This document shows, piece after piece, positions 1 through 64,000 of a DNA stretch of 64,000 nt. Origin of the DNA: a virus (taxonomy: Duplodnaviria; Caudoviricetes); IMG/VR virus record IMGVR_UViG_3300042567_001420. The stretch is one strand, 5' to 3'. A program made the position numbers and the translations under genes. Numbering within the stretch: position 1 is the stretch's first letter; every line of letters starts with the position of its first letter. A model generated the notes under the pieces. The model was not told where the DNA came from, did no database searches, and worked only from the letters and a program-made list of their open reading frames with translations.

Positions 1-2
1 AA

Positions 3-1544
3 CAACAACATATTTCAACGTTGTTACCTTCTGCTACGGGACTTCAAGTCAATGGATATAACTTTGGATTCACAGCAAAGAATGGTAATGGTTGGGATGA
101 TGGCCGTGTAGACCAACTGACAGCACTTGTTCGCTTTTGGGATAACACAGGCGGCAGAGGTGCTAACAATTTATTATACGGAGATGTTTACGATTTAACT
201 CGTAAATATAATTGGACTACATTTGATTACTCCAAAACATTTACGACACCTCTTGCAGTACCTTCTATCGGACAAGTACAATACGGATTTATTGGTAGAG
301 ACAATAATTTTTGGGCAGGCCCATATGGCCCAGAATTATACAATGTAAATTTCAGCTTAAAATATTCTGTAGACCCATGTGCAAGTAATCCATTATACAG
401 CCCAACTTGTTCTGGATATTTAGATGCATTAGCAAAATTAATACCCAAGACTGCAGCATCTCCTTTAGAAACAGCATCACCTCCCCCTCCTTTTGAAACA
501 GTTGCAATTGCACCAGGTGCTCCTCCCCCTCCTGGATCACCTCCGCCACCAGGCGCACCGCCGGTTCAAGAATCACCGCAACAACCTCAACCGGGACAAA
601 ATCCACCCGGGCCAGCAGCGGCTGGACCAGCACCACAGCAAGCTGCGTCACAACCTGCTGCCAACAATCAACAACCAAGAGCAGGAGAAGTAGCAGATTC
701 TGGAGGTGGAAAAAGTTCATCACCTGTTTCTCTATCATCAGTTCTTAGTATGATTAGTTCTAATCAAGATAAAACAGCATCATTAGAAAAATCAGTAGTA
801 CAATCTGCAGATGCTCAGGCATTTTCTGCAGGGGAGACTGCAAAACAACAAGCAGAGAAAGTTGCAGGAGATGCGCAATCGCAAAGTCTCGGTGGCGGTG
901 CAGGATCATCTACCGGCGGCCAAACGGCAGGAACACAATCTTCATTTACACAAACACAAAGTTCGATGGCGGCTTTGCAAGGAAATCAGCAATCAAGCAA
1001 TGCATCCAATTCTGCAAGAATACAACAATCTATTAATACCAGTGTTAGTTCACAATCAAGCGAAGTAAATTTTGCCGGAGCAACTACTCAACAGAATAGT
1101 TATCAAAATACTACAAGGCAAGAAGTTAATGTAGCAATGGCTGCACCTATTACCTCATATAGTTTAGCTGCACCTACAAGATCTTCTGCTCAGCCTCAAA
1201 TTGAAATACCTATGCTCGAAGGAATAAAATTTGGACATAGAGGTGCGGTTGATAATGCAATGGAAGCAAAACCATTTATTCCTCAGTTGAATGATAACTC
1301 TCAACAAAGTGATAGTGTAAAAAAGAATATAGACAACAATGAATTAGCCGGTAATATAACAATAGAATCAATTGCAAAACAGCCTGCAAATTATTCACAA
1401 TATTTCTTTATGCTACAAGATGTTGCATTTTACGCACCAAAAGAAATTTACAAGAATCAAAAGACAGTAGATAATGTTAGAGCATTAAGACAAATGAGTT
1501 CAGATAAACTACATCAAGACTTAGTTAACTTACAATACAAATAA
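3..1544 (+). CDS. Large hypothetical protein, 5'-truncated; globular N-terminal part followed by Pro-rich and Gln/Ser/Ala-rich low-complexity linker (possibly structural or surface)
   Basis: Frame is open from position 3 (CAA CAA CAT ATT TCA ACG TTG), so the true start lies before the window. Contains DPCASNPLYSPTC and PPPP/QQ tracts. Confidence 0.7.
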   Translation, partial: QQHISTLLPSATGLQVNGYNFGFTAKNGNGWDDGRVDQLTALVRFWDNTGGRGANNLLYGDVYDLTRKYNWTTFDYSKTFTTPLAVPSIGQVQYGFIGRDNNFWAGPYGPELYNVNFSLKYSVDPCASNPLYSPTCSGYLDALAKLIPKTAASPLETASPPPPFETVAIAPGAPPPPGSPPPPGAPPVQESPQQPQPGQNPPGPAAAGPAPQQAASQPAANNQQPRAGEVADSGGGKSSSPVSLSSVLSMISSNQDKTASLEKSVVQSADAQAFSAGETAKQQAEKVAGDAQSQSLGGGAGSSTGGQTAGTQSSFTQTQSSMAALQGNQQSSNASNSARIQQSINTSVSSQSSEVNFAGATTQQNSYQNTTRQEVNVAMAAPITSYSLAAPTRSSAQPQIEIPMLEGIKFGHRGAVDNAMEAKPFIPQLNDNSQQSDSVKKNIDNNELAGNITIESIAKQPANYSQYFFMLQDVAFYAPKEIYKNQKTVDNVRALRQMSSDKLHQDLVNLQYK

Positions 1545-1553
1545 GGAAGTAAA

Positions 1554-2141
1554 ATGGGAGAAGAAATTAAAAACGTCAACGCTAAGATTGACGACGCAGA
1601 AGCTGCCGTAAAGAAATATGCAAGTAAAGATACTGTTATTAGTATTGGTGGTTATGAATTTACTCCTGCAAAATTAATGGTCGCTGCTACTATTGTGTCA
1701 TCTGTGTTAGGTGGCTTATATGGGACATTTGAAGTATATAAAGATTACGTAGGTATGAAGAAAAAGATTGCATCATACGAAGCGCCAGACTTGTCGGGAT
1801 TTGATAAGCGTCTGGCGGTTATAGAAGAAAATAGTCAAAAGGGTGCAGATTATACCCGTGATATTAAAGTTGATTTGAAAAACGATATTCGCCGTAATGA
1901 AACAGTAACCGAACAAGTGGAACGTAGTGTTAAAAATGCGCAACGTGAAACAGAATCAGAAATGCGTGATATGCGTAAAGCAGTTCGTGAGGATTTAGAA
2001 AAAGCTCGTAATGAAGCCAATGTTATTCGTAGAGAAATGGCTGAAGCACGTAGAGAGATCGAACGTGAGGTTATCCAGTTGAAGAAAGAAGTTGATAGCA
2101 AAATTCAAAAAGCTATTGACAATCCATTAGCGAATAAATAA
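1554..2141 (+). CDS. Hypothetical membrane-anchored coiled-coil protein
   Basis: One hydrophobic segment (LMVAATIVSSVLGGLYGTF), then a long E/K/R-rich heptad region; AAGGAAG RBS. Confidence 0.75.
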   Translation: MGEEIKNVNAKIDDAEAAVKKYASKDTVISIGGYEFTPAKLMVAATIVSSVLGGLYGTFEVYKDYVGMKKKIASYEAPDLSGFDKRLAVIEENSQKGADYTRDIKVDLKNDIRRNETVTEQVERSVKNAQRETESEMRDMRKAVREDLEKARNEANVIRREMAEARREIEREVIQLKKEVDSKIQKAIDNPLANK

Positions 2142-2287
2142 TGTTTGCTACAGTTCTGGCCTTTGCCTTGCAGGTACAACTACCTGCTTGTAAAAAATGG
2201 ACCTGGATTGGCGATGTCTATAATAGAAAAGTGATTTGTTTGGAGTGGAGAAAAGAAGAAAAACCCAAAGAAGGTAAAAAGAAATGA
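2141..2287 (+). CDS. Small 48-aa secreted or lipoprotein-like peptide (absent from ORF track)
   Basis: My translation: MFATVLAFALQVQLPACKKWTWIGDVYNRKVICLEWRKEEKPKEGKKK. TAATG overlap upstream and ATGA overlap downstream. Confidence 0.65.
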   Translation: MFATVLAFALQVQLPACKKWTWIGDVYNRKVICLEWRKEEKPKEGKKK

Positions 2288-2781
2288 TAGATCCAATGAC
2301 AGCACTCGCAGGCATACAGTCTGCAATAAGCATGGTTAAAAAAGCTAGTAAAGTAGCTAATGATCTAGGCTCTCTTGCTCCCATGATTGGGAAAATGTTT
2401 GACGCTAAGAGTACTGCTACTAAAGCATTGATGGAAGCCAAAAAGTCTAAGAAAGGTTCTAATATGGGAACCGCACTTCAGATTGAAATGGCATTAGAAC
2501 AAGCCAGAGCATTTGAAGAAGAATTAAAGATGTTGTTTATGCAGACAGGCAAGATTGACGTATGGAATAAGATCAAAGCTCGCCAAGCAGAAATGGACGC
2601 GGACGATGCTAATGATATAAGAATGTTCAACGATCAAGAACGCAAGCGTAAACAAAAAGAAGAAGAATTAAACGAATGGGCAATGATACTTGGTGGAGCT
2701 GCTTTTGTCTTGTTCATATTGTTTATTGGTGGCTATGAACTAATGCAGTTTTGTCAAACAGGTAATAGGTGCGGAAGATGA
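2284..2781 (+). CDS. Hypothetical protein with C-terminal TM helix
   Basis: 165-aa ORF in a coupled operon; TM segment WAMILGGAAFVLFILFIGGY. Confidence 0.75.
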   Translation: MIDPMTALAGIQSAISMVKKASKVANDLGSLAPMIGKMFDAKSTATKALMEAKKSKKGSNMGTALQIEMALEQARAFEEELKMLFMQTGKIDVWNKIKARQAEMDADDANDIRMFNDQERKRKQKEEELNEWAMILGGAAFVLFILFIGGYELMQFCQTGNRCGR

Positions 2782-2927
2782 ACGAATACCAAAAAACATT
2801 TGATATGTGTTTAAAAATATTTGTATATGGTAGCGTGGCGTTATATTTTTTAGGGTTTCTTAAATTTCTTCCAGATGACTTATCAGATAGATTAGTTAAC
2901 GGGTTAATAGGTAGATTTTTACCTTAA
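2778..2927 (+). CDS. Small 49-aa membrane protein (absent from ORF track)
   Basis: MNEYQKTFDMCLKIFVYGSVALYFLGFLKFLPDDLSDRLVNGLIGRFLP; ATGA overlap with the upstream gene. Confidence 0.65.
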   Translation: MNEYQKTFDMCLKIFVYGSVALYFLGFLKFLPDDLSDRLVNGLIGRFLP

Positions 2928-2946
2928 TATTTAAAAGGAGACAATT

Positions 2947-3063
2947 ATGTTAGATATTTTACTTTGGGTAGCAGTAGGGGCATTTATCGGCTGGAATTTT
3001 CCACAACCATTCTGGGCTAAGATGATGCAAGAAAAAATTCAAGCAATGATTGCTAAGAAATAA
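2947..3063 (+). CDS. Small 38-aa membrane protein (absent from ORF track)
   Basis: MLDILLWVAVGAFIGWNFPQPFWAKMMQEKIQAMIAKK; strong AAGGAG RBS. Confidence 0.7.
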   Translation: MLDILLWVAVGAFIGWNFPQPFWAKMMQEKIQAMIAKK

Positions 3064-3072
3064 GGAAGCAGT

Positions 3073-3621
3073 ATGTCAGAAGAAAAGAAACCATTATCAC
3101 GTTCTGAGCGTGAAGCGCAAATTAAAGATAAAGCAGGTTGGTTAATTACTGTACTTGCTGCTCTTTTAGCTATTAATACTTACATTGCGTCAGGCAATAG
3201 TTCTAAGGTATTAAACAATACTATTAAAGCAAATGATACTTGGGCATTCTATCAGGCAAAATCTATTAAACAGACATTAGCTGAAATGGCTAGAGACGAT
3301 GCGGTTGAAAGAAAACAATTTGAAAAGGCAGATAAATTAACTGCAAAAATTAATAGATACGAGAGCGAGCCTGCAACGGGTGAGGGTAAGAAAGAGTTAT
3401 TTGCTAAAGCCCGAGCATTAGAAGCAGAGCGCGATCAAGTACGTAAATCAGGGCCCTGGATGACATTTGCTGGCTCAGGGTTCCAGATTTCTATTGTTCT
3501 ACTATCAGCTAGTATCTTAGCTGTTGCACCTGCCTTGTATTTGGCAAGTATTGCTGTTGGCGCATTATCCGCGTTGTTAATGAGCCAAGGAATATGGCTC
3601 TGGTTGCCGATTGTACTATAA
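3073..3621 (+). CDS. DUF4337-like membrane protein
   Basis: Three TM segments and the W-x-FYQAKSIK motif recalled for DUF4337. Confidence 0.65.
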   Translation: MSEEKKPLSRSEREAQIKDKAGWLITVLAALLAINTYIASGNSSKVLNNTIKANDTWAFYQAKSIKQTLAEMARDDAVERKQFEKADKLTAKINRYESEPATGEGKKELFAKARALEAERDQVRKSGPWMTFAGSGFQISIVLLSASILAVAPALYLASIAVGALSALLMSQGIWLWLPIVL

Positions 3622-4028
3622 TGGCCTATTCACAACAAGTAATTGATCATTATGAAAATCCCAGGAATGTGGGATCTTTTGACAAGACTGATACTGATAT
3701 TGGTACCGGTATGGTCGGTGCGCCAGCTTGCGGCGACGTAATGAAACTACAAATAAAGGTTGACCATGATACAGGTATTATTACAGATGCGAAATTTAAA
3801 ACGTATGGCTGCGGATCGGCTATTGCGAGTTCGAGTCTCATTACAGAATGGGTCAAAGGAAAAACCCTTGACCAAGCAGGATCAATTAAAAATTCCGACA
3901 TTGCCGAAGAACTAGCACTGCCGCCGGTAAAGATACATTGTTCGATCCTAGCAGAAGATGCAATTAAAGCCGCAGTAGCCGACTACAAAAGAAAAGAATG
4001 GTTAGCAAATCATGATCTCATTAACTGA
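3621..4028 (+). CDS. iscU: Fe-S cluster scaffold protein IscU
   Basis: MAYSQQVIDHYENPRNVGS, APACGDVM, YGCGSAIAS, LPPVKIHCS. Start at 3621 by TAATG overlap. Confidence 0.97.
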   Translation: MAYSQQVIDHYENPRNVGSFDKTDTDIGTGMVGAPACGDVMKLQIKVDHDTGIITDAKFKTYGCGSAIASSSLITEWVKGKTLDQAGSIKNSDIAEELALPPVKIHCSILAEDAIKAAVADYKRKEWLANHDLIN

Positions 4029-4338
4029 AAAGGCATATGAGAAAGTTAAAACCCTACTTCAGAAACGAGGCAAAGGAGTCGGTATTCGATTGGGTGTAAA
4101 GACTACTGGTTGTAGTGGTTTAGCGTATACCATGGAATATGTTGACAACTATGTTACTGACGTTAGCACAACAAACTACGCTCAAAAAGATTTTGTAGTA
4201 TTAGTAGATACTAAAAGTTTAGCTTACTTAAACGGAGTAGTAATGGATTGGGTTCGTAATGGACTTAATGAAGGATTTGATTTTAAAAACCCCAACGAAC
4301 GTGACCGATGCGGATGCGGAGAAAGTTTCAGAGTATGA
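4012..4338 (+). CDS. iscA: A-type Fe-S carrier IscA
   Basis: [16 protein letters not shown] and C-terminal CGCGESF. Confidence 0.93.
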
Positions 4339-4658
4339 TAACAATAACAGAATCAGCAAAAACAAAAATTCTAGATCTTTTCGCAGAAGAAGGTAATCCT
4401 GACTTATGTTTAAGAACATTTGTGCAGGGTGGAGGATGTAGCGGAATGAGTTATGGATTCACATTCGATGAGATAATGAACGAAGACGATTTCGAAATGC
4501 CGCTTGAAAAAACTAAAATATTAATTGATGCCATGAGCATGCAATATCTAACAGGCGCAACTGTGGATTACAAAGAAGATATACAAGGTTCACAGTTTGT
4601 TATAACTAATCCAAATGCTCAATCCACTTGCGGTTGCGGTAGTTCGTTTAGTGTATGA
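4335..4658 (+). CDS. erpA: A-type Fe-S carrier/insertion protein ErpA
   Basis: [17 protein letters not shown] and CGCGSSFSV; start at 4335 by ATGA overlap. Confidence 0.88.
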
Positions 4659-5413
4659 AATATCGTGCGATATTTATAAGTGATGTTCACTTAGGTACTC
4701 GTGATTGTCAAGCAAACAAGTTAAATAATTTTCTCAAACATAATACCGGCGACACCCTCTATTTGGTCGGAGATATTATTGATGCATGGCGTATACAACA
4801 GAACAACTGGCGGTGGAAACAAAGCCATACCAACGTTGTGCGCAGAGTATTAGGTCACGCTAAACGCGGTACGCGGGTTGTTTATGTTGCAGGAAATCAC
4901 GATGAGTTCTTAAGACCAATGATACCGTATGGTTTTAGTTTTGGTCTAGTAGAAATTCATAATCAAATAGAACACATAGGTGCTGATGGTAAGCACTATT
5001 TAGTAACACACGGTGACTTGTTTGATGGTATAACAAGGCTAGCACCGTGGATATCATTTTTAGGAGATAAAGCATATGACTTCATTTTGTCACTCAATAG
5101 CAAGTTCAATTGGATACGTCATCGTATGGGTTTTGGGTACTTTAGCCTTAGCAAGTTCCTTAAACACAAAGTAAAAAAAGCAGTAGACTTTATATTTCAG
5201 TTTGAAAAGAATCTAGCTGCCTATTGTAAGAAGCGTGGGTATGATGGAGTTATATGTGGCCACATACACCATGCTGAGATCAAAGAGATAGATGGAATTA
5301 TCTATATGAATGATGGTGACTGGGTTGAATCATGTACGGCACTTGTAGAGCATCATGATGGTCGATGGGAAATAGTTACCTGGACTAAGGAAAAAGATGA
5401 TGAACCTCAGTAA
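4655..5413 (+). CDS. Metallophosphoesterase of the PlcP/LpxH2 (UDP-2,3-diacylglucosamine hydrolase-like) group
   Basis: ISDVHLG, LVGDIID, GNHDE, HGD and CGHIH calcineurin-like motifs. GNHD rather than the GNRD of canonical LpxH. Confidence 0.85.
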
Positions 5414-6110
5414 TAAAATTACGATTGTTGTGCCTTGTAAGAATGAAGAAAACTATATTCATCATTTGTTAGATGCTTTGCGCCAACAAGACATTGGCGA
5501 TACAAGAATCATTATTGCCGATTGCTCTACTGACAATACTAGACAAGTTATACAGGATAATAGCTCTTCATTAAATGTTGAAATTATTGAAGGTGGGCCA
5601 GTTTCATTTGCCAAGAATAACGGAGCAAGATTAGTTACTACTCCCTACATTTTATTCATTGATGCAGATGTTCGGTTCTTTAAAAACACAGTAATCAAAG
5701 ATGCCGTTAACGAAATTGTGTCCAATGACTTAGATCTAATTGGGTTAAACATTAAATGTTATGACAAAGACTTACGTGCAATAATTGGATTTACAATTTT
5801 TAATATTATAAATCACATATTAAAATTCTTTTCCCCATTTGCAATCGGGGCATTTATGTTGACTCGCAGAGATAGATTTGAAGAATATGGCGGGTTCCCT
5901 GAAAAGACAGTAACATCTGAAGATTACTTTCTATCAAGAATGTATAACCCAAAGAAGTTTAAAATTGCAAATCACTACTTTGGCCAAGATTCTCGCAGGT
6001 TTAAAAAGATGGGATACTTCGGTATGGGATGGTATCTAATTAAGAATTTTATAAACCGAAACAACAAGGCATATTGGGATCGCCTAGATTCTTCCAAATA
6101 TTGGAATTAA
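5397..6110 (+). CDS. Glycosyltransferase family 2
   Basis: IVVPCKNEE, DCSTD, FIDAD (DxD), SED. Confidence 0.9.
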   Translation: MMNLSNKITIVVPCKNEENYIHHLLDALRQQDIGDTRIIIADCSTDNTRQVIQDNSSSLNVEIIEGGPVSFAKNNGARLVTTPYILFIDADVRFFKNTVIKDAVNEIVSNDLDLIGLNIKCYDKDLRAIIGFTIFNIINHILKFFSPFAIGAFMLTRRDRFEEYGGFPEKTVTSEDYFLSRMYNPKKFKIANHYFGQDSRRFKKMGYFGMGWYLIKNFINRNNKAYWDRLDSSKYWN

Positions 6111-6112
6111 TA

Positions 6113-6295
6113 ATGTCTCATATAAAAAAATTTATTGCTCTTTTTCCCACCCCATTGTTTATGATTATGGGGTTTGTTAATTTGTTTTACTTCAATCTAC
6201 CCATGTGTGGTGGCCAATCATTTGAAATGGCGTTAATGTGGTTTGCCATGTCAATTGCACATTCTAAACCATGGATTAATTTTATAGACAATTAA
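6113..6295 (+). CDS. Small membrane protein
   Basis: Two hydrophobic segments; ATG 2 nt after the GT2 stop. Confidence 0.6.
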   Translation: MSHIKKFIALFPTPLFMIMGFVNLFYFNLPMCGGQSFEMALMWFAMSIAHSKPWINFIDN

Positions 6296-6373
6296 GGTGC
6301 TTTAGGTATTGTCCTTGGTCTAGGAATATCCCCAGATACAATCTGAATACCTGTACCAAATATTGGAATTGAA

Positions 6374-7102
6374 TTAGTAAATTTTATCTAATTGATATTC
6401 CTGAAGTGCGATAAATTCGGCTTCAGGAATTCTTGTCTTACCGTTTTTACTTCCAAGAACAACAACGATACGTCTGCCGATATCGGTATCAAGCATCATA
6501 ACGATGCAACCACCGGCAGCATTTGTTGTTCCAGTTTTACTCACAATAAAATTATGTCTCTTTCCAATAATAGGGTTTGTATTATTAAAAAAGAGCCACT
6601 TCTTTTTGATCTGAATTTTTACTTGCGGAGTTTTACTTGCTTCAACGATTTCAGGATAGTAGCTTGCAGCCAAAGTTAATTCCAACAAATCTTTAGCAGT
6701 ACTAATATTCATTGGGCTTAATCCCGATGCCTCAACAAATTTGGTGTTGTGCATATTAAGTGCAACAGCTTTTTCATTCATATCTCGAATACATTTAGAT
6801 TTGCCGCCGGGATATTTGTCACATAATAAAATAGCAGATTCATTACTTGACTTAACAAGAGCCAACTGTATATGTTGTTCCCTTGTAAACTTTCCAATTT
6901 TTTCTTTTGGATTTTGCCCAGCATCTATTACAACCATTGCAGCCATAAGTTTTGTGATACTGGCAATTGAACGAGATTCATTAATATTCTCGCCTTCAAT
7001 AATTTTACCGTTACTATTAGAAACAAGCCATGATTGAGCAGTCAAGTTCATGGAAAAGGCATTACCCGTTAAAAGTAATGCCAATAATAATATATACTTC
7101 AT
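6374..7102 (-). CDS. Serine D-Ala-D-Ala carboxy/endopeptidase (peptidase S11, PBP5/PBP7-like), secreted
   Basis: Signal peptide; intact SxxK (SITK), SxN (SSN) and KTG motifs. Confidence 0.9.
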   Translation of the reverse strand: MKYILLLALLLTGNAFSMNLTAQSWLVSNSNGKIIEGENINESRSIASITKLMAAMVVIDAGQNPKEKIGKFTREQHIQLALVKSSNESAILLCDKYPGGKSKCIRDMNEKAVALNMHNTKFVEASGLSPMNISTAKDLLELTLAASYYPEIVEASKTPQVKIQIKKKWLFFNNTNPIIGKRHNFIVSKTGTTNAAGGCIVMMLDTDIGRRIVVVLGSKNGKTRIPEAEFIALQEYQLDKIY

Positions 7103-7401
7103 ATGTAATCTTTACTTGATACTCGCCCCAGTATCTTATAATTTTTTCCGGAACCTAACAGACATGCCTTTTCAGTATTATACTCGACCAATGACCATGT
7201 TTTTGTAGAGGAGTTAACGGTTAATACAATCTTGGTAGTAAATGAATCTTGATCAAATACCATAAGTATTGTCTCGCGGTATTCTTCAAATATTGCGTCA
7301 AACATTTCTTTTGTATCTAAACAAATTACGGGTTTGTTTCTTTCTTCACTACACGCAATTGTGGATATAGTTAATAGCAGTGATAATATAATTTTTTTCA
7401 T
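7099..7401 (-). CDS. Hypothetical secreted protein
   Basis: 100-aa ORF with signal-like N-terminus; overlaps the downstream start. Confidence 0.65.
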   Translation of the reverse strand: MKKIILSLLLTISTIACSEERNKPVICLDTKEMFDAIFEEYRETILMVFDQDSFTTKIVLTVNSSTKTWSLVEYNTEKACLLGSGKNYKILGRVSSKDYI

Positions 7402-7403
7402 AA

Positions 7404-7477
7404 TGGATGCGGACCCCAGAGTTGAACTAGGAACTAAGGATTATGAGTCCTTTGTGATACCATTTCACCAATCCGCG
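7404..7477 (-). tRNA. tRNA with CAT anticodon (Met, fMet or Ile2), CCA encoded
   Basis: Cloverleaf: CGCGGAT/GTCCGCA acceptor, GTGA/TCAC D-stem, AAGGA-CTCATAA-TCCTT anticodon arm, CCTAG-TTCAACT-CTGGG T-arm, then T-CCA. Confidence 0.92.
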
Positions 7478-7484
7478 GTATAAT

Positions 7485-7664
7485 TTATTTATAATCTTTT
7501 TCTGTTAACTTCTCAGAATCTTCATAGTATTCATTTTTCATAATCGCATCATCAAATTTTTCTTCATCTGTTTTTTTATAATTACGAAAAATAGCATCGT
7601 AATTATTATCAAATGTAGCAATTGGAACACTATATGGTCTAGGTTTACTACCCTTACCGCTCAT
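7485..7664 (-). CDS. Small 59-aa hypothetical protein (absent from ORF track)
   Basis: MSGKGSKPRPYSVPIATFDNNYDAIFRNYKK...; abuts the upstream stop. Confidence 0.65.
   Translation of the reverse strand: MSGKGSKPRPYSVPIATFDNNYDAIFRNYKKTDEEKFDDAIMKNEYYEDSEKLTEKDYK
7486..7493 (-). promoter_or_regulatory. T4-type late promoter upstream of the tRNA
   Basis: Exact TATAAATA, 8 nt before the tRNA 5' end. Confidence 0.75.
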
Positions 7665-7781
7665 TTATTTGCCCTGGCCTCTATATGCTTTGTAGGTTCT
7701 CTTTTGAGTCTTATTCATACTTGAGGTTTTTGCTCTGCCGCCTTGCTTGGTGCGCTTTTTAAAGTTGTGTACTGTTTTCAT
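7665..7781 (-). CDS. Small 38-aa very basic protein (absent from ORF track)
   Basis: MKTVHNFKKRTKQGGRAKTSSMNKTQKRTYKAYRGQGK. Confidence 0.65.
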   Translation of the reverse strand: MKTVHNFKKRTKQGGRAKTSSMNKTQKRTYKAYRGQGK

Positions 7782-7783
7782 TT

Positions 7784-8101
7784 TTATGCCTTAGTATTAA
7801 GTTCTTGCTCAATTTTAGTCAATGACACATTTAGAGATGTTAATGCACGATTGTAGTCTGCAATCATACTATCGGGTAATTCTGCAATCCATATAACTTT
7901 TGAAGCATCGACTTCAATTGTATGGTTAACAACATATGGGGCATATGGAAACAATGCCAATGTCATTTCTTTCTCAAACCCAGGTTCACGATTGGGAGTC
8001 ATTGTTAAAATGAATGGTTGCACAAGTTTAATACTTGCTGTTTCCATTGTCATATCGGCAACTAATTCTTCGCCAGTTTGTAGCTTTAAAATTTTAATCA
8101 T
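7784..8101 (-). CDS. Hypothetical protein, probable Sm-like fold
   Basis: N-terminus IKILKLQTGEELVA, resembling the ORF at 44960-45400; GGAG RBS. Confidence 0.65.
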   Translation of the reverse strand: MIKILKLQTGEELVADMTMETASIKLVQPFILTMTPNREPGFEKEMTLALFPYAPYVVNHTIEVDASKVIWIAELPDSMIADYNRALTSLNVSLTKIEQELNTKA

Positions 8102-8126
8102 TCAATTCTCCGTTATAATAAGTCTT

Positions 8127-8135
8127 ATTATAACA
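8127..8135 (-). promoter_or_regulatory. Extended -10 sigma70-type promoter
   Basis: TGTTATAAT about 25 nt upstream of the 8101 start; no good -35. Confidence 0.5.
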
Positions 8136-8177
8136 TCTTTCATATAGAAAACATATTATAATAAAGAGTTTTGGACA

Positions 8178-8197
8178 ACTAGGGCCGAAGCCCTAGT
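8178..8197 (-). terminator. Intrinsic terminator of the hsp20 operon
   Basis: ACTAGGGC-TTCG-GCCCTAGT, a cUUCGg tetraloop hairpin just after the last stop. Confidence 0.8.
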
Positions 8198-8201
8198 GTT
8201 T

Positions 8202-8294
8202 TTATGAACCAATTGAAGGATGCTTGTTCCTACGTGTGGCCAATCGGTGTCGTACTTCATGTACGATTTTAATAAAAGCCTTAATGAATTTCAT
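8202..8294 (-). CDS. 30-aa basic peptide (absent from ORF track)
   Basis: MKFIKAFIKIVHEVRHRLATRRNKHPSIGS; ATGA overlap with the upstream ORF; ends just before the terminator. Confidence 0.5.
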   Translation of the reverse strand: MKFIKAFIKIVHEVRHRLATRRNKHPSIGS

Positions 8295-8476
8295 AATAAT
8301 CCTCTACGTGCTAATACCTGCATTCTATGTTCTAGATCTTTGTAATCTACAGAATCTTTCAAATACATATCAATTTCTTTTTGATATGAAGGAGTAAAGG
8401 CTTTTTCAACCCATGACCAAAAGTCTTTCATTGCAGGGAAATGAACTCCCTCAAATTCTTTTAGATCATTATTCAT
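8291..8476 (-). CDS. Small protein, DUF3563-like
   Basis: YLKDSVDYKDLEHRMQVL resembles the DUF3563 core as recalled. Confidence 0.55.
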   Translation of the reverse strand: MNNDLKEFEGVHFPAMKDFWSWVEKAFTPSYQKEIDMYLKDSVDYKDLEHRMQVLARRGLL

Positions 8477-9000
8477 TATAGGTCTCTATTTTCTACAGGA
8501 TCTTCTGTAAGCAATTGAGGTTTAGATTTCTTTGTAGGCTTTGTGCTTACTTCAGAATCTTTAACTTCAATTTTCTTTGGCTTTTTATGTTCTGGAATAA
8601 TACGCTCTAAGAAAATCTTAAGCATACCATTTAACATGGCAGCATCTTGAACTTCAATATGGTCTTCCAAAGCAAATGTACGAGTGAATGCTCTATTAGC
8701 AATACCCTTGAACAAGAAATTATCTTCTTGCTCTGCACCATTTACATTACCTTTAATAATCATTTTGCCATCGGCAAGTTCAATTTCAATATCCTGTCTG
8801 GCAAAACCAGCAACTGCAACTTCAATAACATAAGTTGTATCGCCAGTTTTCTTAATATTATATGGTGGATAATTTGGAATGCTCTTTGTTAGATCATCAT
8901 GAATCTTAGCCATCTTGCTAAATTGATCGTCAAAGCCTACATATAGTTTATCAAAGTCTTTGAACATATCACGGCCAAATATTTGTGGAACAAATGTCAT
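8476..9000 (-). CDS. hsp20: Small heat-shock protein Hsp20 (IbpA-like)
   Basis: NYPPYNI, IEVAVAGF, FLFKGIANRAFTRTF, NGMLKI alpha-crystallin motifs. Confidence 0.96.
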   Translation of the reverse strand: MTFVPQIFGRDMFKDFDKLYVGFDDQFSKMAKIHDDLTKSIPNYPPYNIKKTGDTTYVIEVAVAGFARQDIEIELADGKMIIKGNVNGAEQEDNFLFKGIANRAFTRTFALEDHIEVQDAAMLNGMLKIFLERIIPEHKKPKKIEVKDSEVSTKPTKKSKPQLLTEDPVENRDL

Positions 9001-9227
9001 TTTGATTCTCCCTTTTTACTTGTTTTACCAGTAATCGAATTGGCAAAAGTCTCTGAGGCAATATTCATTACATCGTTAGCAGACTTAGCAACTTGTTTTG
9101 TAAAGACACGTTGTGCTTCTACAAAATCGACTAGAGGTTTTTGAAGGGAATCTTCCTTGACTGTTTGTTTGAGGAAGTTGATTTTGGCGTCTTGAATTGA
9201 ATCGATAGCCATGTTTGCGTAAAACAT
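8997..9227 (-). CDS. Hypothetical helical protein, first gene of the hsp20 operon
   Basis: 76-aa ORF with AGGAG RBS; overlaps the hsp20 start. Confidence 0.75.
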   Translation of the reverse strand: MFYANMAIDSIQDAKINFLKQTVKEDSLQKPLVDFVEAQRVFTKQVAKSANDVMNIASETFANSITGKTSKKGESK

Positions 9228-9419
9228 ATAGTTCTCCTATTAAGCGAGTTTAAAATTTGCTACCCCGAAGGCATAGCGTTAATCCTGCTTACTGACTACA
9301 GGGGTACCATACGTTGTACCAGCTTTAGACGTTCCCAAGGTAGTGGGACTTAAATTAGTTCGGCTTCTGGTTTATACAGCCCACACCGATTGCTGCGTTT
9401 CCCATCCCGGGGATATTAT
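9228..9419 (-). promoter_or_regulatory. Structured 5' leader ending in a ROSE-like RNA-thermometer hairpin
   Basis: CTCGCT-TAAT-AGGAG (9248-9234) pairs the SD with a bulged G (UCGCU motif). Upstream hairpins include GCTATGCC-TTCG-GGGTAGC, TCCCA/TGGGA, GGTAC/GTACC and CCTG/CAGG. Confidence 0.65.
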
Positions 9420-9427
9420 TATTTATA
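9420..9427 (-). promoter_or_regulatory. T4-type late promoter
   Basis: TATAAATA in the intergenic region after regA. Confidence 0.75.
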
Positions 9428-9431
9428 CAGA

Positions 9432-9863
9432 TTATTCATCTGTAGGTTGTTTTTTCTTACCAATATTATACTTTGTTTGTAAAGACCATTCGCTTTTATC
9501 TTTAAAAGCAATTACTTTGATTTGCGACAATGGTGCTAAATCTGTAAATTTATCAGGATCAATAATTTTTACTAGGCCCCAATCTATTAGCAATTTGGCA
9601 ATTGTATTACGTCTTTGTAAATCGTTCTCTGTTAAATCTGCAGTCTTACCATCAAGAGCAAAAAGCTCTTTAAAATGCACAATGAAATATCTACCTTGCT
9701 TATGTAAAATATGGCAGGATTGATACAGTACTTTATCTTTGCGTGATGCTACACCTATGCGTGTGAGAGTTTCTCTGACTTTCAAAAAATCGTCAGGTTG
9801 TGCCATGGTTACTTCCAGCGGGTTGTATCCAGGATAATCAATGTGAAAAATATCTTCAGCCAT
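9432..9863 (-). CDS. regA: Translational repressor RegA
   Basis: VRETLTRIGVASRK...LYQSCHILHKQGRYFIVHFKELFALDG. Confidence 0.96.
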   Translation of the reverse strand: MAEDIFHIDYPGYNPLEVTMAQPDDFLKVRETLTRIGVASRKDKVLYQSCHILHKQGRYFIVHFKELFALDGKTADLTENDLQRRNTIAKLLIDWGLVKIIDPDKFTDLAPLSQIKVIAFKDKSEWSLQTKYNIGKKKQPTDE

Positions 9864-10296
9864 TACGACCACCTTTTATTAGTTTTGTTCTTAAATAATC
9901 TAATTTTGAGTCGTCGAGAAGAGGGAGTACTTGGCGGGCCTTTTCTGTGCTATATCCATAGTATTCTTTTATTACTTCGATCGATTCAATTTTCTCCGCT
10001 TTGATCCATTTGTTGAATCTTTTACGGGGCCTAATAGTATTTATAAGAAACGAAAACTGCATCTTTTTCTCAAGATGTGGTCGCGAATTCATCTCATTCG
10101 CAGGGATTACTGTGTCATGTCCGTAAGATAGTCCTTTATTAATAATAAATGCGTTATACTGTTTCTCCGACCAATCGTCTACGATTAAATTATCTTTGCT
10201 ATAATGAATAGCATTAATAAAGTCAAAGGGGGAAATTGCAGGAGCCTTATATGGAACTTCTGCTGGTTTTTCCACAGGGGTTCCAAACAAACTCAT
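9856..10296 (-). CDS. 62: Clamp loader small subunit gp62
   Basis: PFDFINAI, YNAFIINKGLS, IKEYYGYSTEKA; synteny with gp44 and regA. Confidence 0.9.
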   Translation of the reverse strand: MSLFGTPVEKPAEVPYKAPAISPFDFINAIHYSKDNLIVDDWSEKQYNAFIINKGLSYGHDTVIPANEMNSRPHLEKKMQFSFLINTIRPRKRFNKWIKAEKIESIEVIKEYYGYSTEKARQVLPLLDDSKLDYLRTKLIKGGRNG

Positions 10297-10580
10297 GATA
10301 GCATCCTTATCAATCCTACCGAATCTATTGTTACCAATAACAGGTAGTTAGCCAGCATGCCAAAAGATTTGCGAGTCCAAGCAGCCCAAGCATACATACC
10401 ACAGCCGACGATCCATATAGGGTAAAGAGAAAGTAAGGGCGGATTGGGAACTGTGACAGCCATGGTAATTGAACACCCAATACTAATAGCCCAAGCAAGC
10501 AACTCAACGCAAAAACGAAAGCGATTAGTAATGTAGTCATCTTTGATCCAATCAAATGTAGGTTTTAATAAGTCATTCAT
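10293..10580 (-). CDS. Small 3-TM membrane protein inserted between gp44 and gp62
   Basis: Three hydrophobic segments; start and stop overlap both neighbours. Confidence 0.7.
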   Translation of the reverse strand: MNDLLKPTFDWIKDDYITNRFRFCVELLAWAISIGCSITMAVTVPNPPLLSLYPIWIVGCGMYAWAAWTRKSFGMLANYLLLVTIDSVGLIRMLS

Positions 10581-11518
10581 TTAAATTCAACCGATGCCAT
10601 AATCTCTGTTAAACACGCAACAAGATTAATTTCTTGGTCTGCACAAAATGCCGCTTTATACTGATAGTCTGCAAGCAACAAAACAAGTTGTGGAACTTGA
10701 ACAACGGAATCTAATAGGGTATCGTATATTTTTCTAAAAAGAGTTTGCGGATCGTTATCTAGATTGTTAACAACCCAGGTACGCATCTTTTTCCAATCTT
10801 TGTCTTTGAGAGCAGAGATAAGGTCTTGCATATTAACCTCACCCATATTAACAAGAATGCCCTCATCAATTTTACCCGAAGATGCATAACGCTGTAACTC
10901 ATTAAGTACACGACGGTAATCGGGAAAATGTTTCTCAAGAACTTTTGCTACAACTTTAGGGTCGGCTTCGACCTTTTCGTTTGCCAAGATTTCATTAACA
11001 CGTTTAAAGAAACGAGCAGCAATCTTAGGACGCTCTTCTTTACCAATTTTAAATTCGATTACCGCACATCGAGAATGAAGCGGAGGAATAATACGATTTT
11101 TAAAATTACAAGTAAAAATAAATCTGCAATTTGCTGAGAATTCTTCAATGAATGCTCGCAATGCAGGTTGTGTAGAATTAGGGTTTAGATAATCAGCCTC
11201 GTCTAGAATAACAACTTTAGTCTTGCCACTAAAGGATACTGTAGATGCGAACTGTTTGATTTTAGTTCTAAGAACATCAATACCAGATTCTTCTGAACCG
11301 TTAATGATGATATAGTCTGTACCTAGTTCTTCACACAATGCTCGGGCAATAGTAGTCTTGCCCACACCGGCCGAACCACACAATAGCATGTTTTGTATTT
11401 CATCTTTTTCAACCATGTCCTGAAAGACCTTCTTTTGGTCTACAGGTAAAATACATTCATCTAGTTTACGAGGGCGATACTTTTCAACCCACAAAAATTG
11501 ATCTTCACGAAATTCCAT
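10577..11518 (-). CDS. 44: Clamp loader large subunit gp44
   Basis: LWVEKYRP, GSAGVGKT, DEAD, SRC, FPDYRR. Confidence 0.97.
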   Translation of the reverse strand: MEFREDQFLWVEKYRPRKLDECILPVDQKKVFQDMVEKDEIQNMLLCGSAGVGKTTIARALCEELGTDYIIINGSEESGIDVLRTKIKQFASTVSFSGKTKVVILDEADYLNPNSTQPALRAFIEEFSANCRFIFTCNFKNRIIPPLHSRCAVIEFKIGKEERPKIAARFFKRVNEILANEKVEADPKVVAKVLEKHFPDYRRVLNELQRYASSGKIDEGILVNMGEVNMQDLISALKDKDWKKMRTWVVNNLDNDPQTLFRKIYDTLLDSVVQVPQLVLLLADYQYKAAFCADQEINLVACLTEIMASVEFK

Positions 11519-11546
11519 AATAACTCCATAATATTAAAATTGCGTA

Positions 11547-12218
11547 TTAACGCAGCCAGTTTCGATTGAACAACGAATCTGGATTACTTACAATGTCGGT
11601 AGGGACCCCGACTTTTTCAATCAAATCATTTCTAATGTAGATATTGTTTCCTGTATGCATAACTAAAGTATATCCCTTTTCTTTAGCAACTTCGTTTGTT
11701 GCGGAGAATGTATTACCGCCCGGCAATCCATCTTGTCGTATAGATTCGGGATCTCCATTGCGCCATACAATCCCAGGTGCAATACTACTATTAACTTCGA
11801 TAACTACAATCTTAGGAGAATATTCTTTAAGTGATTCCCACACAGCAAGATCATACGAATCAATATCAATTGATATACATTCAAAATCTTTAGGTATAGG
11901 TGTTCTTTTTAAAATATTATCTAGACTATTTTCGTCTGCGGGATTGTGTGATACAAATGCTTCAATTGGAATAATTTTTTTATAAAATTTAGCTGTATTA
12001 TTTAAATCAGGAATTTTTTCACTTGCACCTTCTACAAACACACCGTGCATACCTTTTTTTACAAGATTGTATGTATTACTATACAGTATACCATCCCATG
12101 CACCAATGTCTACACACCAAGAGGTGTTATAATCAACATCTAACCTATGAAGAATTTCTTCGATAATTCCATCTTCTCCATTTTGAGAATGAACATTTTT
12201 ATTATAATTTCCAAACAT
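11547..12218 (-). CDS. FkbM-like SAM-dependent methyltransferase
   Basis: SQNGEDGII, VDIGAWDG, SIDIDSYD, VIEVN. Confidence 0.7.
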   Translation of the reverse strand: MFGNYNKNVHSQNGEDGIIEEILHRLDVDYNTSWCVDIGAWDGILYSNTYNLVKKGMHGVFVEGASEKIPDLNNTAKFYKKIIPIEAFVSHNPADENSLDNILKRTPIPKDFECISIDIDSYDLAVWESLKEYSPKIVVIEVNSSIAPGIVWRNGDPESIRQDGLPGGNTFSATNEVAKEKGYTLVMHTGNNIYIRNDLIEKVGVPTDIVSNPDSLFNRNWLR

Positions 12219-12219
12219 T

Positions 12220-12876
12220 TTATATTACCGAATCGGGTTCCATTGCAATAAAATATTCTAATGGCTTTGTAGCGTTTTTAAAGTGGAACAATTTCTTTTT
12301 AGCAACTGTTACTGCATAAGCATCGGGAATGATCTTAAAGTTTTCAACTGCCATATGACATTCAAATGTTGCATCTGATGCTCCGATTGTCTTTTTATAA
12401 GTGTTTGCAGTATCATTTTTCTTATCACCAATGGTCAATGTAACTTGTCCATTTTTGCTAATAACAGAAATTGTAGGTGCTGCTGTAATTGCGGCTGCCT
12501 TCATAATCATGTTAACATCTTCAGATGATAGATTGAATTTAAAGTGTTCGTCAATCTCAATGTTCTTATCGGGTGCTGCTACAATAACGCTTGCGTTAGA
12601 ATAGAAGTATTCAAATTTACCATTGTCTTTAGAGATAGTCAAAGACTTTTCGCCAAAATCAACTTGCTGATTCTCCATCAATGTTAACAATGCCAACAAT
12701 GAATTCAAATCATAAACAGGAACTTCTACTGGGAAGTCTTCGTTAACTGTTACACGCGCAAATATATTCTTTGCTGTGCTGATTGTAGATAACGTCTGAC
12801 CTTTACGGATCAAGATGTTACTATTAATTGCGGCGAAGTTCTTTAAGAACTGGATTGTTTCATTACTAAATTGCAT
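12220..12876 (-). CDS. 45: Sliding clamp gp45
   Basis: LKNFAAINSNIL, YDLNSLL, YFIAME. Confidence 0.95.
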   Translation of the reverse strand: MQFSNETIQFLKNFAAINSNILIRKGQTLSTISTAKNIFARVTVNEDFPVEVPVYDLNSLLALLTLMENQQVDFGEKSLTISKDNGKFEYFYSNASVIVAAPDKNIEIDEHFKFNLSSEDVNMIMKAAAITAAPTISVISKNGQVTLTIGDKKNDTANTYKKTIGASDATFECHMAVENFKIIPDAYAVTVAKKKLFHFKNATKPLEYFIAMEPDSVI

Positions 12877-12915
12877 AATATCTCCTAAATTGCAATATCA
12901 TTTACATAAAAATAT

Positions 12916-12944
12916 ATTATAACACCTATGTGCGTATAAGTCTA
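12916..12944 (-). promoter_or_regulatory. sigma70-type promoter for the gp45 operon
   Basis: TAGACT-N17-TATAAT with extended -10 TG. Confidence 0.7.
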
Positions 12945-12946
12945 TA

Positions 12947-13822
12947 CTATTTCCCATACATAGCCATCATTTTTTCATAGGTCTCTGTTAGACCTTCTTC
13001 CAAATTATATTTCGGTTCCCATTCAATTAATTTCTTAATCAATGTATTGTCCGAAACAAATTGCATATGTCCAGTTGCTGGACCGTCACCTATTTCAATT
13101 TTAATTCCAGAAAGTTTTTCTAAAATTTTAACAACATCACTTATGGAATGCATTTGACCTGTAGCAACATTAACGGGACCTGTATAATCAGTATCCAATA
13201 ATTTTACAATTGCGTCAGAAGCATCTGCAGTATAAATAAAATCTCGCTGTGGTCTTAAATTTAATACTCGTGCTTTTTTACGAATAACCAAACCTTCAAC
13301 TAATTGATTAACCAAATCTGGTCTATCTAATGCTGTAGTTGGTCCGTAAATGTTTGTTAATCTCACAATGATGTTAGGTACATCAGAATAAAATTTTGCC
13401 ACTTCTTCGCCTAAGAACTTACTGAAAATGTATTCATTCTGATAAGTACTTAATGGTTGTGATTCGTCAACCGGCAAAGTCATTTTACTGCGATCATATA
13501 AAAGAATAGAACTAAAACTTAATAGCTTTTTAATTGGTCTATTCTTGAAATATGCAAATACCTTTTTCAACGGTATTACATTCTTTTCAATCGCTAACAT
13601 ATTCTGACAATTTAATTCTGTATGATTAGAACTACCAATCATCATAATCACTTTATCAAAATCTAATTTGTCTAGAACTTCAGGTAGATGCTCCAATGTA
13701 GGACAATCCACGTGCTTCATTCCTGTTGCAGGTTTTGTGCGACCAACAGAAACAATATCAGGATATTTTTCTAATATTTGTGGGCCTAGAAACCCGCTTG
13801 AACCTAGAAGAATAGTGCTCAT
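12947..13822 (-). CDS. Extended SDR NAD-dependent epimerase/reductase
   Basis: GSSGFLG, YIFSK (YxxxK), RLTNIYGP, RDFIY. Confidence 0.88.
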   Translation of the reverse strand: MSTILLGSSGFLGPQILEKYPDIVSVGRTKPATGMKHVDCPTLEHLPEVLDKLDFDKVIMMIGSSNHTELNCQNMLAIEKNVIPLKKVFAYFKNRPIKKLLSFSSILLYDRSKMTLPVDESQPLSTYQNEYIFSKFLGEEVAKFYSDVPNIIVRLTNIYGPTTALDRPDLVNQLVEGLVIRKKARVLNLRPQRDFIYTADASDAIVKLLDTDYTGPVNVATGQMHSISDVVKILEKLSGIKIEIGDGPATGHMQFVSDNTLIKKLIEWEPKYNLEEGLTETYEKMMAMYGK

Positions 13823-14136
13823 TTATTTACCTTACGTATTTCAAAATTATCAGCATTGCCTTCGCCTGTTTCAAGATCATGCACATATAACAACATCAAT
13901 GCGTAGTGTAAAACCTTTAACAAGTCTTGTCTGTTACGACCAGCTTTTTTGCCATATCTTTGGACGTATTTCATTACATTGCCTGCAGTAAATCCTACAC
14001 CATGCCCATTATCAATAATAAACTCGGATGCTTGGAATCTATTCATTGAATAATGTTGTCCATATGTTGCATCAATGTATTCTTGAAACTCTTTAATTAA
14101 CCCACCCTCATTATATTTGTAGTCTATTTCTGCCAT
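13819..14136 (-). CDS. Conserved T4-like phage protein (DUF3310-like)
   Basis: YIDATYGQHY, GNVMKYVQRYGKK, DLLKVLHYA. Confidence 0.65.
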   Translation of the reverse strand: MAEIDYKYNEGGLIKEFQEYIDATYGQHYSMNRFQASEFIIDNGHGVGFTAGNVMKYVQRYGKKAGRNRQDLLKVLHYALMLLYVHDLETGEGNADNFEIRKVNK

Positions 14137-14849
14137 GGTAGCTCTCCATTATATTTTTGTTTCATTATTTCATTACCTTGCAGGAAAAATTTAGCTTGAA
14201 CCGAATCTGCTCTATTTCCTGCTCGGTAGTTTACAGTATACTTTCCCGTCACCTCACATGCTATTTTATTATCTTTTAGCGTGTACGTCAATGCTCGATC
14301 TACTTCAGGTTGATCGTCTGGATGTCTTGCACGTCTATACCAAATAGGACTTAATTGAAGCGCAAGAGGTTTGGTGAAGAAGAAACAATTAACATCTACA
14401 AAATAATCTCTAATAACCGATTCCCAATTACACAGACTTTCGCAATCATCATTACAAATGAACTTACCTTCGTTATCTACAATCTTACGCAAGGTTGCTG
14501 CCCATTGATTATCTTTTACAGTATCAAGCAATACTTCCACATGTTCTGGCTCTAGCCAGTTATCTTCATCTAGGTAACCAATGTAATCACCTTTTGCAAT
14601 GTGGGTAAATCCGCCATAGATTCGGTGACCATTATATTGTTCTTTACCTGTAGCATAAGGCAAAACAACCATATCTATATTTGGAAAATCGTGCTCTGCT
14701 AATATAGCAGCAACCTTCTCAAAATGTTCCTCACCATCAACAACAATTAGATGCTGAATATCTTTATGTGTTTGCAATTGAACCGATTTAATATTATCGT
14801 GAAGATAATTAGAACCAGTTGTTGCTGTTATAATAGTCACTTCACTCAT
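14124..14849 (-). CDS. Glycosyltransferase family 2
   Basis: VTIITATTG, IVVDG, YLDEDN. Confidence 0.85.
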   Translation of the reverse strand: MSEVTIITATTGSNYLHDNIKSVQLQTHKDIQHLIVVDGEEHFEKVAAILAEHDFPNIDMVVLPYATGKEQYNGHRIYGGFTHIAKGDYIGYLDEDNWLEPEHVEVLLDTVKDNQWAATLRKIVDNEGKFICNDDCESLCNWESVIRDYFVDVNCFFFTKPLALQLSPIWYRRARHPDDQPEVDRALTYTLKDNKIACEVTGKYTVNYRAGNRADSVQAKFFLQGNEIMKQKYNGELPWQK

Positions 14850-15640
14850 CGTTTTCCCTCAAAATAATTTCTATATGTTCTTGCAAGATATTGTCTATTG
14901 CGTTCCTGTATTTGTCCCATCTTAGAATTAACTTCTGTTTCAGCCTTTTCTCTTGTAGAACCCCAATCAACATCGCTTCTATATTTTAAAGCATATACAC
15001 CATTGCGATATCCATTCATATTCATACGAATACTAAAATCTTGGCAGTCGTAACCGCAAGGAGCAAGATCGTCATTGTAGAATCCTACCTCCTGATAACG
15101 CTTCCATAGAACGCAAGTAGGACTTCTAATAACTGCTTCAGCTTCAACTAAATCACCGTGTTTAATTTCCCGAAAATGTTTTAGACCTAATTGTTTCCAA
15201 TGTCCAAATTCAGACTCTGCAAAGTTATATTCAGATATACCATCACCCGCTAATTGCATACTGATACCCAATCTAAAAGACATGTATCCTAAATCAGTAT
15301 ATTCCTCAAACAAATTAGTAAATAGTATATCAATATTTTCTTCTTCAATAATTACATCGTCTTGTACTGTGAATATTAAATCATTTGGGTTGGGATTGCA
15401 ATTATCTCTAATATATGATAGACCAATATTTAAACTTTTAATCTCATGAACATTCGGGGCATGCAATAAAACAATATTTGGATTGTTATAGCTCTTAATA
15501 ACTTCTTCGCTTTTATCAGTGCATCCATCAATAATAAAAATTGCAGTATATTTACCTGCAACAGATTGCGCAATTCCTTCAAGTACTTTCCCAATCATAT
15601 TCTCTTTATTGAATACGGGAGTAATAAAATAGCTTTTCAT
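14846..15640 (-). CDS. Glycosyltransferase family 2
   Basis: ITPVFNKE, IIDGCTD, VQDD. Confidence 0.85.
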   Translation of the reverse strand: MKSYFITPVFNKENMIGKVLEGIAQSVAGKYTAIFIIDGCTDKSEEVIKSYNNPNIVLLHAPNVHEIKSLNIGLSYIRDNCNPNPNDLIFTVQDDVIIEEENIDILFTNLFEEYTDLGYMSFRLGISMQLAGDGISEYNFAESEFGHWKQLGLKHFREIKHGDLVEAEAVIRSPTCVLWKRYQEVGFYNDDLAPCGYDCQDFSIRMNMNGYRNGVYALKYRSDVDWGSTREKAETEVNSKMGQIQERNRQYLARTYRNYFEGKR

Positions 15641-16335
15641 TTTGTTAAAATGCCTTTGTTAAATTTAAATTCTTTAGAGGTATTTTTAGGGTCAAATCCT
15701 GCGCATTCCGCTAAAGTTGGCGGATACAACGGCATATCATTTTCGTCATATCCGTTGCCACAAAAATCATATGGATTAACTAATTGTGTTCTTGTTTCTT
15801 TGAACCATCCATCTTTCATGCAATGAATCATTGCATCGTCTTTAACTAATGGCCAAATTACATCTCTTAAAAATATTTGATCGCCCACATAATAATTCAT
15901 CTGAGATGTATAAGAATTTAATAAATTTAATATAGGAGTTCCAAATTTACCCTTGTATCCAAATGCGCATCCGATAATAGGGAATTCAAAATGTGCTTCG
16001 TGATCTCGGAATGTGTGGAATTTTTCATTAGATTGCAACCATTGATTGACTGCTTGATGTTCTCTGAAAGTAATTCTACTATCCGAGTCTCTGACAATTA
16101 CAATATTAGATTCATCCTCAAACATTGCTCTGAACCTCCAGAACATACCATATGTTCCATCAGTTACTTCTATAATGTTAGCATCTGTTAGATTAGAAAA
16201 TTTATTTTTATCATCAGTATAAATTCTAAATTCCCAATCAGGATAATATTTCTTTGCTAATTCATACTGACGATTTGCGCCAACGATATATCTGGGATCA
16301 TTTCCCCAAACACTTAATGATATAATTTTTACCAT
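15637..16335 (-). CDS. Putative glycosyltransferase or glycan-modifying protein
   Basis: ISLSVWG..PRY, MFWRF, VRDSDSR (DxD-like), DQIFL; lies within the glycan operon. Confidence 0.6.
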   Translation of the reverse strand: MVKIISLSVWGNDPRYIVGANRQYELAKKYYPDWEFRIYTDDKNKFSNLTDANIIEVTDGTYGMFWRFRAMFEDESNIVIVRDSDSRITFREHQAVNQWLQSNEKFHTFRDHEAHFEFPIIGCAFGYKGKFGTPILNLLNSYTSQMNYYVGDQIFLRDVIWPLVKDDAMIHCMKDGWFKETRTQLVNPYDFCGNGYDENDMPLYPPTLAECAGFDPKNTSKEFKFNKGILTK

Positions 16336-17279
16336 ATAAAATTCTTTTTATAGTATTCCACAATCTCAACTAATGAATCTTTAAACTCTGCTTCTGGTTT
16401 CCAACCCAATGCTTTTAATTTAGAATCATCTATAGCATATCTAACATCTTGGCCGACACGCTTTTCTGAAAAATCCATAAATTCTGTATAGTGGATAACA
16501 TTCCAATTAAAGAATAAATCAACTAAATGTTTAGCAACAATAATATTTTGTTCCTCATAATTGCCTGATATATTGTAGGTTTCGTTAACTGTTCCCGATT
16601 CAATAATTTTTAATACTGCAGTTGCTGTATCGGATACGTGCAACCAAGTTCTTCTAGGAGATCCGTTGTCATGCATAATAATAGGTCTACCTAGAGATAA
16701 ATTTTTAATTGCTTTAGGAATAAACTTCTCAACATATTGACCAATTCCATAATTATTAGTTGGTCTAACAATTACATAGGGAACATCATATGTTCTTGCC
16801 CATGCTGTTACCAACATATCAGCTGCAGCTTTTGTCGCTGAATACGGATTGCTTGGTTTTAATAAATCTGTTTCAGTATGAAACCCATCTACGATATCCC
16901 CATACACTTCATCTGTACTAAAGTGTAATAATATTGGTCTACGAGCTTTTGGTATAGCTTTAATTAGTTCTAGTATTTTATGGACACCGTTGATGTTGCT
17001 TCTAAGGAAAACATCTGAACTAACAATACTATTGTCGACGTGTGTTTCAGCTGCGGTATTAATAAAATAATCGCAGTCATGAAGTCTGTCTAGATCATTA
17101 ATATCCAATTCTAAAAATTTGAATTTTGGATACTTTAATAAGTCTGGAAGTAAATTTAGATTGCTCGCATATGTTTTACTATCTATCCCTAAAACATGAT
17201 ACCCCGCATCTAAACATTTTTTGGTTACATGATAACCTATAAATCCAATGCACCCTGTAACATAAACAACTTTAGTCAT
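16329..17279 (-). CDS. rmlB: dTDP-glucose 4,6-dehydratase (RmlB/RfbB-like)
   Basis: GCIGFIG, AAETHVDNSI, STDEVYG, PYSATKA, DVRYAID. Confidence 0.9.
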   Translation of the reverse strand: MTKVVYVTGCIGFIGYHVTKKCLDAGYHVLGIDSKTYASNLNLLPDLLKYPKFKFLELDINDLDRLHDCDYFINTAAETHVDNSIVSSDVFLRSNINGVHKILELIKAIPKARRPILLHFSTDEVYGDIVDGFHTETDLLKPSNPYSATKAAADMLVTAWARTYDVPYVIVRPTNNYGIGQYVEKFIPKAIKNLSLGRPIIMHDNGSPRRTWLHVSDTATAVLKIIESGTVNETYNISGNYEEQNIIVAKHLVDLFFNWNVIHYTEFMDFSEKRVGQDVRYAIDDSKLKALGWKPEAEFKDSLVEIVEYYKKNFIW

Positions 17280-18054
17280 TATAAACTTTCAATCCATGTC
17301 CAATGCCATACAACTTCAATCCTCCGAACTCTTCTAGAGTACTGATATCAACTGGATGGCCTATATATTTTTCATCACTTGTAGATTCAACTACAAATCT
17401 TTTCTCTATATTATTTATATCGCAGTACATCCCCAAAAATTCACTTAGGGTAATTTTGTTCCGATATACACAATCTATATCATTACCTACTAACCAATCG
17501 CTAGTGGCATAATTATTCAATGAATAATCAATAACATTGTATAAATCTTGTACTGAAAAATAGTCGAATTCGCGATCATTCTTTATTTTAAATTCACCTT
17601 CGGTTGCATTGTATTGTTTTAACAATCTATGCGAGGGTTCACCTGCACCAAAACATCCATATATTCTTAGTGTCAGATACTTAGGACCAAAACACAAATT
17701 CTTAATTAATCTTTTGGAAAATACATACGCATTTCTTGCATTGGTTTTTTCAATGCCAGAACCCAAATTAATATAAAATTTAAATTTATCCTCATTAGTA
17801 TAGAAGTTATAGAACAATGACATGTTCTTGCCAACATTCGAAGCATTGTTTTCGTGTAGTTCTGTTTTGCCGCCGAAGGTTAAACAATTAATAACAACAT
17901 CGGGACGAAGAACATCTAATATCTTTGTAACTGTTTGATTATCTAAAAGATCTATCTCATTTTTATAGATAGGAATAACTTCATGTTTTTTAGATAATAA
18001 CGGAACGATATATGAGCCAACAAATCCGCCGGCGCCTACAACTAATATTTTCAT
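17272..18054 (-). CDS. Extended SDR NAD-dependent epimerase/reductase
   Basis: GAGGFVG, YVFSK, REFDYF. Confidence 0.82.
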   Translation of the reverse strand: MKILVVGAGGFVGSYIVPLLSKKHEVIPIYKNEIDLLDNQTVTKILDVLRPDVVINCLTFGGKTELHENNASNVGKNMSLFYNFYTNEDKFKFYINLGSGIEKTNARNAYVFSKRLIKNLCFGPKYLTLRIYGCFGAGEPSHRLLKQYNATEGEFKIKNDREFDYFSVQDLYNVIDYSLNNYATSDWLVGNDIDCVYRNKITLSEFLGMYCDINNIEKRFVVESTSDEKYIGHPVDISTLEEFGGLKLYGIGHGLKVYND

Positions 18055-18066
18055 AAAATACTCAAT

Positions 18067-18855
18067 TTAATAAAGCTTAGCTAATATACATAAATTATTT
18101 TTATGGGCGACAGCAAATGAATCAAACCCATACTCACACACATCTATGACCTTAAATCCATTACGATTTAACAATGCCGTGGCTGATTTAATATTAAAGA
18201 AATTAATATGTTCGTGGATAATACCAATGTACGGTGCAGGGTTGTTTGGTATTTCAAAATAAATCCAGGTATTATCATTCGCATGTTCTTTTATTTTACC
18301 CAATGTATCATTAGGATCAGACACGTGTTCTAATAGATGCGTGCATAATATAAAATCAAAAATTTTGTTTTCATTAAGAGATATTGATTCAACCTTAGAT
18401 GTCAATGGAACGTTACTAATATCAAAAACATATTTTTTAGATTTATCAAACCAATCAGGAATAACCGATCCATTGTCGCCACCGTAATCTAATACTGTAT
18501 GTATTTGATCAACATCGATATATTGTTTAATTAATTTTTGTATACCTTCTTGTCTATGTGTTTTATAGGCAATACTATTAAACTTTTCTATATCAGTATA
18601 TCCTGGCTCAAACATAATTCGAGTACGCGTATATTCGTTGTCTCTATATCCGTTATAATATATTTTAGTTTCATCATCTGTGAATCTATCAGCAGATCCA
18701 ACAAAAGAACAATCTAAACATTTCATACCAACTATTGGCATGCCATTATCTGTATTATTTCCGAATATACGAAATTGTATAAATTTAGCTAAACCAGTTT
18801 CTTTGTATTCAACATTATTAGAATCACATGCTACACACTTAAAAACTTTATACAT
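18067..18855 (-). CDS. Class I SAM-dependent methyltransferase with N-terminal Cys pairs
   Basis: CxxC...CxxC, VLDYGGDNG, FDFILCTHLLEHV, HEHINFF (sugar methyltransferase-like). Confidence 0.82.
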   Translation of the reverse strand: MYKVFKCVACDSNNVEYKETGLAKFIQFRIFGNNTDNGMPIVGMKCLDCSFVGSADRFTDDETKIYYNGYRDNEYTRTRIMFEPGYTDIEKFNSIAYKTHRQEGIQKLIKQYIDVDQIHTVLDYGGDNGSVIPDWFDKSKKYVFDISNVPLTSKVESISLNENKIFDFILCTHLLEHVSDPNDTLGKIKEHANDNTWIYFEIPNNPAPYIGIIHEHINFFNIKSATALLNRNGFKVIDVCEYGFDSFAVAHKNNLCILAKLY

Positions 18856-19588
18856 TATATTTTACAATCATCTCTCGGTTTAATTCTTCGTCACTTAAAA
18901 ATGGGAATAAATCATGCAGGCCTGCTTGTTTACCATTCTTTAGCCCTTGTGCTGGAGCAATTTCTTGGTCTGTATTACATTTACAAACTACAAGCATAGG
19001 GCCAGGAGTGTTTAATATATGTTCAAATTCTTTTAACTGATCTACATCATTTATTTCTTTATAACCTAAACCAAATGTAGTTGCTACATTCTCAAACAAT
19101 GGAAACCAAATACCTGTAGTATTACTTGTACCATATACTCTACCTTGATAGTATTTTGTTTGCGTATTCCGAATACAAGAATATCCGTTGTTATTGAGAA
19201 TGACAAATTTAATATCTAGATTGTGTTGTTTAGCAACGGCAAGTTCTTGTATGTTAGACATAAAACTGCCATCGCCTAAGAATGTTATAGCTTGTTGTTT
19301 ACTCGCTAATGCTACGCCCACTGCCGCAGGAACTGCCCAGCCCATATCTGCTTGGGATACGCTACAAACAAATCGTTGTCCTTGTTTGGGTTTAAATGCA
19401 GTGCTTCCGATATAATACCCACTACCCGCGTCTGCCATTACTGTAGCAGTTGGTTTACTATATTTGTTTATAGCATCTATCACTGCGTACATATTAATTT
19501 CGTCACCGGCTTGTAAATATTCCTGTTGTATTACCGGCCATTTATTTTTCCAATGATTACATTTGTCTATCCATTCAGTTCTATTCAT
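18848..19588 (-). CDS. ThDP-dependent enzyme (acetolactate synthase/YerE-like), C-terminal PP domain
   Basis: GDGSFM...NNNGY ThDP-binding motif; MGWAVPAAVG. Confidence 0.9.
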   Translation of the reverse strand: MNRTEWIDKCNHWKNKWPVIQQEYLQAGDEINMYAVIDAINKYSKPTATVMADAGSGYYIGSTAFKPKQGQRFVCSVSQADMGWAVPAAVGVALASKQQAITFLGDGSFMSNIQELAVAKQHNLDIKFVILNNNGYSCIRNTQTKYYQGRVYGTSNTTGIWFPLFENVATTFGLGYKEINDVDQLKEFEHILNTPGPMLVVCKCNTDQEIAPAQGLKNGKQAGLHDLFPFLSDEELNREMIVKYNV

Positions 19589-20598
19589 ACCATAACCTCA
19601 AAGAAATCGGAAAGATCCATATTGTATTTTTCACTTATGTCTAATATATCTTTATTTAGTTCGTCAGAATCAATATCAACAACGATCTTTTTGCTACCAA
19701 TACTAAACTGTTTAGGGTCATAACCTATCACACTACTATTTAAACTACTACCAAGAACTAATAATAGACTTGCATTTTGTACTACAAAATTTCCATATCG
19801 GCAACCCTTGATACCAATTGCTCCCATATTTAATTCATGATCGTTACTTGCATAATCGGTTGCGCCGTATGTTGTTACAAATGGTAGTTTATATTTTTCT
19901 ATAAATTTAATAAAGGAATCTACTGTATTTGTTTGTCTAATGCCCTGACCAACTAACACAACTGGTCTTTCTGATTGTTCTAATTGATTCTTTAATTCGT
20001 CAAGATTTGTATGAATACGATTAATAGGATCATCTGCAATAAACAATTTATATGTTTCTGGCATTTCTGCAGTTTGTATATCTCCGGGAATATCAACCCA
20101 GCACGGCCCAGGTCTTCCTTCTTTTGCCATATATAACGCCTTTGTAATTACATATGCAACTTCATCTATGCTTGTTATAAAATGAGCATACTTAGTCATG
20201 TTCTTATACATAGAAACAACATTGTGTTCCTGAATACCATACTTACGCAAGTTAATGTTCTTTGTGGTATTAATCCAACTAGAACAAGTATTCATTCTAA
20301 CATTGCCAGATATGAATAATACCGGTACTCCATCTTGCCATGCATCTAATACAGATGTGGCACAATTTGTTCCTGCACACCCGGTAGTAGGATTAACAAC
20401 GGATACTTTACCGGTATAAATTGCTTCGCCCATTGCCGAATGGCCTGCACCTTGTTCGTTATGATAACAGATATAGTTTATTTTACCATTCTTAATAAAC
20501 CCATCATTTAATCCGCTAGCGCCGCCGCCCATAATCCCATGTACATTTTCAATGCCTAAATTATAAAGATAATCTGATATCCAATCGCATACACGCAT
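19585..20598 (-). CDS. ThDP-dependent enzyme (acetolactate synthase/YerE-like), N-terminal PYR and middle domains
   Basis: HNEQGAGH, TTGCAGTN, ISGNV, GRPGPCWVDIPGDIQ; GGAGG RBS. Confidence 0.9.
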   Translation of the reverse strand: MRVCDWISDYLYNLGIENVHGIMGGGASGLNDGFIKNGKINYICYHNEQGAGHSAMGEAIYTGKVSVVNPTTGCAGTNCATSVLDAWQDGVPVLFISGNVRMNTCSSWINTTKNINLRKYGIQEHNVVSMYKNMTKYAHFITSIDEVAYVITKALYMAKEGRPGPCWVDIPGDIQTAEMPETYKLFIADDPINRIHTNLDELKNQLEQSERPVVLVGQGIRQTNTVDSFIKFIEKYKLPFVTTYGATDYASNDHELNMGAIGIKGCRYGNFVVQNASLLLVLGSSLNSSVIGYDPKQFSIGSKKIVVDIDSDELNKDILDISEKYNMDLSDFFEVMV

Positions 20599-20599
20599 A

Positions 20600-21925
20600 T
20601 TAACCTCCAAATAAACTCATAAAACTATCTACTACTTCACCAATATATTTAATTTGTTCAGGAGTAATAACGGGACTAGTACCATGGAAATAAGTATTAG
20701 TCATTGTCATTGTAGCAATTGGAAAATTATCTCTTGCATCTGCAGGGTTCATTAAATGCGAATATGCAGGCTGTAGCATAATATTGCCAGCAAAATATGG
20801 TCTTGTCTGAATTAATTTTTCTTCTAAGTAATCTACAATGTCACTACGCTTGAAAGGAGATCCCGCCCGAATTGTTAATGGGAATGCGAACCAACTTGGG
20901 TCTGAGTATTCTTGTGCTCTTGGTAGATGGAAATACTCCTCGTACTTGCTGTAGATATCAAAAAGCAAACTATAATTACGACGACGTAGTGCATGTATTG
21001 TCCCCAATTTTTCTAATTGAACTAATCCCATTGCGCCTTGTAATTCAATAGGCTTAAGATTATATCCAATCTCGTCATAAACATATTTGTGGTCAAAAAT
21101 TTCACCTGGCATTTCAGGAATCCATTCTTGAAATCGTTTGCCACAAGAACCACATTTTAATTTATTAGCTTCCGGCCCTACACAGTAACAACCTCGGCCC
21201 CATTCTCTAAATGAACGAAGAATAACTTCTGTCTCATAATTCTTACATGCTACAAATCCGCCTTCGCCCATTGTCATATGGTGTGCTGGATAGAATGAGC
21301 AAGATGCCATTTCACCAAATGATCCCAATGGTTGTCCGCCATAGGTTGAACCTAAAGCATCGCAACAATCTTCTAATAGAATCAAATCATAACGATTGAC
21401 AAGTTCCATCACCCAACGCATATTAGGGGGATTGCCCAAGACGTGAGCAAATGTGATTACTCGAATGTCATGTTTCTTAATTAGTTCTTCCGCTCTAGTT
21501 AAATCTAAATTAAGTGTATCCAATTCAATATCTAAAAACACAGGTTCAAACCCTACTTGTAATGTAGGATTTAATGTTGTAGGAAAACCTGCAATAGGCA
21601 TCAACACCTTTGTACCTTTAGGTAAGTTGTATCCTCGCTTAGATGTAAGCGTAGACATCATTAATAAATTAGAACTTGATCCTGAATTAGTAAGTATTCC
21701 AAAGTTCTTTTGAAATTGCTTAGGAAATTGTTTCTCAAATTTTATTGATTGATCGCCCATTACAAGCCAGCTATCTAACAATGTAGAAACTGCCGCCATA
21801 ATTTCATGTTCGTCAAAATATGGACCAGCATAATTTACAAAATCCTTACCGGCAGTCCATGTCTTATTTGCTGCCTTGTTTTGGAAATATGCAGCTACTC
21901 CGTTAATGATGTCTTGTTTATTCAT
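20600..21925 (-). CDS. rfbH: CDP-4-keto-6-deoxyglucose 3-dehydrase E1 (RfbH/DdhC-like)
   Basis: SFYPAHHMTMGEGG (His in place of the PLP Lys), WGRGCYC...CGSC Fe-S Cys cluster, GYNLKP, QTRPYFAGN. Confidence 0.9.
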   Translation of the reverse strand: MNKQDIINGVAAYFQNKAANKTWTAGKDFVNYAGPYFDEHEIMAAVSTLLDSWLVMGDQSIKFEKQFPKQFQKNFGILTNSGSSSNLLMMSTLTSKRGYNLPKGTKVLMPIAGFPTTLNPTLQVGFEPVFLDIELDTLNLDLTRAEELIKKHDIRVITFAHVLGNPPNMRWVMELVNRYDLILLEDCCDALGSTYGGQPLGSFGEMASCSFYPAHHMTMGEGGFVACKNYETEVILRSFREWGRGCYCVGPEANKLKCGSCGKRFQEWIPEMPGEIFDHKYVYDEIGYNLKPIELQGAMGLVQLEKLGTIHALRRRNYSLLFDIYSKYEEYFHLPRAQEYSDPSWFAFPLTIRAGSPFKRSDIVDYLEEKLIQTRPYFAGNIMLQPAYSHLMNPADARDNFPIATMTMTNTYFHGTSPVITPEQIKYIGEVVDSFMSLFGG

Positions 21926-22854
21926 GGTTTCCAATAGGCATAATTGCCTTCCAAATGTCTTACTTGATTTTTATTCCTTGCTTCGTCTTCTTTAAAAGGA
22001 TATGTCCAATGTTCATTATAATATTCTGCCCATACTCTATATCCGTTGTTTGCCTCAGGTGACCAACGATATCCTAATATGCCGAAGAATAACTGATGCA
22101 CGCCGCCAGTTTGTATACCTACTTTGCCTCGTTTTTTCGCATGTTCTACATATATAGGAGAAGATGTGGATGCTCCAGAAATTAAAACGTCATATTCATA
22201 CTTATCAATTTCATTTTTTATGTATTCTACATTTTGTTCCCACGTTTCGCAACCAGGATATTGTCTGTCATCCATTAAAGGATGGTACGGAGTACGAATA
22301 CATCCTACTAAATCAAACGGTGCAACTAAATCTAAATTGTCTCCCCATATTTTATCAATCTGTTGCCATTGCGATTTAATAGTTTCACAATGCGTAGATA
22401 TAATTAATACTTTTTTATTTTTTAAATATTTTGTCCAAGGTGTTTCGACCTTAAATGTTCCGCATAGCCCGCCTCTTAGAACACCGATAGGATCCAAAAC
22501 CATAAGACTATCATGCCCAAAGAACATAGGCTTTTCGCCGAATGTTTTTGTAAAGGTCGTATCATTTTGTATGGCTAATGACATATCAACAAATCCGAGT
22601 ATATCACATTCTTTCATGGATTGTGTTAACATAGGAACAATGGTATCTATATAATAGTCAGTTGTACCTGGAGTTACCCCACCCTCAAAAGAAATAACAG
22701 TATTATTAAAGAATTGTGAGGATATACTAGTATTGTTAAACAGATTTTGTAGAACATACCCCGCACTATTATCTAGACGCAATAATGAAAAAGGTTCATT
22801 TGATTGCAATTTTTCTGAAATTAAATCATTAACCTCAAAGAAGTTTTTAAGCAT
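21922..22854 (-). CDS. Hypothetical glycan-related protein (possibly GT-D-like)
   Basis: FSLLRL, KKVLIIS, GIQTGGVHQLFFGI; operon context only. Confidence 0.5.
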   Translation of the reverse strand: MLKNFFEVNDLISEKLQSNEPFSLLRLDNSAGYVLQNLFNNTSISSQFFNNTVISFEGGVTPGTTDYYIDTIVPMLTQSMKECDILGFVDMSLAIQNDTTFTKTFGEKPMFFGHDSLMVLDPIGVLRGGLCGTFKVETPWTKYLKNKKVLIISTHCETIKSQWQQIDKIWGDNLDLVAPFDLVGCIRTPYHPLMDDRQYPGCETWEQNVEYIKNEIDKYEYDVLISGASTSSPIYVEHAKKRGKVGIQTGGVHQLFFGILGYRWSPEANNGYRVWAEYYNEHWTYPFKEDEARNKNQVRHLEGNYAYWKP

Positions 22855-23557
22855 AATATTTTCCTAAATGTTCTTTGTCTTGTTTAATATATTTAAATGC
22901 AGTCTGAATATCGGAAGGCAGTTTTGAGTAAAACGTATGCATCTCAGTCTCAGCTTGTTGTTTACTATAGTTTGTTCCTGGCGGATGTGAGATTGTGTAA
23001 CGATAATCTCTGATAACAGGCCTCTTACTAATATAACCAATTGCAGTATATACTATATCAAAGCTCCATCCCATTTTATAGGGGGCAAAATCGATATTAC
23101 GATTCTTAGCATCCTCAATAATATCTTTATGAATGAACCAACAAGTACAATCAGGATTTGCAACCATTTTATAATAAGGCTCTTCTAGATCAAAAGATTT
23201 AAGATCAGCTCTACTAGAATCATAGAATGTATAATCTACATTCGGAGCATAGATGCCCCAGTTGTAAGTGTCAAAACATTCTTCAGCGCCAGCATAAATT
23301 TCAGTCCAATTATCATAAGATGCATCTGCTTGAATGTGAAACATTACATCCGCATCAAACAACTCAATTGCTTTTAAAAATTGTGCTGTAAAATAACTGT
23401 CCTCGCCAATGTTGTGCCAATTAGGATCGTCCTCACGGTGATTGTCGTCACTATTAATAACGACAGGCACGACCCCAATGGCACTCAGTTGCTTTTGCTT
23501 TTCTTTTGTTTTTTCATACTGTCCGCGCCAGTTAAAGATAAATGTTTGTATTTTCAT
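22847..23557 (-). CDS. Putative glycosyltransferase (GT-A-like)
   Basis: FHIQADA (DxD-like); operon context. Confidence 0.5.
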   Translation of the reverse strand: MKIQTFIFNWRGQYEKTKEKQKQLSAIGVVPVVINSDDNHREDDPNWHNIGEDSYFTAQFLKAIELFDADVMFHIQADASYDNWTEIYAGAEECFDTYNWGIYAPNVDYTFYDSSRADLKSFDLEEPYYKMVANPDCTCWFIHKDIIEDAKNRNIDFAPYKMGWSFDIVYTAIGYISKRPVIRDYRYTISHPPGTNYSKQQAETEMHTFYSKLPSDIQTAFKYIKQDKEHLGKYYA

Positions 23558-24429
23558 CGTTTTAAAATTTTATTATACACTATAGCATCGAACCAATTAA
23601 GGAAGTTATCCAATACTACAAATGACGGAGGGATTCCGTTTAAAAATTTTGGAGCATTAACATAAGATGCATATAGTTCGTCATCTTGATCAACCTTCAT
23701 TATATGTGCAATAGCCTCTTCCTGGCTATTGAAATCGTGTAAATTTATGAATGCGGCAGGATTAAAGTCATTTGCAATTGTTTCGGACCCCCAATAAATT
23801 GGAACAGTTCCTGCATAGAATGCGTGAAGAATTTTCTCCGTAGTATAACCGGGATGAGAAGTATGTTCAAAACAAATATTAAATTTTCTTGTCGAAAGGA
23901 AATTTATTTTGCTTTCTTCGCCTGTTAAATTAGCATTGATGTTGTTATACAATTTGCCGCCGCTATCTACACGTTTAATATTATTTAGCTTATTAAAGAA
24001 TTCATTGCGCTCATTACAATTTGGATTCGATACTACAAACGTACAAAAGTCTGTTTTTTCTTTAATCTCGGGATTAAAGATATAGTTAAAATCAAATCTT
24101 GTTTCATGGATATGCTCTAATGCCCACATATAAATTACATACAAGGGTAATCTGTAATGCCATGGTTCAAATATATGGTCAAAACTAATAGCATAGTCGC
24201 AATCAAAATTCTCAGGTCTACGATTTTCACCTGTGAACAATATCTTAGTACATTGATCTCTGGTGATATTTAAGTTATTACGACCAAAGTTATCATCACC
24301 GAATAATAAAAAATCCGGCGATTCACTCATGCCTACGATATCTACTTTATATCTAGTCTGAAAAAGATATATAAAGAACGTTGCAAGATGATCATGTGTA
24401 TCTGCAAATGCTATTCTCAACGGCTTCAT
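23554..24429 (-). CDS. Glycosyltransferase family 10 (alpha-1,3-fucosyltransferase-like)
   Basis: TGENRRP, VDSGG, KFNICFEHT...GYTTEKI...GTVPIYWG. Confidence 0.9.
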   Translation of the reverse strand: MKPLRIAFADTHDHLATFFIYLFQTRYKVDIVGMSESPDFLLFGDDNFGRNNLNITRDQCTKILFTGENRRPENFDCDYAISFDHIFEPWHYRLPLYVIYMWALEHIHETRFDFNYIFNPEIKEKTDFCTFVVSNPNCNERNEFFNKLNNIKRVDSGGKLYNNINANLTGEESKINFLSTRKFNICFEHTSHPGYTTEKILHAFYAGTVPIYWGSETIANDFNPAAFINLHDFNSQEEAIAHIMKVDQDDELYASYVNAPKFLNGIPPSFVVLDNFLNWFDAIVYNKILKR

Positions 24430-25340
24430 GCAAATGCCTGATTCAATGCAGACATAATGTTTTCGTGATCTTTAGCAGTCAATGAATTGCTAAAGATTGG
24501 GATTGCATGATACGTACATTTGATATTTAAATCTTTTGACATTGTCTCATGTACATCTTCATAATCTGGATGCTTAGTATTAAATGATACAAATGTTTTT
24601 GTGTCATCCATATAATTATCATAAGTCTCGCAGAATACATACGGGCCAGAGTTCTTACCAACAATAACATTGCAGTATGTACTTAGATAAGAAATCTCCT
24701 GTAGATCTCCATCGGTAACAGGACCTATAATATCGCCGGTGAATAAAATATTTGTAGCACCCTCAGTATCAAATTTATTAGTGCAGATAAAATGTGTATT
24801 GGGATACATTTCTGCAAAGGGCAAAATGTGTTCCTTCATATCAGAAGAGAATGACTGATTAGATTGAGGTACATTATTGCAGACTAATACTTTTCGAACA
24901 CCAATTGTAGAATTAACATATTGATCTACGCCTGCAATACTTAAAGCATTGTAGCTGATACGAGGCAAATAATCTTCTTTATCTTTATGTAATTTAACAG
25001 AAGTACCGAATGTCTCATTAATTGTATCTACAATGTCGCCCCATTCTTCGTAGATAGTATTCATATTAATACCACCATACTTACAGAACACATCCCAGTT
25101 ACATCCAACCCACGTATTAACAAACAAAGTATCTTCATCCTGATAGAATGGAGTCTTGTTGTCTAAATCATCAGGCGACCCTATTAAAGGAATGCCCAAT
25201 TCTGCAGTTAACTTTTCTGCATTTTTATGCAGATATTCGAATGTAAATTCTGGTAGTTGTGATTGAATGTGACGAATAAATTCTTTATGCGTATGTAGAT
25301 CACCTTTGTGATAATGATTAAAGAAAACAATTTTAGACAT
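24426..25340 (-). CDS. Hypothetical glycan-related protein (GT-B-like)
   Basis: FFNHYHKGD, VGKNSGP; operon context. Confidence 0.5.
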   Translation of the reverse strand: MSKIVFFNHYHKGDLHTHKEFIRHIQSQLPEFTFEYLHKNAEKLTAELGIPLIGSPDDLDNKTPFYQDEDTLFVNTWVGCNWDVFCKYGGINMNTIYEEWGDIVDTINETFGTSVKLHKDKEDYLPRISYNALSIAGVDQYVNSTIGVRKVLVCNNVPQSNQSFSSDMKEHILPFAEMYPNTHFICTNKFDTEGATNILFTGDIIGPVTDGDLQEISYLSTYCNVIVGKNSGPYVFCETYDNYMDDTKTFVSFNTKHPDYEDVHETMSKDLNIKCTYHAIPIFSNSLTAKDHENIMSALNQAFA

Positions 25341-25692
25341 TATCAATACCTTTATACAATTTAACAGAATCTTCTCTCAAAGATTTTTCATTTTTAATAG
25401 CATCATCAACTAGCAAGTTAATAGCTTGAACATATTTAGGACGCTTAACCTTGAAGCAAATATCAACTTTGCGTTTTAGATCAGCCATCTCTTCATCTGA
25501 TTTTGCAGTTTGAAATGCATCTTCAAGCATCCACATTCTAATATGAATGATAGCAAGTTTCTCAACAATCTCACCAAGATTGTCAGTTGCAATATAATTA
25601 GAATCTGGCATACCAAAGTCTTTAGCATTATCTAAAACATCGTTAACTGTTCTTTTGATAACTTCCTCAATGCTTTCACCTAAATTGGTCAT
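25333..25692 (-). CDS. DUF4254-like helical protein
   Basis: IHIRMWMLED...LKRKVD resembles DUF4254 as recalled. Confidence 0.5.
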   Translation of the reverse strand: MTNLGESIEEVIKRTVNDVLDNAKDFGMPDSNYIATDNLGEIVEKLAIIHIRMWMLEDAFQTAKSDEEMADLKRKVDICFKVKRPKYVQAINLLVDDAIKNEKSLREDSVKLYKGIDNV

Positions 25693-26845
25693 TGATTTCT
25701 CCCACTACTTTATCTAAAAATTTCATGTCTGATTCTGTAACAAAATGATTGTTACCGATATAAACACCTTGTGTCTGAATAATGTCAGCATTGGTTCTTT
25801 TCTTAGTAGTTTCTATTTTATAATCTTTAAGAAAAGGCTGTGACAATAAATTACCCGCAACAACTGGTCTGTATTCAATTGTATGTTTAGTGAATGTATC
25901 CTTCATAGCTAACATGATCTCATTTGATCTGCAGATAAAAGGAAAACAGAAGCTGCTAATTGTTTTGGGGTTTTTAATAGTATAAAACAGATTGGGATAT
26001 TTGTCAATAATTTCCGTAAATAGTTTGTGATTTCTATTTCGAATCTCAACCATTTTATCCAAACGTTTTAATTGCGAGATACCAAGTACAGCACAAATTT
26101 CATGATTTCTAAAATTGTATCCGTCGGTAACAAACAAGAATTGTTTATCCACATCAGGATATTTTTTAGCATACTCATCGAATTTAATTGATTCTCTTGC
26201 CATACCATGGCTTCGTTTAATTTTCATCAAATCATAAAGCTTAGTATTGTTTGTGGAAATCATTCCACCTTCTACTGTAGACATATGATGTCCAAAATAG
26301 AAACTGAATGTGGCGCCTAAACTATTTGAACCACATTTTTCGCCGTATGGTGTTTTGCAACCATGTGATTCGCAGATATCATCTAATATAATTGCTCTAG
26401 GGAAAATGCGTTTAATACCTTCATTGTTTGCGGAAAACCCTAACAAATGAGTAATGAATACCATTTTAATATCATGCTTCAATGCAATCAATCTAGCTTC
26501 TTCGAGATCAAAACTAAAATTATCTAGATTAACATCACAAAATACTGGTTCAAGACCAAGCTGCATAATAGGTGAAACATTCGTCATCCATGTGCAAGCA
26601 GGAACTAATACTTTGTCACCCGCTTTTAATTTGTATAACTCTTTAACTGCCGCTACCAATAAGAAGTTTGCAGTACTTCCGCTAGAAACATATAAAGAAT
26701 GTTTTGCGCCAAGCCATTCACTCCATTCGTTTTCGAATTGTTTTACCTTTTCACCGAATGTGAATTTCTTAGCTGTCAGCGCAAAATGCGCCATCTTCAA
26801 TCTGTCCATAAAGGTGATTGTCTCACCCATCAACGGCCACTTCAT
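25676..26845 (-). CDS. colD: GDP-4-keto-6-deoxymannose 3-dehydratase (ColD-like, DegT/DnrJ fold)
   Basis: TFSFYFGHHMSTVEGG (His in place of Lys), DDICESHG, GYNFR, EYRPVVAGN; adjacent to gmd and fcl. Confidence 0.75.
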   Translation of the reverse strand: MKWPLMGETITFMDRLKMAHFALTAKKFTFGEKVKQFENEWSEWLGAKHSLYVSSGSTANFLLVAAVKELYKLKAGDKVLVPACTWMTNVSPIMQLGLEPVFCDVNLDNFSFDLEEARLIALKHDIKMVFITHLLGFSANNEGIKRIFPRAIILDDICESHGCKTPYGEKCGSNSLGATFSFYFGHHMSTVEGGMISTNNTKLYDLMKIKRSHGMARESIKFDEYAKKYPDVDKQFLFVTDGYNFRNHEICAVLGISQLKRLDKMVEIRNRNHKLFTEIIDKYPNLFYTIKNPKTISSFCFPFICRSNEIMLAMKDTFTKHTIEYRPVVAGNLLSQPFLKDYKIETTKKRTNADIIQTQGVYIGNNHFVTESDMKFLDKVVGEINDQFR

Positions 26846-27777
26846 AGTATACCTTTTTCTGTTTTATACCAATCAATCGTACGCTTGAGTCCTTCCTCAA
26901 ACGATACCTTTGGTTTCCATCCCATGGAAAACAATCTTGAGTTTTCCATTTTGCGTCTAGGTGTACCATTAGGTAGAGTTGTATCCCACTTAATTTCACC
27001 CTTGAAACCAACAGCATCTTTAATTAATTCTGAAAGTTCTTTAATTGGAATTTCAACATCGCTACCTACATTAATAAATTCAGCTTTGTCGTAATTATTC
27101 ATCAAGAACAAACAAGCATCTGCTAAATCATCTACATATAAAAATTCTCGTGTAGGTGATCCATCTCCCCAGCACATAATACTATCTTCATTGTTCTTCA
27201 TTGCGTTAAAGAACTTAGTAATGATACCTGGGATAACGTGACCTTGCTCAGGAATAAAATTGTCATGAGGCCCATACAAATTTGCAGGCATCAAACTAAT
27301 AGCGTTGAAACCATATTGACGTCTGTAATATTCGCACATACGCATACCTGTAATTTTAGCTAATGCGTAACCTTCATTAGAAGGTTCTAGTGGCGCTGTT
27401 AACAGGTATTCTTCTTTAATAGGTTGAGGGGTGACCTTAGGATAAATGCAGGCCGAACCCAAGAACAATAATTTACTACAATTGTTTCTATATGCTGCAT
27501 CAATTACGTTAGTCTGAATAGCAAGGTTATCATAAATAAACTCAGCAGGATTAGTTGCGTTATAATTGATACCTCCGACTTTAGCTGCTGCTAAGAAAAC
27601 ATATTCAGGTTTTTCTGTACTAAAGAAATTACGAACTGCTTGTTGATCTCGTAAATCCAATTCACTTTTAGAACGAAGAATTAGATTATCGTAACCCTCA
27701 TTCTGAAGTTTACGCACAATAGCAGATCCTACTAAACCATTATGACCTGCAATAAAAATTTTACTATTTTTTTCCAT
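26842..27777 (-). CDS. fcl: GDP-L-fucose synthase / ColC-like epimerase-reductase
   Basis: GHNGLVG, AAKVGGI, LGSACIYPK, YALAK, NLYGPHDNF, REFLYVDD. Confidence 0.95.
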   Translation of the reverse strand: MEKNSKIFIAGHNGLVGSAIVRKLQNEGYDNLILRSKSELDLRDQQAVRNFFSTEKPEYVFLAAAKVGGINYNATNPAEFIYDNLAIQTNVIDAAYRNNCSKLLFLGSACIYPKVTPQPIKEEYLLTAPLEPSNEGYALAKITGMRMCEYYRRQYGFNAISLMPANLYGPHDNFIPEQGHVIPGIITKFFNAMKNNEDSIMCWGDGSPTREFLYVDDLADACLFLMNNYDKAEFINVGSDVEIPIKELSELIKDAVGFKGEIKWDTTLPNGTPRRKMENSRLFSMGWKPKVSFEEGLKRTIDWYKTEKGIL

Positions 27778-27784
27778 ATTATCC

Positions 27785-28792
27785 TCACTCAAAATTAGTA
27801 CACATATCTTCAACTAAACTATCGAATGTATGCTCAGGCTGCCAACCTAACACACTCTTTGCCTTTGATGGATCGCCCAATAAAGTTTCTACTTCTGCAG
27901 GGCGGAAGTATTTTTCATCTACTCGAATAATTACTTTATTATTGTAATTATTAATACCTACTTCGTTTAGGCCTGCGCCTTCCCAACGAATAGACAAGTG
28001 ATAGTATGGCGCGCACTTATTAACAAAATCTTTTACCGAATATTGTTCACCGGTGGCAATAACAAAATCATCAGGTGTGTCTTGTTGCAACATTAACCAC
28101 ATTGCTTTAACATAATCTTTAGCGTGCCCCCAATCACGTTTTGCATTTAAATTGCCCATAGATAAACATTCTTGCCGACCTGAACTAATTGCTTCAAGTC
28201 CATCTACAATTTTCTTGGTTACAAAATTATGTCCTCGACGAGGAGATTCATGATTAAATAAAATACCAGAACAGGCAAACATATTATAAGATTCACGATA
28301 ATTTTTAACAATCCAAAATCCATATAGTTTAGCTACACCATATGGTGAGCGAGGATAAAATGGGGTTGTTTCTTTTTGTGGGATTTCTTGCACCAATCCA
28401 TATAACTCAGATGTAGATGCCTGATAAATTTTAGTCTTATGTTCTAAATTTAGTAATCTAACTGATTCAAGAATTTTTAAAGTACCTAATGCATCAACTT
28501 GTGCAGTATATTCAGGAGTCTCAAATGAAACTTTAACATGACTTTGTGCAGCCAAATTATAGATTTCATCTGGCTCATACTTTTTAAGTATGTTCATAAG
28601 TGACAAAGAGTCAGTTACGTCGCCATAATGTAGTTTTAAATTTGGGTTATCGTAGATGTGGTCGATGCGACCTGTGTTGATTGACGAACTACGTCTAATA
28701 ATGCCGTGAACCATATAACCCTTTTCGAGTAATAGTTCTGCAAGGTACGATCCGTCTTGGCCTGTAATACCAGTAATTAATGCTGTTTTCAT
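27785..28792 (-). CDS. gmd: GDP-mannose 4,6-dehydratase
   Basis: [48 protein letters not shown]. Confidence 0.97.
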
Positions 28793-28826
28793 TTTCAATT
28801 CCTATAATGAATTTATAATATACATT

Positions 28827-28834
28827 TATTTATA
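28827..28834 (-). promoter_or_regulatory. T4-type late promoter heading the glycan operon
   Basis: TATAAATA between the terminator and the gmd RBS (context GGTGTTATAAATA). Confidence 0.7.
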
Positions 28835-28850
28835 ACACCTTAAATAGGTT

Positions 28851-28872
28851 AAAGGGCACTTTCGTGCCCTTT
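28851..28872 (-). terminator. Intrinsic terminator after the AAA ATPase
   Basis: AAAGGGCAC-GAAA-GTGCCCTTT, GNRA loop. Confidence 0.8.
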
Positions 28873-28888
28873 GGTTAAATTAAAGTAT

Positions 28889-30076
28889 TTAAAATGGGAT
28901 GTCCTCATCCTCTGTAACCTTGTTTTCTTGAACTGGGGCAATTGGTTCTTCCATCGGAGGGGAATCAATCTTAGAATACAAATCCATAAACGCATTCTTT
29001 GTGTCATCGTCAAAACGATTAATACACAGATTAATTGCCTTGCTACGATCTTTAAATACTGAAAATGCTTTTACAATATGAACAAGACGTCGAGTAGAAA
29101 TCAATTCGTCAATTGCATCTTCCATATATGTCTTACGAATAATCTCTGCCCATGCAACCAACTTGTCTGCAAATTCTTCATCCACGCAATTGCTTGTTTC
29201 CATATTGTTGATAATGATCTTGCGCTCAATTGATGTTGAAGGATATTCTTGTTCAACTGTAATTGGGAATCGCTCTAAGAAAGCTTCGTCAAGAATTTGT
29301 GCCGCAATATACTTGCCGTCATCTGTACCTCGACCTTTAGTATTTGCTGTAGCAATAACATTAAAGCCTTCGGCCGGATAAATTACTTCACCGTTCTTTT
29401 TATTAAAGTATGACTTGCCTTCAAGGATACCCTGAATACACATCAACTTATTTGAACCACGATCAATTTCGTCAATCAAAAGAACTGCGCCACGCTTCAT
29501 TGCTGTAATAACTGGACCTTCACGGAATGTAACATTGCCGTCAATCAAAGTAGAACCACCTACAAGGTCATCCTCATCGGTTTCAATAGAAACATTGACA
29601 CGAATACATTCACGTTTTAATTTAGCACATACTTGTTCTACCATTGTAGTTTTACCGTTACCAGTAAGACCAGTAATAAACAATGGATAAAATGCTTTAG
29701 ATTTTACAATAGATTCTAGATCTTTATAAAAACCAAACGGCACATATGTTGCGTCTTTATTTGGAATTAGGTTGTCAACCTCTGTTACTAGTTTGCGTTG
29801 ACGCAATTGAACAACTTGAGCTTGCATTGCAGGCATTTCTACAGGAGAAGCTGTTACTGGAGTATGGGGAATGTTATTCATTTTATCTGTTCCAAATGCA
29901 TCAAGATTAATAATACCACGGCCTGCTCGATATGCCTCACCGTTGATCAACCAGTTAGGCATAGTAATGTCTTTTTGCTTGATAAAAGCAATAACATCTT
30001 TTCTAGCAGCGGTTTTACCAAATGCTTGAATCAGATCAGATACAATTTGTTTCTTTTGAATGTCAGTAGATTTCAT
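28889..30076 (-). CDS. MoxR/CobS-like AAA+ ATPase
   Basis: GLTGNGKT, LLIDEID, ATANTKGRG, AFLERF, ISTRRL. Confidence 0.92.
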   Translation of the reverse strand: MKSTDIQKKQIVSDLIQAFGKTAARKDVIAFIKQKDITMPNWLINGEAYRAGRGIINLDAFGTDKMNNIPHTPVTASPVEMPAMQAQVVQLRQRKLVTEVDNLIPNKDATYVPFGFYKDLESIVKSKAFYPLFITGLTGNGKTTMVEQVCAKLKRECIRVNVSIETDEDDLVGGSTLIDGNVTFREGPVITAMKRGAVLLIDEIDRGSNKLMCIQGILEGKSYFNKKNGEVIYPAEGFNVIATANTKGRGTDDGKYIAAQILDEAFLERFPITVEQEYPSTSIERKIIINNMETSNCVDEEFADKLVAWAEIIRKTYMEDAIDELISTRRLVHIVKAFSVFKDRSKAINLCINRFDDDTKNAFMDLYSKIDSPPMEEPIAPVQENKVTEDEDIPF

Positions 30077-30107
30077 AATAAAGTAGTCTCACGGTTAATC
30101 ATAATTA

Positions 30108-30136
30108 ATTATAACACCTTTTGGTTTCGGTGTCAA
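30108..30136 (-). promoter_or_regulatory. Consensus sigma70 promoter
   Basis: TTGACA-N17-TATAAT with extended -10 TG. Confidence 0.85.
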
Positions 30137-32373
30137 GCAATTTCTGCAATAAATTTGTTCAAAAGCACACGATTAATTAGCTTTTTCTTTTGATTTGTAA
30201 TAAAAGCTTTCATAATATCCTTTTTGGACGAATCTTTTTCAACAGATAATTCGGAATTTTCTACAATCAAATCTTTATTATTTACCAAAAAATACTTGTC
30301 ATATCCTGCATCTTTTAGATCGTAAAATTTATTCTTTCGCATAAATGTATAAATCGAATCCACATTCTCAGTAGGCTGACCTGCAGTACCGAGGAATCCT
30401 TTAATACCATTTCTGCTAGTATATGAACTAATATAATATCCAACTAAATTTGTACCTGTGCGTTCTTTCAACAAACGAAGTAAAGCAGTAGTCATATGTT
30501 CACGGGGTTTTGCATAACCAACTTTACCTGTTTCTTTATCAGTTATAATAAGATTATAACCTTTATGCTTGCTTGCATTATATTCGGAAGATATCATACG
30601 ACCATAAGATCTCTGTTCGCCATTTTTTTCGTCAATCACAACTAGCATATCGGTATCGTTAGCTTCGCCATCTGTTAGGAAAATAGTGTTTACTACATCT
30701 AATCGATAAGCTGTCTTAAATTCTGGAATGATATAATTAGCAAGAACCAATGCTTCATTCAACGGGGTACCTGCTAAACGCAATTCAAGAGGTAATTGGC
30801 GTTCACGAAATCTTGCAATTGATGCGTCTGTATGGTTATATCTATCTTTAAGATAATATTCATACACTTTACCATATTGAAGCAGACGTGTTTGAGCTGT
30901 ACGATATTGTTTGCTATCCATAGTATTAGATAATAACTGCAACAAACGGAAACTTCTGTCTTCTAAGCAAAGATCTTTCGATCTGCGGGAATACCGAATT
31001 TTAGCATTTTTAGAAAAACCTAAATGAGATTCAAATCCTGCATCGCAGTTTGTAAACGCATAAACTTCAAAAGGAATATTAACCTTGCGACAAAAATCTG
31101 CAAGAATCAAAGTTTGTTCAATTGTAGATGTAATGTTGTTTGTCATTGAACCCGACCAATCAACGAACATTACCATGCCGTGATTCTTGCCGAATGGAAT
31201 TTTAGTAACACGCTTGAAAAGATCTTCTTTGAATTTATATGCGAATACTTTTTCAACATCCAACTCACCTGTCTTAGACACACTTGCTCTGGCAAATTGC
31301 GCAGCATTTCGTTTCAATTCAAATTCTTTAACAAGATATTGAATGAATCTTGAATTTGTTTCTTTGTATTCTGATAATAGTGTAGTTGGATTAAATGCGT
31401 CGCCTTCTTTCAATGTCATGTCATACGTTGCATTGGCAACCTGTTCTTTAACAAAGGTTTGATAATTATCAACTGAGGTCCAAGCAGATTGTTCGTATAC
31501 TTTTTTATAGGATACAATAAAATCTTTAGTATTTACTAATGGTAAATTGACATAACAGTATGGTCGGATTTCGTCAGAAATAAGGGTTTCTTCTTTTTGA
31601 CGGAATACTTTGTCTGTGAATGATTCTGGGTCAATATCCCTAGTCATTCCACGATATTGTTTTCTCTTTGAATCTAAGTCCTCGTCACCATCCTCATCTT
31701 CATCTGAAAAGTCTGAATCATATTCAGAATCAATATCATAATCGCCACCTTCGTCTTCACCATCTTCACCATCTTCCCCTGGTTCATATTCAAAATCGTC
31801 AAACGAGTTTGTTTGCATTTCTTCTTTGCGAAGCTCATAAAGACTTTTGGCAATTCTAAGAACATCATCCCAGTGCGATGCATTATCAATGTCAGTTAAA
31901 ATTGCTTGTTCATCGGATGAGAAATGAACATTCATAAAAGGACCAACCTTATAGTGCAGATTAATTCGGTCTATCAATGCCAAGCCATTAATATCCACAT
32001 CTGCAATACCAAAGAAGTCTTTTTCAATCAGTTCTTTGTATGCCTTGTAAAAAGCAGAACGAAGACCAGGGTATCGAGATTTAATAGCTTTCTCGATACG
32101 TGCATCTTCGATCACATTAAGATATGATTTAAAACCTTTTGGATGTGATGTGACGGCTGTGTGCCAGCCTTCGGCGGGGGTTTCCCATGCATGACCTACT
32201 TCATGACCTACAAGCAAGTCATAAAGTTCAGTGGACATTTCTTTCCAGATGGGGAGAACAAGAACTCTGTTCTTGGGATCAAAATAAGCAGTGCTTACAT
32301 TGCGGTGCTCAACCGAAAGATTTTCTTGAGCTAGAAGTTTGGCAAGCGTTGACTTTGAATTTGCTAGTGTCAT
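30133..32373 (-). CDS. VWA-domain protein with N-terminal HEXXH motif (CobT-like partner of the AAA ATPase)
   Basis: HEVGH, NVIEDARIE, acidic linker, MIDAS-like DWSGSM, GTPL, TDGE. Confidence 0.85.
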   Translation of the reverse strand: MTLANSKSTLAKLLAQENLSVEHRNVSTAYFDPKNRVLVLPIWKEMSTELYDLLVGHEVGHAWETPAEGWHTAVTSHPKGFKSYLNVIEDARIEKAIKSRYPGLRSAFYKAYKELIEKDFFGIADVDINGLALIDRINLHYKVGPFMNVHFSSDEQAILTDIDNASHWDDVLRIAKSLYELRKEEMQTNSFDDFEYEPGEDGEDGEDEGGDYDIDSEYDSDFSDEDEDGDEDLDSKRKQYRGMTRDIDPESFTDKVFRQKEETLISDEIRPYCYVNLPLVNTKDFIVSYKKVYEQSAWTSVDNYQTFVKEQVANATYDMTLKEGDAFNPTTLLSEYKETNSRFIQYLVKEFELKRNAAQFARASVSKTGELDVEKVFAYKFKEDLFKRVTKIPFGKNHGMVMFVDWSGSMTNNITSTIEQTLILADFCRKVNIPFEVYAFTNCDAGFESHLGFSKNAKIRYSRRSKDLCLEDRSFRLLQLLSNTMDSKQYRTAQTRLLQYGKVYEYYLKDRYNHTDASIARFRERQLPLELRLAGTPLNEALVLANYIIPEFKTAYRLDVVNTIFLTDGEANDTDMLVVIDEKNGEQRSYGRMISSEYNASKHKGYNLIITDKETGKVGYAKPREHMTTALLRLLKERTGTNLVGYYISSYTSRNGIKGFLGTAGQPTENVDSIYTFMRKNKFYDLKDAGYDKYFLVNNKDLIVENSELSVEKDSSKKDIMKAFITNQKKKLINRVLLNKFIAEIA

Positions 32374-32395
32374 AAGATCTCCTGTCTATAAGACT

Positions 32396-32424
32396 ATTAT
32401 AACATCTTTCGGGGTAGAAGTCAA
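32396..32424 (-). promoter_or_regulatory. sigma70-type promoter
   Basis: TTGACT-N17-TATAAT with extended -10 TG. Confidence 0.82.
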
Positions 32425-32435
32425 CAGAAATTTTG

Positions 32436-32849
32436 CTAGTTTGGACGAGTAATCGAAAGTATTTTTTGGATTTGTGCTTCGATAATCGGAGTTCTATTAG
32501 GCCATTTAATATAATCTTTATCCGGATTTTTTAATAAATTAGCTAATAATGGCAGTATTAATGCCTCAACCTTTTTAAGTTTCTCATTAGAATCTTTATC
32601 AACCAAAACCTTATAACTATCAATATCAAAATTAGAACCAGCTCCCGCTTTGATTATCTCTTCCATTGAATCAATTTTATTATATACGGAATCTAATTTA
32701 TCTTTTAATAATGTTAATTCAACAGATACAGAATCAACTATATCTTGAGTTTTAACTACTGGTTTTTCTACAATAGACTCTTCTGAATCTACAGCTGTAA
32801 ATCCAAAATCAAAACCATTATCATATTCAGTCGGAATCTTTATTGACAT
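32436..32849 (-). CDS. Hypothetical protein
   Basis: FDFGFTAVD...LLKNPDKDYIKWPNR; overlaps the def stop. Confidence 0.7.
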   Translation of the reverse strand: MSIKIPTEYDNGFDFGFTAVDSEESIVEKPVVKTQDIVDSVSVELTLLKDKLDSVYNKIDSMEEIIKAGAGSNFDIDSYKVLVDKDSNEKLKKVEALILPLLANLLKNPDKDYIKWPNRTPIIEAQIQKILSITRPN

Positions 32850-33402
32850 TTAGTGCCTCTATCATTGTTTTAACTGCGTATTTTTTAATTATCTTTTTAC
32901 GCTTATTTTCGAATTTCTTTTTAGCATAATCTAATTTAAATTTAGAAACTCGGTCGGTATAATCAGTACCATTCATATGGTCATATTCATGTTGGAATAT
33001 TCTAGCAGTTAATCCATTAAACTCTTGCTCAATTATCTGCCCCGTTTCATTCTGATATGTAGCTTTAATTTTAATTGGTCTTTTAATACCTAACACAATG
33101 CCAGGATAAGATAAACAACCTTCATTAAATAATTCTTCAATATCACTATATTCTATTATCTCGGGATTAAATACTGCAATTTTAGTTTCACCTAATCCCA
33201 TTACAAATACTCGCAGGTCTAACCCTACTTGATTTGCACTCAAACCTACACCACCTAGTTGTTTCATTCTTTCAAATAAAACAGTAGAAATGCCAGGCGC
33301 GCTTTCACCTTCATTGGTAAAATCATAAAGCGCAGGGGGAGCACGCATTACCTCATTATCGGGTTCAACTAAATTTAATTTGTCTTTTCTTAATATAATC
33401 AT
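32827..33402 (-). CDS. def: Peptide deformylase
   Basis: GVGLSANQVG, EGCLS, QHEYDH. Confidence 0.96.
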   Translation of the reverse strand: MIILRKDKLNLVEPDNEVMRAPPALYDFTNEGESAPGISTVLFERMKQLGGVGLSANQVGLDLRVFVMGLGETKIAVFNPEIIEYSDIEELFNEGCLSYPGIVLGIKRPIKIKATYQNETGQIIEQEFNGLTARIFQHEYDHMNGTDYTDRVSKFKLDYAKKKFENKRKKIIKKYAVKTMIEALNVNKDSD

Positions 33403-35111
33403 GATATTCTACTAAAATTTTGATACTTTTGAAACTTAATTACAGACTTAAATTTATCTAGTAGTTGATCGCCTTTATGCGAAATTACAAATACGTTTGT
33501 ATCTTCACCAATTGTATTTAATAAATTCATTACATAGTCTGTGCCATTTGTGTCTAATGAAGAATCAAATACTTCATCTAATAATAGTAAATTTGTACTT
33601 GCACTATTTTTCATCTTGGCAATTGTTCGCCAAGTAAACAATAACGCTAAATCTATTCTTTGTTTTTCGCCTTCACTAAATGAAGCATAACTAAACTCGT
33701 CTCTGTGTCTAGATTTAATTACTTCATTAAAAGATTCATCCAATTCAAAGTGAACAAAGAAATCCATTGCCGCCAGATACTTATTTACTAATTTATTTAT
33801 TGCAGGTAAGTATTGACGAATGATCTTTGTTTTAATGCCGGTATCTTTTAGCAATACACTTGCAATATCTAAATAATGCTTATCTTCTGATAATTTACTT
33901 TTTTCCCCTGCAAGTGCGACCACTTCCTTGGCCAAGTTTTTAAGTTTCCTCGTTTCATCTTCAATGTTTGCCGTATCATTATTGTTGACTGCCAGGTCCG
34001 CCTGTAGCTTTTGAATGTATGTTTGAGATGCGATGATCTTTGATTGGTATCGAATGATGTTGCTTGTATATTCAGAGATTTTCTTTTCGATCGCATCAAT
34101 CTCATTAAGTCTAGTTTCAACACCTTCAAGTTGCAAGCCAAGGGCTTCAATCGCAGATTGCACTTCTTCACGTTTATGTGTATGAAGTTCGATTGCGGAT
34201 CCTTTGAGATGTTCGTCAAGATCCTGGCTACACGTTGGACAAACATCGTGGTCGTGGTAAAATTGTATGCTTGTTTCTTGATTAGTAATTCTTTCGGAAA
34301 GCTTTCTAAGCAACGCTCCCATCTCCGTACGCTTGTTACGCTTCTCATCGGCGTCAGATATAGAGGATTTACAACTCGTTTCTTTTTCTTGCTCGACCAG
34401 CATTCCTGCATTAAGTTGTGATATCTCAGCATTCGATTCAAGTATGCGCTTTTGTACATCTTCAACTTTCTTTTGTTTGTCGTTTTCGAGGGTTGCAATA
34501 TATTGTTGATGCAACTTGACCTTATTTTTACCTAAGGTAATATCATTTTCAATCTCTGTTATACGAGCTTTTATTTCAGTTGTTTTATCTTTTAATACTG
34601 CATTCATAACTGTGAAAATTTGAATGTCTAAAATATCCTCAATAATTTCACGTCTCGATCCCAATGCTAATTGCATAAAGGGAGTAAATGATGCAGATCC
34701 TAATATAACAATCTGAGTGAATGATTTGTAATTTAATTTTAAAATACTTTCTTCAAGATACTTTTGATAGTCTCTTGCGGCAGCATCTTGATTCAATAAT
34801 ACGTCATTGCAATAGATTTCAAATATGCCAGGTTTCATTCCTCGCACAATTCTATAATCTTTGTTACCGATAGAAAATTCAACCTCAACAACAAGTAACT
34901 TGCCGTTGATAGTATTCATTAACTGCGGTTTGTTAATATTCCTAAATGGTTTATTAAAAAGTACAAAACAAATTGCATCTAAAATAGTGCTTTTGCCTGC
35001 ACCGTTTTCGCCCACAATTAAAGTAGATGAGGATTTAGTAAAATCTATTTCAGTAAATTGTCCGCCGGTTGATAAGAAGTTTTTCCAACGTATTTTCTTA
35101 AATTTTATCAT
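33399..35111 (-). CDS. 46: Recombination endonuclease subunit gp46 (Rad50/SbcC-like)
   Basis: GENGAGKST, CPTC hook, FSEGEK, LLLDEVFD, VISH. Confidence 0.97.
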   Translation of the reverse strand: MIKFKKIRWKNFLSTGGQFTEIDFTKSSSTLIVGENGAGKSTILDAICFVLFNKPFRNINKPQLMNTINGKLLVVEVEFSIGNKDYRIVRGMKPGIFEIYCNDVLLNQDAAARDYQKYLEESILKLNYKSFTQIVILGSASFTPFMQLALGSRREIIEDILDIQIFTVMNAVLKDKTTEIKARITEIENDITLGKNKVKLHQQYIATLENDKQKKVEDVQKRILESNAEISQLNAGMLVEQEKETSCKSSISDADEKRNKRTEMGALLRKLSERITNQETSIQFYHDHDVCPTCSQDLDEHLKGSAIELHTHKREEVQSAIEALGLQLEGVETRLNEIDAIEKKISEYTSNIIRYQSKIIASQTYIQKLQADLAVNNNDTANIEDETRKLKNLAKEVVALAGEKSKLSEDKHYLDIASVLLKDTGIKTKIIRQYLPAINKLVNKYLAAMDFFVHFELDESFNEVIKSRHRDEFSYASFSEGEKQRIDLALLFTWRTIAKMKNSASTNLLLLDEVFDSSLDTNGTDYVMNLLNTIGEDTNVFVISHKGDQLLDKFKSVIKFQKYQNFSRIS

Positions 35112-36163
35112 GCTTCATTATAATGTTGTGCTTCTACATATAAAGTCTTTAGCAAAGTCTTTAACCGCTCTTTGTCAGAATCTGTTTCAACGCTATCTAC
35201 ATAATCAGATAACAATGTCATAGTATCTTCTAGATCAATTGAATCATCCAATGCACTAGCTTCAAACTCTGAAAAGTCTTCTATAATTTTTAATTCTATA
35301 GGATTGTTTGTATAAATAGCTTCTACAAATTTATCGAATTTTAAAATATCTTTTTTGTTAACTACTACGAGTTTAACATACTTGTTAGTAAATATTGACT
35401 TGTCAATTAGATTAGGATCTGTCTTTTCATCGTCATAGTAATGTTTAATAAACATATTAAACGGATTCTGAATAAAATCAAACAAACCAGTATCAGTATC
35501 GAAGATGTAAAATCCTTTAGGATCGCCTTCATCGTTCCAAGCCAGTTCGTATGGAGTACCCAAATATACGATGTTATCTTCGTGCGACCTAGTATGATAA
35601 TGTCCACTGAAAACAGTATTATAGGTTTTCAGCATTGCTCGATCCATACCATCATGACTATCAATACCTTTCATCATTTGAAATCCTGATAGCTCAAAAT
35701 GACCGGCACAAAAATCGGATGCGGATTTAGTTATAAAGTCTGCAATGTCATTTTCATTTTCTTTACAGATCCAAGGAATAATGTCCATTTGAGCATTGTC
35801 AAATTTTAACGTTGTAGGTTCTTGAATGATAGTAATGTTATCGTAATCTTGTAATAACAAATCTGGAGAATTTACTTTTAGGCTTTCTTTCCAGAATATA
35901 TCGTGATTGCCAATTAAGGCAATTAGATCCATTTTCTTTTCAACTATCACATCAAAGAAATATCGTCGTGCCTCAGCAAGAGACATAAAGTTAATATATT
36001 TTCTTCTATCAAATAGATCACCTAGTTGCAATATAGTTTTTATATTGTTTTGTTCTAGATATGGAAAAAGAATCTCGCTATAAAATTTCTCATAATATGC
36101 ATGGAATGCTTTAGAATCATTCCTAACACCAAAATGAGTATCGCCCAATAAACAAAGTTTCAT
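35108..36163 (-). CDS. 47: Recombination endonuclease subunit gp47 (Mre11/SbcD-like)
   Basis: GDTHFG, LGDLFD, GNHD, SGHYH. Confidence 0.96.
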   Translation of the reverse strand: MKLCLLGDTHFGVRNDSKAFHAYYEKFYSEILFPYLEQNNIKTILQLGDLFDRRKYINFMSLAEARRYFFDVIVEKKMDLIALIGNHDIFWKESLKVNSPDLLLQDYDNITIIQEPTTLKFDNAQMDIIPWICKENENDIADFITKSASDFCAGHFELSGFQMMKGIDSHDGMDRAMLKTYNTVFSGHYHTRSHEDNIVYLGTPYELAWNDEGDPKGFYIFDTDTGLFDFIQNPFNMFIKHYYDDEKTDPNLIDKSIFTNKYVKLVVVNKKDILKFDKFVEAIYTNNPIELKIIEDFSEFEASALDDSIDLEDTMTLLSDYVDSVETDSDKERLKTLLKTLYVEAQHYNEA

Positions 36164-36166
36164 GTA

Positions 36167-36649
36167 TTAATTAAATTCGTTGTCTTCTCTATGACCAGAA
36201 CGGCCTGCCATATTAGAATCAGTCTCGCGAACTTCTACTCGGCAGCACCAAACTCTTTTAGCTTCTTCGCTGCCGCAATTTGGCAAAAAGATTGTGTTAA
36301 TATATTCATATAAGAAGTCAGATAAACCTTCACACCCTGTACGCTCTACTTCTGTGATCTTAGCTAGTTTTAATCTACCCAATTCCAATAGATGTTCGCG
36401 CATTGGATCATCTTGTGCAACTAGCAGAGTGTGGTCAAACCATTCTTCTAGCTTGTCTTTAAGTGGTCGTAGCCCACCAAAATCAGTTACCCAATTACGA
36501 GCATCCAATGTATCTGCTTCAAATTCGAAATGAAAACTCATGGCATAACCATGAATCAAATTACAATGTGAATCTGCACGCCATTGCCGATATGCAACCG
36601 GACCTATTTGTCTATATGTTTTTGTTGAGAAGAATTTTTTATTTGCCAT
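36167..36649 (-). CDS. queD: 6-carboxy-5,6,7,8-tetrahydropterin synthase QueD
   Basis: HCNLIHGY, WVTDFGGL, FDHTLLVA, VEVRET. Confidence 0.9.
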   Translation of the reverse strand: MANKKFFSTKTYRQIGPVAYRQWRADSHCNLIHGYAMSFHFEFEADTLDARNWVTDFGGLRPLKDKLEEWFDHTLLVAQDDPMREHLLELGRLKLAKITEVERTGCEGLSDFLYEYINTIFLPNCGSEEAKRVWCCRVEVRETDSNMAGRSGHREDNEFN

Positions 36650-36687
36650 CTCTTGCCTCTTTAAGTAAGTTTGACGACATGCAGAAT

Positions 36688-37710
36688 TTATAAAGCGGGA
36701 TGAATGTTCGGGTAAGACCGCTGGTTTGTTAAAGCCTCATATGTTTGAGAATTATACCATGTGTTTAAAGATGATAAAATATCAGACATATCATATACAG
36801 GTGTCCAATCTGCAAGACGTTTAAACATTGTACTATCAGCAACTAACGATGGAGGATCTCCATCGCGTCGTTTATTAATAAATGTTACAATTTCTTTATT
36901 GGTAATTTTTTCTACAAGCATTTGAATTTGTAGATTAGAATGCCCCTGAAGCATCCCTAAATTATATATGCCTTGAATAGAATTGTCAATAGCTTTTATG
37001 TGTGCAAGTGCAATATCTTGAACATGAATATAATCTCTAATACAAGTTCCGTCGGGCGTATCATAGTCTGCACCATTTAAAGTGAATGATGTATTATGTT
37101 TGACTGCTTCAAATAGTTTGGCAAAGATATGTGTTGCATTTGGTTCTTGCCCATGCTGACCTTTATCGTCAGCTCCGCATGCATTGAAATATCTAAATGC
37201 AGTGAAATTTAAGTTGTGGCATCGATGATACCATTCCAATAAATGTTCAACCATTAATTTAGATTGACCATAAGGAGAAATAGGATCGACCTTATCGTTT
37301 TCCCTCAATGGTGTTTTTGTTGTAGGAATGCCGTAAACAGATGCGCTACTACTAAAAATAATCTTAGTCTTTGGAATATGTTTAGCAACGAAATCTAAAA
37401 GCAAATTTGTTTTAGATACATTGTTGTGAAAGTAATGTCCTGGATTTTTCATACTAGGACCAACAAGGCTAGTGCCTGCACAATGAATAATTGCTACAGG
37501 ATAAACCTTTTTATATAGACTAAACGCATCCATGTCTGTAAAATCACATTGAAGAAACTCATCTTGAAATGCATCAAGATGATCGTTGTGTCTGTTATCA
37601 ATACCGATAACTTCGTAGCCTTGTTTCTTTAATTCGATGCAAGTCTGGCCGCCGATATAACCGGCAGAACCCGTAACAACGACTAATTTAGTACTTGGCT
37701 GCTGGGACAT
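36688..37710 (-). CDS. galE: UDP-glucose 4-epimerase GalE-like
   Basis: GSAGYIG, SSSASVYG, PYGQSK, RYFNACGA, DGTCIRDYIHV, RRDGDPPSLVAD. Confidence 0.9.
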   Translation of the reverse strand: MSQQPSTKLVVVTGSAGYIGGQTCIELKKQGYEVIGIDNRHNDHLDAFQDEFLQCDFTDMDAFSLYKKVYPVAIIHCAGTSLVGPSMKNPGHYFHNNVSKTNLLLDFVAKHIPKTKIIFSSSASVYGIPTTKTPLRENDKVDPISPYGQSKLMVEHLLEWYHRCHNLNFTAFRYFNACGADDKGQHGQEPNATHIFAKLFEAVKHNTSFTLNGADYDTPDGTCIRDYIHVQDIALAHIKAIDNSIQGIYNLGMLQGHSNLQIQMLVEKITNKEIVTFINKRRDGDPPSLVADSTMFKRLADWTPVYDMSDILSSLNTWYNSQTYEALTNQRSYPNIHPAL

Positions 37711-38857
37711 GATCTCTATAATCCTTACCGCTACGATACCATTTAGCATTATCCTCAAACATAATATCCAAACAACGATCAATAGTACCAGATGTCCAGT
37801 CAGACAACTTGCCTAGATTTGCTCGCTCTTGAACCAGCAATGTATTTAATTTAAATACTGCGTCATCTTGTGACCATGGAATATAAAGACATTCGCGATC
37901 ATTAGCAAATGATTCTGGGAAAGATCTATAAGCAGGATACAAACAATTTGTACCTAATGCATCTGCCTCTGATGCAGTGTTGCTTACCCAATCCTGCAAT
38001 GCACAATTAAACAATACTCGAGAATCGCCCAACAATTCATAATACTCATTCTTTTTAAGATTTTCATAGATTTTAAAATTATGAGTCTTTTCCAATGCTC
38101 GCGCGCGAGTCAAATACTTTTCGTTATTACTACGCAAAGGTCCACCCGATAACACAGCAAATTCTACACCCGGGTTAACTGTATGATATCTTTCAATAAG
38201 ATCCATAAAGAAATCAGGTTGTTTCTCCTGATCAAATCTTGCAGCAAATACCACACGTTGTTTACGCTGATTAAATGGAATACGATTTGCTACACGACTA
38301 CGAACTTCATCTTTATCAAATGCAAGTCCGGAGATATTAAAGATTGGCGCTTCCCAACCTGCAATTTTCATATGAGCAACCATTTCTTCGTTAGATGCAA
38401 GTACACCTGTAACAAATTGATCTGTCATTTTCTCATAAAGACCCATCCACTTCTGCATATCCCATACGTGAACAAAATCATCGGGGTCAATAGATTGTGC
38501 AAGACAACGAACAAAAATTCTAGGTTGATATTCGTAGCTTACTTGATCCATAATATAAGGCAGCGCCTCAATACCGGGAGTAAACATATCTTCAAAAAAG
38601 ATTGTGTCTTCAAATGTTATTTCGCCAGCTTTCATCTTCTTAATAAGATTAGCCATTTGTGTCAGCGAATAATAACTACGCCCATGTGCATCAAGCACTT
38701 GACCGGTAACAATTGCTTTAGAGTCATCTAGAATATCACCATGAATTACTTCATAGTCAATACCTCTGCGTTTAAATGCAGCTTCGCTCCATTGTTGCAA
38801 TTGTAAAGTATAGCGACCTTCATAAGGTTCTAAACCCATATAATATAATTTACTCAC
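37688..38857 (-). CDS. GT-B (GT4-like) glycosyltransferase B of the deazaguanine cassette
   Basis: FAARFDQEKQP, D-x7-E (DWVSNTASE), LYPAYRSFPE. Confidence 0.72.
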   Translation of the reverse strand: MSKLYYMGLEPYEGRYTLQLQQWSEAAFKRRGIDYEVIHGDILDDSKAIVTGQVLDAHGRSYYSLTQMANLIKKMKAGEITFEDTIFFEDMFTPGIEALPYIMDQVSYEYQPRIFVRCLAQSIDPDDFVHVWDMQKWMGLYEKMTDQFVTGVLASNEEMVAHMKIAGWEAPIFNISGLAFDKDEVRSRVANRIPFNQRKQRVVFAARFDQEKQPDFFMDLIERYHTVNPGVEFAVLSGGPLRSNNEKYLTRARALEKTHNFKIYENLKKNEYYELLGDSRVLFNCALQDWVSNTASEADALGTNCLYPAYRSFPESFANDRECLYIPWSQDDAVFKLNTLLVQERANLGKLSDWTSGTIDRCLDIMFEDNAKWYRSGKDYRDHVPAAKY

Positions 38858-39302
38858 CTGCTATCCTTTCAAAACTAATTCTGCAACCGTTTTCACCATC
38901 TTCTGATACTTCAATAGTATAATCCCTATCAGGCCATTGTGCCGCACATTTATCATAAAGCTCACATGCCATCATTTCGCATGACTTATAATCTAAATGT
39001 AGTGTGCCATCAGAATACCATCGTTCCATAATGCGTTTTGCCTGAATAAATTCTACATCTCGATCATCATGAAATACTTCCATCTCTACGCGGAAATGAA
39101 AAATATGTCTATGCGGTGTTCCTAAGAATGAAACATCCAGCCAATCGCCTGTTGCTAATTTAGGATCAGTTGCTGCTTGGGGATATTTATGAATACCCTC
39201 TTTACGAAAGGTAACCCAAATAGAACTTTTCTTTTTAATTAATTTACTGTGTATAATTGTATCTGTAAAAAATACTGGCTCGTTTGAAATAATATCGGTC
39301 AT
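38850..39302 (-). CDS. T-fold QueD paralog, DpdL-like (predicted 7-carboxy-7-deazaguanine decarboxylase)
   Basis: LGTPHRHIF matches the LxxxHRHxF signature as recalled; SCEMMA; EVSEDGENG; immediately downstream of dpdA. Confidence 0.6.
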   Translation of the reverse strand: MTDIISNEPVFFTDTIIHSKLIKKKSSIWVTFRKEGIHKYPQAATDPKLATGDWLDVSFLGTPHRHIFHFRVEMEVFHDDRDVEFIQAKRIMERWYSDGTLHLDYKSCEMMACELYDKCAAQWPDRDYTIEVSEDGENGCRISFERIAGE

Positions 39303-40585
39303 GCAAATAAATCCTCAAGTGAAACTGGTGGTTGTGTGTTAACTGGTTCAGACTCCATATACTTTCCTACATTTCTTTCCCAATCTTCAAAATCAGAAAG
39401 ATTCTTAACATCAAACAATGTAGCGTATTCATTCTCACAGCCTTTTTCTCTACAGAACTTTAAGAACAATTCTTTCGATTCTGTTAAAGCATTGACATCG
39501 TGAGTAAAATTATGTACGTTTGTTAAAATAAAAGCAAGACGTGCTCGCATAATATCAACAAATTTTCCGCCTGCTTCTAAATGAACGCCGACCCCTCGGT
39601 TCATTAAGATATGGTATTCTTCAGGAGTATAATTTGTTCCACATACTGCATTAATTTCTGTAGTAACTGTTCTATAAATGTTAGAATACTCTCTGCCCAT
39701 TTTTACAGATGTGCCGCCATATGGGGAACCTGCTGCCTTTTTAGCGAATGAAAAATAAAACAATCCATTATCTAATGACATGGAATGTGTAGTAGAGTCA
39801 TATGAAATATCAATACCTTCATATAGACCAGATTGACTAAAACAAATATAAGGCAGAATGCGACGTAATGCACCTACACCCAATACGTGTAAATGAAATG
39901 GTCTAGTATACGGCATCTGTGTAACATAGAATGCTCGTTTAACGTCTTCTAATTGTCCCATACCCAGAGCAGCCGATCCCATAGCAAGACCACCGATACG
40001 ATGATGCAATGCCGGAGTAATTTCTTCGAGTACTAATTTTGCCCAGCGTGAATATGATTCTTGCGATGAACCCTGCATAATAACAAATGGTCTACATTTG
40101 CTACCCATCTTATCGAATGTTTCAATTTGCGATTTTACATTCCTGCCCGTTTGTCTTGCATAATCATCAAAATTATCCATGTCTGCATATCTACGCTTAG
40201 TATCAATCTTAGATGATACGCCACTTGTAGAAGTTGTCTTAACAGGAATCTCATCAAACGACATACCAATGTCTGCATATGCACCTTGATTCAAATAAAC
40301 TTTTTCTCTAACTTCTGGAGTATTTTTTAAACCGCGAGTAATAATCTGCAAACCTCCAGAGTCAGCATGAATATTATTAATTGAAGCACGAAACTTTTGT
40401 AACTTAGGTCCAAAGTTCTTTTCCGTAAATCCATTATACAATAATGAGAATGTGTGGTTGTTTTGTTTATGACATACTTTAGCAATCATGTCAAGCATCA
40501 TTTCTAATACATCGGGGTCATTACATTGTTCTGCACCCAGCCGCAAATATGCTGGGCCAGAAATTACGTATTCATATGTTCTCAT
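39299..40585 (-). CDS. dpdA: DpdA-family DNA guanine transglycosylase (TGT fold)
   Basis: DSGGLQ, SFDEIP, MQG, GGLAMG, HVLGVG and SYDST mirror TGT motifs; no TGT zinc CxCxxC; folE/queD/queE context. Confidence 0.82.
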   Translation of the reverse strand: MRTYEYVISGPAYLRLGAEQCNDPDVLEMMLDMIAKVCHKQNNHTFSLLYNGFTEKNFGPKLQKFRASINNIHADSGGLQIITRGLKNTPEVREKVYLNQGAYADIGMSFDEIPVKTTSTSGVSSKIDTKRRYADMDNFDDYARQTGRNVKSQIETFDKMGSKCRPFVIMQGSSQESYSRWAKLVLEEITPALHHRIGGLAMGSAALGMGQLEDVKRAFYVTQMPYTRPFHLHVLGVGALRRILPYICFSQSGLYEGIDISYDSTTHSMSLDNGLFYFSFAKKAAGSPYGGTSVKMGREYSNIYRTVTTEINAVCGTNYTPEEYHILMNRGVGVHLEAGGKFVDIMRARLAFILTNVHNFTHDVNALTESKELFLKFCREKGCENEYATLFDVKNLSDFEDWERNVGKYMESEPVNTQPPVSLEDLFA

Positions 40586-41943
40586 GCAAACAGGCTTTCT
40601 AATGAAGAAGTGACTTCTTCTTTTGGTATAAAATTAGGATCTTTAGATAAGTATGTGTCGTTGTCTGTGTAAATTATATTATATTTAGACTTATTTGTCA
40701 ATATACTTTTGACATCATCTATAGCTAATTGTGATCTATTTAGGATTTTAATAAAGTCTGAATATTTGATTTCGGTATAATCATTAATTTTTGCAGAATC
40801 AGATCGTGACAAAGATGTTTGAGTGTAACTAGATAAGAATTTTTTCCATCTATCAGATGTTTGAAAATCCAAATGTTTGATATACTGCAACGCATCATGG
40901 TTGCGTTGTTTTCGATCAGCATTATATTCTACTTTTAATACTTCGGCAACTTCATTTAACGGTAACCGAATATAATATGCAGGATCAAAATTAGTTACCC
41001 ATTCAGATTTGTCAATAACAATACAAGGCATATGACCTAAACATTCAAAAAATGTGAACGGGTAATTTTCTCTTAGTGAAGGGTTAAAGTGAACCTTTGC
41101 AGATTTAATAAAGTCAACTTTTTCTTTACCAACAATACTAGCTTTAATCTCATAATCGGTAATACCAAGTTCTGCAAGACGAGCTTCAAACTTTTTCTTG
41201 CCGTTAGCATTCGTCATAATTTTTGCAGGCAATCCAGTCTCTTTAATTACTTTTAAAAATGCTTCTGGATTTTTACGATCTTCCCACCGACCAATATATA
41301 AGACGCCTTTTCTTTCTGAATAATCACTTGTGAGCAATTCTCTTTCAGACATAGGCATACTTAAATGTTCTACATCAACTCCGCCATTATTTTTAATTTC
41401 AGTTACATTACGTGCAGATTGTGTGCCAATATAACAACTTTCAAGATTCATTAAGTTGTTAAAAAATTCATTACAACTTTCTAAGAATACGCCTTTGAAT
41501 TTTCTAGTATCACGGAACACCATACTCTCTTCATGCGTGTAAAATACTACAGGAATGTAACTATTAAGATCAAAACTCAATACTGCGGGCATAGCCTCTA
41601 AAGAATTACATACTACCATATCATAGATATTAGTATGAAAAGCATTCATAACAGCATCACGGAAATTAATCATCTTTTCAAAGTTAATTGAATCAGTAAA
41701 TGCAAAAGTACCGGTATGATTTTTATATGACAAGGCATTTTTCGGAGCAATTAAATTTGCGCCCAATGATTCAACTAATTTTGCAAACTCATTTGTTGTG
41801 GGTTTGTCCGTAATAATATCAACCTTCCAGTCAATTTTATTTGCCATTTCAACAAATCCCTTTGCAAATTGTCCAATCCCACCATGCGGAACAAGGTGTT
41901 GATCGCTAATGCAAAACGCAACTCTCTTTTTATAAAGACGCAT
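40582..41943 (-). CDS. GT-B (GT4-like) glycosyltransferase A with C-terminal extension
   Basis: HGGIG, YIGRWEDRKNP, E-x7-E (ENYPFTFFE), about 90 extra C-terminal residues ending SLESLFA. Confidence 0.85.
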   Translation of the reverse strand: MRLYKKRVAFCISDQHLVPHGGIGQFAKGFVEMANKIDWKVDIITDKPTTNEFAKLVESLGANLIAPKNALSYKNHTGTFAFTDSINFEKMINFRDAVMNAFHTNIYDMVVCNSLEAMPAVLSFDLNSYIPVVFYTHEESMVFRDTRKFKGVFLESCNEFFNNLMNLESCYIGTQSARNVTEIKNNGGVDVEHLSMPMSERELLTSDYSERKGVLYIGRWEDRKNPEAFLKVIKETGLPAKIMTNANGKKKFEARLAELGITDYEIKASIVGKEKVDFIKSAKVHFNPSLRENYPFTFFECLGHMPCIVIDKSEWVTNFDPAYYIRLPLNEVAEVLKVEYNADRKQRNHDALQYIKHLDFQTSDRWKKFLSSYTQTSLSRSDSAKINDYTEIKYSDFIKILNRSQLAIDDVKSILTNKSKYNIIYTDNDTYLSKDPNFIPKEEVTSSLESLFA

Positions 41944-41944
41944 A

Positions 41945-42454
41945 TTACTCACCAAGAATTTTAATTAAGTGTTTTGTTTGATGCATCGCATCATCTAAGG
42001 CATTATGATACGTACCTTCGCGTTTGTCTTCTGGAATCCAATTGAACATTGCTTTAGCAGTTCGGTAACAACGATCATCCCAGCATTTCCAAGGTGGTTC
42101 TCTGCCTGTAATGAAGTATGCATTACCTAAAATTGTGTTATCAAATACAGCACCGTTTCCCCAAATAGGTAAACTCTTAGGGCCAAACCATAACTCAAAT
42201 TTATCCAATGCTTCTTGCAATGATATATTATTCTTTGTTAATTCTCGCAAGGCTTCTTTATTTTGTTTAGACCACCATGCAACGGTATCTTTAGAAATAT
42301 GCATTCCAGCTTCTTTACAGCTAGCAAGATCAATGGTGCAATAAAATGTATCTACAATTTTACTACCTTCAAATTTTACTGCACCAATTGAACAAATTGC
42401 TGCGTGTGATCTTGTTGACATTGTTTCCAAGTCAACCATTACATTAATTGTCAT
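41945..42454 (-). CDS. DEDDh 3'-5' exonuclease (Rv2179c/DexA-like)
   Basis: VDLET, WGNGAVFD, HNALDDA. Confidence 0.88.
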   Translation of the reverse strand: MTINVMVDLETMSTRSHAAICSIGAVKFEGSKIVDTFYCTIDLASCKEAGMHISKDTVAWWSKQNKEALRELTKNNISLQEALDKFELWFGPKSLPIWGNGAVFDNTILGNAYFITGREPPWKCWDDRCYRTAKAMFNWIPEDKREGTYHNALDDAMHQTKHLIKILGE

Positions 42455-43134
42455 TTACATCCTTGTCGGGCAATCTGATAAAACTCGTTTCTTACTGCTG
42501 GATCATTTTTAAATCCACCACCTAAACGAACTGTTACTGTAGAGCTACCTGTGTCTTCAACACCTCTAGATTTTACGCAATAATGTTGAGCATCAATCAA
42601 GACTGCAACATCTTCAGTATCAAGAATATACTGTAAAGTATGAAACACTTGCTCTGTTAAGCGTTCTTGAATCTGAGGGCGTTTGCTAAAATATTCTACA
42701 ATACGATTGATCTTAGATAGACCAAGAACCCTAGTCTTAGGTACATAAGCAACTGTTGCTAATCCATCGATAACAACAAAATGATGCTCGCAATTAGATT
42801 GCACATTTACATTGCGCTCACATACCATTTCGTTATACTGCATTTTATTATCTACAGTAGTGCATTTTGGAAATGCATCATAATCGAGACCCCAAAAGAT
42901 TTCATTAACATACATTTTAGCAACACGCTTAGGTGTTTCAATTAGACTATCATCTGTAAGATCAAGGCCAAGTGTTTCCATGATCTTGGCAAATAAAGGT
43001 TCGATAACTGCTATCTTATCTTTACGATCTGGAATTAATGATTTTTTTGTTGGGGTTTCAACACCCATTTTAACTAGGTGTTCGTGAACTCGTTGACCCA
43101 ATTCTGGATCGCATTTAGTTTTATTGAAACTCAT
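42451..43134 (-). CDS. folE: GTP cyclohydrolase I
   Basis: ETPKRVAKMY, CEHH, GLSKINR, RPQIQERLT, HYCVKSRG. Confidence 0.97.
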   Translation of the reverse strand: MSFNKTKCDPELGQRVHEHLVKMGVETPTKKSLIPDRKDKIAVIEPLFAKIMETLGLDLTDDSLIETPKRVAKMYVNEIFWGLDYDAFPKCTTVDNKMQYNEMVCERNVNVQSNCEHHFVVIDGLATVAYVPKTRVLGLSKINRIVEYFSKRPQIQERLTEQVFHTLQYILDTEDVAVLIDAQHYCVKSRGVEDTGSSTVTVRLGGGFKNDPAVRNEFYQIARQGCK

Positions 43135-43267
43135 TTGATAACCTTCCTTTGTGATGGTTTATTTTTGACAGTATGTTACCGTTGCGTAACATAAGTATTT
43201 ATTACTTTGATTTTGTTGTTGGATCACACCCGCATACGCCTTACTGACTTCTTACGGGTGACCATAA

Positions 43268-43462
43268 TTATGCCTTAGTTTTCGCTTCTGCTCTAGCTGC
43301 TTTTTCGGCAGTAATTTCATTGCGACGTGCTTTAACTGCTTTAGATAACTCTGCTAATGCTTTGCGTGTACGTGTACCTGCGGCTGCATTGCCTTTGTTA
43401 AATTTCTCATTCTCAGCATTATATGCTGCTAAACTTGTTTCGATGTCGTTATGTGCGCTCAT
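43268..43462 (-). CDS. Small Ala/Lys-rich protein, Hc1 (histone H1-like) N-terminal-like
   Basis: KFNKGNAAAGTRTRKALAEL; AAGGA RBS. Confidence 0.65.
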   Translation of the reverse strand: MSAHNDIETSLAAYNAENEKFNKGNAAAGTRTRKALAELSKAVKARRNEITAEKAARAEAKTKA

Positions 43463-43478
43463 ATTATTTTCCTTTTAG

Positions 43479-44348
43479 TTAAGTGCCCCATGCGTTTTTA
43501 AACAATGGGATTTGTAGTCGGTCGGAATATCTCCAACCTTTTTGCATTGCGTACTCTGCAACGCTGCGATTATTAAGAGAGTACAGCCGCTCAGTCCCAC
43601 CGAGAGGCATAAGATAAACAGGACCTGAGAAACCAGCTTTACGATATGCATTTACTGCCTCTTCTGCTTCTTCTGCATCTTCTTTAGATCCAATTACAAA
43701 TTTAAGATATGTATATCCTACCCATTCATACCCTGCTACAATTTCTGGGCAAATTGCATCTTCCCACTTTTCACCTGATACCGATAGTTTAGGTGAAACT
43801 GAAAATGTTAAAGCATCACAACCTCTTTTGCTTGTGCGACCTTTATTATTTAGTGTCCAATTTAAAAGATATTGTTTAAATTCATTAGACAAAGGTTGTG
43901 TTCCATTTGTCTCAAATGTCAATTCTTTTAATGCTATCATTTTTTCATTACCGAGTAATTCCGGATATTGTTTTTGCCAACCTAATAGAGGCTCACCTCC
44001 AGTAATAACTAGGTGTTCGTCTTGCCATTTTTTATACGGGAGTGTATCGACGATTGCTTCCACAACATCTTTAACATCGAGTACAGGGCTAAGATGCTTA
44101 AAACGAGGGTCCCAACTAGCATAGGAATCACAGCCAGTGTGTACGAGAGGCAAGTCATTATAATTTTTAAAGCTTTCGGCCTTAATCGAGATAACATTTC
44201 GTTCATCGCTTTTTTCGCCTTTTGGCATGCCGAACCCGTCGCAAGTAAAATTGCAACCAAATGTTCTTAAGAAGACAGAGGGCGCACCCATATAGCGGCC
44301 TTCACCCTGAATTGAATAAAATAGTTCTGAAATTTTAAGTTTAGCCAT
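43479..44348 (-). CDS. queE: 7-carboxy-7-deazaguanine synthase QueE (radical SAM)
   Basis: ELFYSIQGEG, FLRTFGCNFTC...GCDS, ITGGEP, FETNGT, SVSPKL, RLQIPL. Confidence 0.93.
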   Translation of the reverse strand: MAKLKISELFYSIQGEGRYMGAPSVFLRTFGCNFTCDGFGMPKGEKSDERNVISIKAESFKNYNDLPLVHTGCDSYASWDPRFKHLSPVLDVKDVVEAIVDTLPYKKWQDEHLVITGGEPLLGWQKQYPELLGNEKMIALKELTFETNGTQPLSNEFKQYLLNWTLNNKGRTSKRGCDALTFSVSPKLSVSGEKWEDAICPEIVAGYEWVGYTYLKFVIGSKEDAEEAEEAVNAYRKAGFSGPVYLMPLGGTERLYSLNNRSVAEYAMQKGWRYSDRLQIPLFKNAWGT

Positions 44349-44373
44349 AATGACTCCGTTCAACAATACTCAT

Positions 44374-44402
44374 ATTATATAGTGTTTAATCATCTAAGTC
44401 AA
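44374..44402 (-). promoter_or_regulatory. sigma70-type promoter heading the DNA-modification cassette
   Basis: TTGACT-N17-TATAAT, overlapping the 3' end of gp55. Confidence 0.8.
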
Positions 44403-45006
44403 GTGGATTACTTGAATCGTCCGAAATTATTTTGTTCTTTTTAGGAGTTGAAATTACCCGTTTTTCAATATCAATAGTATCCATTTGCCGTTTTAAGTAA
44501 TCTAAGAACTGATTACCAAATTCGCCGTTGTCATGTTCTTGAAGAATTAATGAATCAATATCCATATTCTCAATCAATTTATACTTAGTAGCTTGTTGCT
44601 TCTTTTCTTTTTGGATACGTCTAATAAAAGCAAAGTATATAATTTGAGTATAATATGCGAAAGGATTTGATCCTTTAGATGGGTCAAATTTGACAACAGC
44701 AGTTAGACAATTTTCAATTCCATCTGAAATCATATCATCTTTAAATGTATAATTAATGAAATTAGATTTATAAGATAAATGTGTTGCAATTTTAATAAAG
44801 CATTCACCTATGTAGTTAGATACAATAGGTGGTTCTTTTCCTGCGGCCGCCGCATCAACTACACTTTGTCTATATTCAATAAGAGCTTGTAAAAACTTTT
44901 TATTGTCTACATAGTGAGACGAAGTAGGAATTTTTACTTCCTTAACTACTTCAGCTATTTCAGTGGAGAGTTCTTCCACGTCTTTTAGGGGGTTCTTTGT
45001 TTTCAT
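44386..45006 (-). CDS. 55: Late-transcription sigma factor gp55 (start uncertain)
   Basis: HYVDNKKF, YIGECF, FINYTFKDDMISDG, NPFAYYTQI..AFIRRI. Confidence 0.95.
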   Translation of the reverse strand: MKTKNPLKDVEELSTEIAEVVKEVKIPTSSHYVDNKKFLQALIEYRQSVVDAAAAGKEPPIVSNYIGECFIKIATHLSYKSNFINYTFKDDMISDGIENCLTAVVKFDPSKGSNPFAYYTQIIYFAFIRRIQKEKKQQATKYKLIENMDIDSLILQEHDNGEFGNQFLDYLKRQMDTIDIEKRVISTPKKNKIISDDSSNPLDLDD

Positions 45007-45400
45007 TATGCTCTTCTTCAAGTGTGTTTATAAATTTATCTACAATTTCTTGGATTTGTTCTTTTTCCAAATCCTTTTCCTCAACCTCAGAAATTTCAGG
45101 ATCTGCCCTGGAATCTATGAATTTTATATAATTATCTTTTAATGTTTCTTTTGTATCAACAGCAACTATAATATGATCTGTTGATATCTCAAAACTTTCT
45201 GTGTTTCCTAATGCTACCCAGGGGGATAAAATATATGATTCTACAATCATATCGCCCCTTGGCATTCTAATCTGATTTAATACTACAGGATCTGTAATTG
45301 ATATGTTACGCCCTTTAAGGTCTTTACATTCATCGAATGTTTTACATATTATATCTTCACCACTTGTTAATTTTAAAATTTTAACATTCGGATCGTTCAT
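44960..45400 (-). CDS. Conserved hypothetical protein, probable Sm-like fold
   Basis: VKILKLTSGEDIIC; lies between uvsW and gp55. Confidence 0.7.
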   Translation of the reverse strand: MNDPNVKILKLTSGEDIICKTFDECKDLKGRNISITDPVVLNQIRMPRGDMIVESYILSPWVALGNTESFEISTDHIIVAVDTKETLKDNYIKFIDSRADPEISEVEEKDLEKEQIQEIVDKFINTLEEEHNENKEPPKRRGRTLH

Positions 45401-46884
45401 TGAATAGGTATCCTTAGTAGTTTGTAATCAAAATGCTCATCATTATAAATTTTAATTCTTTCAATCATGTGTAACAACGTATAATTCTTTTTAGACTTCC
45501 ATGTTAAATCATCACCTATATCATATAGATTGCAACTATCTTTTGTTTCACTTGTTCTCAATCCACGACCAATAGATTGTAAATTTCGAACACGGGATTT
45601 TGAGGGAGATGCAAAAATAATATTATGCAGGTTTTTAATATTTATCCCCGTAGAAAAAGTTCCGTATGAAGCCACTATTATAGCATCCTTTTCGGTTTCT
45701 GTCAATCGACGAATTTCCTCACGTTGTTCTGTATCAGTTCCACCATAAACAAAAAACACTTTTCGGTTTTCTGCTTTAGATTGGATCATCTCATGTAGCA
45801 TTTTGCCATGCTTCTCAACATATTGGAATAACACTAAACTATTGCCGGTTTGTTTGATTGCAAGATTTCGGATAAATTTATTACGAGGTTCATATCCAAC
45901 AATAAAGTCCATTTCTTCTTGGTATGTTTTTCCTTTAAGTGCTTTTTTTACTTCATCTGGATAATCCAAAACAAGATTATAAATTTGCAGATCAGCAAGC
46001 GTTTTACTTGTGATTAATTTTTTAGTTGTTGTAACTTTATAAACGGGACCAAACATTCCTTCAAGAACTAGCTTGTGCGTTTGAGTACCATCTAATGTAC
46101 CAGTAGTTCCAATTCTATAAGGAGTATCCGGCATTTTATTTAAAATACCTGTTAAAGATTTAGCTTTAAATAAATGCGCTTCATCTCCATACACTGCTTT
46201 AAAATCTGCAAAGAATTGTTTAGGCAATTTGTAAATAGATTGCCAAGTACTAATAATTACATCATACTCATTAGACTTTTCGTGACCACCATAAATGCGA
46301 TGACAATGCTCAGAAGTTTTCCAATTATTAATACTAGAATAATCTTGAAAATCGGAATACATCTGTTCAACAAGTGATGTAGTAGGAACAAGAATTAATT
46401 GCCGTCTTCCTCTTAGCTCATGCCAGCGAATTAAACAGTAAATAATATAAGATTTACCTGAACCGGTAGGAGACAACAATAAACGTCTGCCATCATTAAT
46501 AGCTTTATGTATTGCTTCAATCTGATAATCTCTAATTTCTAGAGGTGTACCTTTAGATGCAATATTTAAACTTTTAACAAATTCTGTTACTTCATCCAAC
46601 GTGCAACCATCTGCAGTTTTTTCATACTGCGAATCATCAAATATGTAATCGCGTTCTTTTGCAAATTGTTCTAAATAGTCTTTTAGACCAATATAAAGCT
46701 CTTTGGTAAACATAGAAAAAAGGCGAACGCGTCCATCCCACATACGAGATTTATACAGAGGATGAAACTTCGCTCCTGGAACTTCAAATGAAAAATGGTC
46801 ATTTAGTTCTTGTGCAATTGAAGGTTCAGTATCAACTTGCAGATACACTTCATTCTTTTTTCTTACGCTTATTTTGTCAGACAT
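45397..46884 (-). CDS. uvsW: SF2 helicase UvsW
   Basis: PTGSGKS, DEAH, GTTGT, SIGRGLR. Confidence 0.96.
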   Translation of the reverse strand: MSDKISVRKKNEVYLQVDTEPSIAQELNDHFSFEVPGAKFHPLYKSRMWDGRVRLFSMFTKELYIGLKDYLEQFAKERDYIFDDSQYEKTADGCTLDEVTEFVKSLNIASKGTPLEIRDYQIEAIHKAINDGRRLLLSPTGSGKSYIIYCLIRWHELRGRRQLILVPTTSLVEQMYSDFQDYSSINNWKTSEHCHRIYGGHEKSNEYDVIISTWQSIYKLPKQFFADFKAVYGDEAHLFKAKSLTGILNKMPDTPYRIGTTGTLDGTQTHKLVLEGMFGPVYKVTTTKKLITSKTLADLQIYNLVLDYPDEVKKALKGKTYQEEMDFIVGYEPRNKFIRNLAIKQTGNSLVLFQYVEKHGKMLHEMIQSKAENRKVFFVYGGTDTEQREEIRRLTETEKDAIIVASYGTFSTGINIKNLHNIIFASPSKSRVRNLQSIGRGLRTSETKDSCNLYDIGDDLTWKSKKNYTLLHMIERIKIYNDEHFDYKLLRIPIQ

Positions 46885-47324
46885 TACATCATACCGTTTG
46901 TGAACTTAGACCATTCAATACTATTCTTGATATCCCATGTTCTACTGTTTAAGGATCTTATAATTTGTTCTAATTGATACATAACAGTTTTAAAGTATTC
47001 TACTTTGTCTTGTAGTAAAATTAAATCTGCATCAACCTGCAAAAATTCGTCCATCTCATTTTTCAATGGTTTGTTACCTTGCCATTGAGTCCAACCTTCA
47101 TCTGATAATTCAAGCTGGGTCATTTCTCCCCTGTAATACTTGTATTTCTTTCTACGAAGGTTGAGATATTCAGACTCTGCTTTGCGTAGGTTAAGCCGAG
47201 TAGATGTTAAAAAATTCAAATACTTAGAATGTAATAAAGGTGTGCGAGCAGATTCATGTCCAAGATTAGTCTCATTAATCTTACAATCATCTGCCCACAT
47301 TTCCTGCAGGTCAGATAATTTCAT
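46884..47324 (-). CDS. uvsY: Recombination mediator UvsY
   Basis: LHSKYL, KYYRG, RTWDIKNSIEW. Confidence 0.92.
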   Translation of the reverse strand: MKLSDLQEMWADDCKINETNLGHESARTPLLHSKYLNFLTSTRLNLRKAESEYLNLRRKKYKYYRGEMTQLELSDEGWTQWQGNKPLKNEMDEFLQVDADLILLQDKVEYFKTVMYQLEQIIRSLNSRTWDIKNSIEWSKFTNGMM

Positions 47325-48244
47325 TACTGAGGGCTAATCTGAATAATCTGAGCAGGGTTGCCCTGGAAATTAAATGAACCGTAGTGATTCAATGAGATTG
47401 TTGGATCAAGCCAAATGTCGCCACCGATATCTTGCCAACGTCTGCTGAATGTATAATCTTCTGACAAGTAACGTTTGTCTTTGGGATCAATCATTGTGTC
47501 GAAGAATGCATAGAAGAAGTCTTGCAAATCTGGCGGAGTATTCAAATCATTGTTATACTTTAACTCTGGATATGCAGCAATCATCTTGTCAATTGCTTCA
47601 CGCTTAATCATCATAAAGCCTGTAGCTCCGTCGTGCAATTTAATTACACCATTTTCAATAGCAATTTGTTTTGACTCACGATTAACAAACTTAAAGTTAA
47701 TCGCATAGTCGGAACCAGCGGCAGCAATATCTCTATCAGAAATATCTTGACCGGGTTTAGAATTAATGCTATCTTTAATACGTTGCCAGTTGACGCCCTT
47801 TTTAGGATATGCGCCTACACAAACTTCTTTGTTGTGAGCAATTAATTTAAGTACATCTTCAACTTGAAACTCAATATCAGCATCAATAAACAACAAACGA
47901 GTGTAATTGCTTTGAAGAAAATATGCAACCAACACATTGCGAGCACGAGTAACTAAAGACTCATTTGCAATAGTACCAAACGCCAATGGGATTTGATGTT
48001 GATTGAAGAATGTCAATGTGCGAACCATTGAACGGAAATATGCCTCTGTAAGCATACCACCATAACAAGGAGTTGCCACAAAGATTCTTTCTTTACGCAA
48101 ATCATCAATATTGATTTGCAATTGACCTGGTTGTGCGGCAGGGGGTGCCGCAGGGGGTGCCGCAGCTGCGACTGGGGGTTTGTTAAACTTAGGAACCGGA
48201 ATTTTTGGAATGTTCTTCAGTCCAGGTTTATTGTTGTTAGCCAT
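47324..48244 (-). CDS. GT-A-fold glycosyltransferase-like protein with Pro/Ala-rich N-terminus
   Basis: IFVATPCYGG, ESLVTRARN, FIDAD, LSEDYTF; located after gp3. Confidence 0.7.
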   Translation of the reverse strand: MANNNKPGLKNIPKIPVPKFNKPPVAAAAPPAAPPAAQPGQLQINIDDLRKERIFVATPCYGGMLTEAYFRSMVRTLTFFNQHQIPLAFGTIANESLVTRARNVLVAYFLQSNYTRLLFIDADIEFQVEDVLKLIAHNKEVCVGAYPKKGVNWQRIKDSINSKPGQDISDRDIAAAGSDYAINFKFVNRESKQIAIENGVIKLHDGATGFMMIKREAIDKMIAAYPELKYNNDLNTPPDLQDFFYAFFDTMIDPKDKRYLSEDYTFSRRWQDIGGDIWLDPTISLNHYGSFNFQGNPAQIIQISPQ

Positions 48245-48260
48245 AAAATCTCCATATTAA

Positions 48261-48845
48261 TTAAAGTTGCTCCACTTCAAATAGCGTATATTTAAAAGAG
48301 GCAATTGCGGTAAAATATTCCACACCGGCAGATGCAATATCAAAATCCAATCCTTCTAATGAGATTGGGAATATATCCTTATATATTATATTTACTTTAG
48401 GCGTATTTGTCGAGTCTAAAATCGTTAAAGTTGCATCCGAGTATGCCAAAACTTCAGATTCGCCCCGTTGATTCACTTTAAACGGGAATCTACTAGGTCT
48501 ATTCTTTATTAACGCGTCAAACTGTGTATAATCTTTAGGAAAACCTAAAGCCACTAACCAATTGTATAATTCTAAATAATTGGACATATCTTCCGATATC
48601 AAAAATCTAATTGTAAACGAACCGAAGTCTAGTTTATCACCGATACGTGGAATGTCAGTAAACGGGGTAGGCTGTACGGCAAAACCTAATGCGAGTTGCG
48701 GCAAATTAGCTGATTGGCAAGTAAAAGACACATTGGGAATATCCTTAACAGAAAAGCGGAAAGCATTCGGTCTTAGATAATCATATGTCGTGGGTAATGA
48801 ATTTGCATAATTTTGCTTTGCTACATTTACATTTGCAGTATACAT
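48261..48845 (-). CDS. 3: Tail completion/sheath stabilizer gp3
   Basis: YLRPNAFRF, FTCQSANLP, NYLELYNWL, FKY; synteny after gp23. Confidence 0.85.
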   Translation of the reverse strand: MYTANVNVAKQNYANSLPTTYDYLRPNAFRFSVKDIPNVSFTCQSANLPQLALGFAVQPTPFTDIPRIGDKLDFGSFTIRFLISEDMSNYLELYNWLVALGFPKDYTQFDALIKNRPSRFPFKVNQRGESEVLAYSDATLTILDSTNTPKVNIIYKDIFPISLEGLDFDIASAGVEYFTAIASFKYTLFEVEQL

Positions 48846-48863
48846 TTCTTTCCTCCGTTATTA

Positions 48864-48871
48864 TATTTATA
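48864..48871 (-). promoter_or_regulatory. T4-type late promoter
   Basis: TATAAATA upstream of the gp3 GGAGG RBS. Confidence 0.8.
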
Positions 48872-48875
48872 AGGC

Positions 48876-48902
48876 AAAAAAGGGGAGCCTAAGCCCCCCT
48901 TT
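48876..48902 (-). terminator. Intrinsic terminator after gp23
   Basis: GGGGGGC-TTAG-GCTCCCC followed by TTTTTT. Confidence 0.88.
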
Positions 48903-48942
48903 AGAAGTACCGATCTTTGTCGGCTTACTCGATAATATCGAA

Positions 48943-50244
48943 TTACATCAAGTTCAACACTTGTGTACGACGATAATATTGGTTACGATTTGCTGTGAAT
49001 GATGCTGCATCTGCATCTGATACGCCATCGGCAGATGTAACGTATGGGTTAGCAATTAAACCATAACGTGTCTTGAAGCCAATTTTTGGCTGGAAGCTGT
49101 TAGGATCAACTGCGCGAACCATTTGTAAAGGAACATATGGGCAGTAGAACATACCTGCGTCATAAGGAGAAGAACCCTTATAACCAACCATGTAGAACTG
49201 GCTTGCTGAACCTAGGTTGCTGGAATACGGATCAATATAAACACGATAGCGTCCGTTTAGAACACCTGCGAATGTATTGCCTGTATCGTCAACATTTAGA
49301 CCTGTGCTCAAAGCTGGAGCGTAGTCTAGAACACCTGACATAGCTAATGCACTTGCAACGTCTGCAGAGCAAACGATGAAGTTACCTTTACCACGACGTG
49401 TGTCTTGTGCAATGTGGTTAGCATCGCGTTCAATGTTGAACAATAGACCTTTGAAACGCTCAACAGACCAACGTCCATTAGAGTCAACGTCTAAGTCAAA
49501 TGTACCAGCAGATGCTGTTGCAGGTGAACCTGGTTTAGCAACTTTGTAAATTGTACGAATAACTTCGCGATTAATTTCAAACATGAATTCTTGTGACAAG
49601 ATGTTTGATAATTCTGCTTCAGCGTCAAGACCGTGAATAGCTTTCAAGTCTTGTGCTAATTCAACAGTGTATTCAGCCTTTAAAGCACGTGATTTCGCAG
49701 TAACTGTTGTCTTATCAATGGAGAAAGACATTTCGTTGAATGCTTGACCACCAGTAGTGCCCATAGCTTCAGCAGTTGCTGTAGCAACGCCGGCACCTGT
49801 TGTGTAAGCGCCGCTAACAGGATTTGATCCTGCGTGAGTAGTTGCAGTACCTGCAAATGAGGTGTTAGCTTCATTGTACAATGCTTCAACGCGAGTTGAA
49901 GTATTGTTACGCTCTGTACCATATGTAGAACGCATTGCAAAGATCAAACCTGTTGGACCTGTCATTGGCTGAACGCCGCAGATGTCATAAGCCATTAGGT
50001 TAGGCATTGCACGACGTACTAAACCGATCATGATCGGATCATACTTGTCGATACCGCTTGTTGCGTTAATATTGTTTGCAGGAGCTGCCTCAAACATTGC
50101 GCTACGCTCTTCACGTAGTGAACGCTCTTGGTTCTCTAACAATACAGATGTAACTGCACGCTTGTAGGAATCCTTGATCGCTGGAAGATCAGGGTGCTCT
50201 AAAATGGCTTGCCATTTTTGTTGTAAGTTTTCAGATAAAAACAT
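48943..50244 (-). CDS. 23: Major capsid protein gp23
   Basis: GVQPMTGPTGLIFAMR, KSRALKAEYTVELAQDLKAIHGLDAE, FQPKIGFKTRYG. Confidence 0.99.
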   Translation of the reverse strand: MFLSENLQQKWQAILEHPDLPAIKDSYKRAVTSVLLENQERSLREERSAMFEAAPANNINATSGIDKYDPIMIGLVRRAMPNLMAYDICGVQPMTGPTGLIFAMRSTYGTERNNTSTRVEALYNEANTSFAGTATTHAGSNPVSGAYTTGAGVATATAEAMGTTGGQAFNEMSFSIDKTTVTAKSRALKAEYTVELAQDLKAIHGLDAEAELSNILSQEFMFEINREVIRTIYKVAKPGSPATASAGTFDLDVDSNGRWSVERFKGLLFNIERDANHIAQDTRRGKGNFIVCSADVASALAMSGVLDYAPALSTGLNVDDTGNTFAGVLNGRYRVYIDPYSSNLGSASQFYMVGYKGSSPYDAGMFYCPYVPLQMVRAVDPNSFQPKIGFKTRYGLIANPYVTSADGVSDADAASFTANRNQYYRRTQVLNLM

Positions 50245-50274
50245 TTATTTTCTCCTTGATGGATAACGTATTAA

Positions 50275-51411
50275 TTACGCTCTTTTGATTGATCTTGAAA
50301 GCGCTTGCGCGTATGCGTTGACTACAGTGTCACCCGTATAATCAGGTGTACTGCCATTGTCTTCAATTAAAGTTTGTTGAACTTGTGAAGTCTGTTTAGA
50401 TTCAGTTAATTGCTTCTTAGGGAAATAATTTTCCTTAATAACAGAAACTTTCTCTCTATATAGATCTTCATTCTCAAAATCAACACCCTCTAAAAGCTTA
50501 CCTAATTTAGCTGCTTCTGTATCAGCTAGATCTTTGGACAGTTCTTCGACAACTGCAATTCGCTTTAAAGAAGTGACTTCTTTGTTAAGGTCTACATTGT
50601 GACCAATAGCTTCGTCTAGTTTTGCTTCTAGTTCTTCTGCCTTGGCTTGTAGTTCACCGATTACATCATATTTTTCTTCGGGTACTTCAATGTAGTGTTC
50701 CTTGAATAATACCTTTAGTCCTGCCATGAAGTCTTCTGCAATCTCTGTGCGAAGACCATTCTCAATGGCTAATTCGTTATCTCTAATGTAGTTTTCGACC
50801 ACATAGTTTAGATACGAGTCAATTTTCTCAACAATACCTTCTTTGTAGTCAGCTACATCAGCTGCATACTTTTCTTCTAGAGAAGAAGTTACTTTGTCCA
50901 TTTCCGAATTAACGCGAGCAATAACTGCTGCTTCGAAAATAGATGTGGCCTTCTCTTTAAATTCTTCTGAAAGATCATCGCCAAAGATTGGTGATAGATC
51001 GATTGCGGCAGGGGCTGCTACAACTTCATAGTCATCTTCAGCTACAACGTCTGCATCATCGGCTGTCTCATCTTCTTCGCGCATTCCTGCAGAAGTAGGT
51101 TGACCGACAACAGAAGTAGGATCTGCCGTAGTAGTGAAATTAGGAGCGGATCCTGGACCAGACTGTGTTAATGCGTTTTTCTTAACATTACCAGAAACTT
51201 TGGCACCCTGATTCTCTTCTTTCTCATCACGTACTTCGTAAGAAGCGTCTTGCGAGTCGCCCTGTTTTGGGTTTGTTGCATCGCCGCTATTCGCTGGCTT
51301 AATAGTGCTGTCTTTGTTGACGCCGGTTGCGCCCATCATATCAGCCTCTTCAAGACTTGCTTTAGCATCTACGCGCCCTAGCAATTCTTTAATTTTGCTT
51401 TCTACTGACAT
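50275..51411 (-). CDS. 22: Prohead core scaffold gp22
   Basis: IFEAAV, KIDSYLNYVVE, LFKEHYIEVPEEK. Confidence 0.93.
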   Translation of the reverse strand: MSVESKIKELLGRVDAKASLEEADMMGATGVNKDSTIKPANSGDATNPKQGDSQDASYEVRDEKEENQGAKVSGNVKKNALTQSGPGSAPNFTTTADPTSVVGQPTSAGMREEDETADDADVVAEDDYEVVAAPAAIDLSPIFGDDLSEEFKEKATSIFEAAVIARVNSEMDKVTSSLEEKYAADVADYKEGIVEKIDSYLNYVVENYIRDNELAIENGLRTEIAEDFMAGLKVLFKEHYIEVPEEKYDVIGELQAKAEELEAKLDEAIGHNVDLNKEVTSLKRIAVVEELSKDLADTEAAKLGKLLEGVDFENEDLYREKVSVIKENYFPKKQLTESKQTSQVQQTLIEDNGSTPDYTGDTVVNAYAQALSRSIKRA

Positions 51412-51440
51412 TAGTGTCTCCTAAATGGATTGTTCTTAAT

Positions 51441-51448
51441 TATTTATA
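51441..51448 (-). promoter_or_regulatory. T4-type late promoter
   Basis: TATAAATA between gp21 and gp22. Confidence 0.8.
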
Positions 51449-51455
51449 AGTTTGG

Positions 51456-52106
51456 TTATCTAGATAATCTAGATATAAACTCTTCAAACATCTTTAATTT
51501 TGTCTCTTCGAGATTAGCTTTAGATGCCTTCTTTAATGTTTGTTGCGCTCGTTCGACGTCAATCGCTTTCCAAACTCCGTTTTCGCAAATCCATTCTGCA
51601 GACTCATAAATGCCTTGAACATAGGCATCATGTGCTGACGGATCCGCGACAATATCTACAGTCGCAAGATGAAAATCATCCTGTACTTCATTAACACCCT
51701 CTTTATTGAGTTTTAATGATCCTAACCCTCTAGATGAAACTCCCAACATTATTTCGTTCTCAATTAAATTGCGAGCAATGTTACCCATTGGGGTTTCTAA
51801 AATTTTTGCTTTACCAATTACATTTTTACCTTCAAAACGAAGGCTTGTAATTAGGTGAGATACTTTATCTAAATTAAGTGTTGGGTTAGAAGGATGCCCT
51901 AACTCTCCCAAAGAACGCTTCTCGTCAATTAATTTTTGATATCTAGCAACTTCTTTTTCCATAACAGCCATGGGATACATTCTACCATTTCTGTTAGGTT
52001 GTTCTGCCTGCATAAAAATGCCTTCAATGAAAACATTCTTACCGCCACCTTTTTTATCTTCTTCAAGATATTGTAGGTCTTGTACGACTTCTGTAATTAA
52101 ACGCAT
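51456..52106 (-). CDS. 21: Prohead protease gp21
   Basis: NRNGRMYP, GELGHP, GVSSRGLGS, DIVADPS. Confidence 0.96.
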   Translation of the reverse strand: MRLITEVVQDLQYLEEDKKGGGKNVFIEGIFMQAEQPNRNGRMYPMAVMEKEVARYQKLIDEKRSLGELGHPSNPTLNLDKVSHLITSLRFEGKNVIGKAKILETPMGNIARNLIENEIMLGVSSRGLGSLKLNKEGVNEVQDDFHLATVDIVADPSAHDAYVQGIYESAEWICENGVWKAIDVERAQQTLKKASKANLEETKLKMFEEFISRLSR

Positions 52107-52119
52107 TTTTATCTACCTA

Positions 52120-52524
52120 TTATACTTTAGTTTGTTGATCGGGTTCTTGATACCCGTTTTTCTTTGTCAATGTTAAATATAATGTTCCGCCAGCTGGTGG
52201 CAATAGAATATTTATATTTGAACTAGAATTTGAATTATCAGGAAATCCAAACATTTGTGTTAAGGACCAATTGTCATTGCCAAACAATATCAATGTATTT
52301 GCAGCTGCAGTATGTGGTCTTTTAATAACAATGGGGGATGCAACTGAATCGGATGCAGACCAAACCATGCCTGTAATTGTAACATTAGTATTAGCGTAAC
52401 CTAAAAAAGTTTCATCCGCTAAAGCCAAATCAGAATTTAAATCAACGTTGGCCTGACCGTCGCCGACAAATTTAACAACCGCCTGTTGTCTAACTTTTTT
52501 AATTACCGTTTTTGTGACAGCCAT
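52120..52524 (-). CDS. Hypothetical virion protein in the head-core cluster
   Basis: Beta-rich 134-aa ORF between the core protein and gp21. Confidence 0.65.
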   Translation of the reverse strand: MAVTKTVIKKVRQQAVVKFVGDGQANVDLNSDLALADETFLGYANTNVTITGMVWSASDSVASPIVIKRPHTAAANTLILFGNDNWSLTQMFGFPDNSNSSSNINILLPPAGGTLYLTLTKKNGYQEPDQQTKV

Positions 52525-52533
52525 TTGTGCCTC

Positions 52534-54075
52534 TTAAAAGTTTCTAGATGCGGCAGACGCTAGTCTTGCAGCAAAATTTTGTTTACCAATAGCTTTAGTT
52601 ACGCCACCAATTGCTTTGATGCTTTTAGGTACACCTTTTTGTGTGTTACCACGCTTTGAAGCAACTTTGGGGTCTGTAACTTTATTCACATATGATTGAT
52701 ATGTAGATGATTTCAATTCGTCAATTTGATTTTCGTCATCTTGCTCAACGCTATCACCCATATAGCGACCTTTTTCATATCCTCTGCTATTGGGATCTGC
52801 TTTGGGAGCAGGTGCACTCGCAGGCTTTGGATATTGTTTTGCGCTGGCGGTTTTAATGCCTTTTTCCAATTTGGCTTTTTTAGCCATTGAATTTGCATCA
52901 GTGTTGTTTCGTATGCTGTCAAATTTCTTGTGGCCTGCTACTTTATAATTTTGTAAAGTATTTTTTGATAATTCATCTAAAGTGTTTTCGCCGTCTGGTT
53001 CAAATGATGCAACTTGCATTGCGCCTTTTGATTTCATCCATGCCTCATATTCAGACATATCGCGGAATTTTTTCCCTGTAATTTTTTGCTTCATCTGATC
53101 TTTATCATTAGTTGCAAAATATTTTTTCATATCTGCCAATTTAGCTGATACAGGAGCAGGTTTTTTATTCTGTGAACCAAAAGATAAATTCATCTCATCT
53201 ATTTCACTTGACATATAGTTTGAAACAGTTGAAATATAATCTTCTGCCAGTGTAATTTTAGATTGAACCCACTCAGGAAGATTATCATTGTCTTCTAGCA
53301 TATCATGCACTCTTTGAGCATTCATTATAATACTTCGTAATTGACCACGGGCCATATCGCCTTCGTAATCGTATTCACTTTTTTCTTTGGCTTCTTTAAC
53401 TTCCGAAGCATGATGCTTTGATAACTCAAATGTAAATTTACCAGCTTGTACAGGCATACCTGTATGAATAGCTTGATGCTTAACATTTGTACCGTGAATA
53501 GCATTGGCAACAGATAAATTAGCGTGAGTATGAATATTACCTTCTGAGTCTTTTGTAAGCACTAAAGGATCTTCATGAGTTGTAGTAACTTCTTCATTTC
53601 TTTGAATGTTACCTTTTAAAGTTTTAACATCTTGTTTGTTTGCTTTTCCTGTGCTAGTTACACGAGCAGGAGTTCTGTTTGCAAGTTTATCATAACTTCC
53701 AAGTGTATGGCCTGGTCTTGCATAGTGACTTTTGGCATCAGCGGCACCTTGAACGGCAGCTGCTGATTTTGCATCTTTAGTCTTTTTGGCATGGTCTGCA
53801 AATTTTTGAGGATCGTGTGACTTACCATAGTAGTAATCGGAATCAGGATCCGATGCTGACTTAGCAGCTTTAGCTAAAGTCTTTGTTGATATTTCATCAA
53901 GGTTTTCTTCAGCAACTCTTTTAGCGGCTGCTGTAGCAATAGCCATCTTTTTGCCCATGTCCATACCTGGATTCTCACGCTCCATGGCCATAGCAATTTC
54001 CTCTCGCTTTTTCTTTTCAGCGGGAGTAAGAGTTTTTTCTACTAAATCTAATCTTATTTGATTAAACTTCTTCAT
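52534..54075 (-). CDS. Large prohead core/internal protein (gp68 slot) with repeated (L/I)DE modules
   Basis: Repeats LDEISTKTL, IDEMNLSF, LDELSKNTL, IDELKSSTY; located between gp67 and gp21. Confidence 0.7.
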   Translation of the reverse strand: MKKFNQIRLDLVEKTLTPAEKKKREEIAMAMERENPGMDMGKKMAIATAAAKRVAEENLDEISTKTLAKAAKSASDPDSDYYYGKSHDPQKFADHAKKTKDAKSAAAVQGAADAKSHYARPGHTLGSYDKLANRTPARVTSTGKANKQDVKTLKGNIQRNEEVTTTHEDPLVLTKDSEGNIHTHANLSVANAIHGTNVKHQAIHTGMPVQAGKFTFELSKHHASEVKEAKEKSEYDYEGDMARGQLRSIIMNAQRVHDMLEDNDNLPEWVQSKITLAEDYISTVSNYMSSEIDEMNLSFGSQNKKPAPVSAKLADMKKYFATNDKDQMKQKITGKKFRDMSEYEAWMKSKGAMQVASFEPDGENTLDELSKNTLQNYKVAGHKKFDSIRNNTDANSMAKKAKLEKGIKTASAKQYPKPASAPAPKADPNSRGYEKGRYMGDSVEQDDENQIDELKSSTYQSYVNKVTDPKVASKRGNTQKGVPKSIKAIGGVTKAIGKQNFAARLASAASRNF

Positions 54076-54244
54076 TTTCTTGTTCTTCTTTTTGTCCGAT
54101 TGAAGCTGCTATTTCTTGTTTCTTTGTATCTAATGCATTGGATAATTTAAATCCCATTGCTGCATTAAATTGATTAACTGCATCGTTTGAACGATCAGCT
54201 AAAATATCATCTACCATATTTCTAAGCGTTGCTGTAGTTTCCAT
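54062..54244 (-). CDS. 67: Prohead core protein gp67-like
   Basis: Small acidic ORF directly after the portal gene. Confidence 0.65.
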   Translation of the reverse strand: METTATLRNMVDDILADRSNDAVNQFNAAMGFKLSNALDTKKQEIAASIGQKEEQENEEV

Positions 54245-54252
54245 AATTTTCC

Positions 54253-55800
54253 TTACTGTTGATTATTTATAGCATCTAGAGGTTGTCCGCCAGCGCCCAA
54301 TGTAGGTGAAGGTTCAGATTCAATCTGTTCTTCCATCTGCCCAATTTCTTCATCAGTCATTCTTAACACATTTTTCATTATATATTGTTTACTAAAATAA
54401 GTCCCAACATATGGTTGCATCTGATTAATAATATCTACGCGGTTACGAAGATTTTCAGAATTTTTCATTTCCTCAAAATATTGATCTTGTGCAAACTTAT
54501 ATTGTATTTTTTCTTTAATATCATCCCAATCTTGGTCGGTTATAACACCTGTTAAGATTAGTTGTGTTTTAAGAACATCATTAAATAATTCACTAAACTT
54601 CTTACGCAGTCTGCCAACAAATTTAGCAAACTTTAATTCATCTCTAGTAATCTCTGTTGCTCTACCAAATGAAATACCTTGTTGAGGTTGCATTCTTGAT
54701 AAAGGAACATTCAATGCCTGATATAACTTATTCTGAAAATAAACTATGTCTTCAATTTGACCTAAGTTTTCACCGCCGGGCAAAGTAGTAATTTCAGTAC
54801 CTCTGCCGCCTTCTCTACGAGGCAACCAAAAGTCTTCCAACATTGACATAAATTTACGGTCATCTCTGATTTCGCCGGTAGCAGAATCATAAACAATCTT
54901 GTTTCTATAGCGAGCCATAATATCTTTTAAATATTGCTCAGCTTTCAATTTAGGTAAATTACCTACATCAATATAAAATATTCTTCGTTCTGGAGCACGA
55001 GCAAGTCTATAAATGACTAACGCGTCTTCCATCATTTTAAGTTGGTTAACCGGCTTAATAGCCTTATGTAAGTAACTTAAAACTACATTTTGTTCTGAAT
55101 CATTTAACCCAGAAGGAACATATGTTATAGAATCTACAGCAACTTTTAGTCCCTGATTTGTACCAGAAACTGAAGTTTGATAATTGGGATTATAGTTAAT
55201 CCCTTTTTCGCTATAGATAAAATATTCTTCAATTGACTTAATTAAATCAACACCCGTTTTTTGATCCTTATCCTTTTTAACTTCTCGGACTTTACGAATC
55301 TTTCTTGGGTCAATTTTTCTTAATTCTAAGATTCCCTTTTTAGGGGTCTTAGTATCAATAATTTTTTGATAATATATTCTTCCGTCAATATACCAACTGC
55401 GGAATATATCAAAGCCCTTCATATTAAAATCCAACAATCGCACAACAGTATTAAACTGTTCCGTAATTGCGGTTTTAATGTTGTCAGGTAAATCTAATCC
55501 ATCAATATTAATCTGTACTGCAGCTTCATCTTCAACCGCTGCAATTGCTTCAGTTACAATTTCATCAATTGCACTGGAACAATCAGCATACATAGATGCT
55601 TCTCTGTATCGAGTAATTAACTCAGATTCAGACTTTGCGGTAGCATCCATATTAAGATAGGTGCCAAAATAGCCACCACCTTGTACGGTTGCTGTTCCAT
55701 CATCAGTAACAGGTGGCACGAAAGATTGATTCCGCGCCACCTTGTTAATATCATTTACATCGTCACGACTAATTGTATAGCCAAACAAATTAATTGCCAT
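54253..55800 (-). CDS. 20: Portal protein gp20
   Basis: YIDGRIYY, YRLARAPERRIFYIDVGNLP, DFWLPRREGGRGTEITTLPGG. Confidence 0.99.
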   Translation of the reverse strand: MAINLFGYTISRDDVNDINKVARNQSFVPPVTDDGTATVQGGGYFGTYLNMDATAKSESELITRYREASMYADCSSAIDEIVTEAIAAVEDEAAVQINIDGLDLPDNIKTAITEQFNTVVRLLDFNMKGFDIFRSWYIDGRIYYQKIIDTKTPKKGILELRKIDPRKIRKVREVKKDKDQKTGVDLIKSIEEYFIYSEKGINYNPNYQTSVSGTNQGLKVAVDSITYVPSGLNDSEQNVVLSYLHKAIKPVNQLKMMEDALVIYRLARAPERRIFYIDVGNLPKLKAEQYLKDIMARYRNKIVYDSATGEIRDDRKFMSMLEDFWLPRREGGRGTEITTLPGGENLGQIEDIVYFQNKLYQALNVPLSRMQPQQGISFGRATEITRDELKFAKFVGRLRKKFSELFNDVLKTQLILTGVITDQDWDDIKEKIQYKFAQDQYFEEMKNSENLRNRVDIINQMQPYVGTYFSKQYIMKNVLRMTDEEIGQMEEQIESEPSPTLGAGGQPLDAINNQQ

Positions 55801-55818
55801 TATTTAAATTCCAAAAAA

Positions 55819-56412
55819 TTAAACACTTAATCCAAGCACTGCACCTGCTATTAGTGTGGAAGCCGCTACACTATCAGCTGCTCTTAGACCATACTCAAAA
55901 TGCTGGTATTGGAATGAAACTGTAAATGTAGATAATTGATCATTTGCGCTAAAGTCTAATCCAACAGGAGAAATATCCACTGGAAATGCACCTAGCATTT
56001 TATATGATCTTAAAGTTGCACCATTTCTATCCAATTGCATAACATCAATGATTGACTGATATGCAGTAGGATTAGTAAAACCAGTTTTTAGTCCCATGTT
56101 TTCAATTCCATTCATCCACTCTTCTATACCATTTCTTAGTTTAAAATCTGTGTCGTTTAAAATTGTGCATTGGAAAGGTGCGAATACTTTATCGCCAGCC
56201 AGTTTAACTTCCCTACCTCTATAAAATACCGGAGTGGTACCTATAGTCTGGCCTGGAAGTTCTGCTACTGTAACTAAGAAACTACTAGATTCTAATAGTT
56301 GTCTGTCGTTTTGAACATACGCCGGAAACCCAATTCTAACTTGGAATTGATTAGGACGAGCACCGCCGCCCTTTAGTTGCGTTTTAAATTGATCTATTCT
56401 AAAATTGCTCAT
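55819..56412 (-). CDS. 19: Tail tube protein gp19
   Basis: GGARPNQFQV, YRGREVKLAGD, LNDTDF, FTVSFQY. Confidence 0.96.
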   Translation of the reverse strand: MSNFRIDQFKTQLKGGGARPNQFQVRIGFPAYVQNDRQLLESSSFLVTVAELPGQTIGTTPVFYRGREVKLAGDKVFAPFQCTILNDTDFKLRNGIEEWMNGIENMGLKTGFTNPTAYQSIIDVMQLDRNGATLRSYKMLGAFPVDISPVGLDFSANDQLSTFTVSFQYQHFEYGLRAADSVAASTLIAGAVLGLSV

Positions 56413-56427
56413 TTATTTTCTCCGGTA

Positions 56428-58149
56428 TTAAGCGCCGAGCTCTTCAAAAGAAATACTCGATCTAGTGGCAACAAATGTCAATGTTATAAAGTTAATAGAA
56501 CGAGCAGGCTTAACAAAAATGTCAGCTCTAAATTCATTTCTATCAATCACGTCGCCAGTATTGTTTGTTTCGTCACAAACAACTTTGAAGTCTGTAATAC
56601 CGCGACGACCCTGAACATCTCTTAAGAATGGTTCAACTAAATTTCTAAATTGAGCACGTGTGAATTGATCGTTAAATTCAAACAACTGGAATTTTGCGGC
56701 TGTAGCAACTGCTTTTTCCAACACGATAAACAATCTACGAACATTGATTCTATCAAATGCGCTTGGTTTAGCTTGCATTGTTTTGTCGCCAAACAATATA
56801 GTACCTTGTCCAGGGAATGTTACCACAGGATTGATACCTGCTTTGTATAACGTATCTCTGTCAGCTTTACCTGGGCTATATGCTAATTTAACAACATTTC
56901 TAATTTGTCCGCGATTGTAACCACTAGGGCTGAACCATGGATCTGCTACAAAATCTGTTCTTGCGCATAAACCAGCAACGTCGCCATTTAATGGGACCCA
57001 ACGATATTTGTCATTGTAACGGTCATACTGATATTTCCATCCGGAATCTATTTCAGCATAGCTAGAATTTACAGAGATTTGATTATTTCTATAATCTACA
57101 ACATTAATTGGTTGCTGAGCAGGAGTAACGCCTACCACATCTGATAACTCAGGTGATAAGAATACCATACAATCTTTTCTGTCTTCTGCAAGGGCTACTA
57201 AACTACTAACAACTGCGGCGTTACTCCATGGACCTGCAGGAATTAAACTAACGTCGAACTCTTCGTCATTGGAGAATAAATCAAATCCGGCAATAACATT
57301 GCCATTACTTAGGGCAGTCTCTGCAGAAACACCTAGCGATAAGGATGCTGCTACACCTGTAGATAAAGAAGTAAATGCCTTCCCCGCTATTGCTGCAGTT
57401 CCCCACGCGTTTGCGCCAGAGGTCATTCCTGTTGGATGATCTATAGACCAAACATATTCCGAAGATAAATTAATTACATCTTTATAGTAATTGGAAGAAC
57501 CGTTAGTATTTCTAGCATCTGATGCTTTTGACAAAAATGCGAATTTTTCTAATACGGAGTTGCGTGCACCGCCAGACCATGCTCCGTCTTCGTCAATCAC
57601 AAGAACGTGAACTTCATCATTGGTTGCGCCAACTGAAGTTGCGTATGTTGACGTTCCTGGAGAACTATCAAATTGTCCCGTAATATTAGGAGTAACTGCG
57701 GTAGTTGCAAATGTGTTTGCGTCTACTAAAACAACTTTTAAAGAGTTACCTAGATTTCCTGGGTATTTTGCAGCAAATTCGCCGAGGCCTAAGCCACCTG
57801 CCGAATATATACCATTTAAAAAGTCATCTTCATTTTTAATTAAAATTGCGGTTGCGCTTGCGTTTGCAATTGCGTTTTTCGCGGTTCCTTCGTTAACAAC
57901 ACGAACTAGTTGTAAATTATTACCGTATGATAAAAAGTTAGCTGCAGTATAAAATGATGTATAAGTTTCGTCAGTAGGCCCGCCGAAAAACTTAACCAAA
58001 TTATTCTCAGAATCGACGGTGGTAACTTGCCCAACAGGTCCCCATTGGAAGGCGCCAGCGAATGCGCCAGCGGAAGTAGCAACAGCCGGCACTATCGAAG
58101 ATAGATCCTTTTCTTGTACTAGTACGCCAGGTGAAAGCTGAAATGCCAT
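56428..58149 (-). CDS. 18: Tail sheath protein gp18
   Basis: SPGVLVQEKD, PWFSPSG, FDRINVRRLF, KPARSINFITL. Confidence 0.98.
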   Translation of the reverse strand: MAFQLSPGVLVQEKDLSSIVPAVATSAGAFAGAFQWGPVGQVTTVDSENNLVKFFGGPTDETYTSFYTAANFLSYGNNLQLVRVVNEGTAKNAIANASATAILIKNEDDFLNGIYSAGGLGLGEFAAKYPGNLGNSLKVVLVDANTFATTAVTPNITGQFDSSPGTSTYATSVGATNDEVHVLVIDEDGAWSGGARNSVLEKFAFLSKASDARNTNGSSNYYKDVINLSSEYVWSIDHPTGMTSGANAWGTAAIAGKAFTSLSTGVAASLSLGVSAETALSNGNVIAGFDLFSNDEEFDVSLIPAGPWSNAAVVSSLVALAEDRKDCMVFLSPELSDVVGVTPAQQPINVVDYRNNQISVNSSYAEIDSGWKYQYDRYNDKYRWVPLNGDVAGLCARTDFVADPWFSPSGYNRGQIRNVVKLAYSPGKADRDTLYKAGINPVVTFPGQGTILFGDKTMQAKPSAFDRINVRRLFIVLEKAVATAAKFQLFEFNDQFTRAQFRNLVEPFLRDVQGRRGITDFKVVCDETNNTGDVIDRNEFRADIFVKPARSINFITLTFVATRSSISFEELGA

Positions 58150-58202
58150 CTTATTCTCCTTAAGATTTTATAGATAGTCCAATATAACTATTGATTACTA
58201 TT

Positions 58203-58210
58203 TATTTATA
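58203..58210 (-). promoter_or_regulatory. T4-type late promoter
   Basis: TATAAATA between gp17 and gp18. Confidence 0.8.
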
Positions 58211-58221
58211 AGTATCTCTTT

Positions 58222-59925
58222 TTAGACATTTTCCAACCAATTTCTTTTCATTTTTTTCATCTCTGCTTCAGGGTCTTGATTCCACCATAAATCCGAGTCA
58301 ATAACTTCTGGCTGCGATTTTTCCGGTAGCCCGTCATTTACTATTCCAAACGGTGTAAGATTTTCCTCAATCTGTTTAAATTGATCTTCGTATAATACTT
58401 TTCTAAGATTTGTGTCTGTCAAATCTTTAAAGAATGGTTCGTTTGTTGCCCATGAGAATAAAACCAAACACATGACCAAATCGTCATGGTATCCTTCATC
58501 TGCTTTATGGGTTCCTCGAACTTCAATAAATGTAGATATTTCCTCAATAATTTCTGCATCATGTATTAATAGTTTCGTGGCTTCTACCAAACTCTTAAAT
58601 GACGTGCATCCTAATCGTTTAACTTGTTTCGTAGTTCTAACTCCAAGAGTCGCCCCATGGGTAAATCCACCGGACAAGTATTGTCCTGTTTTGCTATTAC
58701 TTCCCACAAAGAATACATTTTCGTATTCTAAATCCATATACAACGAATCTGCTACTTGCTGTCCGTTATCGTTAATCTCAACTAAACAGTAAGCTTTATT
58801 ATAATCTTTTGCTACTTTATATATTACATTGGGAAACATCAACGGACTGATTCTGTTACTTCTATACTTTGCAACCACTTTGTATGGATATGCGGTAATA
58901 TCTATAACTGCAAATGCTGAGTAATCTCCCCCAACGCCTCGCGATGTGTCCGCGACAAGCATATAGATATGATCTTGTCCTTCGTACGTTCCATCGTCTT
59001 TTTTGGTTGCTCTAATTGGTTCTTCTAAAACATCCAGTCCGTCTTTTGTATAAACGAATTGACGAGTAGACATCTGAGAAATTGTGTCGGGATTAATAAG
59101 AGTATTGGATGAACCTAAGAATCTGCATAAAACCTCTTGGTTAAACTTTAGTTCGCCAAGCATAGATTTTTGTTCTGCTGCCCATTTCTCATCTCTACCA
59201 GGAATTTTGCTATATGGAATGAACATTGGAACAAATCCATTCAATCCTTGTTCTGCCTCATTCCAGAATTTCCAGAAGTGGTTATATCCCAATGGTGTAG
59301 ATGTAAGAAGAATCTTTGTTGTTTGTCCCGCAGAAATTGTTGGGTAAACAGATGTGAAAAATTGTTCTGCAACATTATTTGGAATAATTGCTGCTTCGTC
59401 AATATACAACCAGTTTACAGATTTACCTCGAATACCAGATGAGCTTGTAGCTGACGTAAATACTTTAGATCCATTTTCAAGTTCAATATCACCCTTGTTG
59501 AATGTCTTGACACCTTGCTGCATCCACATAGGAAGCATCTCATACATTAGTTCGTATCGGGAAAGAACCTCTCGAGCTGCCGATGATTTATTTGCGAGAA
59601 TAGCAACGGTTTTGTTTTCTTGAAATAACGTATACCAAAGAATACATGCTGCAGCTGTGATGGTCTTTCCCTGTTGGCGACCTTCCATCAAAATAACTTT
59701 ACGGTTATTGAGTATTACGTGCACTTTTTCTTTTTGACAATCATATAATTTAAATGGTACAAGTCCGTAATCAAGAGAAACAATCTTACAGTAGTTCTCA
59801 ATAAAATAGATAGGATCCTGCATACAACGCATAAGTTCTTTAACTTGTTCTGCGCTGTAAGATTCAACAATTCCTATCGGTTTAAGATTTGGATTGCCGT
59901 TATATGATATTTGTTTATTGCTCAA
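58222..59925 (-). CDS. 17: Terminase large subunit gp17
   Basis: RQQGKT, YIDEAA, STPLG, DTSRG, HDDLVM. Confidence 0.98.
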   Translation of the reverse strand: MSNKQISYNGNPNLKPIGIVESYSAEQVKELMRCMQDPIYFIENYCKIVSLDYGLVPFKLYDCQKEKVHVILNNRKVILMEGRQQGKTITAAACILWYTLFQENKTVAILANKSSAAREVLSRYELMYEMLPMWMQQGVKTFNKGDIELENGSKVFTSATSSSGIRGKSVNWLYIDEAAIIPNNVAEQFFTSVYPTISAGQTTKILLTSTPLGYNHFWKFWNEAEQGLNGFVPMFIPYSKIPGRDEKWAAEQKSMLGELKFNQEVLCRFLGSSNTLINPDTISQMSTRQFVYTKDGLDVLEEPIRATKKDDGTYEGQDHIYMLVADTSRGVGGDYSAFAVIDITAYPYKVVAKYRSNRISPLMFPNVIYKVAKDYNKAYCLVEINDNGQQVADSLYMDLEYENVFFVGSNSKTGQYLSGGFTHGATLGVRTTKQVKRLGCTSFKSLVEATKLLIHDAEIIEEISTFIEVRGTHKADEGYHDDLVMCLVLFSWATNEPFFKDLTDTNLRKVLYEDQFKQIEENLTPFGIVNDGLPEKSQPEVIDSDLWWNQDPEAEMKKMKRNWLENV

Positions 59926-60337
59926 TTGTTTTGCCGTCGTCTTTGTTCTTTAGCATTTTAAATAACTCAGCGGTTGAACCTGCGAATACTACGTTATTAT
60001 TTGTAACATTCTTTGCAGATACAGAGTCGCCGTCTTTTAAATCTTTAACTTTTTTCTGTAATTCAATTAAATCTTTAGCAACATCTGATACGGTTTTTAT
60101 TAATTGGCCAGCAACCTCATATGTTCTGGGATGCTCAGAATTTTTAGCAAGTTCAATCATGTCATCCAAAGTATTTTCACTTTTATATATTAGATTGCGT
60201 AATGTACTTCTTGCCAATTGGTAATCATCTTCTTGATCTAAGTTTTTGCTTGTTTCTGGCGCAATTACAGGCAAATTTTCCGCAGGGGCCTGAGATTCAA
60301 TGTCAAAAATCTTATCAAGTTCTGGTATATGTTTCAT
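59915..60337 (-). CDS. 16: Terminase small subunit gp16
   Basis: DDYQLARSTL, HPRTYEV, FAGSTAEL. Confidence 0.93.
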   Translation of the reverse strand: MKHIPELDKIFDIESQAPAENLPVIAPETSKNLDQEDDYQLARSTLRNLIYKSENTLDDMIELAKNSEHPRTYEVAGQLIKTVSDVAKDLIELQKKVKDLKDGDSVSAKNVTNNNVVFAGSTAELFKMLKNKDDGKTIEQ

Positions 60338-61089
60338 TAAAAATCTTCAAAGGTTTCAATAAAGCCAATGTCATCTCCAGGTTTAGCTGTCAATGGATTT
60401 GGTTGTATAGTAATAGATGATTGCTTTTCAGTTAAATTTTCATTACTATAAGTGTTAGCAATAACTTTCTTAATAACACCCTGTCTACTAATTGGGCCAT
60501 AATAATTTAATTTCATTGTAAAATTTAATGTCCAAATGATAGACCGTCTATCTGAAAAATCGCCCTCATAGGTATCGTCGAAAGATATACTATTTAGTAG
60601 AATTGGTAAATCATTTTTAATACCCATCTGCGGTATTGTTTTCATCGTTAAATTATAATCAGGATTAAAGTATGGTATAATTTGTTCTATTATCTGTAAA
60701 CCATCATCTTGATTCTTAGCATATACGTATAATGCAACTTGTATATTATACGGAGTAGGTGCATACTGAGTATCTAAAGTATTAATTGTAGAATTAATTG
60801 CTCTATTTTGTTGAAGCGGACTTATTTTTCGATTAACATCATATTCCAACGACAACATCTCAAAAGACATTCTTGGCAATACTACTTGAACTGGCCGCTC
60901 ATCCACATTGGGTTGCTGTTGTATTCTAGTTAAGAACTTTGTTTTAGGCGCATATGATAACGGTATTCTTAATGTTTCCTCACTATTTCCATCCGCATCT
61001 TTACGATCAATGGTAATTGAATTAAACATATTACCAAAAGCAACAATTGCTTTTCTAGTTGTTCCCCAGTAAAATCTTTGATCTAACAT
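60337..61089 (-). CDS. 15: Tail sheath stabilizer/terminator gp15
   Basis: AFGNMFN, LPRMSF, PTPYNI, IIWTLNFT. Confidence 0.93.
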   Translation of the reverse strand: MLDQRFYWGTTRKAIVAFGNMFNSITIDRKDADGNSEETLRIPLSYAPKTKFLTRIQQQPNVDERPVQVVLPRMSFEMLSLEYDVNRKISPLQQNRAINSTINTLDTQYAPTPYNIQVALYVYAKNQDDGLQIIEQIIPYFNPDYNLTMKTIPQMGIKNDLPILLNSISFDDTYEGDFSDRRSIIWTLNFTMKLNYYGPISRQGVIKKVIANTYSNENLTEKQSSITIQPNPLTAKPGDDIGFIETFEDF

Positions 61090-61838
61090 TATTTAAATAC
61101 CTCACCAAATGGATTTCTTTCTGTGAAATCTAATATGTCAGTAATGCCGGTATCAAAGTCGTCGTTTCTAGCGCCAGCATCAACTGTTGTTATTTTGTAA
61201 CTTTCTAGAATCATCGGTGTTTCTGTGTTAAATTCTAATAATAATGACCCGTCTGATTCTATCAATAATTCAAAGTTGTTGAGATTTTGATCTATCGAAT
61301 CTGCATAAGTATCAATCTCATCAATACCCGTATTAAAGTTCTCGCTAGAGAATTGCATTAGCTCACATTGCATTCTAAATATGTAGAGTTTGCCAAGCTG
61401 ATAGAATGGGGTATCACCTTCTACTTTGCGTATTTCAAAATAGGATTTTGTTAGTGGAAAATATAATACGTCACCTTCAGCGGGTCTGTTAGCCAAAACT
61501 GTTTGACCTTTACTGCCAACTTCTTTATCCCATCTACGTCTGGATACTACAAAGGATGCGCTGTCGCGAAGTTCGACTCCAAATCTTGTTAGCAGGTCTC
61601 CCTCACCTTCAAACCCATTTGTGTTTTCCAAATACATCTCAATTGGATACGCATTCTCATAATAGTTTAACGGATCCTCAACCAAAATACGATCCTCATT
61701 AAAAGATGTTCTTGGGATATAATAGACTTCGAAACCATAGATTTGTAGGCATTCGATTATTAGATCTTCGTAGAGATTCTGCTCCGAGGCTCTGCCCATC
61801 GGAATGCCAGATTGAAAATAATGGTTAACTGTTGCCAT
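61089..61838 (-). CDS. 14: Neck protein gp14
   Basis: YYIPR, IEMYLE, PAEGDVLYFP, PFYQLGK, NPFGE. Confidence 0.93.
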   Translation of the reverse strand: MATVNHYFQSGIPMGRASEQNLYEDLIIECLQIYGFEVYYIPRTSFNEDRILVEDPLNYYENAYPIEMYLENTNGFEGEGDLLTRFGVELRDSASFVVSRRRWDKEVGSKGQTVLANRPAEGDVLYFPLTKSYFEIRKVEGDTPFYQLGKLYIFRMQCELMQFSSENFNTGIDEIDTYADSIDQNLNNFELLIESDGSLLLEFNTETPMILESYKITTVDAGARNDDFDTGITDILDFTERNPFGEVFK

Positions 61839-61902
61839 AATTCTATAGACTTCTATTGACTTCGGTGTTAGTATATGCTATGAGGTTAGGTGATATTAAG
61901 TA

Positions 61903-62646
61903 TCAGCCTGTAAAGAAATCTACTGGTAGTTCAAATCTAGATTGTATTTCAGCTTCAATTTTTAGCAATTCATCCTCTGCTTCATCATATATTTTACCAC
62001 CATTTAAAACAACTCCTCCAGGAAGTTGCACTCCGTCAAATTTTTTCATATTTGTTCCCCATTGCCGCTTAATTAAAGCTGTCGCATATCTTTTCAAGAA
62101 CATATCGTTGTAAACATCCGTGTATGTGTCCGGATCTAATATTCTCCAGGCTTCAACAACGATATTACTTCCTACATCAACATCCGCTGCCCAGTCCATA
62201 TCTATGTATAGACGATTCATATGGCGATTGAATCTAACAGGCTTTACGCCTACTAATGTTTGATTAATCAATTCTAATTGTTGTCTAACTTGCGTGTAAT
62301 AAATTAAATCAGTAGACATTAAAGAATACAGATCATTAATTAAAATTTGATACCTAATGTCGAAAATATTTATCCCCGTAGATTTATTACTAAAAGGCAA
62401 AACTCGTTCGACTCCAACAACCGCATCGGGAATAGGTATGTACAAATTAGTTAGGTCTTGTTCGGTTATCAAATGCTTTAGGTAAACTTTTTCTACAGCA
62501 TCATAATGATACTCTCTGTAGAATTGAAATGCATCATCAATACGATCTTCAAGCTGATCTTCATCTACATTGATTTCAATAACAGGAGCACCTAGTCGGC
62601 GTAGGCAATATTCCTTCAATTGTTCTCTAGATGTTATTGACGCCAT
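61903..62646 (-). CDS. 13: Neck protein gp13
   Basis: CLRRLGAPVIEINV, QWGTNMKKF, LPGGVVLNG. Confidence 0.95.
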   Translation of the reverse strand: MASITSREQLKEYCLRRLGAPVIEINVDEDQLEDRIDDAFQFYREYHYDAVEKVYLKHLITEQDLTNLYIPIPDAVVGVERVLPFSNKSTGINIFDIRYQILINDLYSLMSTDLIYYTQVRQQLELINQTLVGVKPVRFNRHMNRLYIDMDWAADVDVGSNIVVEAWRILDPDTYTDVYNDMFLKRYATALIKRQWGTNMKKFDGVQLPGGVVLNGGKIYDEAEDELLKIEAEIQSRFELPVDFFTG

Positions 62647-62671
62647 GTGATATCCTTTATATTTATTTTTA

Positions 62672-64000
62672 TTATGTATTTATTGTAATATTATTCATTA
62701 CAACACCAGGAGTAACATTAAAATTTGTTGCAGCGTTAAACGGTTGAAACGCATAAGAATTTCGGCTACCGTGTAGGGTGTACAGTACACTATAATCGTC
62801 AGTTAATCCAGTATCAAACAAAACATTGGATGCGCTATCATTAACTATCCTATCTTTGATTTGTGCTGGAGTATACGATGGGTATGCCTGTAACAATTGC
62901 GCACACATACCTGCAACTTGAGGTGAGGCCATTGAAGTTCCAGATAAAGTTCCTATCAAAAAAGAATTGTTATTAGGATACTGCGTATTACAACTAAATG
63001 CATTTGTAGTTGACATTGTACTTATAATAAATGTGCCAGGAGCATAAATATCGACTCTTGGGCCAGACTCACTGGATGCTGCCTTTTGTTCGGCAAATCC
63101 TATGGAAGGATCTCCTATCCATATATTTCCCACAGTAATTACACCTGAAGCTGCGGTTGGGCTACCGCCTTGCATATAATAAACCTGCCCATATACGCTG
63201 CTATTATAGTAATTATTAAAATTTATTCCAGTAGGAGTATCTATTGTTTGATAATTATTTCCAGCAGCGCCACATATAACAATGCCAGCTGCTATCATTT
63301 CGCTAATGTCTATATCTACAGAACTTATTCTAACACCGTGAGTATTGGTGTCGCTTCCAATCATACCGTACGCAGCTTGTTTGGTTGTTCCAGTCCACGC
63401 ATTGCCTTGATAATTTCCGCCAGTTATATTTTGAAATGTAGCGGTATACCCCCAACTCATATTGACAACGGTAGGGCGTTTAAATCCTGTTGTAGGATCT
63501 ATTGGTTTGTTATTGTGCCAACCTTTAATTACGTCAAACACATCACTAATAGGCATGCCCTGTGAATTTGCACCGTTTAATCCGTCAACTGTAATAGAAT
63601 AAATGTTGGAGTTTTTTGCTCTGCCATAAGTTTTTCCAGCAGCAATTCCTGCAACATGAGTTCCGTGTCCGTCGGTATCAATATAGAAAAGATTGTCAGC
63701 TGGTTGTGTGCCAGGTAATCCACTAGCAGAATACCAATTTATTTTTTGAACTCTGGTTTCTCCTTTGGAATTTTCAAATTCTGGATGATCGCATTGTAAT
63801 CCTCCATCTTGAATTACTATATCGACGCCTGTTCCATCTAACGGATAGTTATACAATAAATTTCCAGATGCTCCTATGGTATTATTTGTATTGCTGTTTA
63901 GTCTGAATAATCCCCAATTCACACCCAATGCATTGTTGGGATTTCTGCCTGTATTTGGAAATTTATAATAAATCCCAGATTGGCTTGCAAAAGATTTAAT
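62672..64000 (-). CDS. Subtilisin-like S8 serine peptidase, 5'-truncated by the window end
   Basis: Catalytic triad motifs IVIQDGG, HGTHVAG, GTSMASP; the frame stays open to 64000. Confidence 0.93.
   Translation of the reverse strand: MKSFASQSGIYYKFPNTGRNPNNALGVNWGLFRLNSNTNNTIGASGNLLYNYPLDGTGVDIVIQDGGLQCDHPEFENSKGETRVQKINWYSASGLPGTQPADNLFYIDTDGHGTHVAGIAAGKTYGRAKNSNIYSITVDGLNGANSQGMPISDVFDVIKGWHNNKPIDPTTGFKRPTVVNMSWGYTATFQNITGGNYQGNAWTGTTKQAAYGMIGSDTNTHGVRISSVDIDISEMIAAGIVICGAAGNNYQTIDTPTGINFNNYYNSSVYGQVYYMQGGSPTAASGVITVGNIWIGDPSIGFAEQKAASSESGPRVDIYAPGTFIISTMSTTNAFSCNTQYPNNNSFLIGTLSGTSMASPQVAGMCAQLLQAYPSYTPAQIKDRIVNDSASNVLFDTGLTDDYSVLYTLHGSRNSYAFQPFNAATNFNVTPGVVMNNITINT

Follow-up and report, generated by a model that had tools for sequence, protein, structure and literature searches.

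What does a long, structured leader do in front of a small heat-shock gene of a freshwater T4-like phage? On the minus strand of the window (the whole stretch of 64,000 nucleotides that was analysed), the box TATAAATA (9427-9420) is followed by a leader of 192 nt (9419-9228) and by the AUG (9227-9225) of an operon that contains hsp20. A sequence-only reading of this DNA had taken the leader for a ROSE-like RNA thermometer, and the elements on which that reading was built, namely TATAAATA, the leader and the string CUCGCU-UAAU-AGGAG-6 nt-AUG, are present on the minus strand as it described them. The comparison reported here suggests that the leader is probably a mosaic, in which a core of the ROSE_3 type that masks the SD sequence (9282-9225) is joined to independent modules upstream. 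The leader had also been described as a multi-hairpin region of ~190 nt; this description fits the last 58 nt, which form two ROSE-like hairpins, but not the other ~130 nt, which are separate pseudoknotted modules.

The coupled hsp20 operon and its putative promoter

The minus-strand genes upstream of the operon, as assigned with Pfam and PHROG, are in order the gp44 clamp loader, a 95-aa ORF, gp62 and regA, and this is the order of the T4 replication genes. The closest cultured relatives are Synechococcus myoviruses, to which the window is ~70% identical at the DNA level in the regA/clamp-loader region only; a blastn search of the leader against cultured phages returned a single partial match. 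The 95-aa ORF between gp44 and gp62 (10293-10580, minus strand) is hydrophobic, has a local GC content of 0.47-0.50 and has no match in Pfam or PHROG. The operon itself and the elements that border it are as follows.

9420-9427, minus strand: putative T4-type late-promoter box TATAAATA, position conserved in relatives
8997-9227, minus strand: orf76, first gene of the operon, a conserved hypothetical
8476-9000, minus strand: hsp20 (Pfam HSP20, E = 2.7e-16; PHROG 432, E = 1.3e-39)
8291-8476, minus strand: 61-aa ORF, weakly DUF3563-like (Pfam, 21.2 bits against a cut-off of 26.9)
8202-8294, minus strand: 30-aa basic ORF, reading frame kept in relatives
8178-8197, minus strand: stable UUCG hairpin with a perfect 8-bp stem, a few bases past the last ORF

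The four genes overlap stop-to-start (ATGA for orf76/hsp20, TAATG for hsp20/61-aa ORF, and ATGA for the 61-aa and 30-aa ORFs), so that one ribosome-binding site can gate all four. The GGAG that belongs to hsp20 itself sits within the 3' end of orf76. The four-gene operon proposed from sequence is therefore borne out, in that the ORFs exist and their overlaps make them a translationally coupled unit. The label of the third gene fared less well; its likeness to DUF3563 comes down to a weak Pfam match that falls below the cut-off.

The hairpin at 8178-8197 is the probable 3' end of the operon. It is followed on the minus strand by no clear U-run and then by a TATAAT-like box and a new ribosome-binding site. 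Its U-run is on the plus strand, where no gene lies nearby. In these respects, the hairpin resembles either a terminator that acts in the opposite direction or an element that stabilises the 3' end.

The late promoter claimed for the operon finds support in the position of its box but not in the box taken alone. Within this AT-rich window, TATAAATA is not enriched (13 copies versus 10.8 expected). In relatives, a (N)(A/T)TAAATA box is found 10-14 nt before GGGAUGGGA in 39 of 64 distinct leaders, and TATATAAT occupies the same place in 13; some further relatives have no box at all, and their structured region comes after an upstream ORF. In four metatranscriptome studies of fresh water, there are RNA-library contigs that cover the leader together with the beginning of orf76, one of them matching 9168-9425 with two mismatches. 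Such contigs give neither transcript start nor strand, and they are weak support. No listed contig bridges regA into the long leader, and missing cover proves nothing. In one X3 contig, 9257 is joined directly to 9450 and the 192 nt between them are missing; we read this contig as a relative with a short leader.

A second TATAAATA box is present at 7493-7486, 9 nt before the tRNA-Met gene (7477-7404, minus strand), and may be a late promoter that drives this gene.

The ROSE-like core in front of hsp20

Two hairpins and the linker between them make up most of the sequence directly upstream of the start codon.

9259-9277, minus strand: ROSE-like hairpin I, a 5-bp stem with bulged G9272, two C-G pairs and a UUCG loop
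9249-9258, minus strand: linker AAAUUUUAAA, whose length and sequence vary in relatives and which is always A/U-rich
9234-9248, minus strand: ROSE-like hairpin II, formed by CUCGCU (9248-9243), the loop UAAU (9242-9239) and AGGAG (9238-9234)

A 6-nt spacer, AACUAU, separates AGGAG from the AUG. In hairpin II, CUC pairs with GAG and CU with AG, and G9245 is bulged. This is the pairing that the sequence-only reading had proposed, and ViennaRNA predicts it for the 15-mer at every temperature from 5 to 42 C.

The design of hairpin I was scored as a stem of at least four pairs that carries a bulged G below one or two C-G pairs and is closed by a small loop. It is found in 115 of 117 distinct leaders, where it is built from 58 different stem-arm pairs, compared with 29 of 2340 shuffles (1.2%). 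In an independent MAFFT alignment, six of the seven pairs of hairpin I change on both sides. Covariation thus backs hairpin I but not hairpin II, whose pairing does not covary in relatives; we therefore infer this pairing from the fact that the arms are complementary and from the way in which they are conserved. In the motif scan, both arms were set by the search pattern. In the hsp20-anchored leaders that were compared they are invariant, and the only variant seen among relatives is a C-to-U change that gives a U-G pair (UUCGCU, the group of L053). The loop ranges from 4 to 7 nt (UAAU, UAAUA, UAACA, UAUUUA, UAAUUA and UAUUUUA) between arms that are both fixed. Fixed arms around a variable loop are the pattern that would show if the ribosome holds the 3' arm of the hairpin fixed. 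The two hairpins have a common design, in which two pairs separate the bulged G from the loop, and the sequence of their tops is conserved beyond the needs of pairing.

Two other candidates for this part of the leader were rejected. Hairpin I as an intrinsic terminator was discarded because the U-run is not conserved, and an upstream leader peptide, with its AUG inside GGGAUGGGA or with its end at UAAUAG, was discarded because inspection showed neither frame nor length to be conserved. A model of the core finds one copy in the 64-kb window and no second ROSE-like leader elsewhere in it.

How closely the core resembles known ROSE elements can be judged at several levels. ROSE thermometers are defined by two to four hairpins and by U(U/C)GCU opposite the SD sequence with a bulged G (PMC11182007, PMC3669281). 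In the phage leader, hairpins I and II stand before the AUG, the last of them holding the SD sequence, and UCGCU (9247-9243) lies opposite AGGAG with a predicted bulge. As for position, orf76 comes first in the window and hsp20 second, through the ATGA overlap, whereas among 111 related loci there are 85 in which nothing lies between the core and hsp20. The ROSE_3 model (RF02523) aligns end to end with 9280-9222 (15.7 bits, where the cut-off is 43 bits, and E = 0.18 when 79 nt were searched) and also with the short leader of a marine relative that lies directly on hsp20 (19.2 bits, E = 0.051). What is shared with ROSE_3 is the AUGCC-loop-GGGU top with its bulged G in hairpin I, and ACUCGCU...AGGAG in hairpin II. 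Targeted searches with ROSE (RF00435) and ROSE_2 (RF01832) gave no match up to E = 10. Rfam returned only tRNA-Met for the whole window at gathering thresholds, and no match at E up to 10 for the 451 nt of 9100-9550. When a model of the phage core was run against the E. coli ibpAB region, it gave 12.9 bits (E = 1.6) and 10.7 bits, neither of which is significant; the weaker match is just before ibpB.

The core is like the ROSE_3 element of Pseudomonas ibpA (Krajewski et al. 2013, PMC3669281) in its two hairpins, in the bulged G under two C-G pairs, in the A/U-rich linker and, in most phage relatives, in its place directly before an IbpA-type small heat-shock gene. It differs in that the phage hairpin II lacks the two upper pairs and has its loop directly after the motif; of the flanking G-C pairs described for ROSE_3 (PMC3669281), the lower one is present as C9248-G9234, and the upper G-C and A-U stem is absent. 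In addition, the phage element lies behind a putative late promoter rather than a sigma-32 promoter, and in the window it stands ahead of orf76 and is joined to ~130 nt of pseudoknotted RNA. In E. coli, the leader of ibpA (ROSE_2; PMC10474464) likewise places a ROSE motif opposite the SD sequence of an IbpA-type gene. It is a longer element, however, and no match was obtained in either direction, with ROSE_2 on the phage leader or with the phage-core model on E. coli. Judged by sequence, we call the 3' core a shortened variant that would work like ROSE_3, at a score below that set for membership in the Rfam family. The ROSE identity put forward by the sequence-only reading accordingly holds for the motif, the bulged G, the full-length ROSE_3 alignment and the link to hsp20, but not for the bit score, the upper stem or a match to the other two ROSE families.

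The distribution of the core was followed in 80 loci gathered via orf76, 119 via the exact motif and 80 via Hsp20. The motif scanned, CUCGCUUAAUA(N)GGAG with no deviation allowed, stands directly before hsp20 (85) or orf76 (26) in 111 of the 120 viral matches in IMG/VR, and the identity of Hsp20 among the motif-bearing viral loci drops to 28%. In the hsp20-anchored sample, UCGCU...GGAG precedes hsp20 or orf76 in all 75 of the loci that are untruncated by a contig end. The association of the motif with hsp20 far exceeds chance, and the core is tied to hsp20 across very divergent phages. It is conserved before hsp20 in a very large group of aquatic T4-like phages, marine cyanophage relatives included. 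Cellular genomes (596 Gb) hold at least 121 exact matches to the motif, with none before hsp20 or orf76 among the matches listed; we regard these cellular matches as chance occurrences that give no donor or host.

At L001:1369-2478 (Marine virus AG-345-P14), three extra ORFs lie between regA and hsp20. The leader there is minimal; a CTAAATA box is followed by hairpins I and II, and these directly by hsp20.

That the core precedes orf76 in the window, and not hsp20 itself, had been seen from the sequence, and the comparison gives this arrangement a context; orf76 intervenes in a subset of the loci (26 of 111). Since the core is followed directly by hsp20 in most relatives, orf76 has the look of an insertion that took over a regulated ribosome-binding site. 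The protein has at least 346 relatives, all of them unnamed, and it is predicted to be a two-helix hairpin (AlphaFold model with pLDDT 85 and helices at 2-22 and 26-66). Sequence searches of Pfam, PHROG and the PDB gave no match for it, nor did a comparison of folds, and leads from the Atlas to phasin and PhaR-type proteins are weak. A divergent branch of orf76 (~40% identity) occupies the same position in other phages.

Temperature response and the phage Hsp20

By what mechanism might such a core control the operon? The probable explanation, which we favor, is that the 58 nt at the 3' end (9282-9225) are the phage counterpart of the short ibpA leader with two hairpins that proteobacteria have. 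While hairpin II is closed, the 30S subunit would be unable to bind, and the opening of this single site would gate orf76, hsp20, the 61-aa ORF and the 30-aa ORF together. We infer SD masking in vivo and a response to temperature from the predicted stability of the hairpin. The calculated free energy of hairpin II goes from -4.6 kcal/mol (5 C) through -3.1 (20 C) and -1.4 (37 C) to -0.9 (42 C), and the predicted probability of finding the five SD bases all unpaired is about a hundred times higher at 42 C than at 10 C. With its five pairs, hairpin II would be expected to melt by degrees between 5 and 40 C, as would be apt for a host in cool water. Validated Pseudomonas elements are much more stable, at -15 to -21.5 kcal/mol as whole thermometers (PMC3669281), whereas the phage figure at 37 C, about -1.4 kcal/mol, is for hairpin II alone, and a ribosome might open this hairpin at any temperature. 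In the Pseudomonas thermometers, stability sets both basal expression and induction (PMC3669281). A weak hairpin II would fit a host living at 5-25 C; equally, it may be too weak against the ribosome. Counting against a thermometer is the promoter, as the operon is preceded by a putative late promoter and not by a heat-shock promoter. If the core does work as a thermometer, abundant viruses would tune chaperone synthesis post-transcriptionally, from a late promoter and without the heat-shock sigma factor of the host, and a hairpin that is much weaker than its bacterial counterparts would suggest a low set-point for cool water.

An alternative mechanism is that the two hairpins serve mainly as an operator for the phage Hsp20, so that output would follow protein damage in the infected cell and not temperature directly. 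The precedent is IbpA of E. coli, which binds to the 5' UTR of its own mRNA and keeps translation repressed until it is titrated away by aggregated proteins (PMC10474464). This self-repression needs R93 and an aromatic residue at position 34, and it is conserved in gamma-proteobacteria (PMC10474464). Thermosensing and autorepression coexist in E. coli. The phage Hsp20 shares 41% identity with IbpA from E. coli; it retains equivalents of Y34, R93 and R97, whereas the inactive IbpB has Gln at position 93. The bulged-G design that the two hairpins share points in the same direction, and the strict sequence conservation of both hairpin tops, beyond what pairing needs, would also fit a protein-binding site. 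The Hsp20 of the marine relative, on the other hand, has Asn at position 97. By this analogy, autorepression is a tentative explanation for the core, and one that could coexist with a thermometer.

Thermometers have been described in phages before, namely those of lambda cIII, SP-beta blyA (fourU) and a gut-phage sigma-70 gene (fourU) (PMC11182007, PMC10586365). They are like the hsp20 leader in being cis-acting 5' UTR structures that occlude the ribosome-binding site, but they belong to other classes (an alternative-structure switch and fourU) and control other genes. A 2024 paper (PMC11182007) counts three thermometers in phage genomes, none of which is ROSE-like or on hsp20. In full-text searches of a literature library, no account turned up of ROSE-type elements in phages or in front of a cyanophage hsp20, and the ROSE-like leader of phage hsp20 is, as far as we have seen, new to the literature. 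New in this window are the long pseudoknotted extension, the independence of the double pseudoknot described below, the orf76 insertion with its fourfold coupling and the IbpA-type residues of the phage Hsp20.

Structured modules upstream of the core

The leader stands out from its surroundings in G+C content (0.47-0.48 versus ~0.33 nearby). Its single-sequence folding energy is not unusual (z = -1.32), and the case for structure thus rests on comparison with relatives. Comparison distinguishes the following modules upstream of the core.

9400-9414, minus strand: H0, a hairpin at the 5' end, whose C-run is paired to one or the other G-run within the conserved GGGAUGGGAA
9360-9396, minus strand: PK1, an H-type pseudoknot with S1 GCAGC/GCUGU, S2 UCGGU/GCCGA and an A-rich loop 3
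9333-9348, minus strand: H2, a short hairpin with UCCCA/UGGGA and the conserved loop CUACCU
9284-9331, minus strand: PK2, a double pseudoknot of four helices in ~50 nt, conserved in alignment A1
9331-9329 with 9314-9312, minus strand: helix P2d of PK2
9323-9321 with 9293-9291, minus strand: helix P2a of PK2
9320-9316 with 9307-9303, minus strand: helix P2b of PK2
9302-9298 with 9288-9284, minus strand: helix P2c of PK2

H0 is conserved directly after the promoter box. Its two alternative registers are each possible in most leaders, and in many relatives its loop is GGGA. PK1 is optional, as many relatives are without it. Its topology was found in 35 genuine leaders with many different stem sequences (36 leaders scored at least 12, of which one, L151, is a chance match), compared with 28 of 640 shuffles (4.4%). 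The layout of PK1 is like that of small H-type pseudoknot aptamers, with an S1 of 5-7 bp, a short loop 1 and an A-rich loop 3 such as UAAAAAA; PK1 has no Rfam match, PreQ1 included. Support for H2 as a hairpin, which comes from sequence comparison, is moderate, with 16 distinct arm pairs and a stem of at least 4 bp in 27 of 51 cases versus 19.5% of shuffled flanks. None of H0, PK1, H2 and PK2 has an Rfam match up to E = 10 in searches of 9278-9420, of 9100-9550 and of the region around a tRNA-linked PK2 copy.

As a double pseudoknot, PK2 is so far undescribed, and its covariation is clean. It consists of two adjacent hairpins, the loop of each pairing with an upstream strand. In alignment A1 (39 distinct sequences), 97.4% of cells are paired and ten pairs change on both sides; covariation is 0.556, compared with 0.199 for shuffles and at most 0.09 for slid controls. 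Model R1, built for PK2, gives a single match in the window (65 bits).

One explanation of the long leader is that all 192 nt form one sensor, in which PK1, H2 and PK2 bind a ligand or refold and so control access to the SD sequence. The conserved unpaired nucleotides of PK2 (UAAAG, ACG and GUAA) and of the H2 loop (ACCUU) do suggest tertiary contacts or a binding partner, and when the full leader is folded with nearest-neighbour energies, its SD region pairs with sequence that belongs to PK2. On inspection, however, this long-range pairing is not conserved in relatives. The modules are moreover optional and shuffled, marine leaders and some freshwater ones consist of hairpins I and II only, and PK2 also exists without the ROSE core, in two loci upstream of the promoter box. 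A single sensor is thus very improbable.

PK2 without the core was detected in many viral contigs by a PK2-only pattern, and 18 copies were confirmed with a covariance model (E <= 1e-4). In L433, L436, L414, L417, L402, L405, L484 and L474, it lies 4-5 nt before a tRNA gene or inside a tRNA cluster. Positions of copies in these and other contexts are given below.

L433:5211-5251, minus strand: tRNA-linked PK2
L436:5566-5617, plus strand: tRNA-linked PK2
L414:14105-14145, minus strand: tRNA-linked PK2
L417:5827-5872, plus strand: tRNA-linked PK2
L474:7280-7334: tRNA-linked PK2
L416:6226-6277: PK2 directly before the ribosome-binding site of an unrelated ORF
L418:9861-9914 and 12033-12096: PK2 in the same context
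L420:7241-7290: PK2 in the same context
L438:712-762: PK2 in the same context
L409:4383-4434: PK2 upstream of a TATAAATA box
L456:2838-2889: PK2 upstream of a TATAAATA box

The tRNA-linked PK2 directly follows a sigma-70-like TTGACA/TATAAT promoter and a small GNRA-type hairpin (CUGUU-GGGA/GAGA-AACAG). At L409 and L456, PK2 is upstream of TATAAATA, and it is therefore not always inside the late transcript.

Under the mosaic reading, the upstream ~130 nt would be independent structured modules and no part of the thermometer. Because PK2 also heads tRNA operons and unrelated genes, these modules most likely serve the 5' end of the transcript, in stability, processing or read-through. The simplest reading of the sequence contexts is that PK2 is a portable 5'-leader module that would act on the transcript in one of these ways. 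The leader shows structured RNA modules shuffled among phage transcription units. A broader proposal, which we consider possible but doubtful, is that the ~130 nt are a new portable phage cassette (terminal hairpin, optional H-type pseudoknot and PK2) that is placed behind the promoters of hsp20, tRNA and other units and acts on the transcript. Such a cassette might block decay that depends on the 5' end, like an exoribonuclease-resistant RNA, or it might alternatively modify RNA polymerase, like the put antiterminator RNAs. If that were true, the hsp20 leader would join two independent RNA devices.

The wide use of these modules also bears on a constitutive role for the leader. The mRNA of T4 gene 32 has a stabilising 5' leader with a pseudoknot, which is also an operator for gp32. 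The hsp20 leader is like it in having an H-type pseudoknot near the mRNA 5' end, upstream of an A/U-rich stretch and a ribosome-binding site, although the two are unrelated in sequence. By this model, the hsp20 leader would combine a stable, nuclease-resistant 5' end with a strong ribosome-binding site, and the pairing of CUCGCU with AGGAG would damp translation to a fixed level. The stabilising leader of gene 32 and the very weak hairpin II are in line with this idea, as is the presence of the upstream modules at the head of tRNA operons and other genes, where thermosensing is not expected. Yet the core is tied to hsp20 or orf76 in the 111 of 120 matches given above and is not used for other late genes, and its architecture is common to validated thermometers. 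A constitutive leader is for these reasons unlikely.

PK2 was also considered as T4 rnaC, rnaD or another RNA of the T4 tRNA region, and this was rejected for want of a match (best score, 6.4 bits). A tRNA-linked copy had no blastn match in cultured phages. Near-complete relatives have one copy of PK2, and one contig has two. In the copies without a core, a pseudoknot pair that the model does not encode still covaries (CG in 6, UA in 6, GC in 2, AU in 1 and UG in 1).

Follow-up and report, generated by a model that had tools for sequence, protein, structure and literature searches.

A deazaguanine DNA-modification cassette carrying two glycosyltransferases and GalE in a freshwater T4-like phage: a candidate sugar-decorated purine in DNA

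We analysed a 64,000-nt stretch of IMGVR_UViG_3300042567_001420, a freshwater T4-like phage (the window), in which positions 36,167-44,402 hold a cassette of ten genes on the minus strand, in the order queE, hc1, folE, a DEDDh exonuclease gene, GT(A), dpdA, dpdL, GT(B), galE and queD (Table 1). These genes, their order and their position between gp55 and gp47 agree with the original prediction, which had also described one tightly overlapping unit behind a promoter. The putative promoter is present, and ATGA overlaps couple cassette genes translationally, but the unit is interrupted by gaps of 133 nt between hc1 and folE and of 38 nt between galE and queD. Two further candidate promoters, matching the consensus throughout, lie inside the cassette; the total number of promoter-like sites shows no excess over shuffled controls. 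Dozens of IMG/VR contigs carry the same arrangement between gp55 and gp47, with 47-99% protein identity, and it is therefore not a chance juxtaposition.

Table 1. Features of the cassette, its flanks and the sliding clamp (positions counted from the start of the window)
Feature	Position	Strand	Evidence or remark
gp45 sliding clamp	12220..12876	-	Pfam gp45-slide_C 1.3e-8; presumed to dock the tails of DpdA and GT(A)
gp46 SMC-like ATPase	33399-35111		comes after gp47
gp47 (SbcD/Mre11-like nuclease)	35108..36163	-	downstream flank; Pfam Metallophos
queD (6-carboxytetrahydropterin synthase)	36167..36649	-	phrog_2389 3.8e-41; Pfam PTPS 3.6e-15
galE (UDP-glucose 4-epimerase)	36688..37710	-	NCBIfam GalE equivalog TIGR01179, 278.3 bits (cut-off 262.3)
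Candidate sigma-70 promoter TTGACA-N17-TATAAT	36961..36989	-	within galE, upstream of queD; 12/12 positions
GT(B), GT-B fold, GT4-like	37688..38857	-	AF2 pLDDT 77.8; VIA Z 22-24 to GT4 enzymes
dpdL (QueD paralogue, proposed CDG decarboxylase)	38850..39302	-	LGTPHRHIF; phrog_17812
dpdA (DNA-guanine transglycosylase, DpdA2-like)	39299..40585	-	phrog_10773 3e-99; clamp-binding-type tail
DpdA C-terminus, SLEDLFA	39302..39322	-	gp45 sliding-clamp binding-type epitope
GT(A), GT-B fold, GT4-like	40582..41943	-	AF2 pLDDT 90.6; C-terminal extension and clamp-binding-type tail
GT(A) C-terminus, SLESLFA	40585..40605	-	gp45 sliding-clamp binding-type epitope; kept in homologues down to 47% identity
Candidate sigma-70 promoter TTGACA-N17-TATAAT	40673..40701	-	in GT(A) 3' end, upstream of dpdA; 12/12 positions
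DEDDh 3'-5' exonuclease, Rv2179c-like	41945..42454	-	Pfam PF16473 4.7e-46 (rounded, 5e-46)
folE (GTP cyclohydrolase I)	42451..43134	-	Pfam 1.8e-60; phrog_2197 5e-73
hc1, Hc1-like histone H1-like DNA-binding protein	43268..43462	-	Pfam PF07432 6e-12
queE (7-carboxy-7-deazaguanine synthase, radical SAM)	43479..44348	-	phrog_2076 QueE-like 8e-51
Candidate sigma-70-like promoter TTGACT-N17-TATAAT	44374..44402	-	upstream of queE; 11/12 consensus positions
gp55-like late sigma factor	44386..45021	-	upstream flank; Pfam Sigma70_r2 9.5e-5; same position in relatives

Besides the phrog match of QueE, the NCBIfam QueE models match with E values of 2e-14 to 3e-9, every one below its cut-off, and the Pfam Radical_SAM match is weak; translation probably starts at the ATG given in Table 1, which has GGAG in front of it. 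QueD carries CNLIHGY instead of CxxxHGH, and QueC gave no match in three complete relatives. Hc1 is found in part of the relatives only, while the exonuclease accompanies the cassette in BUCT-ZZ01 and L124 too.

DpdA shares 35% identity with DpdA2 of Vibrio phage VH7D over residues 5-290 (tblastn, E 2e-40), together with the motif DSGGLQI...NTPE, and matches TIGR00449 (tgt_general) at 6.4e-7, under the cut-off. The VH7D enzyme inserted preQ1, preQ0 and CDG (7-carboxy-7-deazaguanine) into DNA in E. coli; the DpdA2 enzymes tested to date modified <0.1% of G (PMC10516641), which counts against the reading that we favour below. DpdL agrees with the signature LxxxHRHxF (PMC10516641) and is 56% identical to DpdL of phage ACP17 and 34.5% identical to the region of phage phiST that holds DpdL; the alignment of its homologues starts at residue 29. 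It has been modelled as acting on the free base, its CDG decarboxylase role being that of an unvalidated candidate, and dpdA and dpdL of ACP17 by themselves gave no dDG in E. coli, and its authors suspected that an enzyme was missing (PMC10516641). The gene between these two in ACP17 is a glycosyltransferase (GT).

Both GTs of the cassette fall below Pfam cut-offs, yet both are predicted to adopt GT-B folds. Foldseek matched GT(A) to retaining GT4 enzymes (lowest E 2.7e-14), residues E296 and E304 are invariant and give the EX7E spacing, and relative to the longest ORF its homologues start at residues 4-5. For GT(B), the best viral structure matches were an unnamed BFVD entry and the GT adjoining ACP17 dpdA. 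Both look like generic GT4 enzymes, whose acceptors are lipids, sugars, thiols and pterins, and structure comparisons revealed no fold feature of either that suggests nucleic acid. GalE matches a solved GalE (4twr) at 2e-59, and since the window also contains a glycan island of 16 kb it could serve other transferases.

What connects these sugar enzymes to the deazaguanine genes is their neighbourhood in other phages. Among the best 80 of 527 viral stretches for GT(B), with denominators that differ per gene, dpdL lies within 3 kb of GT(B) at 70 of 70 loci, galE directly behind it at 72 of 73, and DpdA accompanies it at all 66, at 37 of them as a DpdA2-like protein and at 29 as another type, 532 aa long and marked by a DSGGFQ motif. 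GT(A) has DpdA directly downstream at 34 of 41 loci and deazaguanine genes close by at 39 of 41. Cultured phages repeat the association with distant relatives of GT(B): BUCT-ZZ01 has a GT(B)-family gene (64% identity) beside dpdA and/or dpdL, ACP17 has the order dpdA-GT-dpdL, Xanthomonas phages BUDD and X1 have GT-dpdA-dpdL, the PA5oct group has a DpdA-like protein, a GT and DpdL, and Sinorhizobium phage Phosso has dpdL-GT. The co-occurrence of GT families with dpdA, proposed earlier as a check, thus covers both DpdA subfamilies and no fewer than six lineages of phages, and this gene context supports a functional tie of the GTs and GalE to the deazaguanine DNA-modification genes. The tightest unit is dpdL-GT(B)-galE, which the original prediction had not singled out.

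The comparison with T4 is of a different kind. The T4 alpha- and beta-glucosyltransferases also have GT-B folds and use a UDP-sugar to glycosylate a modified base, 5-hydroxymethylcytosine, after replication, and a-gt occupies the same interval (55 ... a-gt - 47.1 - 47 in the T4 record), as had been pointed out. However, neither GT resembles T4 a-gt in sequence, a-gt has no clamp tail, and in other phages the module adjoins DNA polymerase instead of the gp55-gp47 slot, so the analogy is positional only. The 5-hydroxymethylcytosine pathway of T4 was not found in relatives, and the enzymes of the window would have an analogue of a purine as their acceptor. In some T-even phages two successive GTs build a disaccharide.

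Evidence pointing to DNA comes from the C-termini. The motif [ST]LE.LF[AG] ends both DpdA and GT(A) and is kept although the preceding linkers vary; GT(B) lacks it. In a complete 222-kb relative, three of 1124 ORFs (>=50 aa) have this tail, namely gp43, DpdA and GT(A), the gp43 tail of relatives being ATLEGLFG. T4 gp43 ends SLDFLFG, and the clamp epitope SLDFL[FY] of T4 gp43 and gp55 matches the DpdA and GT(A) tails (PMC2988020). A similar pairing is found in ACP17 (DpdA TTLDELFE, polymerase PSLDDLFE) and BUDD (DpdA QSLEELFG, polymerase SSLESLFG). In T4 the gp45 clients gp43, gp55 and gp33 carry a C-terminal hydrophobic/acidic epitope (PMC2988020), S-L-[DE]-x-L-F after a variable, presumably flexible linker, and DpdA and GT(A) of the window end likewise. 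Judged by these motifs, the putative clients here would, unlike those of T4, be a base-exchange enzyme and a GT, and we found no description in the literature of either as a clamp client. Prediction of a complex between the gp45 trimer and the GT(A) tail scored 0.42 against 0.00 for the best control, with a partner pLDDT of about 40 and runs sharing at least 54% of contacts, which lends weak support to docking of the tail on the clamp. A polymerase-type tail on GT(A) argues for an acceptor that is bound in DNA. GT(B), having no such tail, could use a free small molecule, which counts against our favoured reading.

Among the nearest characterised systems is that of Cellulophaga phage phiST, which like the window lacks QueC beside FolE, QueD and QueE and has a DpdL with the same signature and a DpdA-family transglycosylase (Hutinet/Cui et al., NAR 2023, PMC10516641), and in both phages the exchange of G for a deazaguanine is expected after replication. 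Unlike the window, phiST has no GalE and no detected homologue of GT(B) or GT(A), and its transglycosylase is a DpdA3, whereas that of the window is DpdA2-like with a clamp tail. The product measured in phiST is plain dDG at 100% replacement (PMC10516641); DpdL therefore does not need the GT, a point against the reading favoured below. Vibrio phages VH7D and nt-1 encode validated DpdA2 transglycosylases (PMC10516641) homologous to the DpdA of the window but differ from it in encoding QueC and QueF or ArcS, in making dPreQ1, dPreQ0 or dG+, and in having neither DpdL nor a GT next to dpdA; the VH7D enzyme also lacks the clamp tail.

As to the acceptor, 7-deazaguanine itself has no side-chain hydroxyl, which leaves an N-glycoside, a C-glycoside or an ester formed with CDG as the conceivable linkages, and we know of none of these in DNA. 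Nor did we find in the literature a description of a sugar-decorated 7-deazaguanine DNA base. In animal tRNA, galactosyl- and mannosyl-queuosine are made by QTGAL and QTMAN (GTDC1), which add a sugar to a 7-deazaguanine derivative already installed by a TGT-family enzyme. What receives the sugar there, unlike the acceptor proposed here in DNA, is the hydroxyl on the cyclopentenediol of queuosine. No GT(B)-family member showed the QTMAN_N domain (PF12038), and no QTMAN was among the best 30 structural matches. The huimycin/dapiramicin GTs offer another comparison, as HuiG uses a UDP-sugar to glycosylate a nitrogen atom in a 7-deazapurine derived from preQ0 (bioRxiv 10.64898/2026.04.15.718813) and such a transfer is thus chemically feasible. 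HuiG, however, belongs to actinomycete secondary metabolism and acts on a free, O-methylated base, with no DpdA and no DNA.

We propose that the phage DNA carries a glycosylated 7-deazaguanine installed at the replisome, a reading to which we give a probability of roughly 0.55. By their family-level assignments, FolE, QueD and QueE would convert GTP to the free base CDG, at which the phage's own pathway ends, as no QueC is encoded. As to the chemical steps beyond CDG, which atom accepts the sugar, what the donor is and which GT acts first, we infer the following scheme. DpdL would turn CDG probably into 7-deazaguanine, and DpdA, held at newly replicated DNA by its clamp epitope, would swap guanine in the duplex for this base. 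GT(B), which goes with dpdL in every lineage and would be provided by GalE with an epimer, UDP-hexose or UDP-HexNAc, would attach the first sugar, either to the free base or to DNA. GT(A), which occurs in this clade and in BUCT-ZZ01, would act on DNA while tethered to the clamp, either to supply a second sugar or to glycosylate additional sites.

The alternative that fares best, unlikely as we consider it, is that GT(B), DpdL and GalE glycosylate a free deazapurine or pterin-like base and not DNA, in which case virion DNA would contain plain deazaguanine only. The small molecule made in this way might serve as an intermediate, be it transient, activated or protected, that DpdA uses or that later loses its sugar, or it might be a soluble metabolite like huimycin or cyanobacterial biopterin glucoside. 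FolE, a PTPS-fold protein and a GT4 enzyme together follow the logic of pterin glycoside synthesis, and the structural matches include tetrahydrobiopterin glucosyltransferases (Z about 22), although these tie with many others and do not rank above dozens of other GT4 enzymes. The missing tail of GT(B), its tight link to DpdL, an enzyme modelled to act on the free base (PMC10516641), and the activity of HuiG on a free 7-deazapurine are all in its favour. However, this would leave unexplained why DpdA accompanies GT(B) so consistently and why the same operon holds GT(A) with its clamp-type tail, and a lytic phage has no obvious use for a soluble metabolite.

It is quite improbable that the GTs glycosylate DNA elsewhere than on deazaguanine, whether on the backbone, on one of the canonical bases, or at sites that DpdA base exchange leaves abasic or in an intermediate state, the two modifications then being parallel and not stacked. 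The GT(A) tail speaks for DNA and not for any particular acceptor, and the original prediction had allowed for a second base. A second modified base appears less likely, since the ThyA family, which includes the hmC/hmU synthases, had no match in three complete relatives; Tet/JBP had none in relatives either, nor in the control genomes. An acceptor independent of deazaguanine is also hard to reconcile with a GT(B) family that, in every context we examined, was found next to dpdL and dpdA and nowhere else. Least probable of all is that both GTs, along with GalE, belong to a general set of glycan or LPS-type auxiliary genes, which serve virion proteins or the host envelope and simply adjoin the deazaguanine genes in a hyperplastic region. 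In its favour, the window has a GT8-like gene besides its glycan island, clusters of this sort are frequent among cyanomyoviruses and pelagimyoviruses, the T4 gp55-gp47 interval is a variable slot and JGI labels both GTs 'glycosyltransferase involved in cell wall biosynthesis'. Against it, the linkage persists in unrelated phages with the module by DNA polymerase and no evident glycan island, GT(A) and DpdA have a DNA-polymerase-type tail in common, and the genes are translationally coupled.

The linkage of GTs to deazaguanine genes in many unrelated phages, taken with the polymerase-like clamp tail, indicates that the DNA of this phage probably carries an undescribed sugar-decorated purine. 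In PA5oct, virion DNA resisted cleavage at G-containing restriction sites and was sensed by hypermodification-dependent END nucleases (PMC12191111). If a glycosylated 7-deazaguanine is indeed present in the DNA of the phage described here, the likely gain would be protection against restriction and other nucleases.

The source phage is a T4-like myovirus, its major capsid protein being nearest to that of Methylophilales phage Melnitz (66%), then to those of pelagimyophages and cyanomyophages, and near-identical copies of the stretch occur in 20 or more metagenome runs of lakes or other freshwater, dated between 2016 and 2024. The ten minus-strand genes of the cassette lie at 36167-44402 of the window, flanked on one side by genes for a gp55-like sigma factor, for UvsW and for UvsY and on the other by gp47, gp46 and a peptide deformylase gene. 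Gene calls and family matches confirm the cassette and its gene content as first described (see table). The original prediction called the unit tightly overlapping, which holds for most junctions (overlaps of 4-23 nt), but there are gaps of 133 nt after hc1 and 38 nt before queD. The TTGACT-N17-TATAAT promoter-like site that it named is present, as a consensus match at 11 of 12 positions. Perfect TTGACA-N17-TATAAT sites, likewise consensus matches only, occur on the minus strand within coding sequence at 40673-40701 (just 5' of dpdA) and 36961-36989 (5' of queD), and may be early promoters dividing the cassette into sub-units. Directly after uvsY, at 47324-48244 (minus), is a weakly GT8/Anp1-like 306-aa protein, which relatives keep there at 68-96% identity.

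Table. Genes of the deazaguanine and glycosyltransferase cassette, with positions in the window.
Gene	Position	Strand	Match or remark
queE	start probably ATG 44348	minus	GGAG precedes ATG; phrog QueE-like 8e-51; hits below cut-off to several NCBIfam QueE models
Hc1-like histone		minus	6e-12
folE		minus	2e-60
Rv2179c-like DEDDh exonuclease	41945-42454	minus	5e-46
GT(A)	40582-41943	minus	
dpdA	39299-40585	minus	
dpdL	38850-39302	minus	150-aa product with LGTPHRHIF
GT(B)	37688-38857	minus	
galE	36688-37710	minus	passes TIGR01179 cut-off; solved GalE enzymes 2e-59
queD	36167-36649	minus	phrog 4e-41

The half of the cassette that makes and inserts the base belongs to the known DpdL/DpdA systems. 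By sequence, the window DpdA is a clear homologue of the validated DpdA2 of Vibrio phage VH7D (tblastn against the VH7D locus, 35% identity over residues 5-290, E 2e-40), and it is predicted to exchange bases on DNA. The VH7D enzyme, whose gene adjoins folE, queF and queC in the VH7D record, inserts preQ1, preQ0 and, weakly, 7-carboxy-7-deazaguanine (CDG) into DNA (PMC10516641). Both proteins contain HxDSGGLQI...NTPE, and D75-S-G-G-L-Q80 of the window DpdA is invariant across nine homologues, down to 28% identity. We take DSGG[FL]Q to be the active-site motif of the TGT superfamily, with a catalytic role. The match to TIGR00449 (tgt_general; 6.4e-7, 28.6 bits) is below the 47.6-bit cut-off, there is no Pfam TGT match, and no TGT came up in the PDB, either by phmmer or with a profile of nine sequences. 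Family membership is drawn from the VH7D homology, the TIGR00449 match and the DSGGLQ motif.

In the neighbouring DpdL, a proposed CDG decarboxylase, LGTPHRHIF fits the published signature LxxxHRHxF, which in a QueD-like protein replaces the CxxxHGH of QueD (PMC10516641). Its homologues align from residue 29 on, the window clade carrying 28 extra residues at the N-terminus, with an ATG that overlaps the stop codon of dpdA (ATGA). The QueD of the window itself reads CNLIHGY against CxxxHGH, the second motif His being Tyr, and the QueD of Acidovorax phage ACP17 is 70% identical to it. DpdL co-occurs with DpdA, FolE, QueD and QueE, without QueC; QueC has no match among the window ORFs scanned or in three complete IMG/VR relatives, and a QueC may come from the host. 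A ThyA-family hydroxymethylase (PF00303) has no match in the three complete relatives either, which have ThyX instead. Without QueC and the ThyA family, the phage-encoded pathway would end at CDG, or at 7-deazaguanine (DG) after DpdL, and on sequence grounds a pyrimidine handle would not be made by it.

The cassette's two glycosyltransferases are confidently predicted by structure modelling to adopt the two-Rossmann GT-B fold, GT4-like. For GT(A) (model pLDDT 90.6, Foldseek E 2.7e-14 to 6eji) the best structural matches are retaining GT4 enzymes such as PglH, MshA, HepE, BshA, WaaG and PimA, and for GT(B) (model pLDDT 77.8) they include 6kih (VIA Z 24.0, rmsd 3.8 over 342 aligned residues), with Z of 22-24 to the GT4 enzyme class. 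Both are below the 26.4-bit cut-off of Pfam Glycos_transf_1, GT(B) at 24.6 bits and GT(A) at 17.4 bits. E296 and E304 are invariant in GT(A), with the spacing of EX7E, which is presumably a significant motif for GT4-like retaining glycosyltransferases, and GT(B) has an invariant E297 without a second Glu at +8. GT(B) is also abundant: of 8,000 candidates that were scored, 7,998 sequence clusters fell below E 0.001. In the viral structure library it matches best an unnamed BFVD entry and the glycosyltransferase beside ACP17 dpdA, which take the first two ranks. GalE passes the NCBIfam equivalog TIGR01179 (278.3 bits against a cut-off of 262.3) and matches solved GalE enzymes at 2e-59.

The original prediction placed these genes in the alpha-gt slot of T4, and the location between genes 55 and 47, as in the T4 record, stands; the likeness is one of position only. 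The 5-hydroxymethylcytosine acceptor route of T4, with its gp42-type dCMP hydroxymethylase, has no PF00303 match in the three relatives. A relation of GT(A) and GT(B) to the T4 alpha-glucosyltransferase was rejected at sequence level, blastp of T4 a-gt against the glycosyltransferase set having a best E of 0.76; the T4 enzyme is not among the top 50 PDB matches of either protein, and a cyanophage 'DNA alpha-GT' comes only at rank 31 for GT(B) in the viral structure library. By analogy the glycosyltransferase half would act in our model like the T-even DNA glucosyltransferases, yet it is outside their families. Two other assignments were also set aside. A QTMAN/GTDC1-like identity for GT(B) is not supported: searched at E values as high as 5, eight members of its family show no PF12038 (QTMAN_N), and QTMAN is absent from the top 30 Swiss-Prot structural matches. 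A pterin-glycoside role is retained only within a minor rival, the biopterin glucosyltransferase being one of many tied GT4 matches.

Megablast finds no nucleotide relatives of the cassette among cultured phages, its relatives there being at protein level only. Dozens of IMG/VR contigs have the cassette, at 47-99% identity, and again between gp55 and gp47. Co-occurrence of the glycosyltransferases with dpdA across phages had been proposed as a check, and the linkage, which is the chief argument here, was found in viral contigs and cultured phages alike. In the best 80 of 527 stretches with GT(B), the distance from it to dpdL is no more than 3 kb in 70 of 70 loci, galE comes next after GT(B) in 72 of 73, and a DpdA is found in all 66 of 66. 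In 29 of these 66 the DpdA is not DpdA2-like but a 532-aa protein with the classical DSGGFQ, 39% identical to EST35_0316 of phage PA5oct, so that the dpdL-GT(B)-galE trio accompanies two different DpdA subfamilies. For GT(A), the next gene downstream is dpdA in 34 of 41 loci, and deazaguanine genes are close by in 39 of the 41. Cultured phages show the same association in several arrangements: queE...queD-folE-GT(A)-dpdA-dpdL-GT(B) in Synechococcus phage BUCT-ZZ01, dpdA-GT-dpdL-queE in ACP17, GT-dpdA-dpdL-queE in Xanthomonas phages BUDD and X1, a DpdA-like protein with a GT and DpdL in the PA5oct group, and dpdL-GT in Sinorhizobium phage Phosso. Cellulophaga phage phiST and its relatives have DpdL without detectable GT(B), as it appears does Rhizobium phage RHph_I1_18, and phiST-type DNA is 100% dDG, the nucleoside of 7-deazaguanine (PMC10516641). 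The DEDDh exonuclease, which may have a role in the modification system, accompanies the cassette also in BUCT-ZZ01 (L001:11817-12341) and in the viral locus L124 (about 12033), there 3' of GT(B).

Variants of the cassette also occur. A second large freshwater clade (L078:4831-6429; PA5oct EST35_0316 in L148) has, in place of the DpdA2-like gene, one for a TGT-like DSGGFQ protein of 532-540 aa that has no Pfam or NCBIfam match; its metagenomic and PA5oct versions share 39% identity. After dpdL-GT(B)-galE, this clade has genes for a cytidylyltransferase-like protein, a PGDYG protein, FolE and a phosphoribosyltransferase. In loci L019-L023 a 300-aa protein of no matching family occupies the place of GT(A) (L020:5415-6317), while L113-L115 and L123 lack galE and carry a paralogue of GT(B) at only 23% identity (L114:11089-12162). 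It looks as if the sugar-transfer part is swapped among these variants, which by analogy point to a diversification of the sugar part such as that among the T-even glucosyltransferases.

A second line of evidence comes from the C-termini. All DpdA2-type homologues and almost all those of GT(A) end in a tail of the form [ST]LE[DESNG]LF[AGTES], preceded by freely varying residues, and the DNA polymerases of the three complete relatives end ATLEGLF[GS]. The tails of polymerase and DpdA agree in other phages too, as PSLDDLFE and TTLDELFE in ACP17 and as SSLESLFG and QSLEELFG in BUDD, and in T4 the polymerase gp43 ends SLDFLFG and gp55 ends SLDFLYEAND. Such C-terminal hydrophobic and acidic motifs are interchangeable epitopes for the gp45 sliding clamp, carried on variable linkers (PMC2988020). 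Among the 1124 ORFs of at least 50 aa in G001, the complete 222-kb relative, the motif ends three, namely gp43, DpdA and GT(A), and within the window it stands at the C-terminus of DpdA and GT(A) only. It is absent from GT(B), from VH7D DpdA2 and from T4 a-gt. A complex prediction of the window gp45 trimer with GT(A) residues 418-457 scored 0.42 against 0.00 for the best control, a weak result, with a partner pLDDT of about 40 and agreement between runs on at least 54% of contacts. In calibration, 51 of 78 solved complexes and 2 of 108 mismatches attained the mark, but a pass at 0.60 or lower is more often false than true unless the pairing was already probable. From the C-terminal motif we read DpdA and GT(A) as putative gp45 clamp clients, which would be recruited to freshly replicated DNA, and this would place the acceptor of GT(A) on DNA. 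Two other C-termini may be mentioned here: an ACP17 protein annotated as a gp26-like baseplate hub chaperone (L002:13090-13851) ends LEGLDDFFV, resembling the tails of the ACP17 polymerase and DpdA, and a 395-aa protein at 28889-30076 of the window (minus) ends EDEDIPF, resembling the acidic tip of bacterial SSB.

We propose that GTP would be converted to CDG, that CDG would be processed by DpdL, that a clamp-tethered DpdA would insert the base, that GT(B), supplied by GalE, would add a first sugar, and that GT(A) would add a further sugar on the DNA, at the clamp. This is the best model, with a probability of roughly 55%. The earlier claim that the glycosyltransferases and GalE glycosylate DNA is partly supported: the functional linkage to the deazaguanine genes is strong, and the sugar chemistry stays predicted. 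There is no oxygenase among the cassette genes, and a Tet/JBP search of the three complete relatives, run without a positive control, gave no match and is uninformative; with no oxygenase in the cassette, the sugar would need a ring or exocyclic nitrogen, C7 or C8, or the CDG carboxylate. There is a precedent in HuiG, a glycosyltransferase that N-glycosylates a free 7-deazapurine in huimycin biosynthesis (bioRxiv 10.64898/2026.04.15.718813). Two published results fit a missing glycosyltransferase step. PA5oct DNA resists enzymes with G in their site and is recognised by nucleases that act on hypermodified DNA specifically, the base not being identified there (PMC12191111), and expression of ACP17 dpdA and dpdL in E. 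coli yielded no dDG (PMC10516641).

One alternative is that the substrate of GT(B) and DpdL is a free small molecule only, as with HuiG, and that the DNA is left unglycosylated; with the clamp tail putting the acceptor of GT(A) on DNA by our reading, we regard this as unlikely. It is more doubtful still that the glycosyltransferases modify DNA elsewhere than on the deazaguanine: their linkage is to deazaguanine genes, although the tail of GT(A) would argue for DNA without singling out an acceptor. The window also has a glycan and nucleotide-sugar island of about 16 kb (12947-28798, minus) between the gp45 clamp and replication genes, encoding a GDP-mannose 4,6-dehydratase, four SDR epimerases or reductases, two DegT aminotransferases, a TPP enzyme split in two ORFs, a methyltransferase, two GT2 enzymes, a GT10 fucosyltransferase and a GT-D-like protein, the candidate acceptors of which are the virion, the host envelope or DNA. 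Although that island favours the view that the cassette's glycosyltransferases are part of a general glycan machinery of the phage, both the persistence of the linkage in phages without the island and the clamp tail speak against that view, which makes this the least probable explanation.

The five-step model extends, more tentatively and at clearly less than even odds, to the virion DNA of widespread freshwater T4-like phages, which would contain a 7-deazaguanine with one or two N- or C-glycosidic sugars (one in the PA5oct, ACP17, Xanthomonas and Sinorhizobium phages), written co-replicatively by DpdA and a glycosyltransferase both on the gp45 clamp, a purine hypermodification without a described counterpart. 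To our knowledge, the glycosylated bases of DNA are pyrimidines (glucosyl- and arabinosyl-hmC, base J, glycosylated hmU and 5-hydroxycytosine), and the deazaguanines that we know of in DNA bear small groups only. The literature searched, which was limited in coverage, held no description of a glycosylated 7-deazaguanine in DNA. Relative to the dpdA-dpdL-GT module, the second, clamp-tailed glycosyltransferase, the fixed GalE and the clamp epitope on DpdA are new.

If true, a sugar-bearing deazaguanine would unite base glycosylation and deazaguanine chemistry on a purine, would explain the null result with ACP17 dpdA and dpdL, and would offer a candidate identity for the modified G of PA5oct. 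The finding is relevant to new substrates for modification-dependent nucleases, to restriction and CRISPR resistance, to sequencing artefacts and to enzymes for site-directed DNA glycosylation, and the prediction is directly testable in phages already cultured. The module is common in nature, as the GT(B) clusters and lake metagenome runs attest, and its clamp tails suggest a general phage route for coupling DNA modification to replication, comparable in logic to the eukaryotic DNMT1-PCNA interaction.

Follow-up and report, generated by a model that had tools for sequence, protein, structure and literature searches.

The DpdA-type DNA guanine transglycosylase and the neighboring glycosyltransferase encoded in the window, by which we mean the whole 64,000-nucleotide stretch of viral DNA analyzed here, end in nearly the same peptide, SLEDLFA and SLESLFA, respectively. 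We judge it likely, with a probability of roughly 0.8, that these tails are T4-type C-terminal clamp-interaction motifs, which would make the two enzymes new clients of a known motif. On the sequences at hand, DpdA, the glycosyltransferase (GT) and the phage's own DNA polymerase probably all dock on the sliding clamp.

The DpdA tail with its stop codon lies at 39299..39322 and that of the GT at 40582..40605, both on the minus strand, as seen in the translations (...PPVSLEDLFA and ...TSSLESLFA, each followed by the stop), in the alignments and in the AlphaFold models. The initial annotation held that two proteins of unrelated fold end in a near-identical peptide spelled in different codons, so that selection would act at the protein level. 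The translations and codons bear this out (TCA CTT GAG GAT TTA TTT GCA TGA for DpdA; TCA TTA GAA AGC CTG TTT GCA TGA for the GT): the two tails agree at 13 of 21 bases, which places the likeness at the protein level. Both genes stop within a GCATGA overlap, DpdA with the ATG of a DpdL-like gene and the GT with the ATG of dpdA, and such an overlap constrains the last codon only, not the rest of either tail. Among the 76 likely genes of the window, these two are the sole pair with six of seven C-terminal residues identical (two Fe-S paralogs are the sole pair with five of seven), and none of 2000 column shuffles gave a six-of-seven pair; the likeness is beyond chance.

Two unrelated enzymes in a deazaguanine cassette

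The transglycosylase (39299..40585, minus strand; 428 aa) was assigned by NCBIfam, phrog and AlphaFold with Foldseek. It matches the NCBIfam model tgt_general at E 6e-7, under the curated cut-off, and phrog_10773 at E 3e-99, and its model (pLDDT 90.4) has the (beta/alpha)8 TGT fold, all of the top 50 Foldseek matches being TGT enzymes, from bacterial structures, at E about 2e-9. Over residues 5-290 it is 35% identical to DpdA2 of phage KVP40. The GT (40582..41955, minus strand) has 457 aa if translation begins at a TTG codon and 453 aa if it begins at the ATG called by JGI, and was recognized by a weak match to Pfam Glycos_transf_1 and by Foldseek. Its model (pLDDT 89.6) has the two Rossmann-like domains of a GT-B fold and matches MshA, HepE, WaaG and other GT4 enzymes at E 1e-12 to 1e-10. 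The two folds are indeed unrelated, TGT on the one hand and GT-B/GT4-like on the other; the name "GT-A" used earlier for the glycosyltransferase is a label, not its fold. Fold searches were needed for these comparisons because the profiles of both enzymes found no match among PDB sequences. A search of INPHARED phages for near-identical DNA gave nothing.

Across the DpdA alignment (A2), the tail is conserved at its L, E, L and F positions after a variable, Pro-rich linker, and in the GT alignment (A3) the LF columns are invariant after an indel-rich one. Model confidence drops at the tails, to pLDDT 65 for DpdA (residues 421-428) and to 54 for the GT (residues 451-457), where the models show short helices at 423-427 and 452-456, respectively. 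Linker variation and the drop to 54-65 together mark both tails as carried on a variable, flexible linker.

The predicted role of DpdA is the insertion of 7-deazaguanine into DNA, and its surroundings fit: the window encodes QueD (36167-36649), FolE (42451-43134), QueE (43479-44366) and a DpdL-like QueD paralog (38850..39302, minus strand; translation, phrog_17812). This last protein has the motif LGTPHRHIF (the LxxxHRHxF signature has been described; PMC10516641). If its presence means that 7-deazaguanine itself is inserted, there is no obvious sugar acceptor group for the GT. A second GT-B glycosyltransferase (37688..38857, minus strand; translation, Pfam) ends ...PAAKY, and its homologs end ..[ES][ST]KY in all relatives examined. 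In the window translations, the clamp-type motif is absent from this second GT and from the small-molecule enzymes of the cassette, the DpdL-like protein included. The phage is a freshwater, T4-like one. Its late sigma factor gp55 (44386..45021, minus strand; phrog_234, E 3e-57) ends ...NPLDLDD, acidic and hydrophobic but unlike the polymerase tail, so the motif is not common to every expected clamp client. A window ORF at 60337-61089, ending ..FIETFEDF and considered as a gp26-like tail, proved to be gp15-like instead.

The polymerase tail and its relatives

Both tails have the register S-L-D/E-x-L-F(-small) at the extreme C-terminus. In T4, gp43 ends SLDFLFG and gp55 SLDFLYEAND; these ends are clamp-binding motifs and interchangeable, and the RB69 clamp has been crystallized with an 11-mer of its polymerase (PMC2988020), in agreement with the initial annotation's statement that gp43 and gp55 bind gp45 through SLDFL-type ends. 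The present phage encodes a clamp and loader of its own. The gp45 sliding clamp (12220..12876, minus strand), which we propose as the docking partner, is matched by Pfam gp45-slide_C (E 1e-8), by phrog_223 (E 8e-63) and, by phmmer at E 1e-16, by the clamps of RB69 (1B77/1B8H) and T4 (1CZD). The loader comprises the large subunit gp44 (10577..11518, minus strand; Pfam AAA, Gp44_lid and DNA_pol3_delta2) and a gp62-like small subunit (9856..10296, minus strand; matched by PF16790 Phage_clamp_A through its identical copy in L190, 18303-18743).

Walking outward from the window ORF at 1554-2141 leads, 2.7 kb beyond the left edge of the window and still on its contig, to a family-B DNA polymerase. 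The 83-kb record that carries it includes L190, which matches window positions 1-12141 at 100% identity, and L004, which matches 29299-50585 at 99.98%. The end of this polymerase, ...QATLEGLFA, which the initial annotation had proposed to inspect, is like those of DpdA and the GT, in codons that differ from either. In 13 relatives of the clade, the polymerase has the ending [ST]LEGLF.

The tails are conserved. Of 110 full-length DpdA homologs, with identities as low as 38%, 107 have an end of the form [ST]L[ED]x[LFM]F followed by 0-2 residues. A hydrophobic-acidic tail is present on every one of the 116 full-length GT homologs, the most divergent of which are 52% identical. Of 92 family representatives that are more distant, 67 end in [LFMIV][FW] with 0-3 residues after it; the corresponding figure for control phage ORFs is 64 of 789. 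The tails are also restricted: a scan of the long ORFs of the relative G037, whose genome of 202,665 bp is complete and has terminal repeats, with the strict pattern picked out the polymerase (TLEGLFS), DpdA (SLEDLFA), the GT (TLESLFK) and, besides these, just one gp26-like protein, and the motif is restricted likewise in phages BUCT-ZZ01, Mendera and ACP17. Taken as [ST]LExLF, the tail marks the first three proteins alone in complete relatives, since the gp26-like hub protein has a different end, GLxxFF.

Beyond being kept in homologs, as the initial annotation had thought worth checking, the tails change together with the polymerase tail from one phage to another. In the cultured phage BUCT-ZZ01, which carries both tailed enzymes, the polymerase ends TLDDFFS, DpdA SLDSFFD and the GT SLEDFFND; polymerase and DpdA end SLDDLFE and TLDELFE in ACP17, SLESLFG and SLEELFG in X1, and SLEDLFG and SLDDLFG in Mendera. 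In 12 records of larger relatives (contigs of 33-303 kb, with CheckV completeness implying genomes of roughly 330-390 kb), the polymerase ends ..DDLF[ST]FG and the GT ..SLFEFV, ..SLFSFT or ..LFEGL, both in an LF+3 register. On a phage contig of another replication type, DnaB/DnaG, two GT paralogs have ends of the bacterial form QxxLF. The DpdA profile (A2) found no match in five large-relative records. The ORF that follows the GT in these relatives, considered as a third tail for its end ..SLEELLKV, is a nucleotide-sugar epimerase and not DpdA, and a 458-aa neighbor of the GT in L216, also considered as DpdA, is a GT paralog (P0370).

Two DpdA proteins depart from this pattern. KVP40 DpdA2 has no such tail, though the KVP40 polymerase ends TLESFFG, and the DpdA tail of phage pf16 is degenerate (TLDLMCA), so DpdA can work without a tail. 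Campylobacter phage CP220, which has DpdA3 and complete replacement of G, is uninformative on the pattern, as its polymerase ends TLEEW and none of its remaining long ORFs has a similar end.

Probable docking on the clamp and other explanations

If the tails do bind gp45, gp44/62 would load gp45 trimers at replication forks and nicks, and each trimer would present as many as three equivalent sites for docking. Held there by their tails, DpdA and the GT would slide along freshly made phage DNA; DpdA would swap guanine for the 7-deazaguanine base supplied by FolE/QueD/QueE, possibly with DpdL, and the GT would work on DNA at the same place. A predicted complex of three gp45 chains with GT residues 418-457 scored 0.42, against 0.00 for the best control, a score that may reflect likeness only, as the complex of the RB69 clamp with its polymerase peptide is already solved. 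The score passes the mark set for such predictions, as did 51 of 78 solved complexes and 2 of 108 mismatched pairs, and values at or below 0.60 were given by only 5 of the 78 solved complexes but by all 4 passing mismatches (of 180). Across the gp45/GT-tail runs, contact agreement was at least 54% and partner pLDDT at least 39. The predicted complex thus lends weak support to docking. Of the checks proposed in the initial annotation, the three that were run, on the polymerase end, the homologs and the clamp complex, all agree with its reading.

The shared end might instead be a tag for some other partner: a degron or chaperone signal, a contact for gp32 or RNA polymerase, or a handle for a polymerase/DpdA/GT assembly that forms free of the clamp. 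We consider this improbable. It draws on the gp26-like baseplate-hub family, whose GLxxFF ends (GLETFFA, GLEDFFG, GLQNFFV) are matched by the same regular expression (T4 gp26 ends GLKEFFELL) and show that a similar acidic-aromatic end can occur on a protein with no known clamp role, and on the fact that we infer gp45 binding and that the fold result is weak. The motif is, however, homologous in position and sequence to the end of T4/RB69 gp43, whose partner is known structurally and genetically. On a phage contig of DnaB/DnaG type, moreover, two GT paralogs within a FolE/QueD/QueE cluster end QQLRLF and RQLKLF, thereby switching to another known clamp-binding motif, which would be hard to explain for a degron or a gp32 contact.

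Those same two ends fit the bacterial beta-clamp motif QL[S/D]LF / QxxLF (PMC12309361) and raise the question of whether the tails dock on the host beta clamp (DnaN), instead of or besides gp45, which would bring the enzymes to host-type clamps on DNA. The bacterial motif is likewise a short C-terminal L..LF peptide (PMC12309361), QxxLF is the exact ending of remote members of this GT family, and some large-phage GT tails read ..GLSLFEGL. Against this, the phage has its own clamp and loader, its own polymerase bears the same tail, the window tails are without a leading Gln and in the six-residue T4 register S-L-[DE]-x-L-F, and the tails follow the polymerase tail of the phage and not the taxonomy of the host; we regard host-clamp docking as quite improbable. 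That the likeness stems from constraint on the DNA (a ribosome-binding site, or the ATGA start/stop overlap) or from chance is barely credible, for although the DpdA, GT and polymerase genes all end GCATGA, overlapping the next start codon, and GAGGA falls within the DpdA tail codons about 9 nt before the downstream ATG, only about 0.001 six-of-seven pairs are expected per window by chance, the peptide is kept in >200 homologs with different codons, and the tails are also kept in BUCT-ZZ01, X1 and Mendera, where the following gene begins 35-70 nt further on and where the lack of gene overlap rules out translational coupling as the cause.

Docking on gp45 thus stands as the preferred reading. 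A far-reaching version of it, on balance doubtful, would have the whole GT4-like GT family and one DpdA clade as obligate clamp clients, their tails re-tuned to the replisome clamp (S-L-E-x-L-F for the T4 type, LF-x-F in large relatives or QxxLF in phages of DnaB/DnaG type), with a polymerase/DpdA/GT tool-belt on gp45 that inserts 7-deazaguanine and then glycosylates replicating DNA to give a sugar-bearing deazapurine or other hypermodified base not described before.

DpdA-type base exchange has been described as post-replicative. If clamp docking holds, two enzymes would modify the DNA while it is being copied, and tethering by gp45 on new DNA would give a concrete answer to how phage DpdAs find and fully cover the genome without the bacterial DpdB ATPase. 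Clamp dependence, if real, would also explain why DpdA and DpdL of ACP17, which were inactive in E. coli (PMC10516641), gave no product there, and co-expression of the phage clamp and loader suggests itself as a practical fix for that failed reconstitution. That DNA may be the acceptor of the tailed GT is indicated indirectly, by its clamp-type tail and by the regular occurrence of its family in deazaguanine cassettes; the tail may be the strongest available sign, from sequence, that this widespread GT family works on DNA, and would suggest a new hypermodification with sugar, tied to the 7-deazaguanine pathway.

Comparison with known clamp clients and DNA-modifying enzymes

The idea of a DNA sugar-transferase on the clamp is shared with T4 alpha-glucosyltransferase, and the cassette, lying between genes 47 and 55, occupies the alpha-gt position of T4. 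The T4 enzyme has no polymerase-like tail (it ends ...FDIITK) and belongs to Pfam family PF11440, unlike the GT4-like enzyme here. Its interaction with gp45, described in an in vitro report of 2004 and taken as established in the initial annotation, is now contested, as alpha-GT did not co-purify with gp45 in vitro or in vivo, and beta-GT did not co-purify with it either (2025 preprint; NAR 2026). With that precedent contested, the case for docking rests on the polymerase tail instead. Since a link between DpdA and a sliding clamp appeared in none of the papers that our literature search returned, and since the alpha-GT/gp45 link has been questioned, the present pair, if the docking reading is correct, would provide the clearest example in phages of DNA-modification enzymes whose coupling to the clamp is written in their sequence.

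The DpdA2 enzymes of Vibrio phages KVP40, VH7D and nt-1 resemble the window DpdA in their TGT-fold core, their FolE/Que neighbors and their occurrence in T4-like phages; phages with DpdA2 modify under 0.1% of G (PMC10516641). The KVP40 enzyme differs in its C-terminal region, which has no clamp-type tail.

In the bacterial beta-clamp motif and the PCNA PIP-box, a short terminal peptide tethers DNA enzymes to a clamp. A DNA-modifying enzyme, DNMT1, is among the PIP-box clients of PCNA. These systems differ in clamp family and register, and the window tails are without Gln. The T4 gp43/gp55/gp33 class differs in its carriers, which here are a transglycosylase and a glycosyltransferase with predicted clamp binding in place of a polymerase or transcription factors, and T4 gp55 differs from the gp55 of this clade in its end. 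With this class, the two enzymes share the placement at the extreme C-terminus, the S-L-[DE]-x-L-F-small register, the variable, flexible linker, and a phage that encodes a gp45 homolog and its loader.

The C-terminal peptides of DpdA and its neighbouring glycosyltransferase

The window derives from a freshwater metagenomic T4-like phage (35.6% G+C) with no near match among deposited phages. Its DpdA-type DNA transglycosylase, here DpdA (39299-40585, minus strand; 428 residues), ends in ...PPVSLEDLFA, and the glycosyltransferase encoded just upstream, GT (40582-41955, minus strand; 457 residues), ends in ...TSSLESLFA. The initial annotation had noticed this shared peptide, and re-reading confirms both the observation and the codons given for it. 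In their DNA the two near-identical peptides have just 13 of 21 tail bases in common, so the likeness lies at the protein level, as had been proposed. Among the 76 likely genes of the window, DpdA and GT are the only pair to share six of seven C-terminal residues; the expectation is 0.001 such pairs per window, and none of 2000 column shuffles yielded one.

A constraint acting on the DNA would be the weakest alternative explanation: both genes do stop within a GCATGA that overlaps the next start codon, but this overlap can fix the last codon only, and not the rest of the tail. The polymerase gene of the same phage also ends in GCATGA (positions 3228-3233 of the contig piece L190, as compared with 40582-40587 for GT and 39299-39304 for DpdA), and the overlap of stop and ATG in all three genes links the terminal alanine with translational coupling. 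In relatives this last residue varies freely among Glu, Gly, Ser, Lys and Val.

Although Pfam does not recognize the product of 39299-40585 and its match to NCBIfam tgt_general is sub-threshold (E 6e-7), sequence and model together identify it as a DpdA-type DNA transglycosylase. This assignment follows from an AlphaFold model built from 43 homologs (pLDDT 90.4), whose Foldseek list consists throughout of bacterial tRNA-guanine transglycosylases, from 35% identity to KVP40 DpdA2 over residues 5-290, and from a setting that includes FolE, QueD, QueE and a DpdL-like QueD paralog with LGTPHRHIF. The GT model (pLDDT 89.6) is that of a GT-B, GT4-like glycosyltransferase, closest to MshA, HepE and WaaG, and the two folds are indeed unrelated. 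Each model closes with a linker followed by a short helix of lower confidence, made up of the last 7-8 residues; the aligned homologs vary or have gaps across this linker, whereas the columns L-E-x-L-F or L-F hardly change.

The tails are conserved well beyond this phage. Of 110 full-length DpdA homologs, some of them marine and the most distant at 38% identity, 107 close with [ST]L[ED]x[LFM]F followed by 0-2 residues, and each of the 116 full-length homologs of GT, the most distant at 52% identity, has a hydrophobic-acidic tail. Across 92 representatives of the GT family, to ~27% identity, 67 end in [LFMIV][FW] plus 0-3 residues, versus 64 of 789 control phage ORFs. KVP40 DpdA2 has no tail, and that of pf16 is degenerate.

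Co-variation with the polymerase and restriction of the tail

The phage's own DNA polymerase gene lies outside the window, 2.7 kb to the left of its first base, and was reached by walking left from the ORF at 1554-2141 onto an 83-kb JGI contig. This contig is 100% identical to window positions 1-12141 and 99.98% identical to 29299-50585, and is therefore the same phage. The family-B polymerase ends in ...QATLEGLFA, encoded by ACA TTG GAA GGA TTA TTC GCA, codons that differ from those of both other tails; the question of whether the polymerase ends similarly is answered in the affirmative. In 13 genomes of the clade the three ends read [ST]LEGLF. (polymerase),.LE[SDA]LF. (GT) and [ST]LE[DE]LF. 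(DpdA).

Where the polymerase tail changes, the others change with it. BUCT-ZZ01 has TLDDFFS on the polymerase, SLDSFFD on DpdA and SLEDFFND on GT, and the polymerase and DpdA ends are SLDDLFE and TLDELFE in ACP17, SLESLFG and SLEELFG in X1, and SLEDLFG and SLDDLFG in Mendera. In 12 records of larger relatives (contigs of 33-303 kb) the polymerase ends in ..D[DE]LF[ST]FG and GT in ..SLFEFV, ..SLFSFT or ..LFEGL, both with three residues after LF where this clade has one. Among the long ORFs of the 303-kb record, such an end is found only on the polymerase, GT and an 86-residue ORF. This last (C1:35674-35934 of the relative G017, plus strand) ends in ..SSMFQWG, of the LF-x-F type, and is possibly a gp33-like clamp-binding co-activator.

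Another kind of phage is represented by a 25-kb contig (ENA k141_729087, here L216), which encodes DnaG, DnaB, QueD, QueE, FolE and a QueC-like gene, with two tandem GT paralogs (L216:10001-12749) between FolE/QueD/QueE and the QueC-like gene, which shows that the GT family stays within deazaguanine cassettes. Both paralogs end in Q-L-x-L-F (QQLRLF and RQLKLF), fitting the bacterial beta-clamp-binding consensus, QL[S/D]LF or QxxLF (PMC12309361). The DnaB of this contig ends in ..EDEDDF. The co-variation with the polymerase, together with QxxLF in a DnaB/DnaG-type phage, indicates that the tail follows whichever type of clamp-binding peptide is in use, a pattern that, as read from these sequences, would be hard to explain if the shared partner were something other than a clamp.

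The strict end [STAGN]L[DE]x[LFM][FLY] was sought in all ORFs of relatives whose genomes are complete or nearly so. In a 202,665-bp genome with terminal repeats, whose polymerase is 83% identical to that of this phage, the carriers are the polymerase (TLEGLFS), DpdA (SLEDLFA), GT (TLESLFK) and a gp26-like hub protein (GLQNFFV); in BUCT-ZZ01 they are the same four proteins, and in Mendera and ACP17 the polymerase, DpdA and the gp26-like protein. Neither the small-molecule enzymes of the cassette nor its second GT (37688-38857) bears the tail. Between gp45 and the AAA+/peptidase genes lies a ~16-kb nucleotide-sugar and glycosyltransferase block (12947-28798); unlike the tailed GT, none of the proteins it encodes has an end of the clamp type.

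The gp26-like proteins provide a caveat, in that a protein without a known clamp role can bear a similar end, as might be expected were another partner shared. Their ends (GLETFFA, GLEDFFG, GLDDFFV and GLQNFFV, with GLKEFFELL in T4 gp26) begin with GL, not [ST]L, and are a trait of the gp26 family. In these baseplate-hub proteins (phrog_150; pieces L187:2845-3555 of BUCT-ZZ01, L188:2039-2800 of Mendera, L002:11090-11851 of ACP17 and L189:7803-8429, T4 gene 26) a conserved GLxxFF directly follows a CxxC element. Separately, a MoxR/CbbQ-like AAA+ ATPase (28889-30076, minus strand) ends in ...TEDEDIPF after a Pro/Glu-rich stretch; this end resembles the SSB C-terminal tip and would be a further short terminal docking peptide of the same phage.

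Proposed docking on gp45 and comparison with T4

The window encodes a gp45 (12220-12876) homologous to the RB69 and T4 clamps (E 1e-16 to 1B77/1B8H and 1CZD), as well as a clamp loader of gp44 and a gp62-like subunit. Complex prediction with three gp45 copies and GT residues 418-457 scored 0.42 (runs 0.45, 0.41 and 0.42), whereas the highest of three controls scored 0.00; the method rates this as weak support. Since the similar complex of the RB69 clamp with the polymerase peptide has been solved, the pass may reflect no more than that resemblance. Contact agreement between runs was at least 54% and partner pLDDT at least 39. In calibration, 51 of 78 solved complexes passed the mark, as did 2 of 108 mismatched pairs; the range up to 0.60 held only 5 of those 78 solved complexes and all 4 passing mismatches (of 180).

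Comparative evidence supports the clamp-binding reading of the DpdA and GT tails; the alternatives, which are docking on the beta clamp of the host, some other common partner or a DNA-level constraint, are unlikely even taken jointly. With the tails alike in motif, restricted in distribution, conserved and co-varying, we infer gp45 binding, coupling to replication and a GT acceptor as follows. Trimers of gp45, loaded at forks and nicks, would present three identical docking sites to the equivalent tails of polymerase, DpdA and GT; DpdA and GT would then be concentrated on, and slide along, new phage DNA, where, at one and the same place, DpdA would swap G for a deazaguanine base and GT would act. 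The cassette (36167-44366) has a DpdL-like gene and no QueC, which suggests that the inserted base is 7-deazaguanine or its carboxy form; on such a base a sugar attachment point for GT is not obvious.

A full-text literature search returned no paper tying DpdA to a sliding clamp. DpdA plus DpdL of ACP17 proved inactive in E. coli, and phages with tail-less DpdA2 modify <0.1% of G (PMC10516641); a requirement for the phage clamp would be a testable explanation.

Genes 47 and 55 flank the cassette, which thus occupies the place of alpha-gt in T4. The premise that T4 alpha-GT itself binds gp45 is contested: that enzyme lacks such a tail, and a 2025 preprint (NAR 2026) reports no co-purification with gp45 in vitro or in vivo. 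In T4, gp43 (SLDFLFG) and gp55 (SLDFLYEAND) share SLDFL, whereas the late sigma gp55 of this phage (44386-45021, minus strand) ends in ...NPLDLDD (PLDVDD, TLDLDD, PIDLDD or FIDMID in relatives), unlike the polymerase tail; in this clade gp55 may have lost its contact with the clamp, or the contact may have diverged. The C-terminal clamp-binding segments of gp43, gp55 and gp33 are mutually interchangeable, and the RB69 clamp has been crystallized with the last 11 residues of its polymerase (PMC2988020). By sequence, the DpdA and GT tails would belong to this known T4-type class of motif, newly found on DNA-modifying enzymes.
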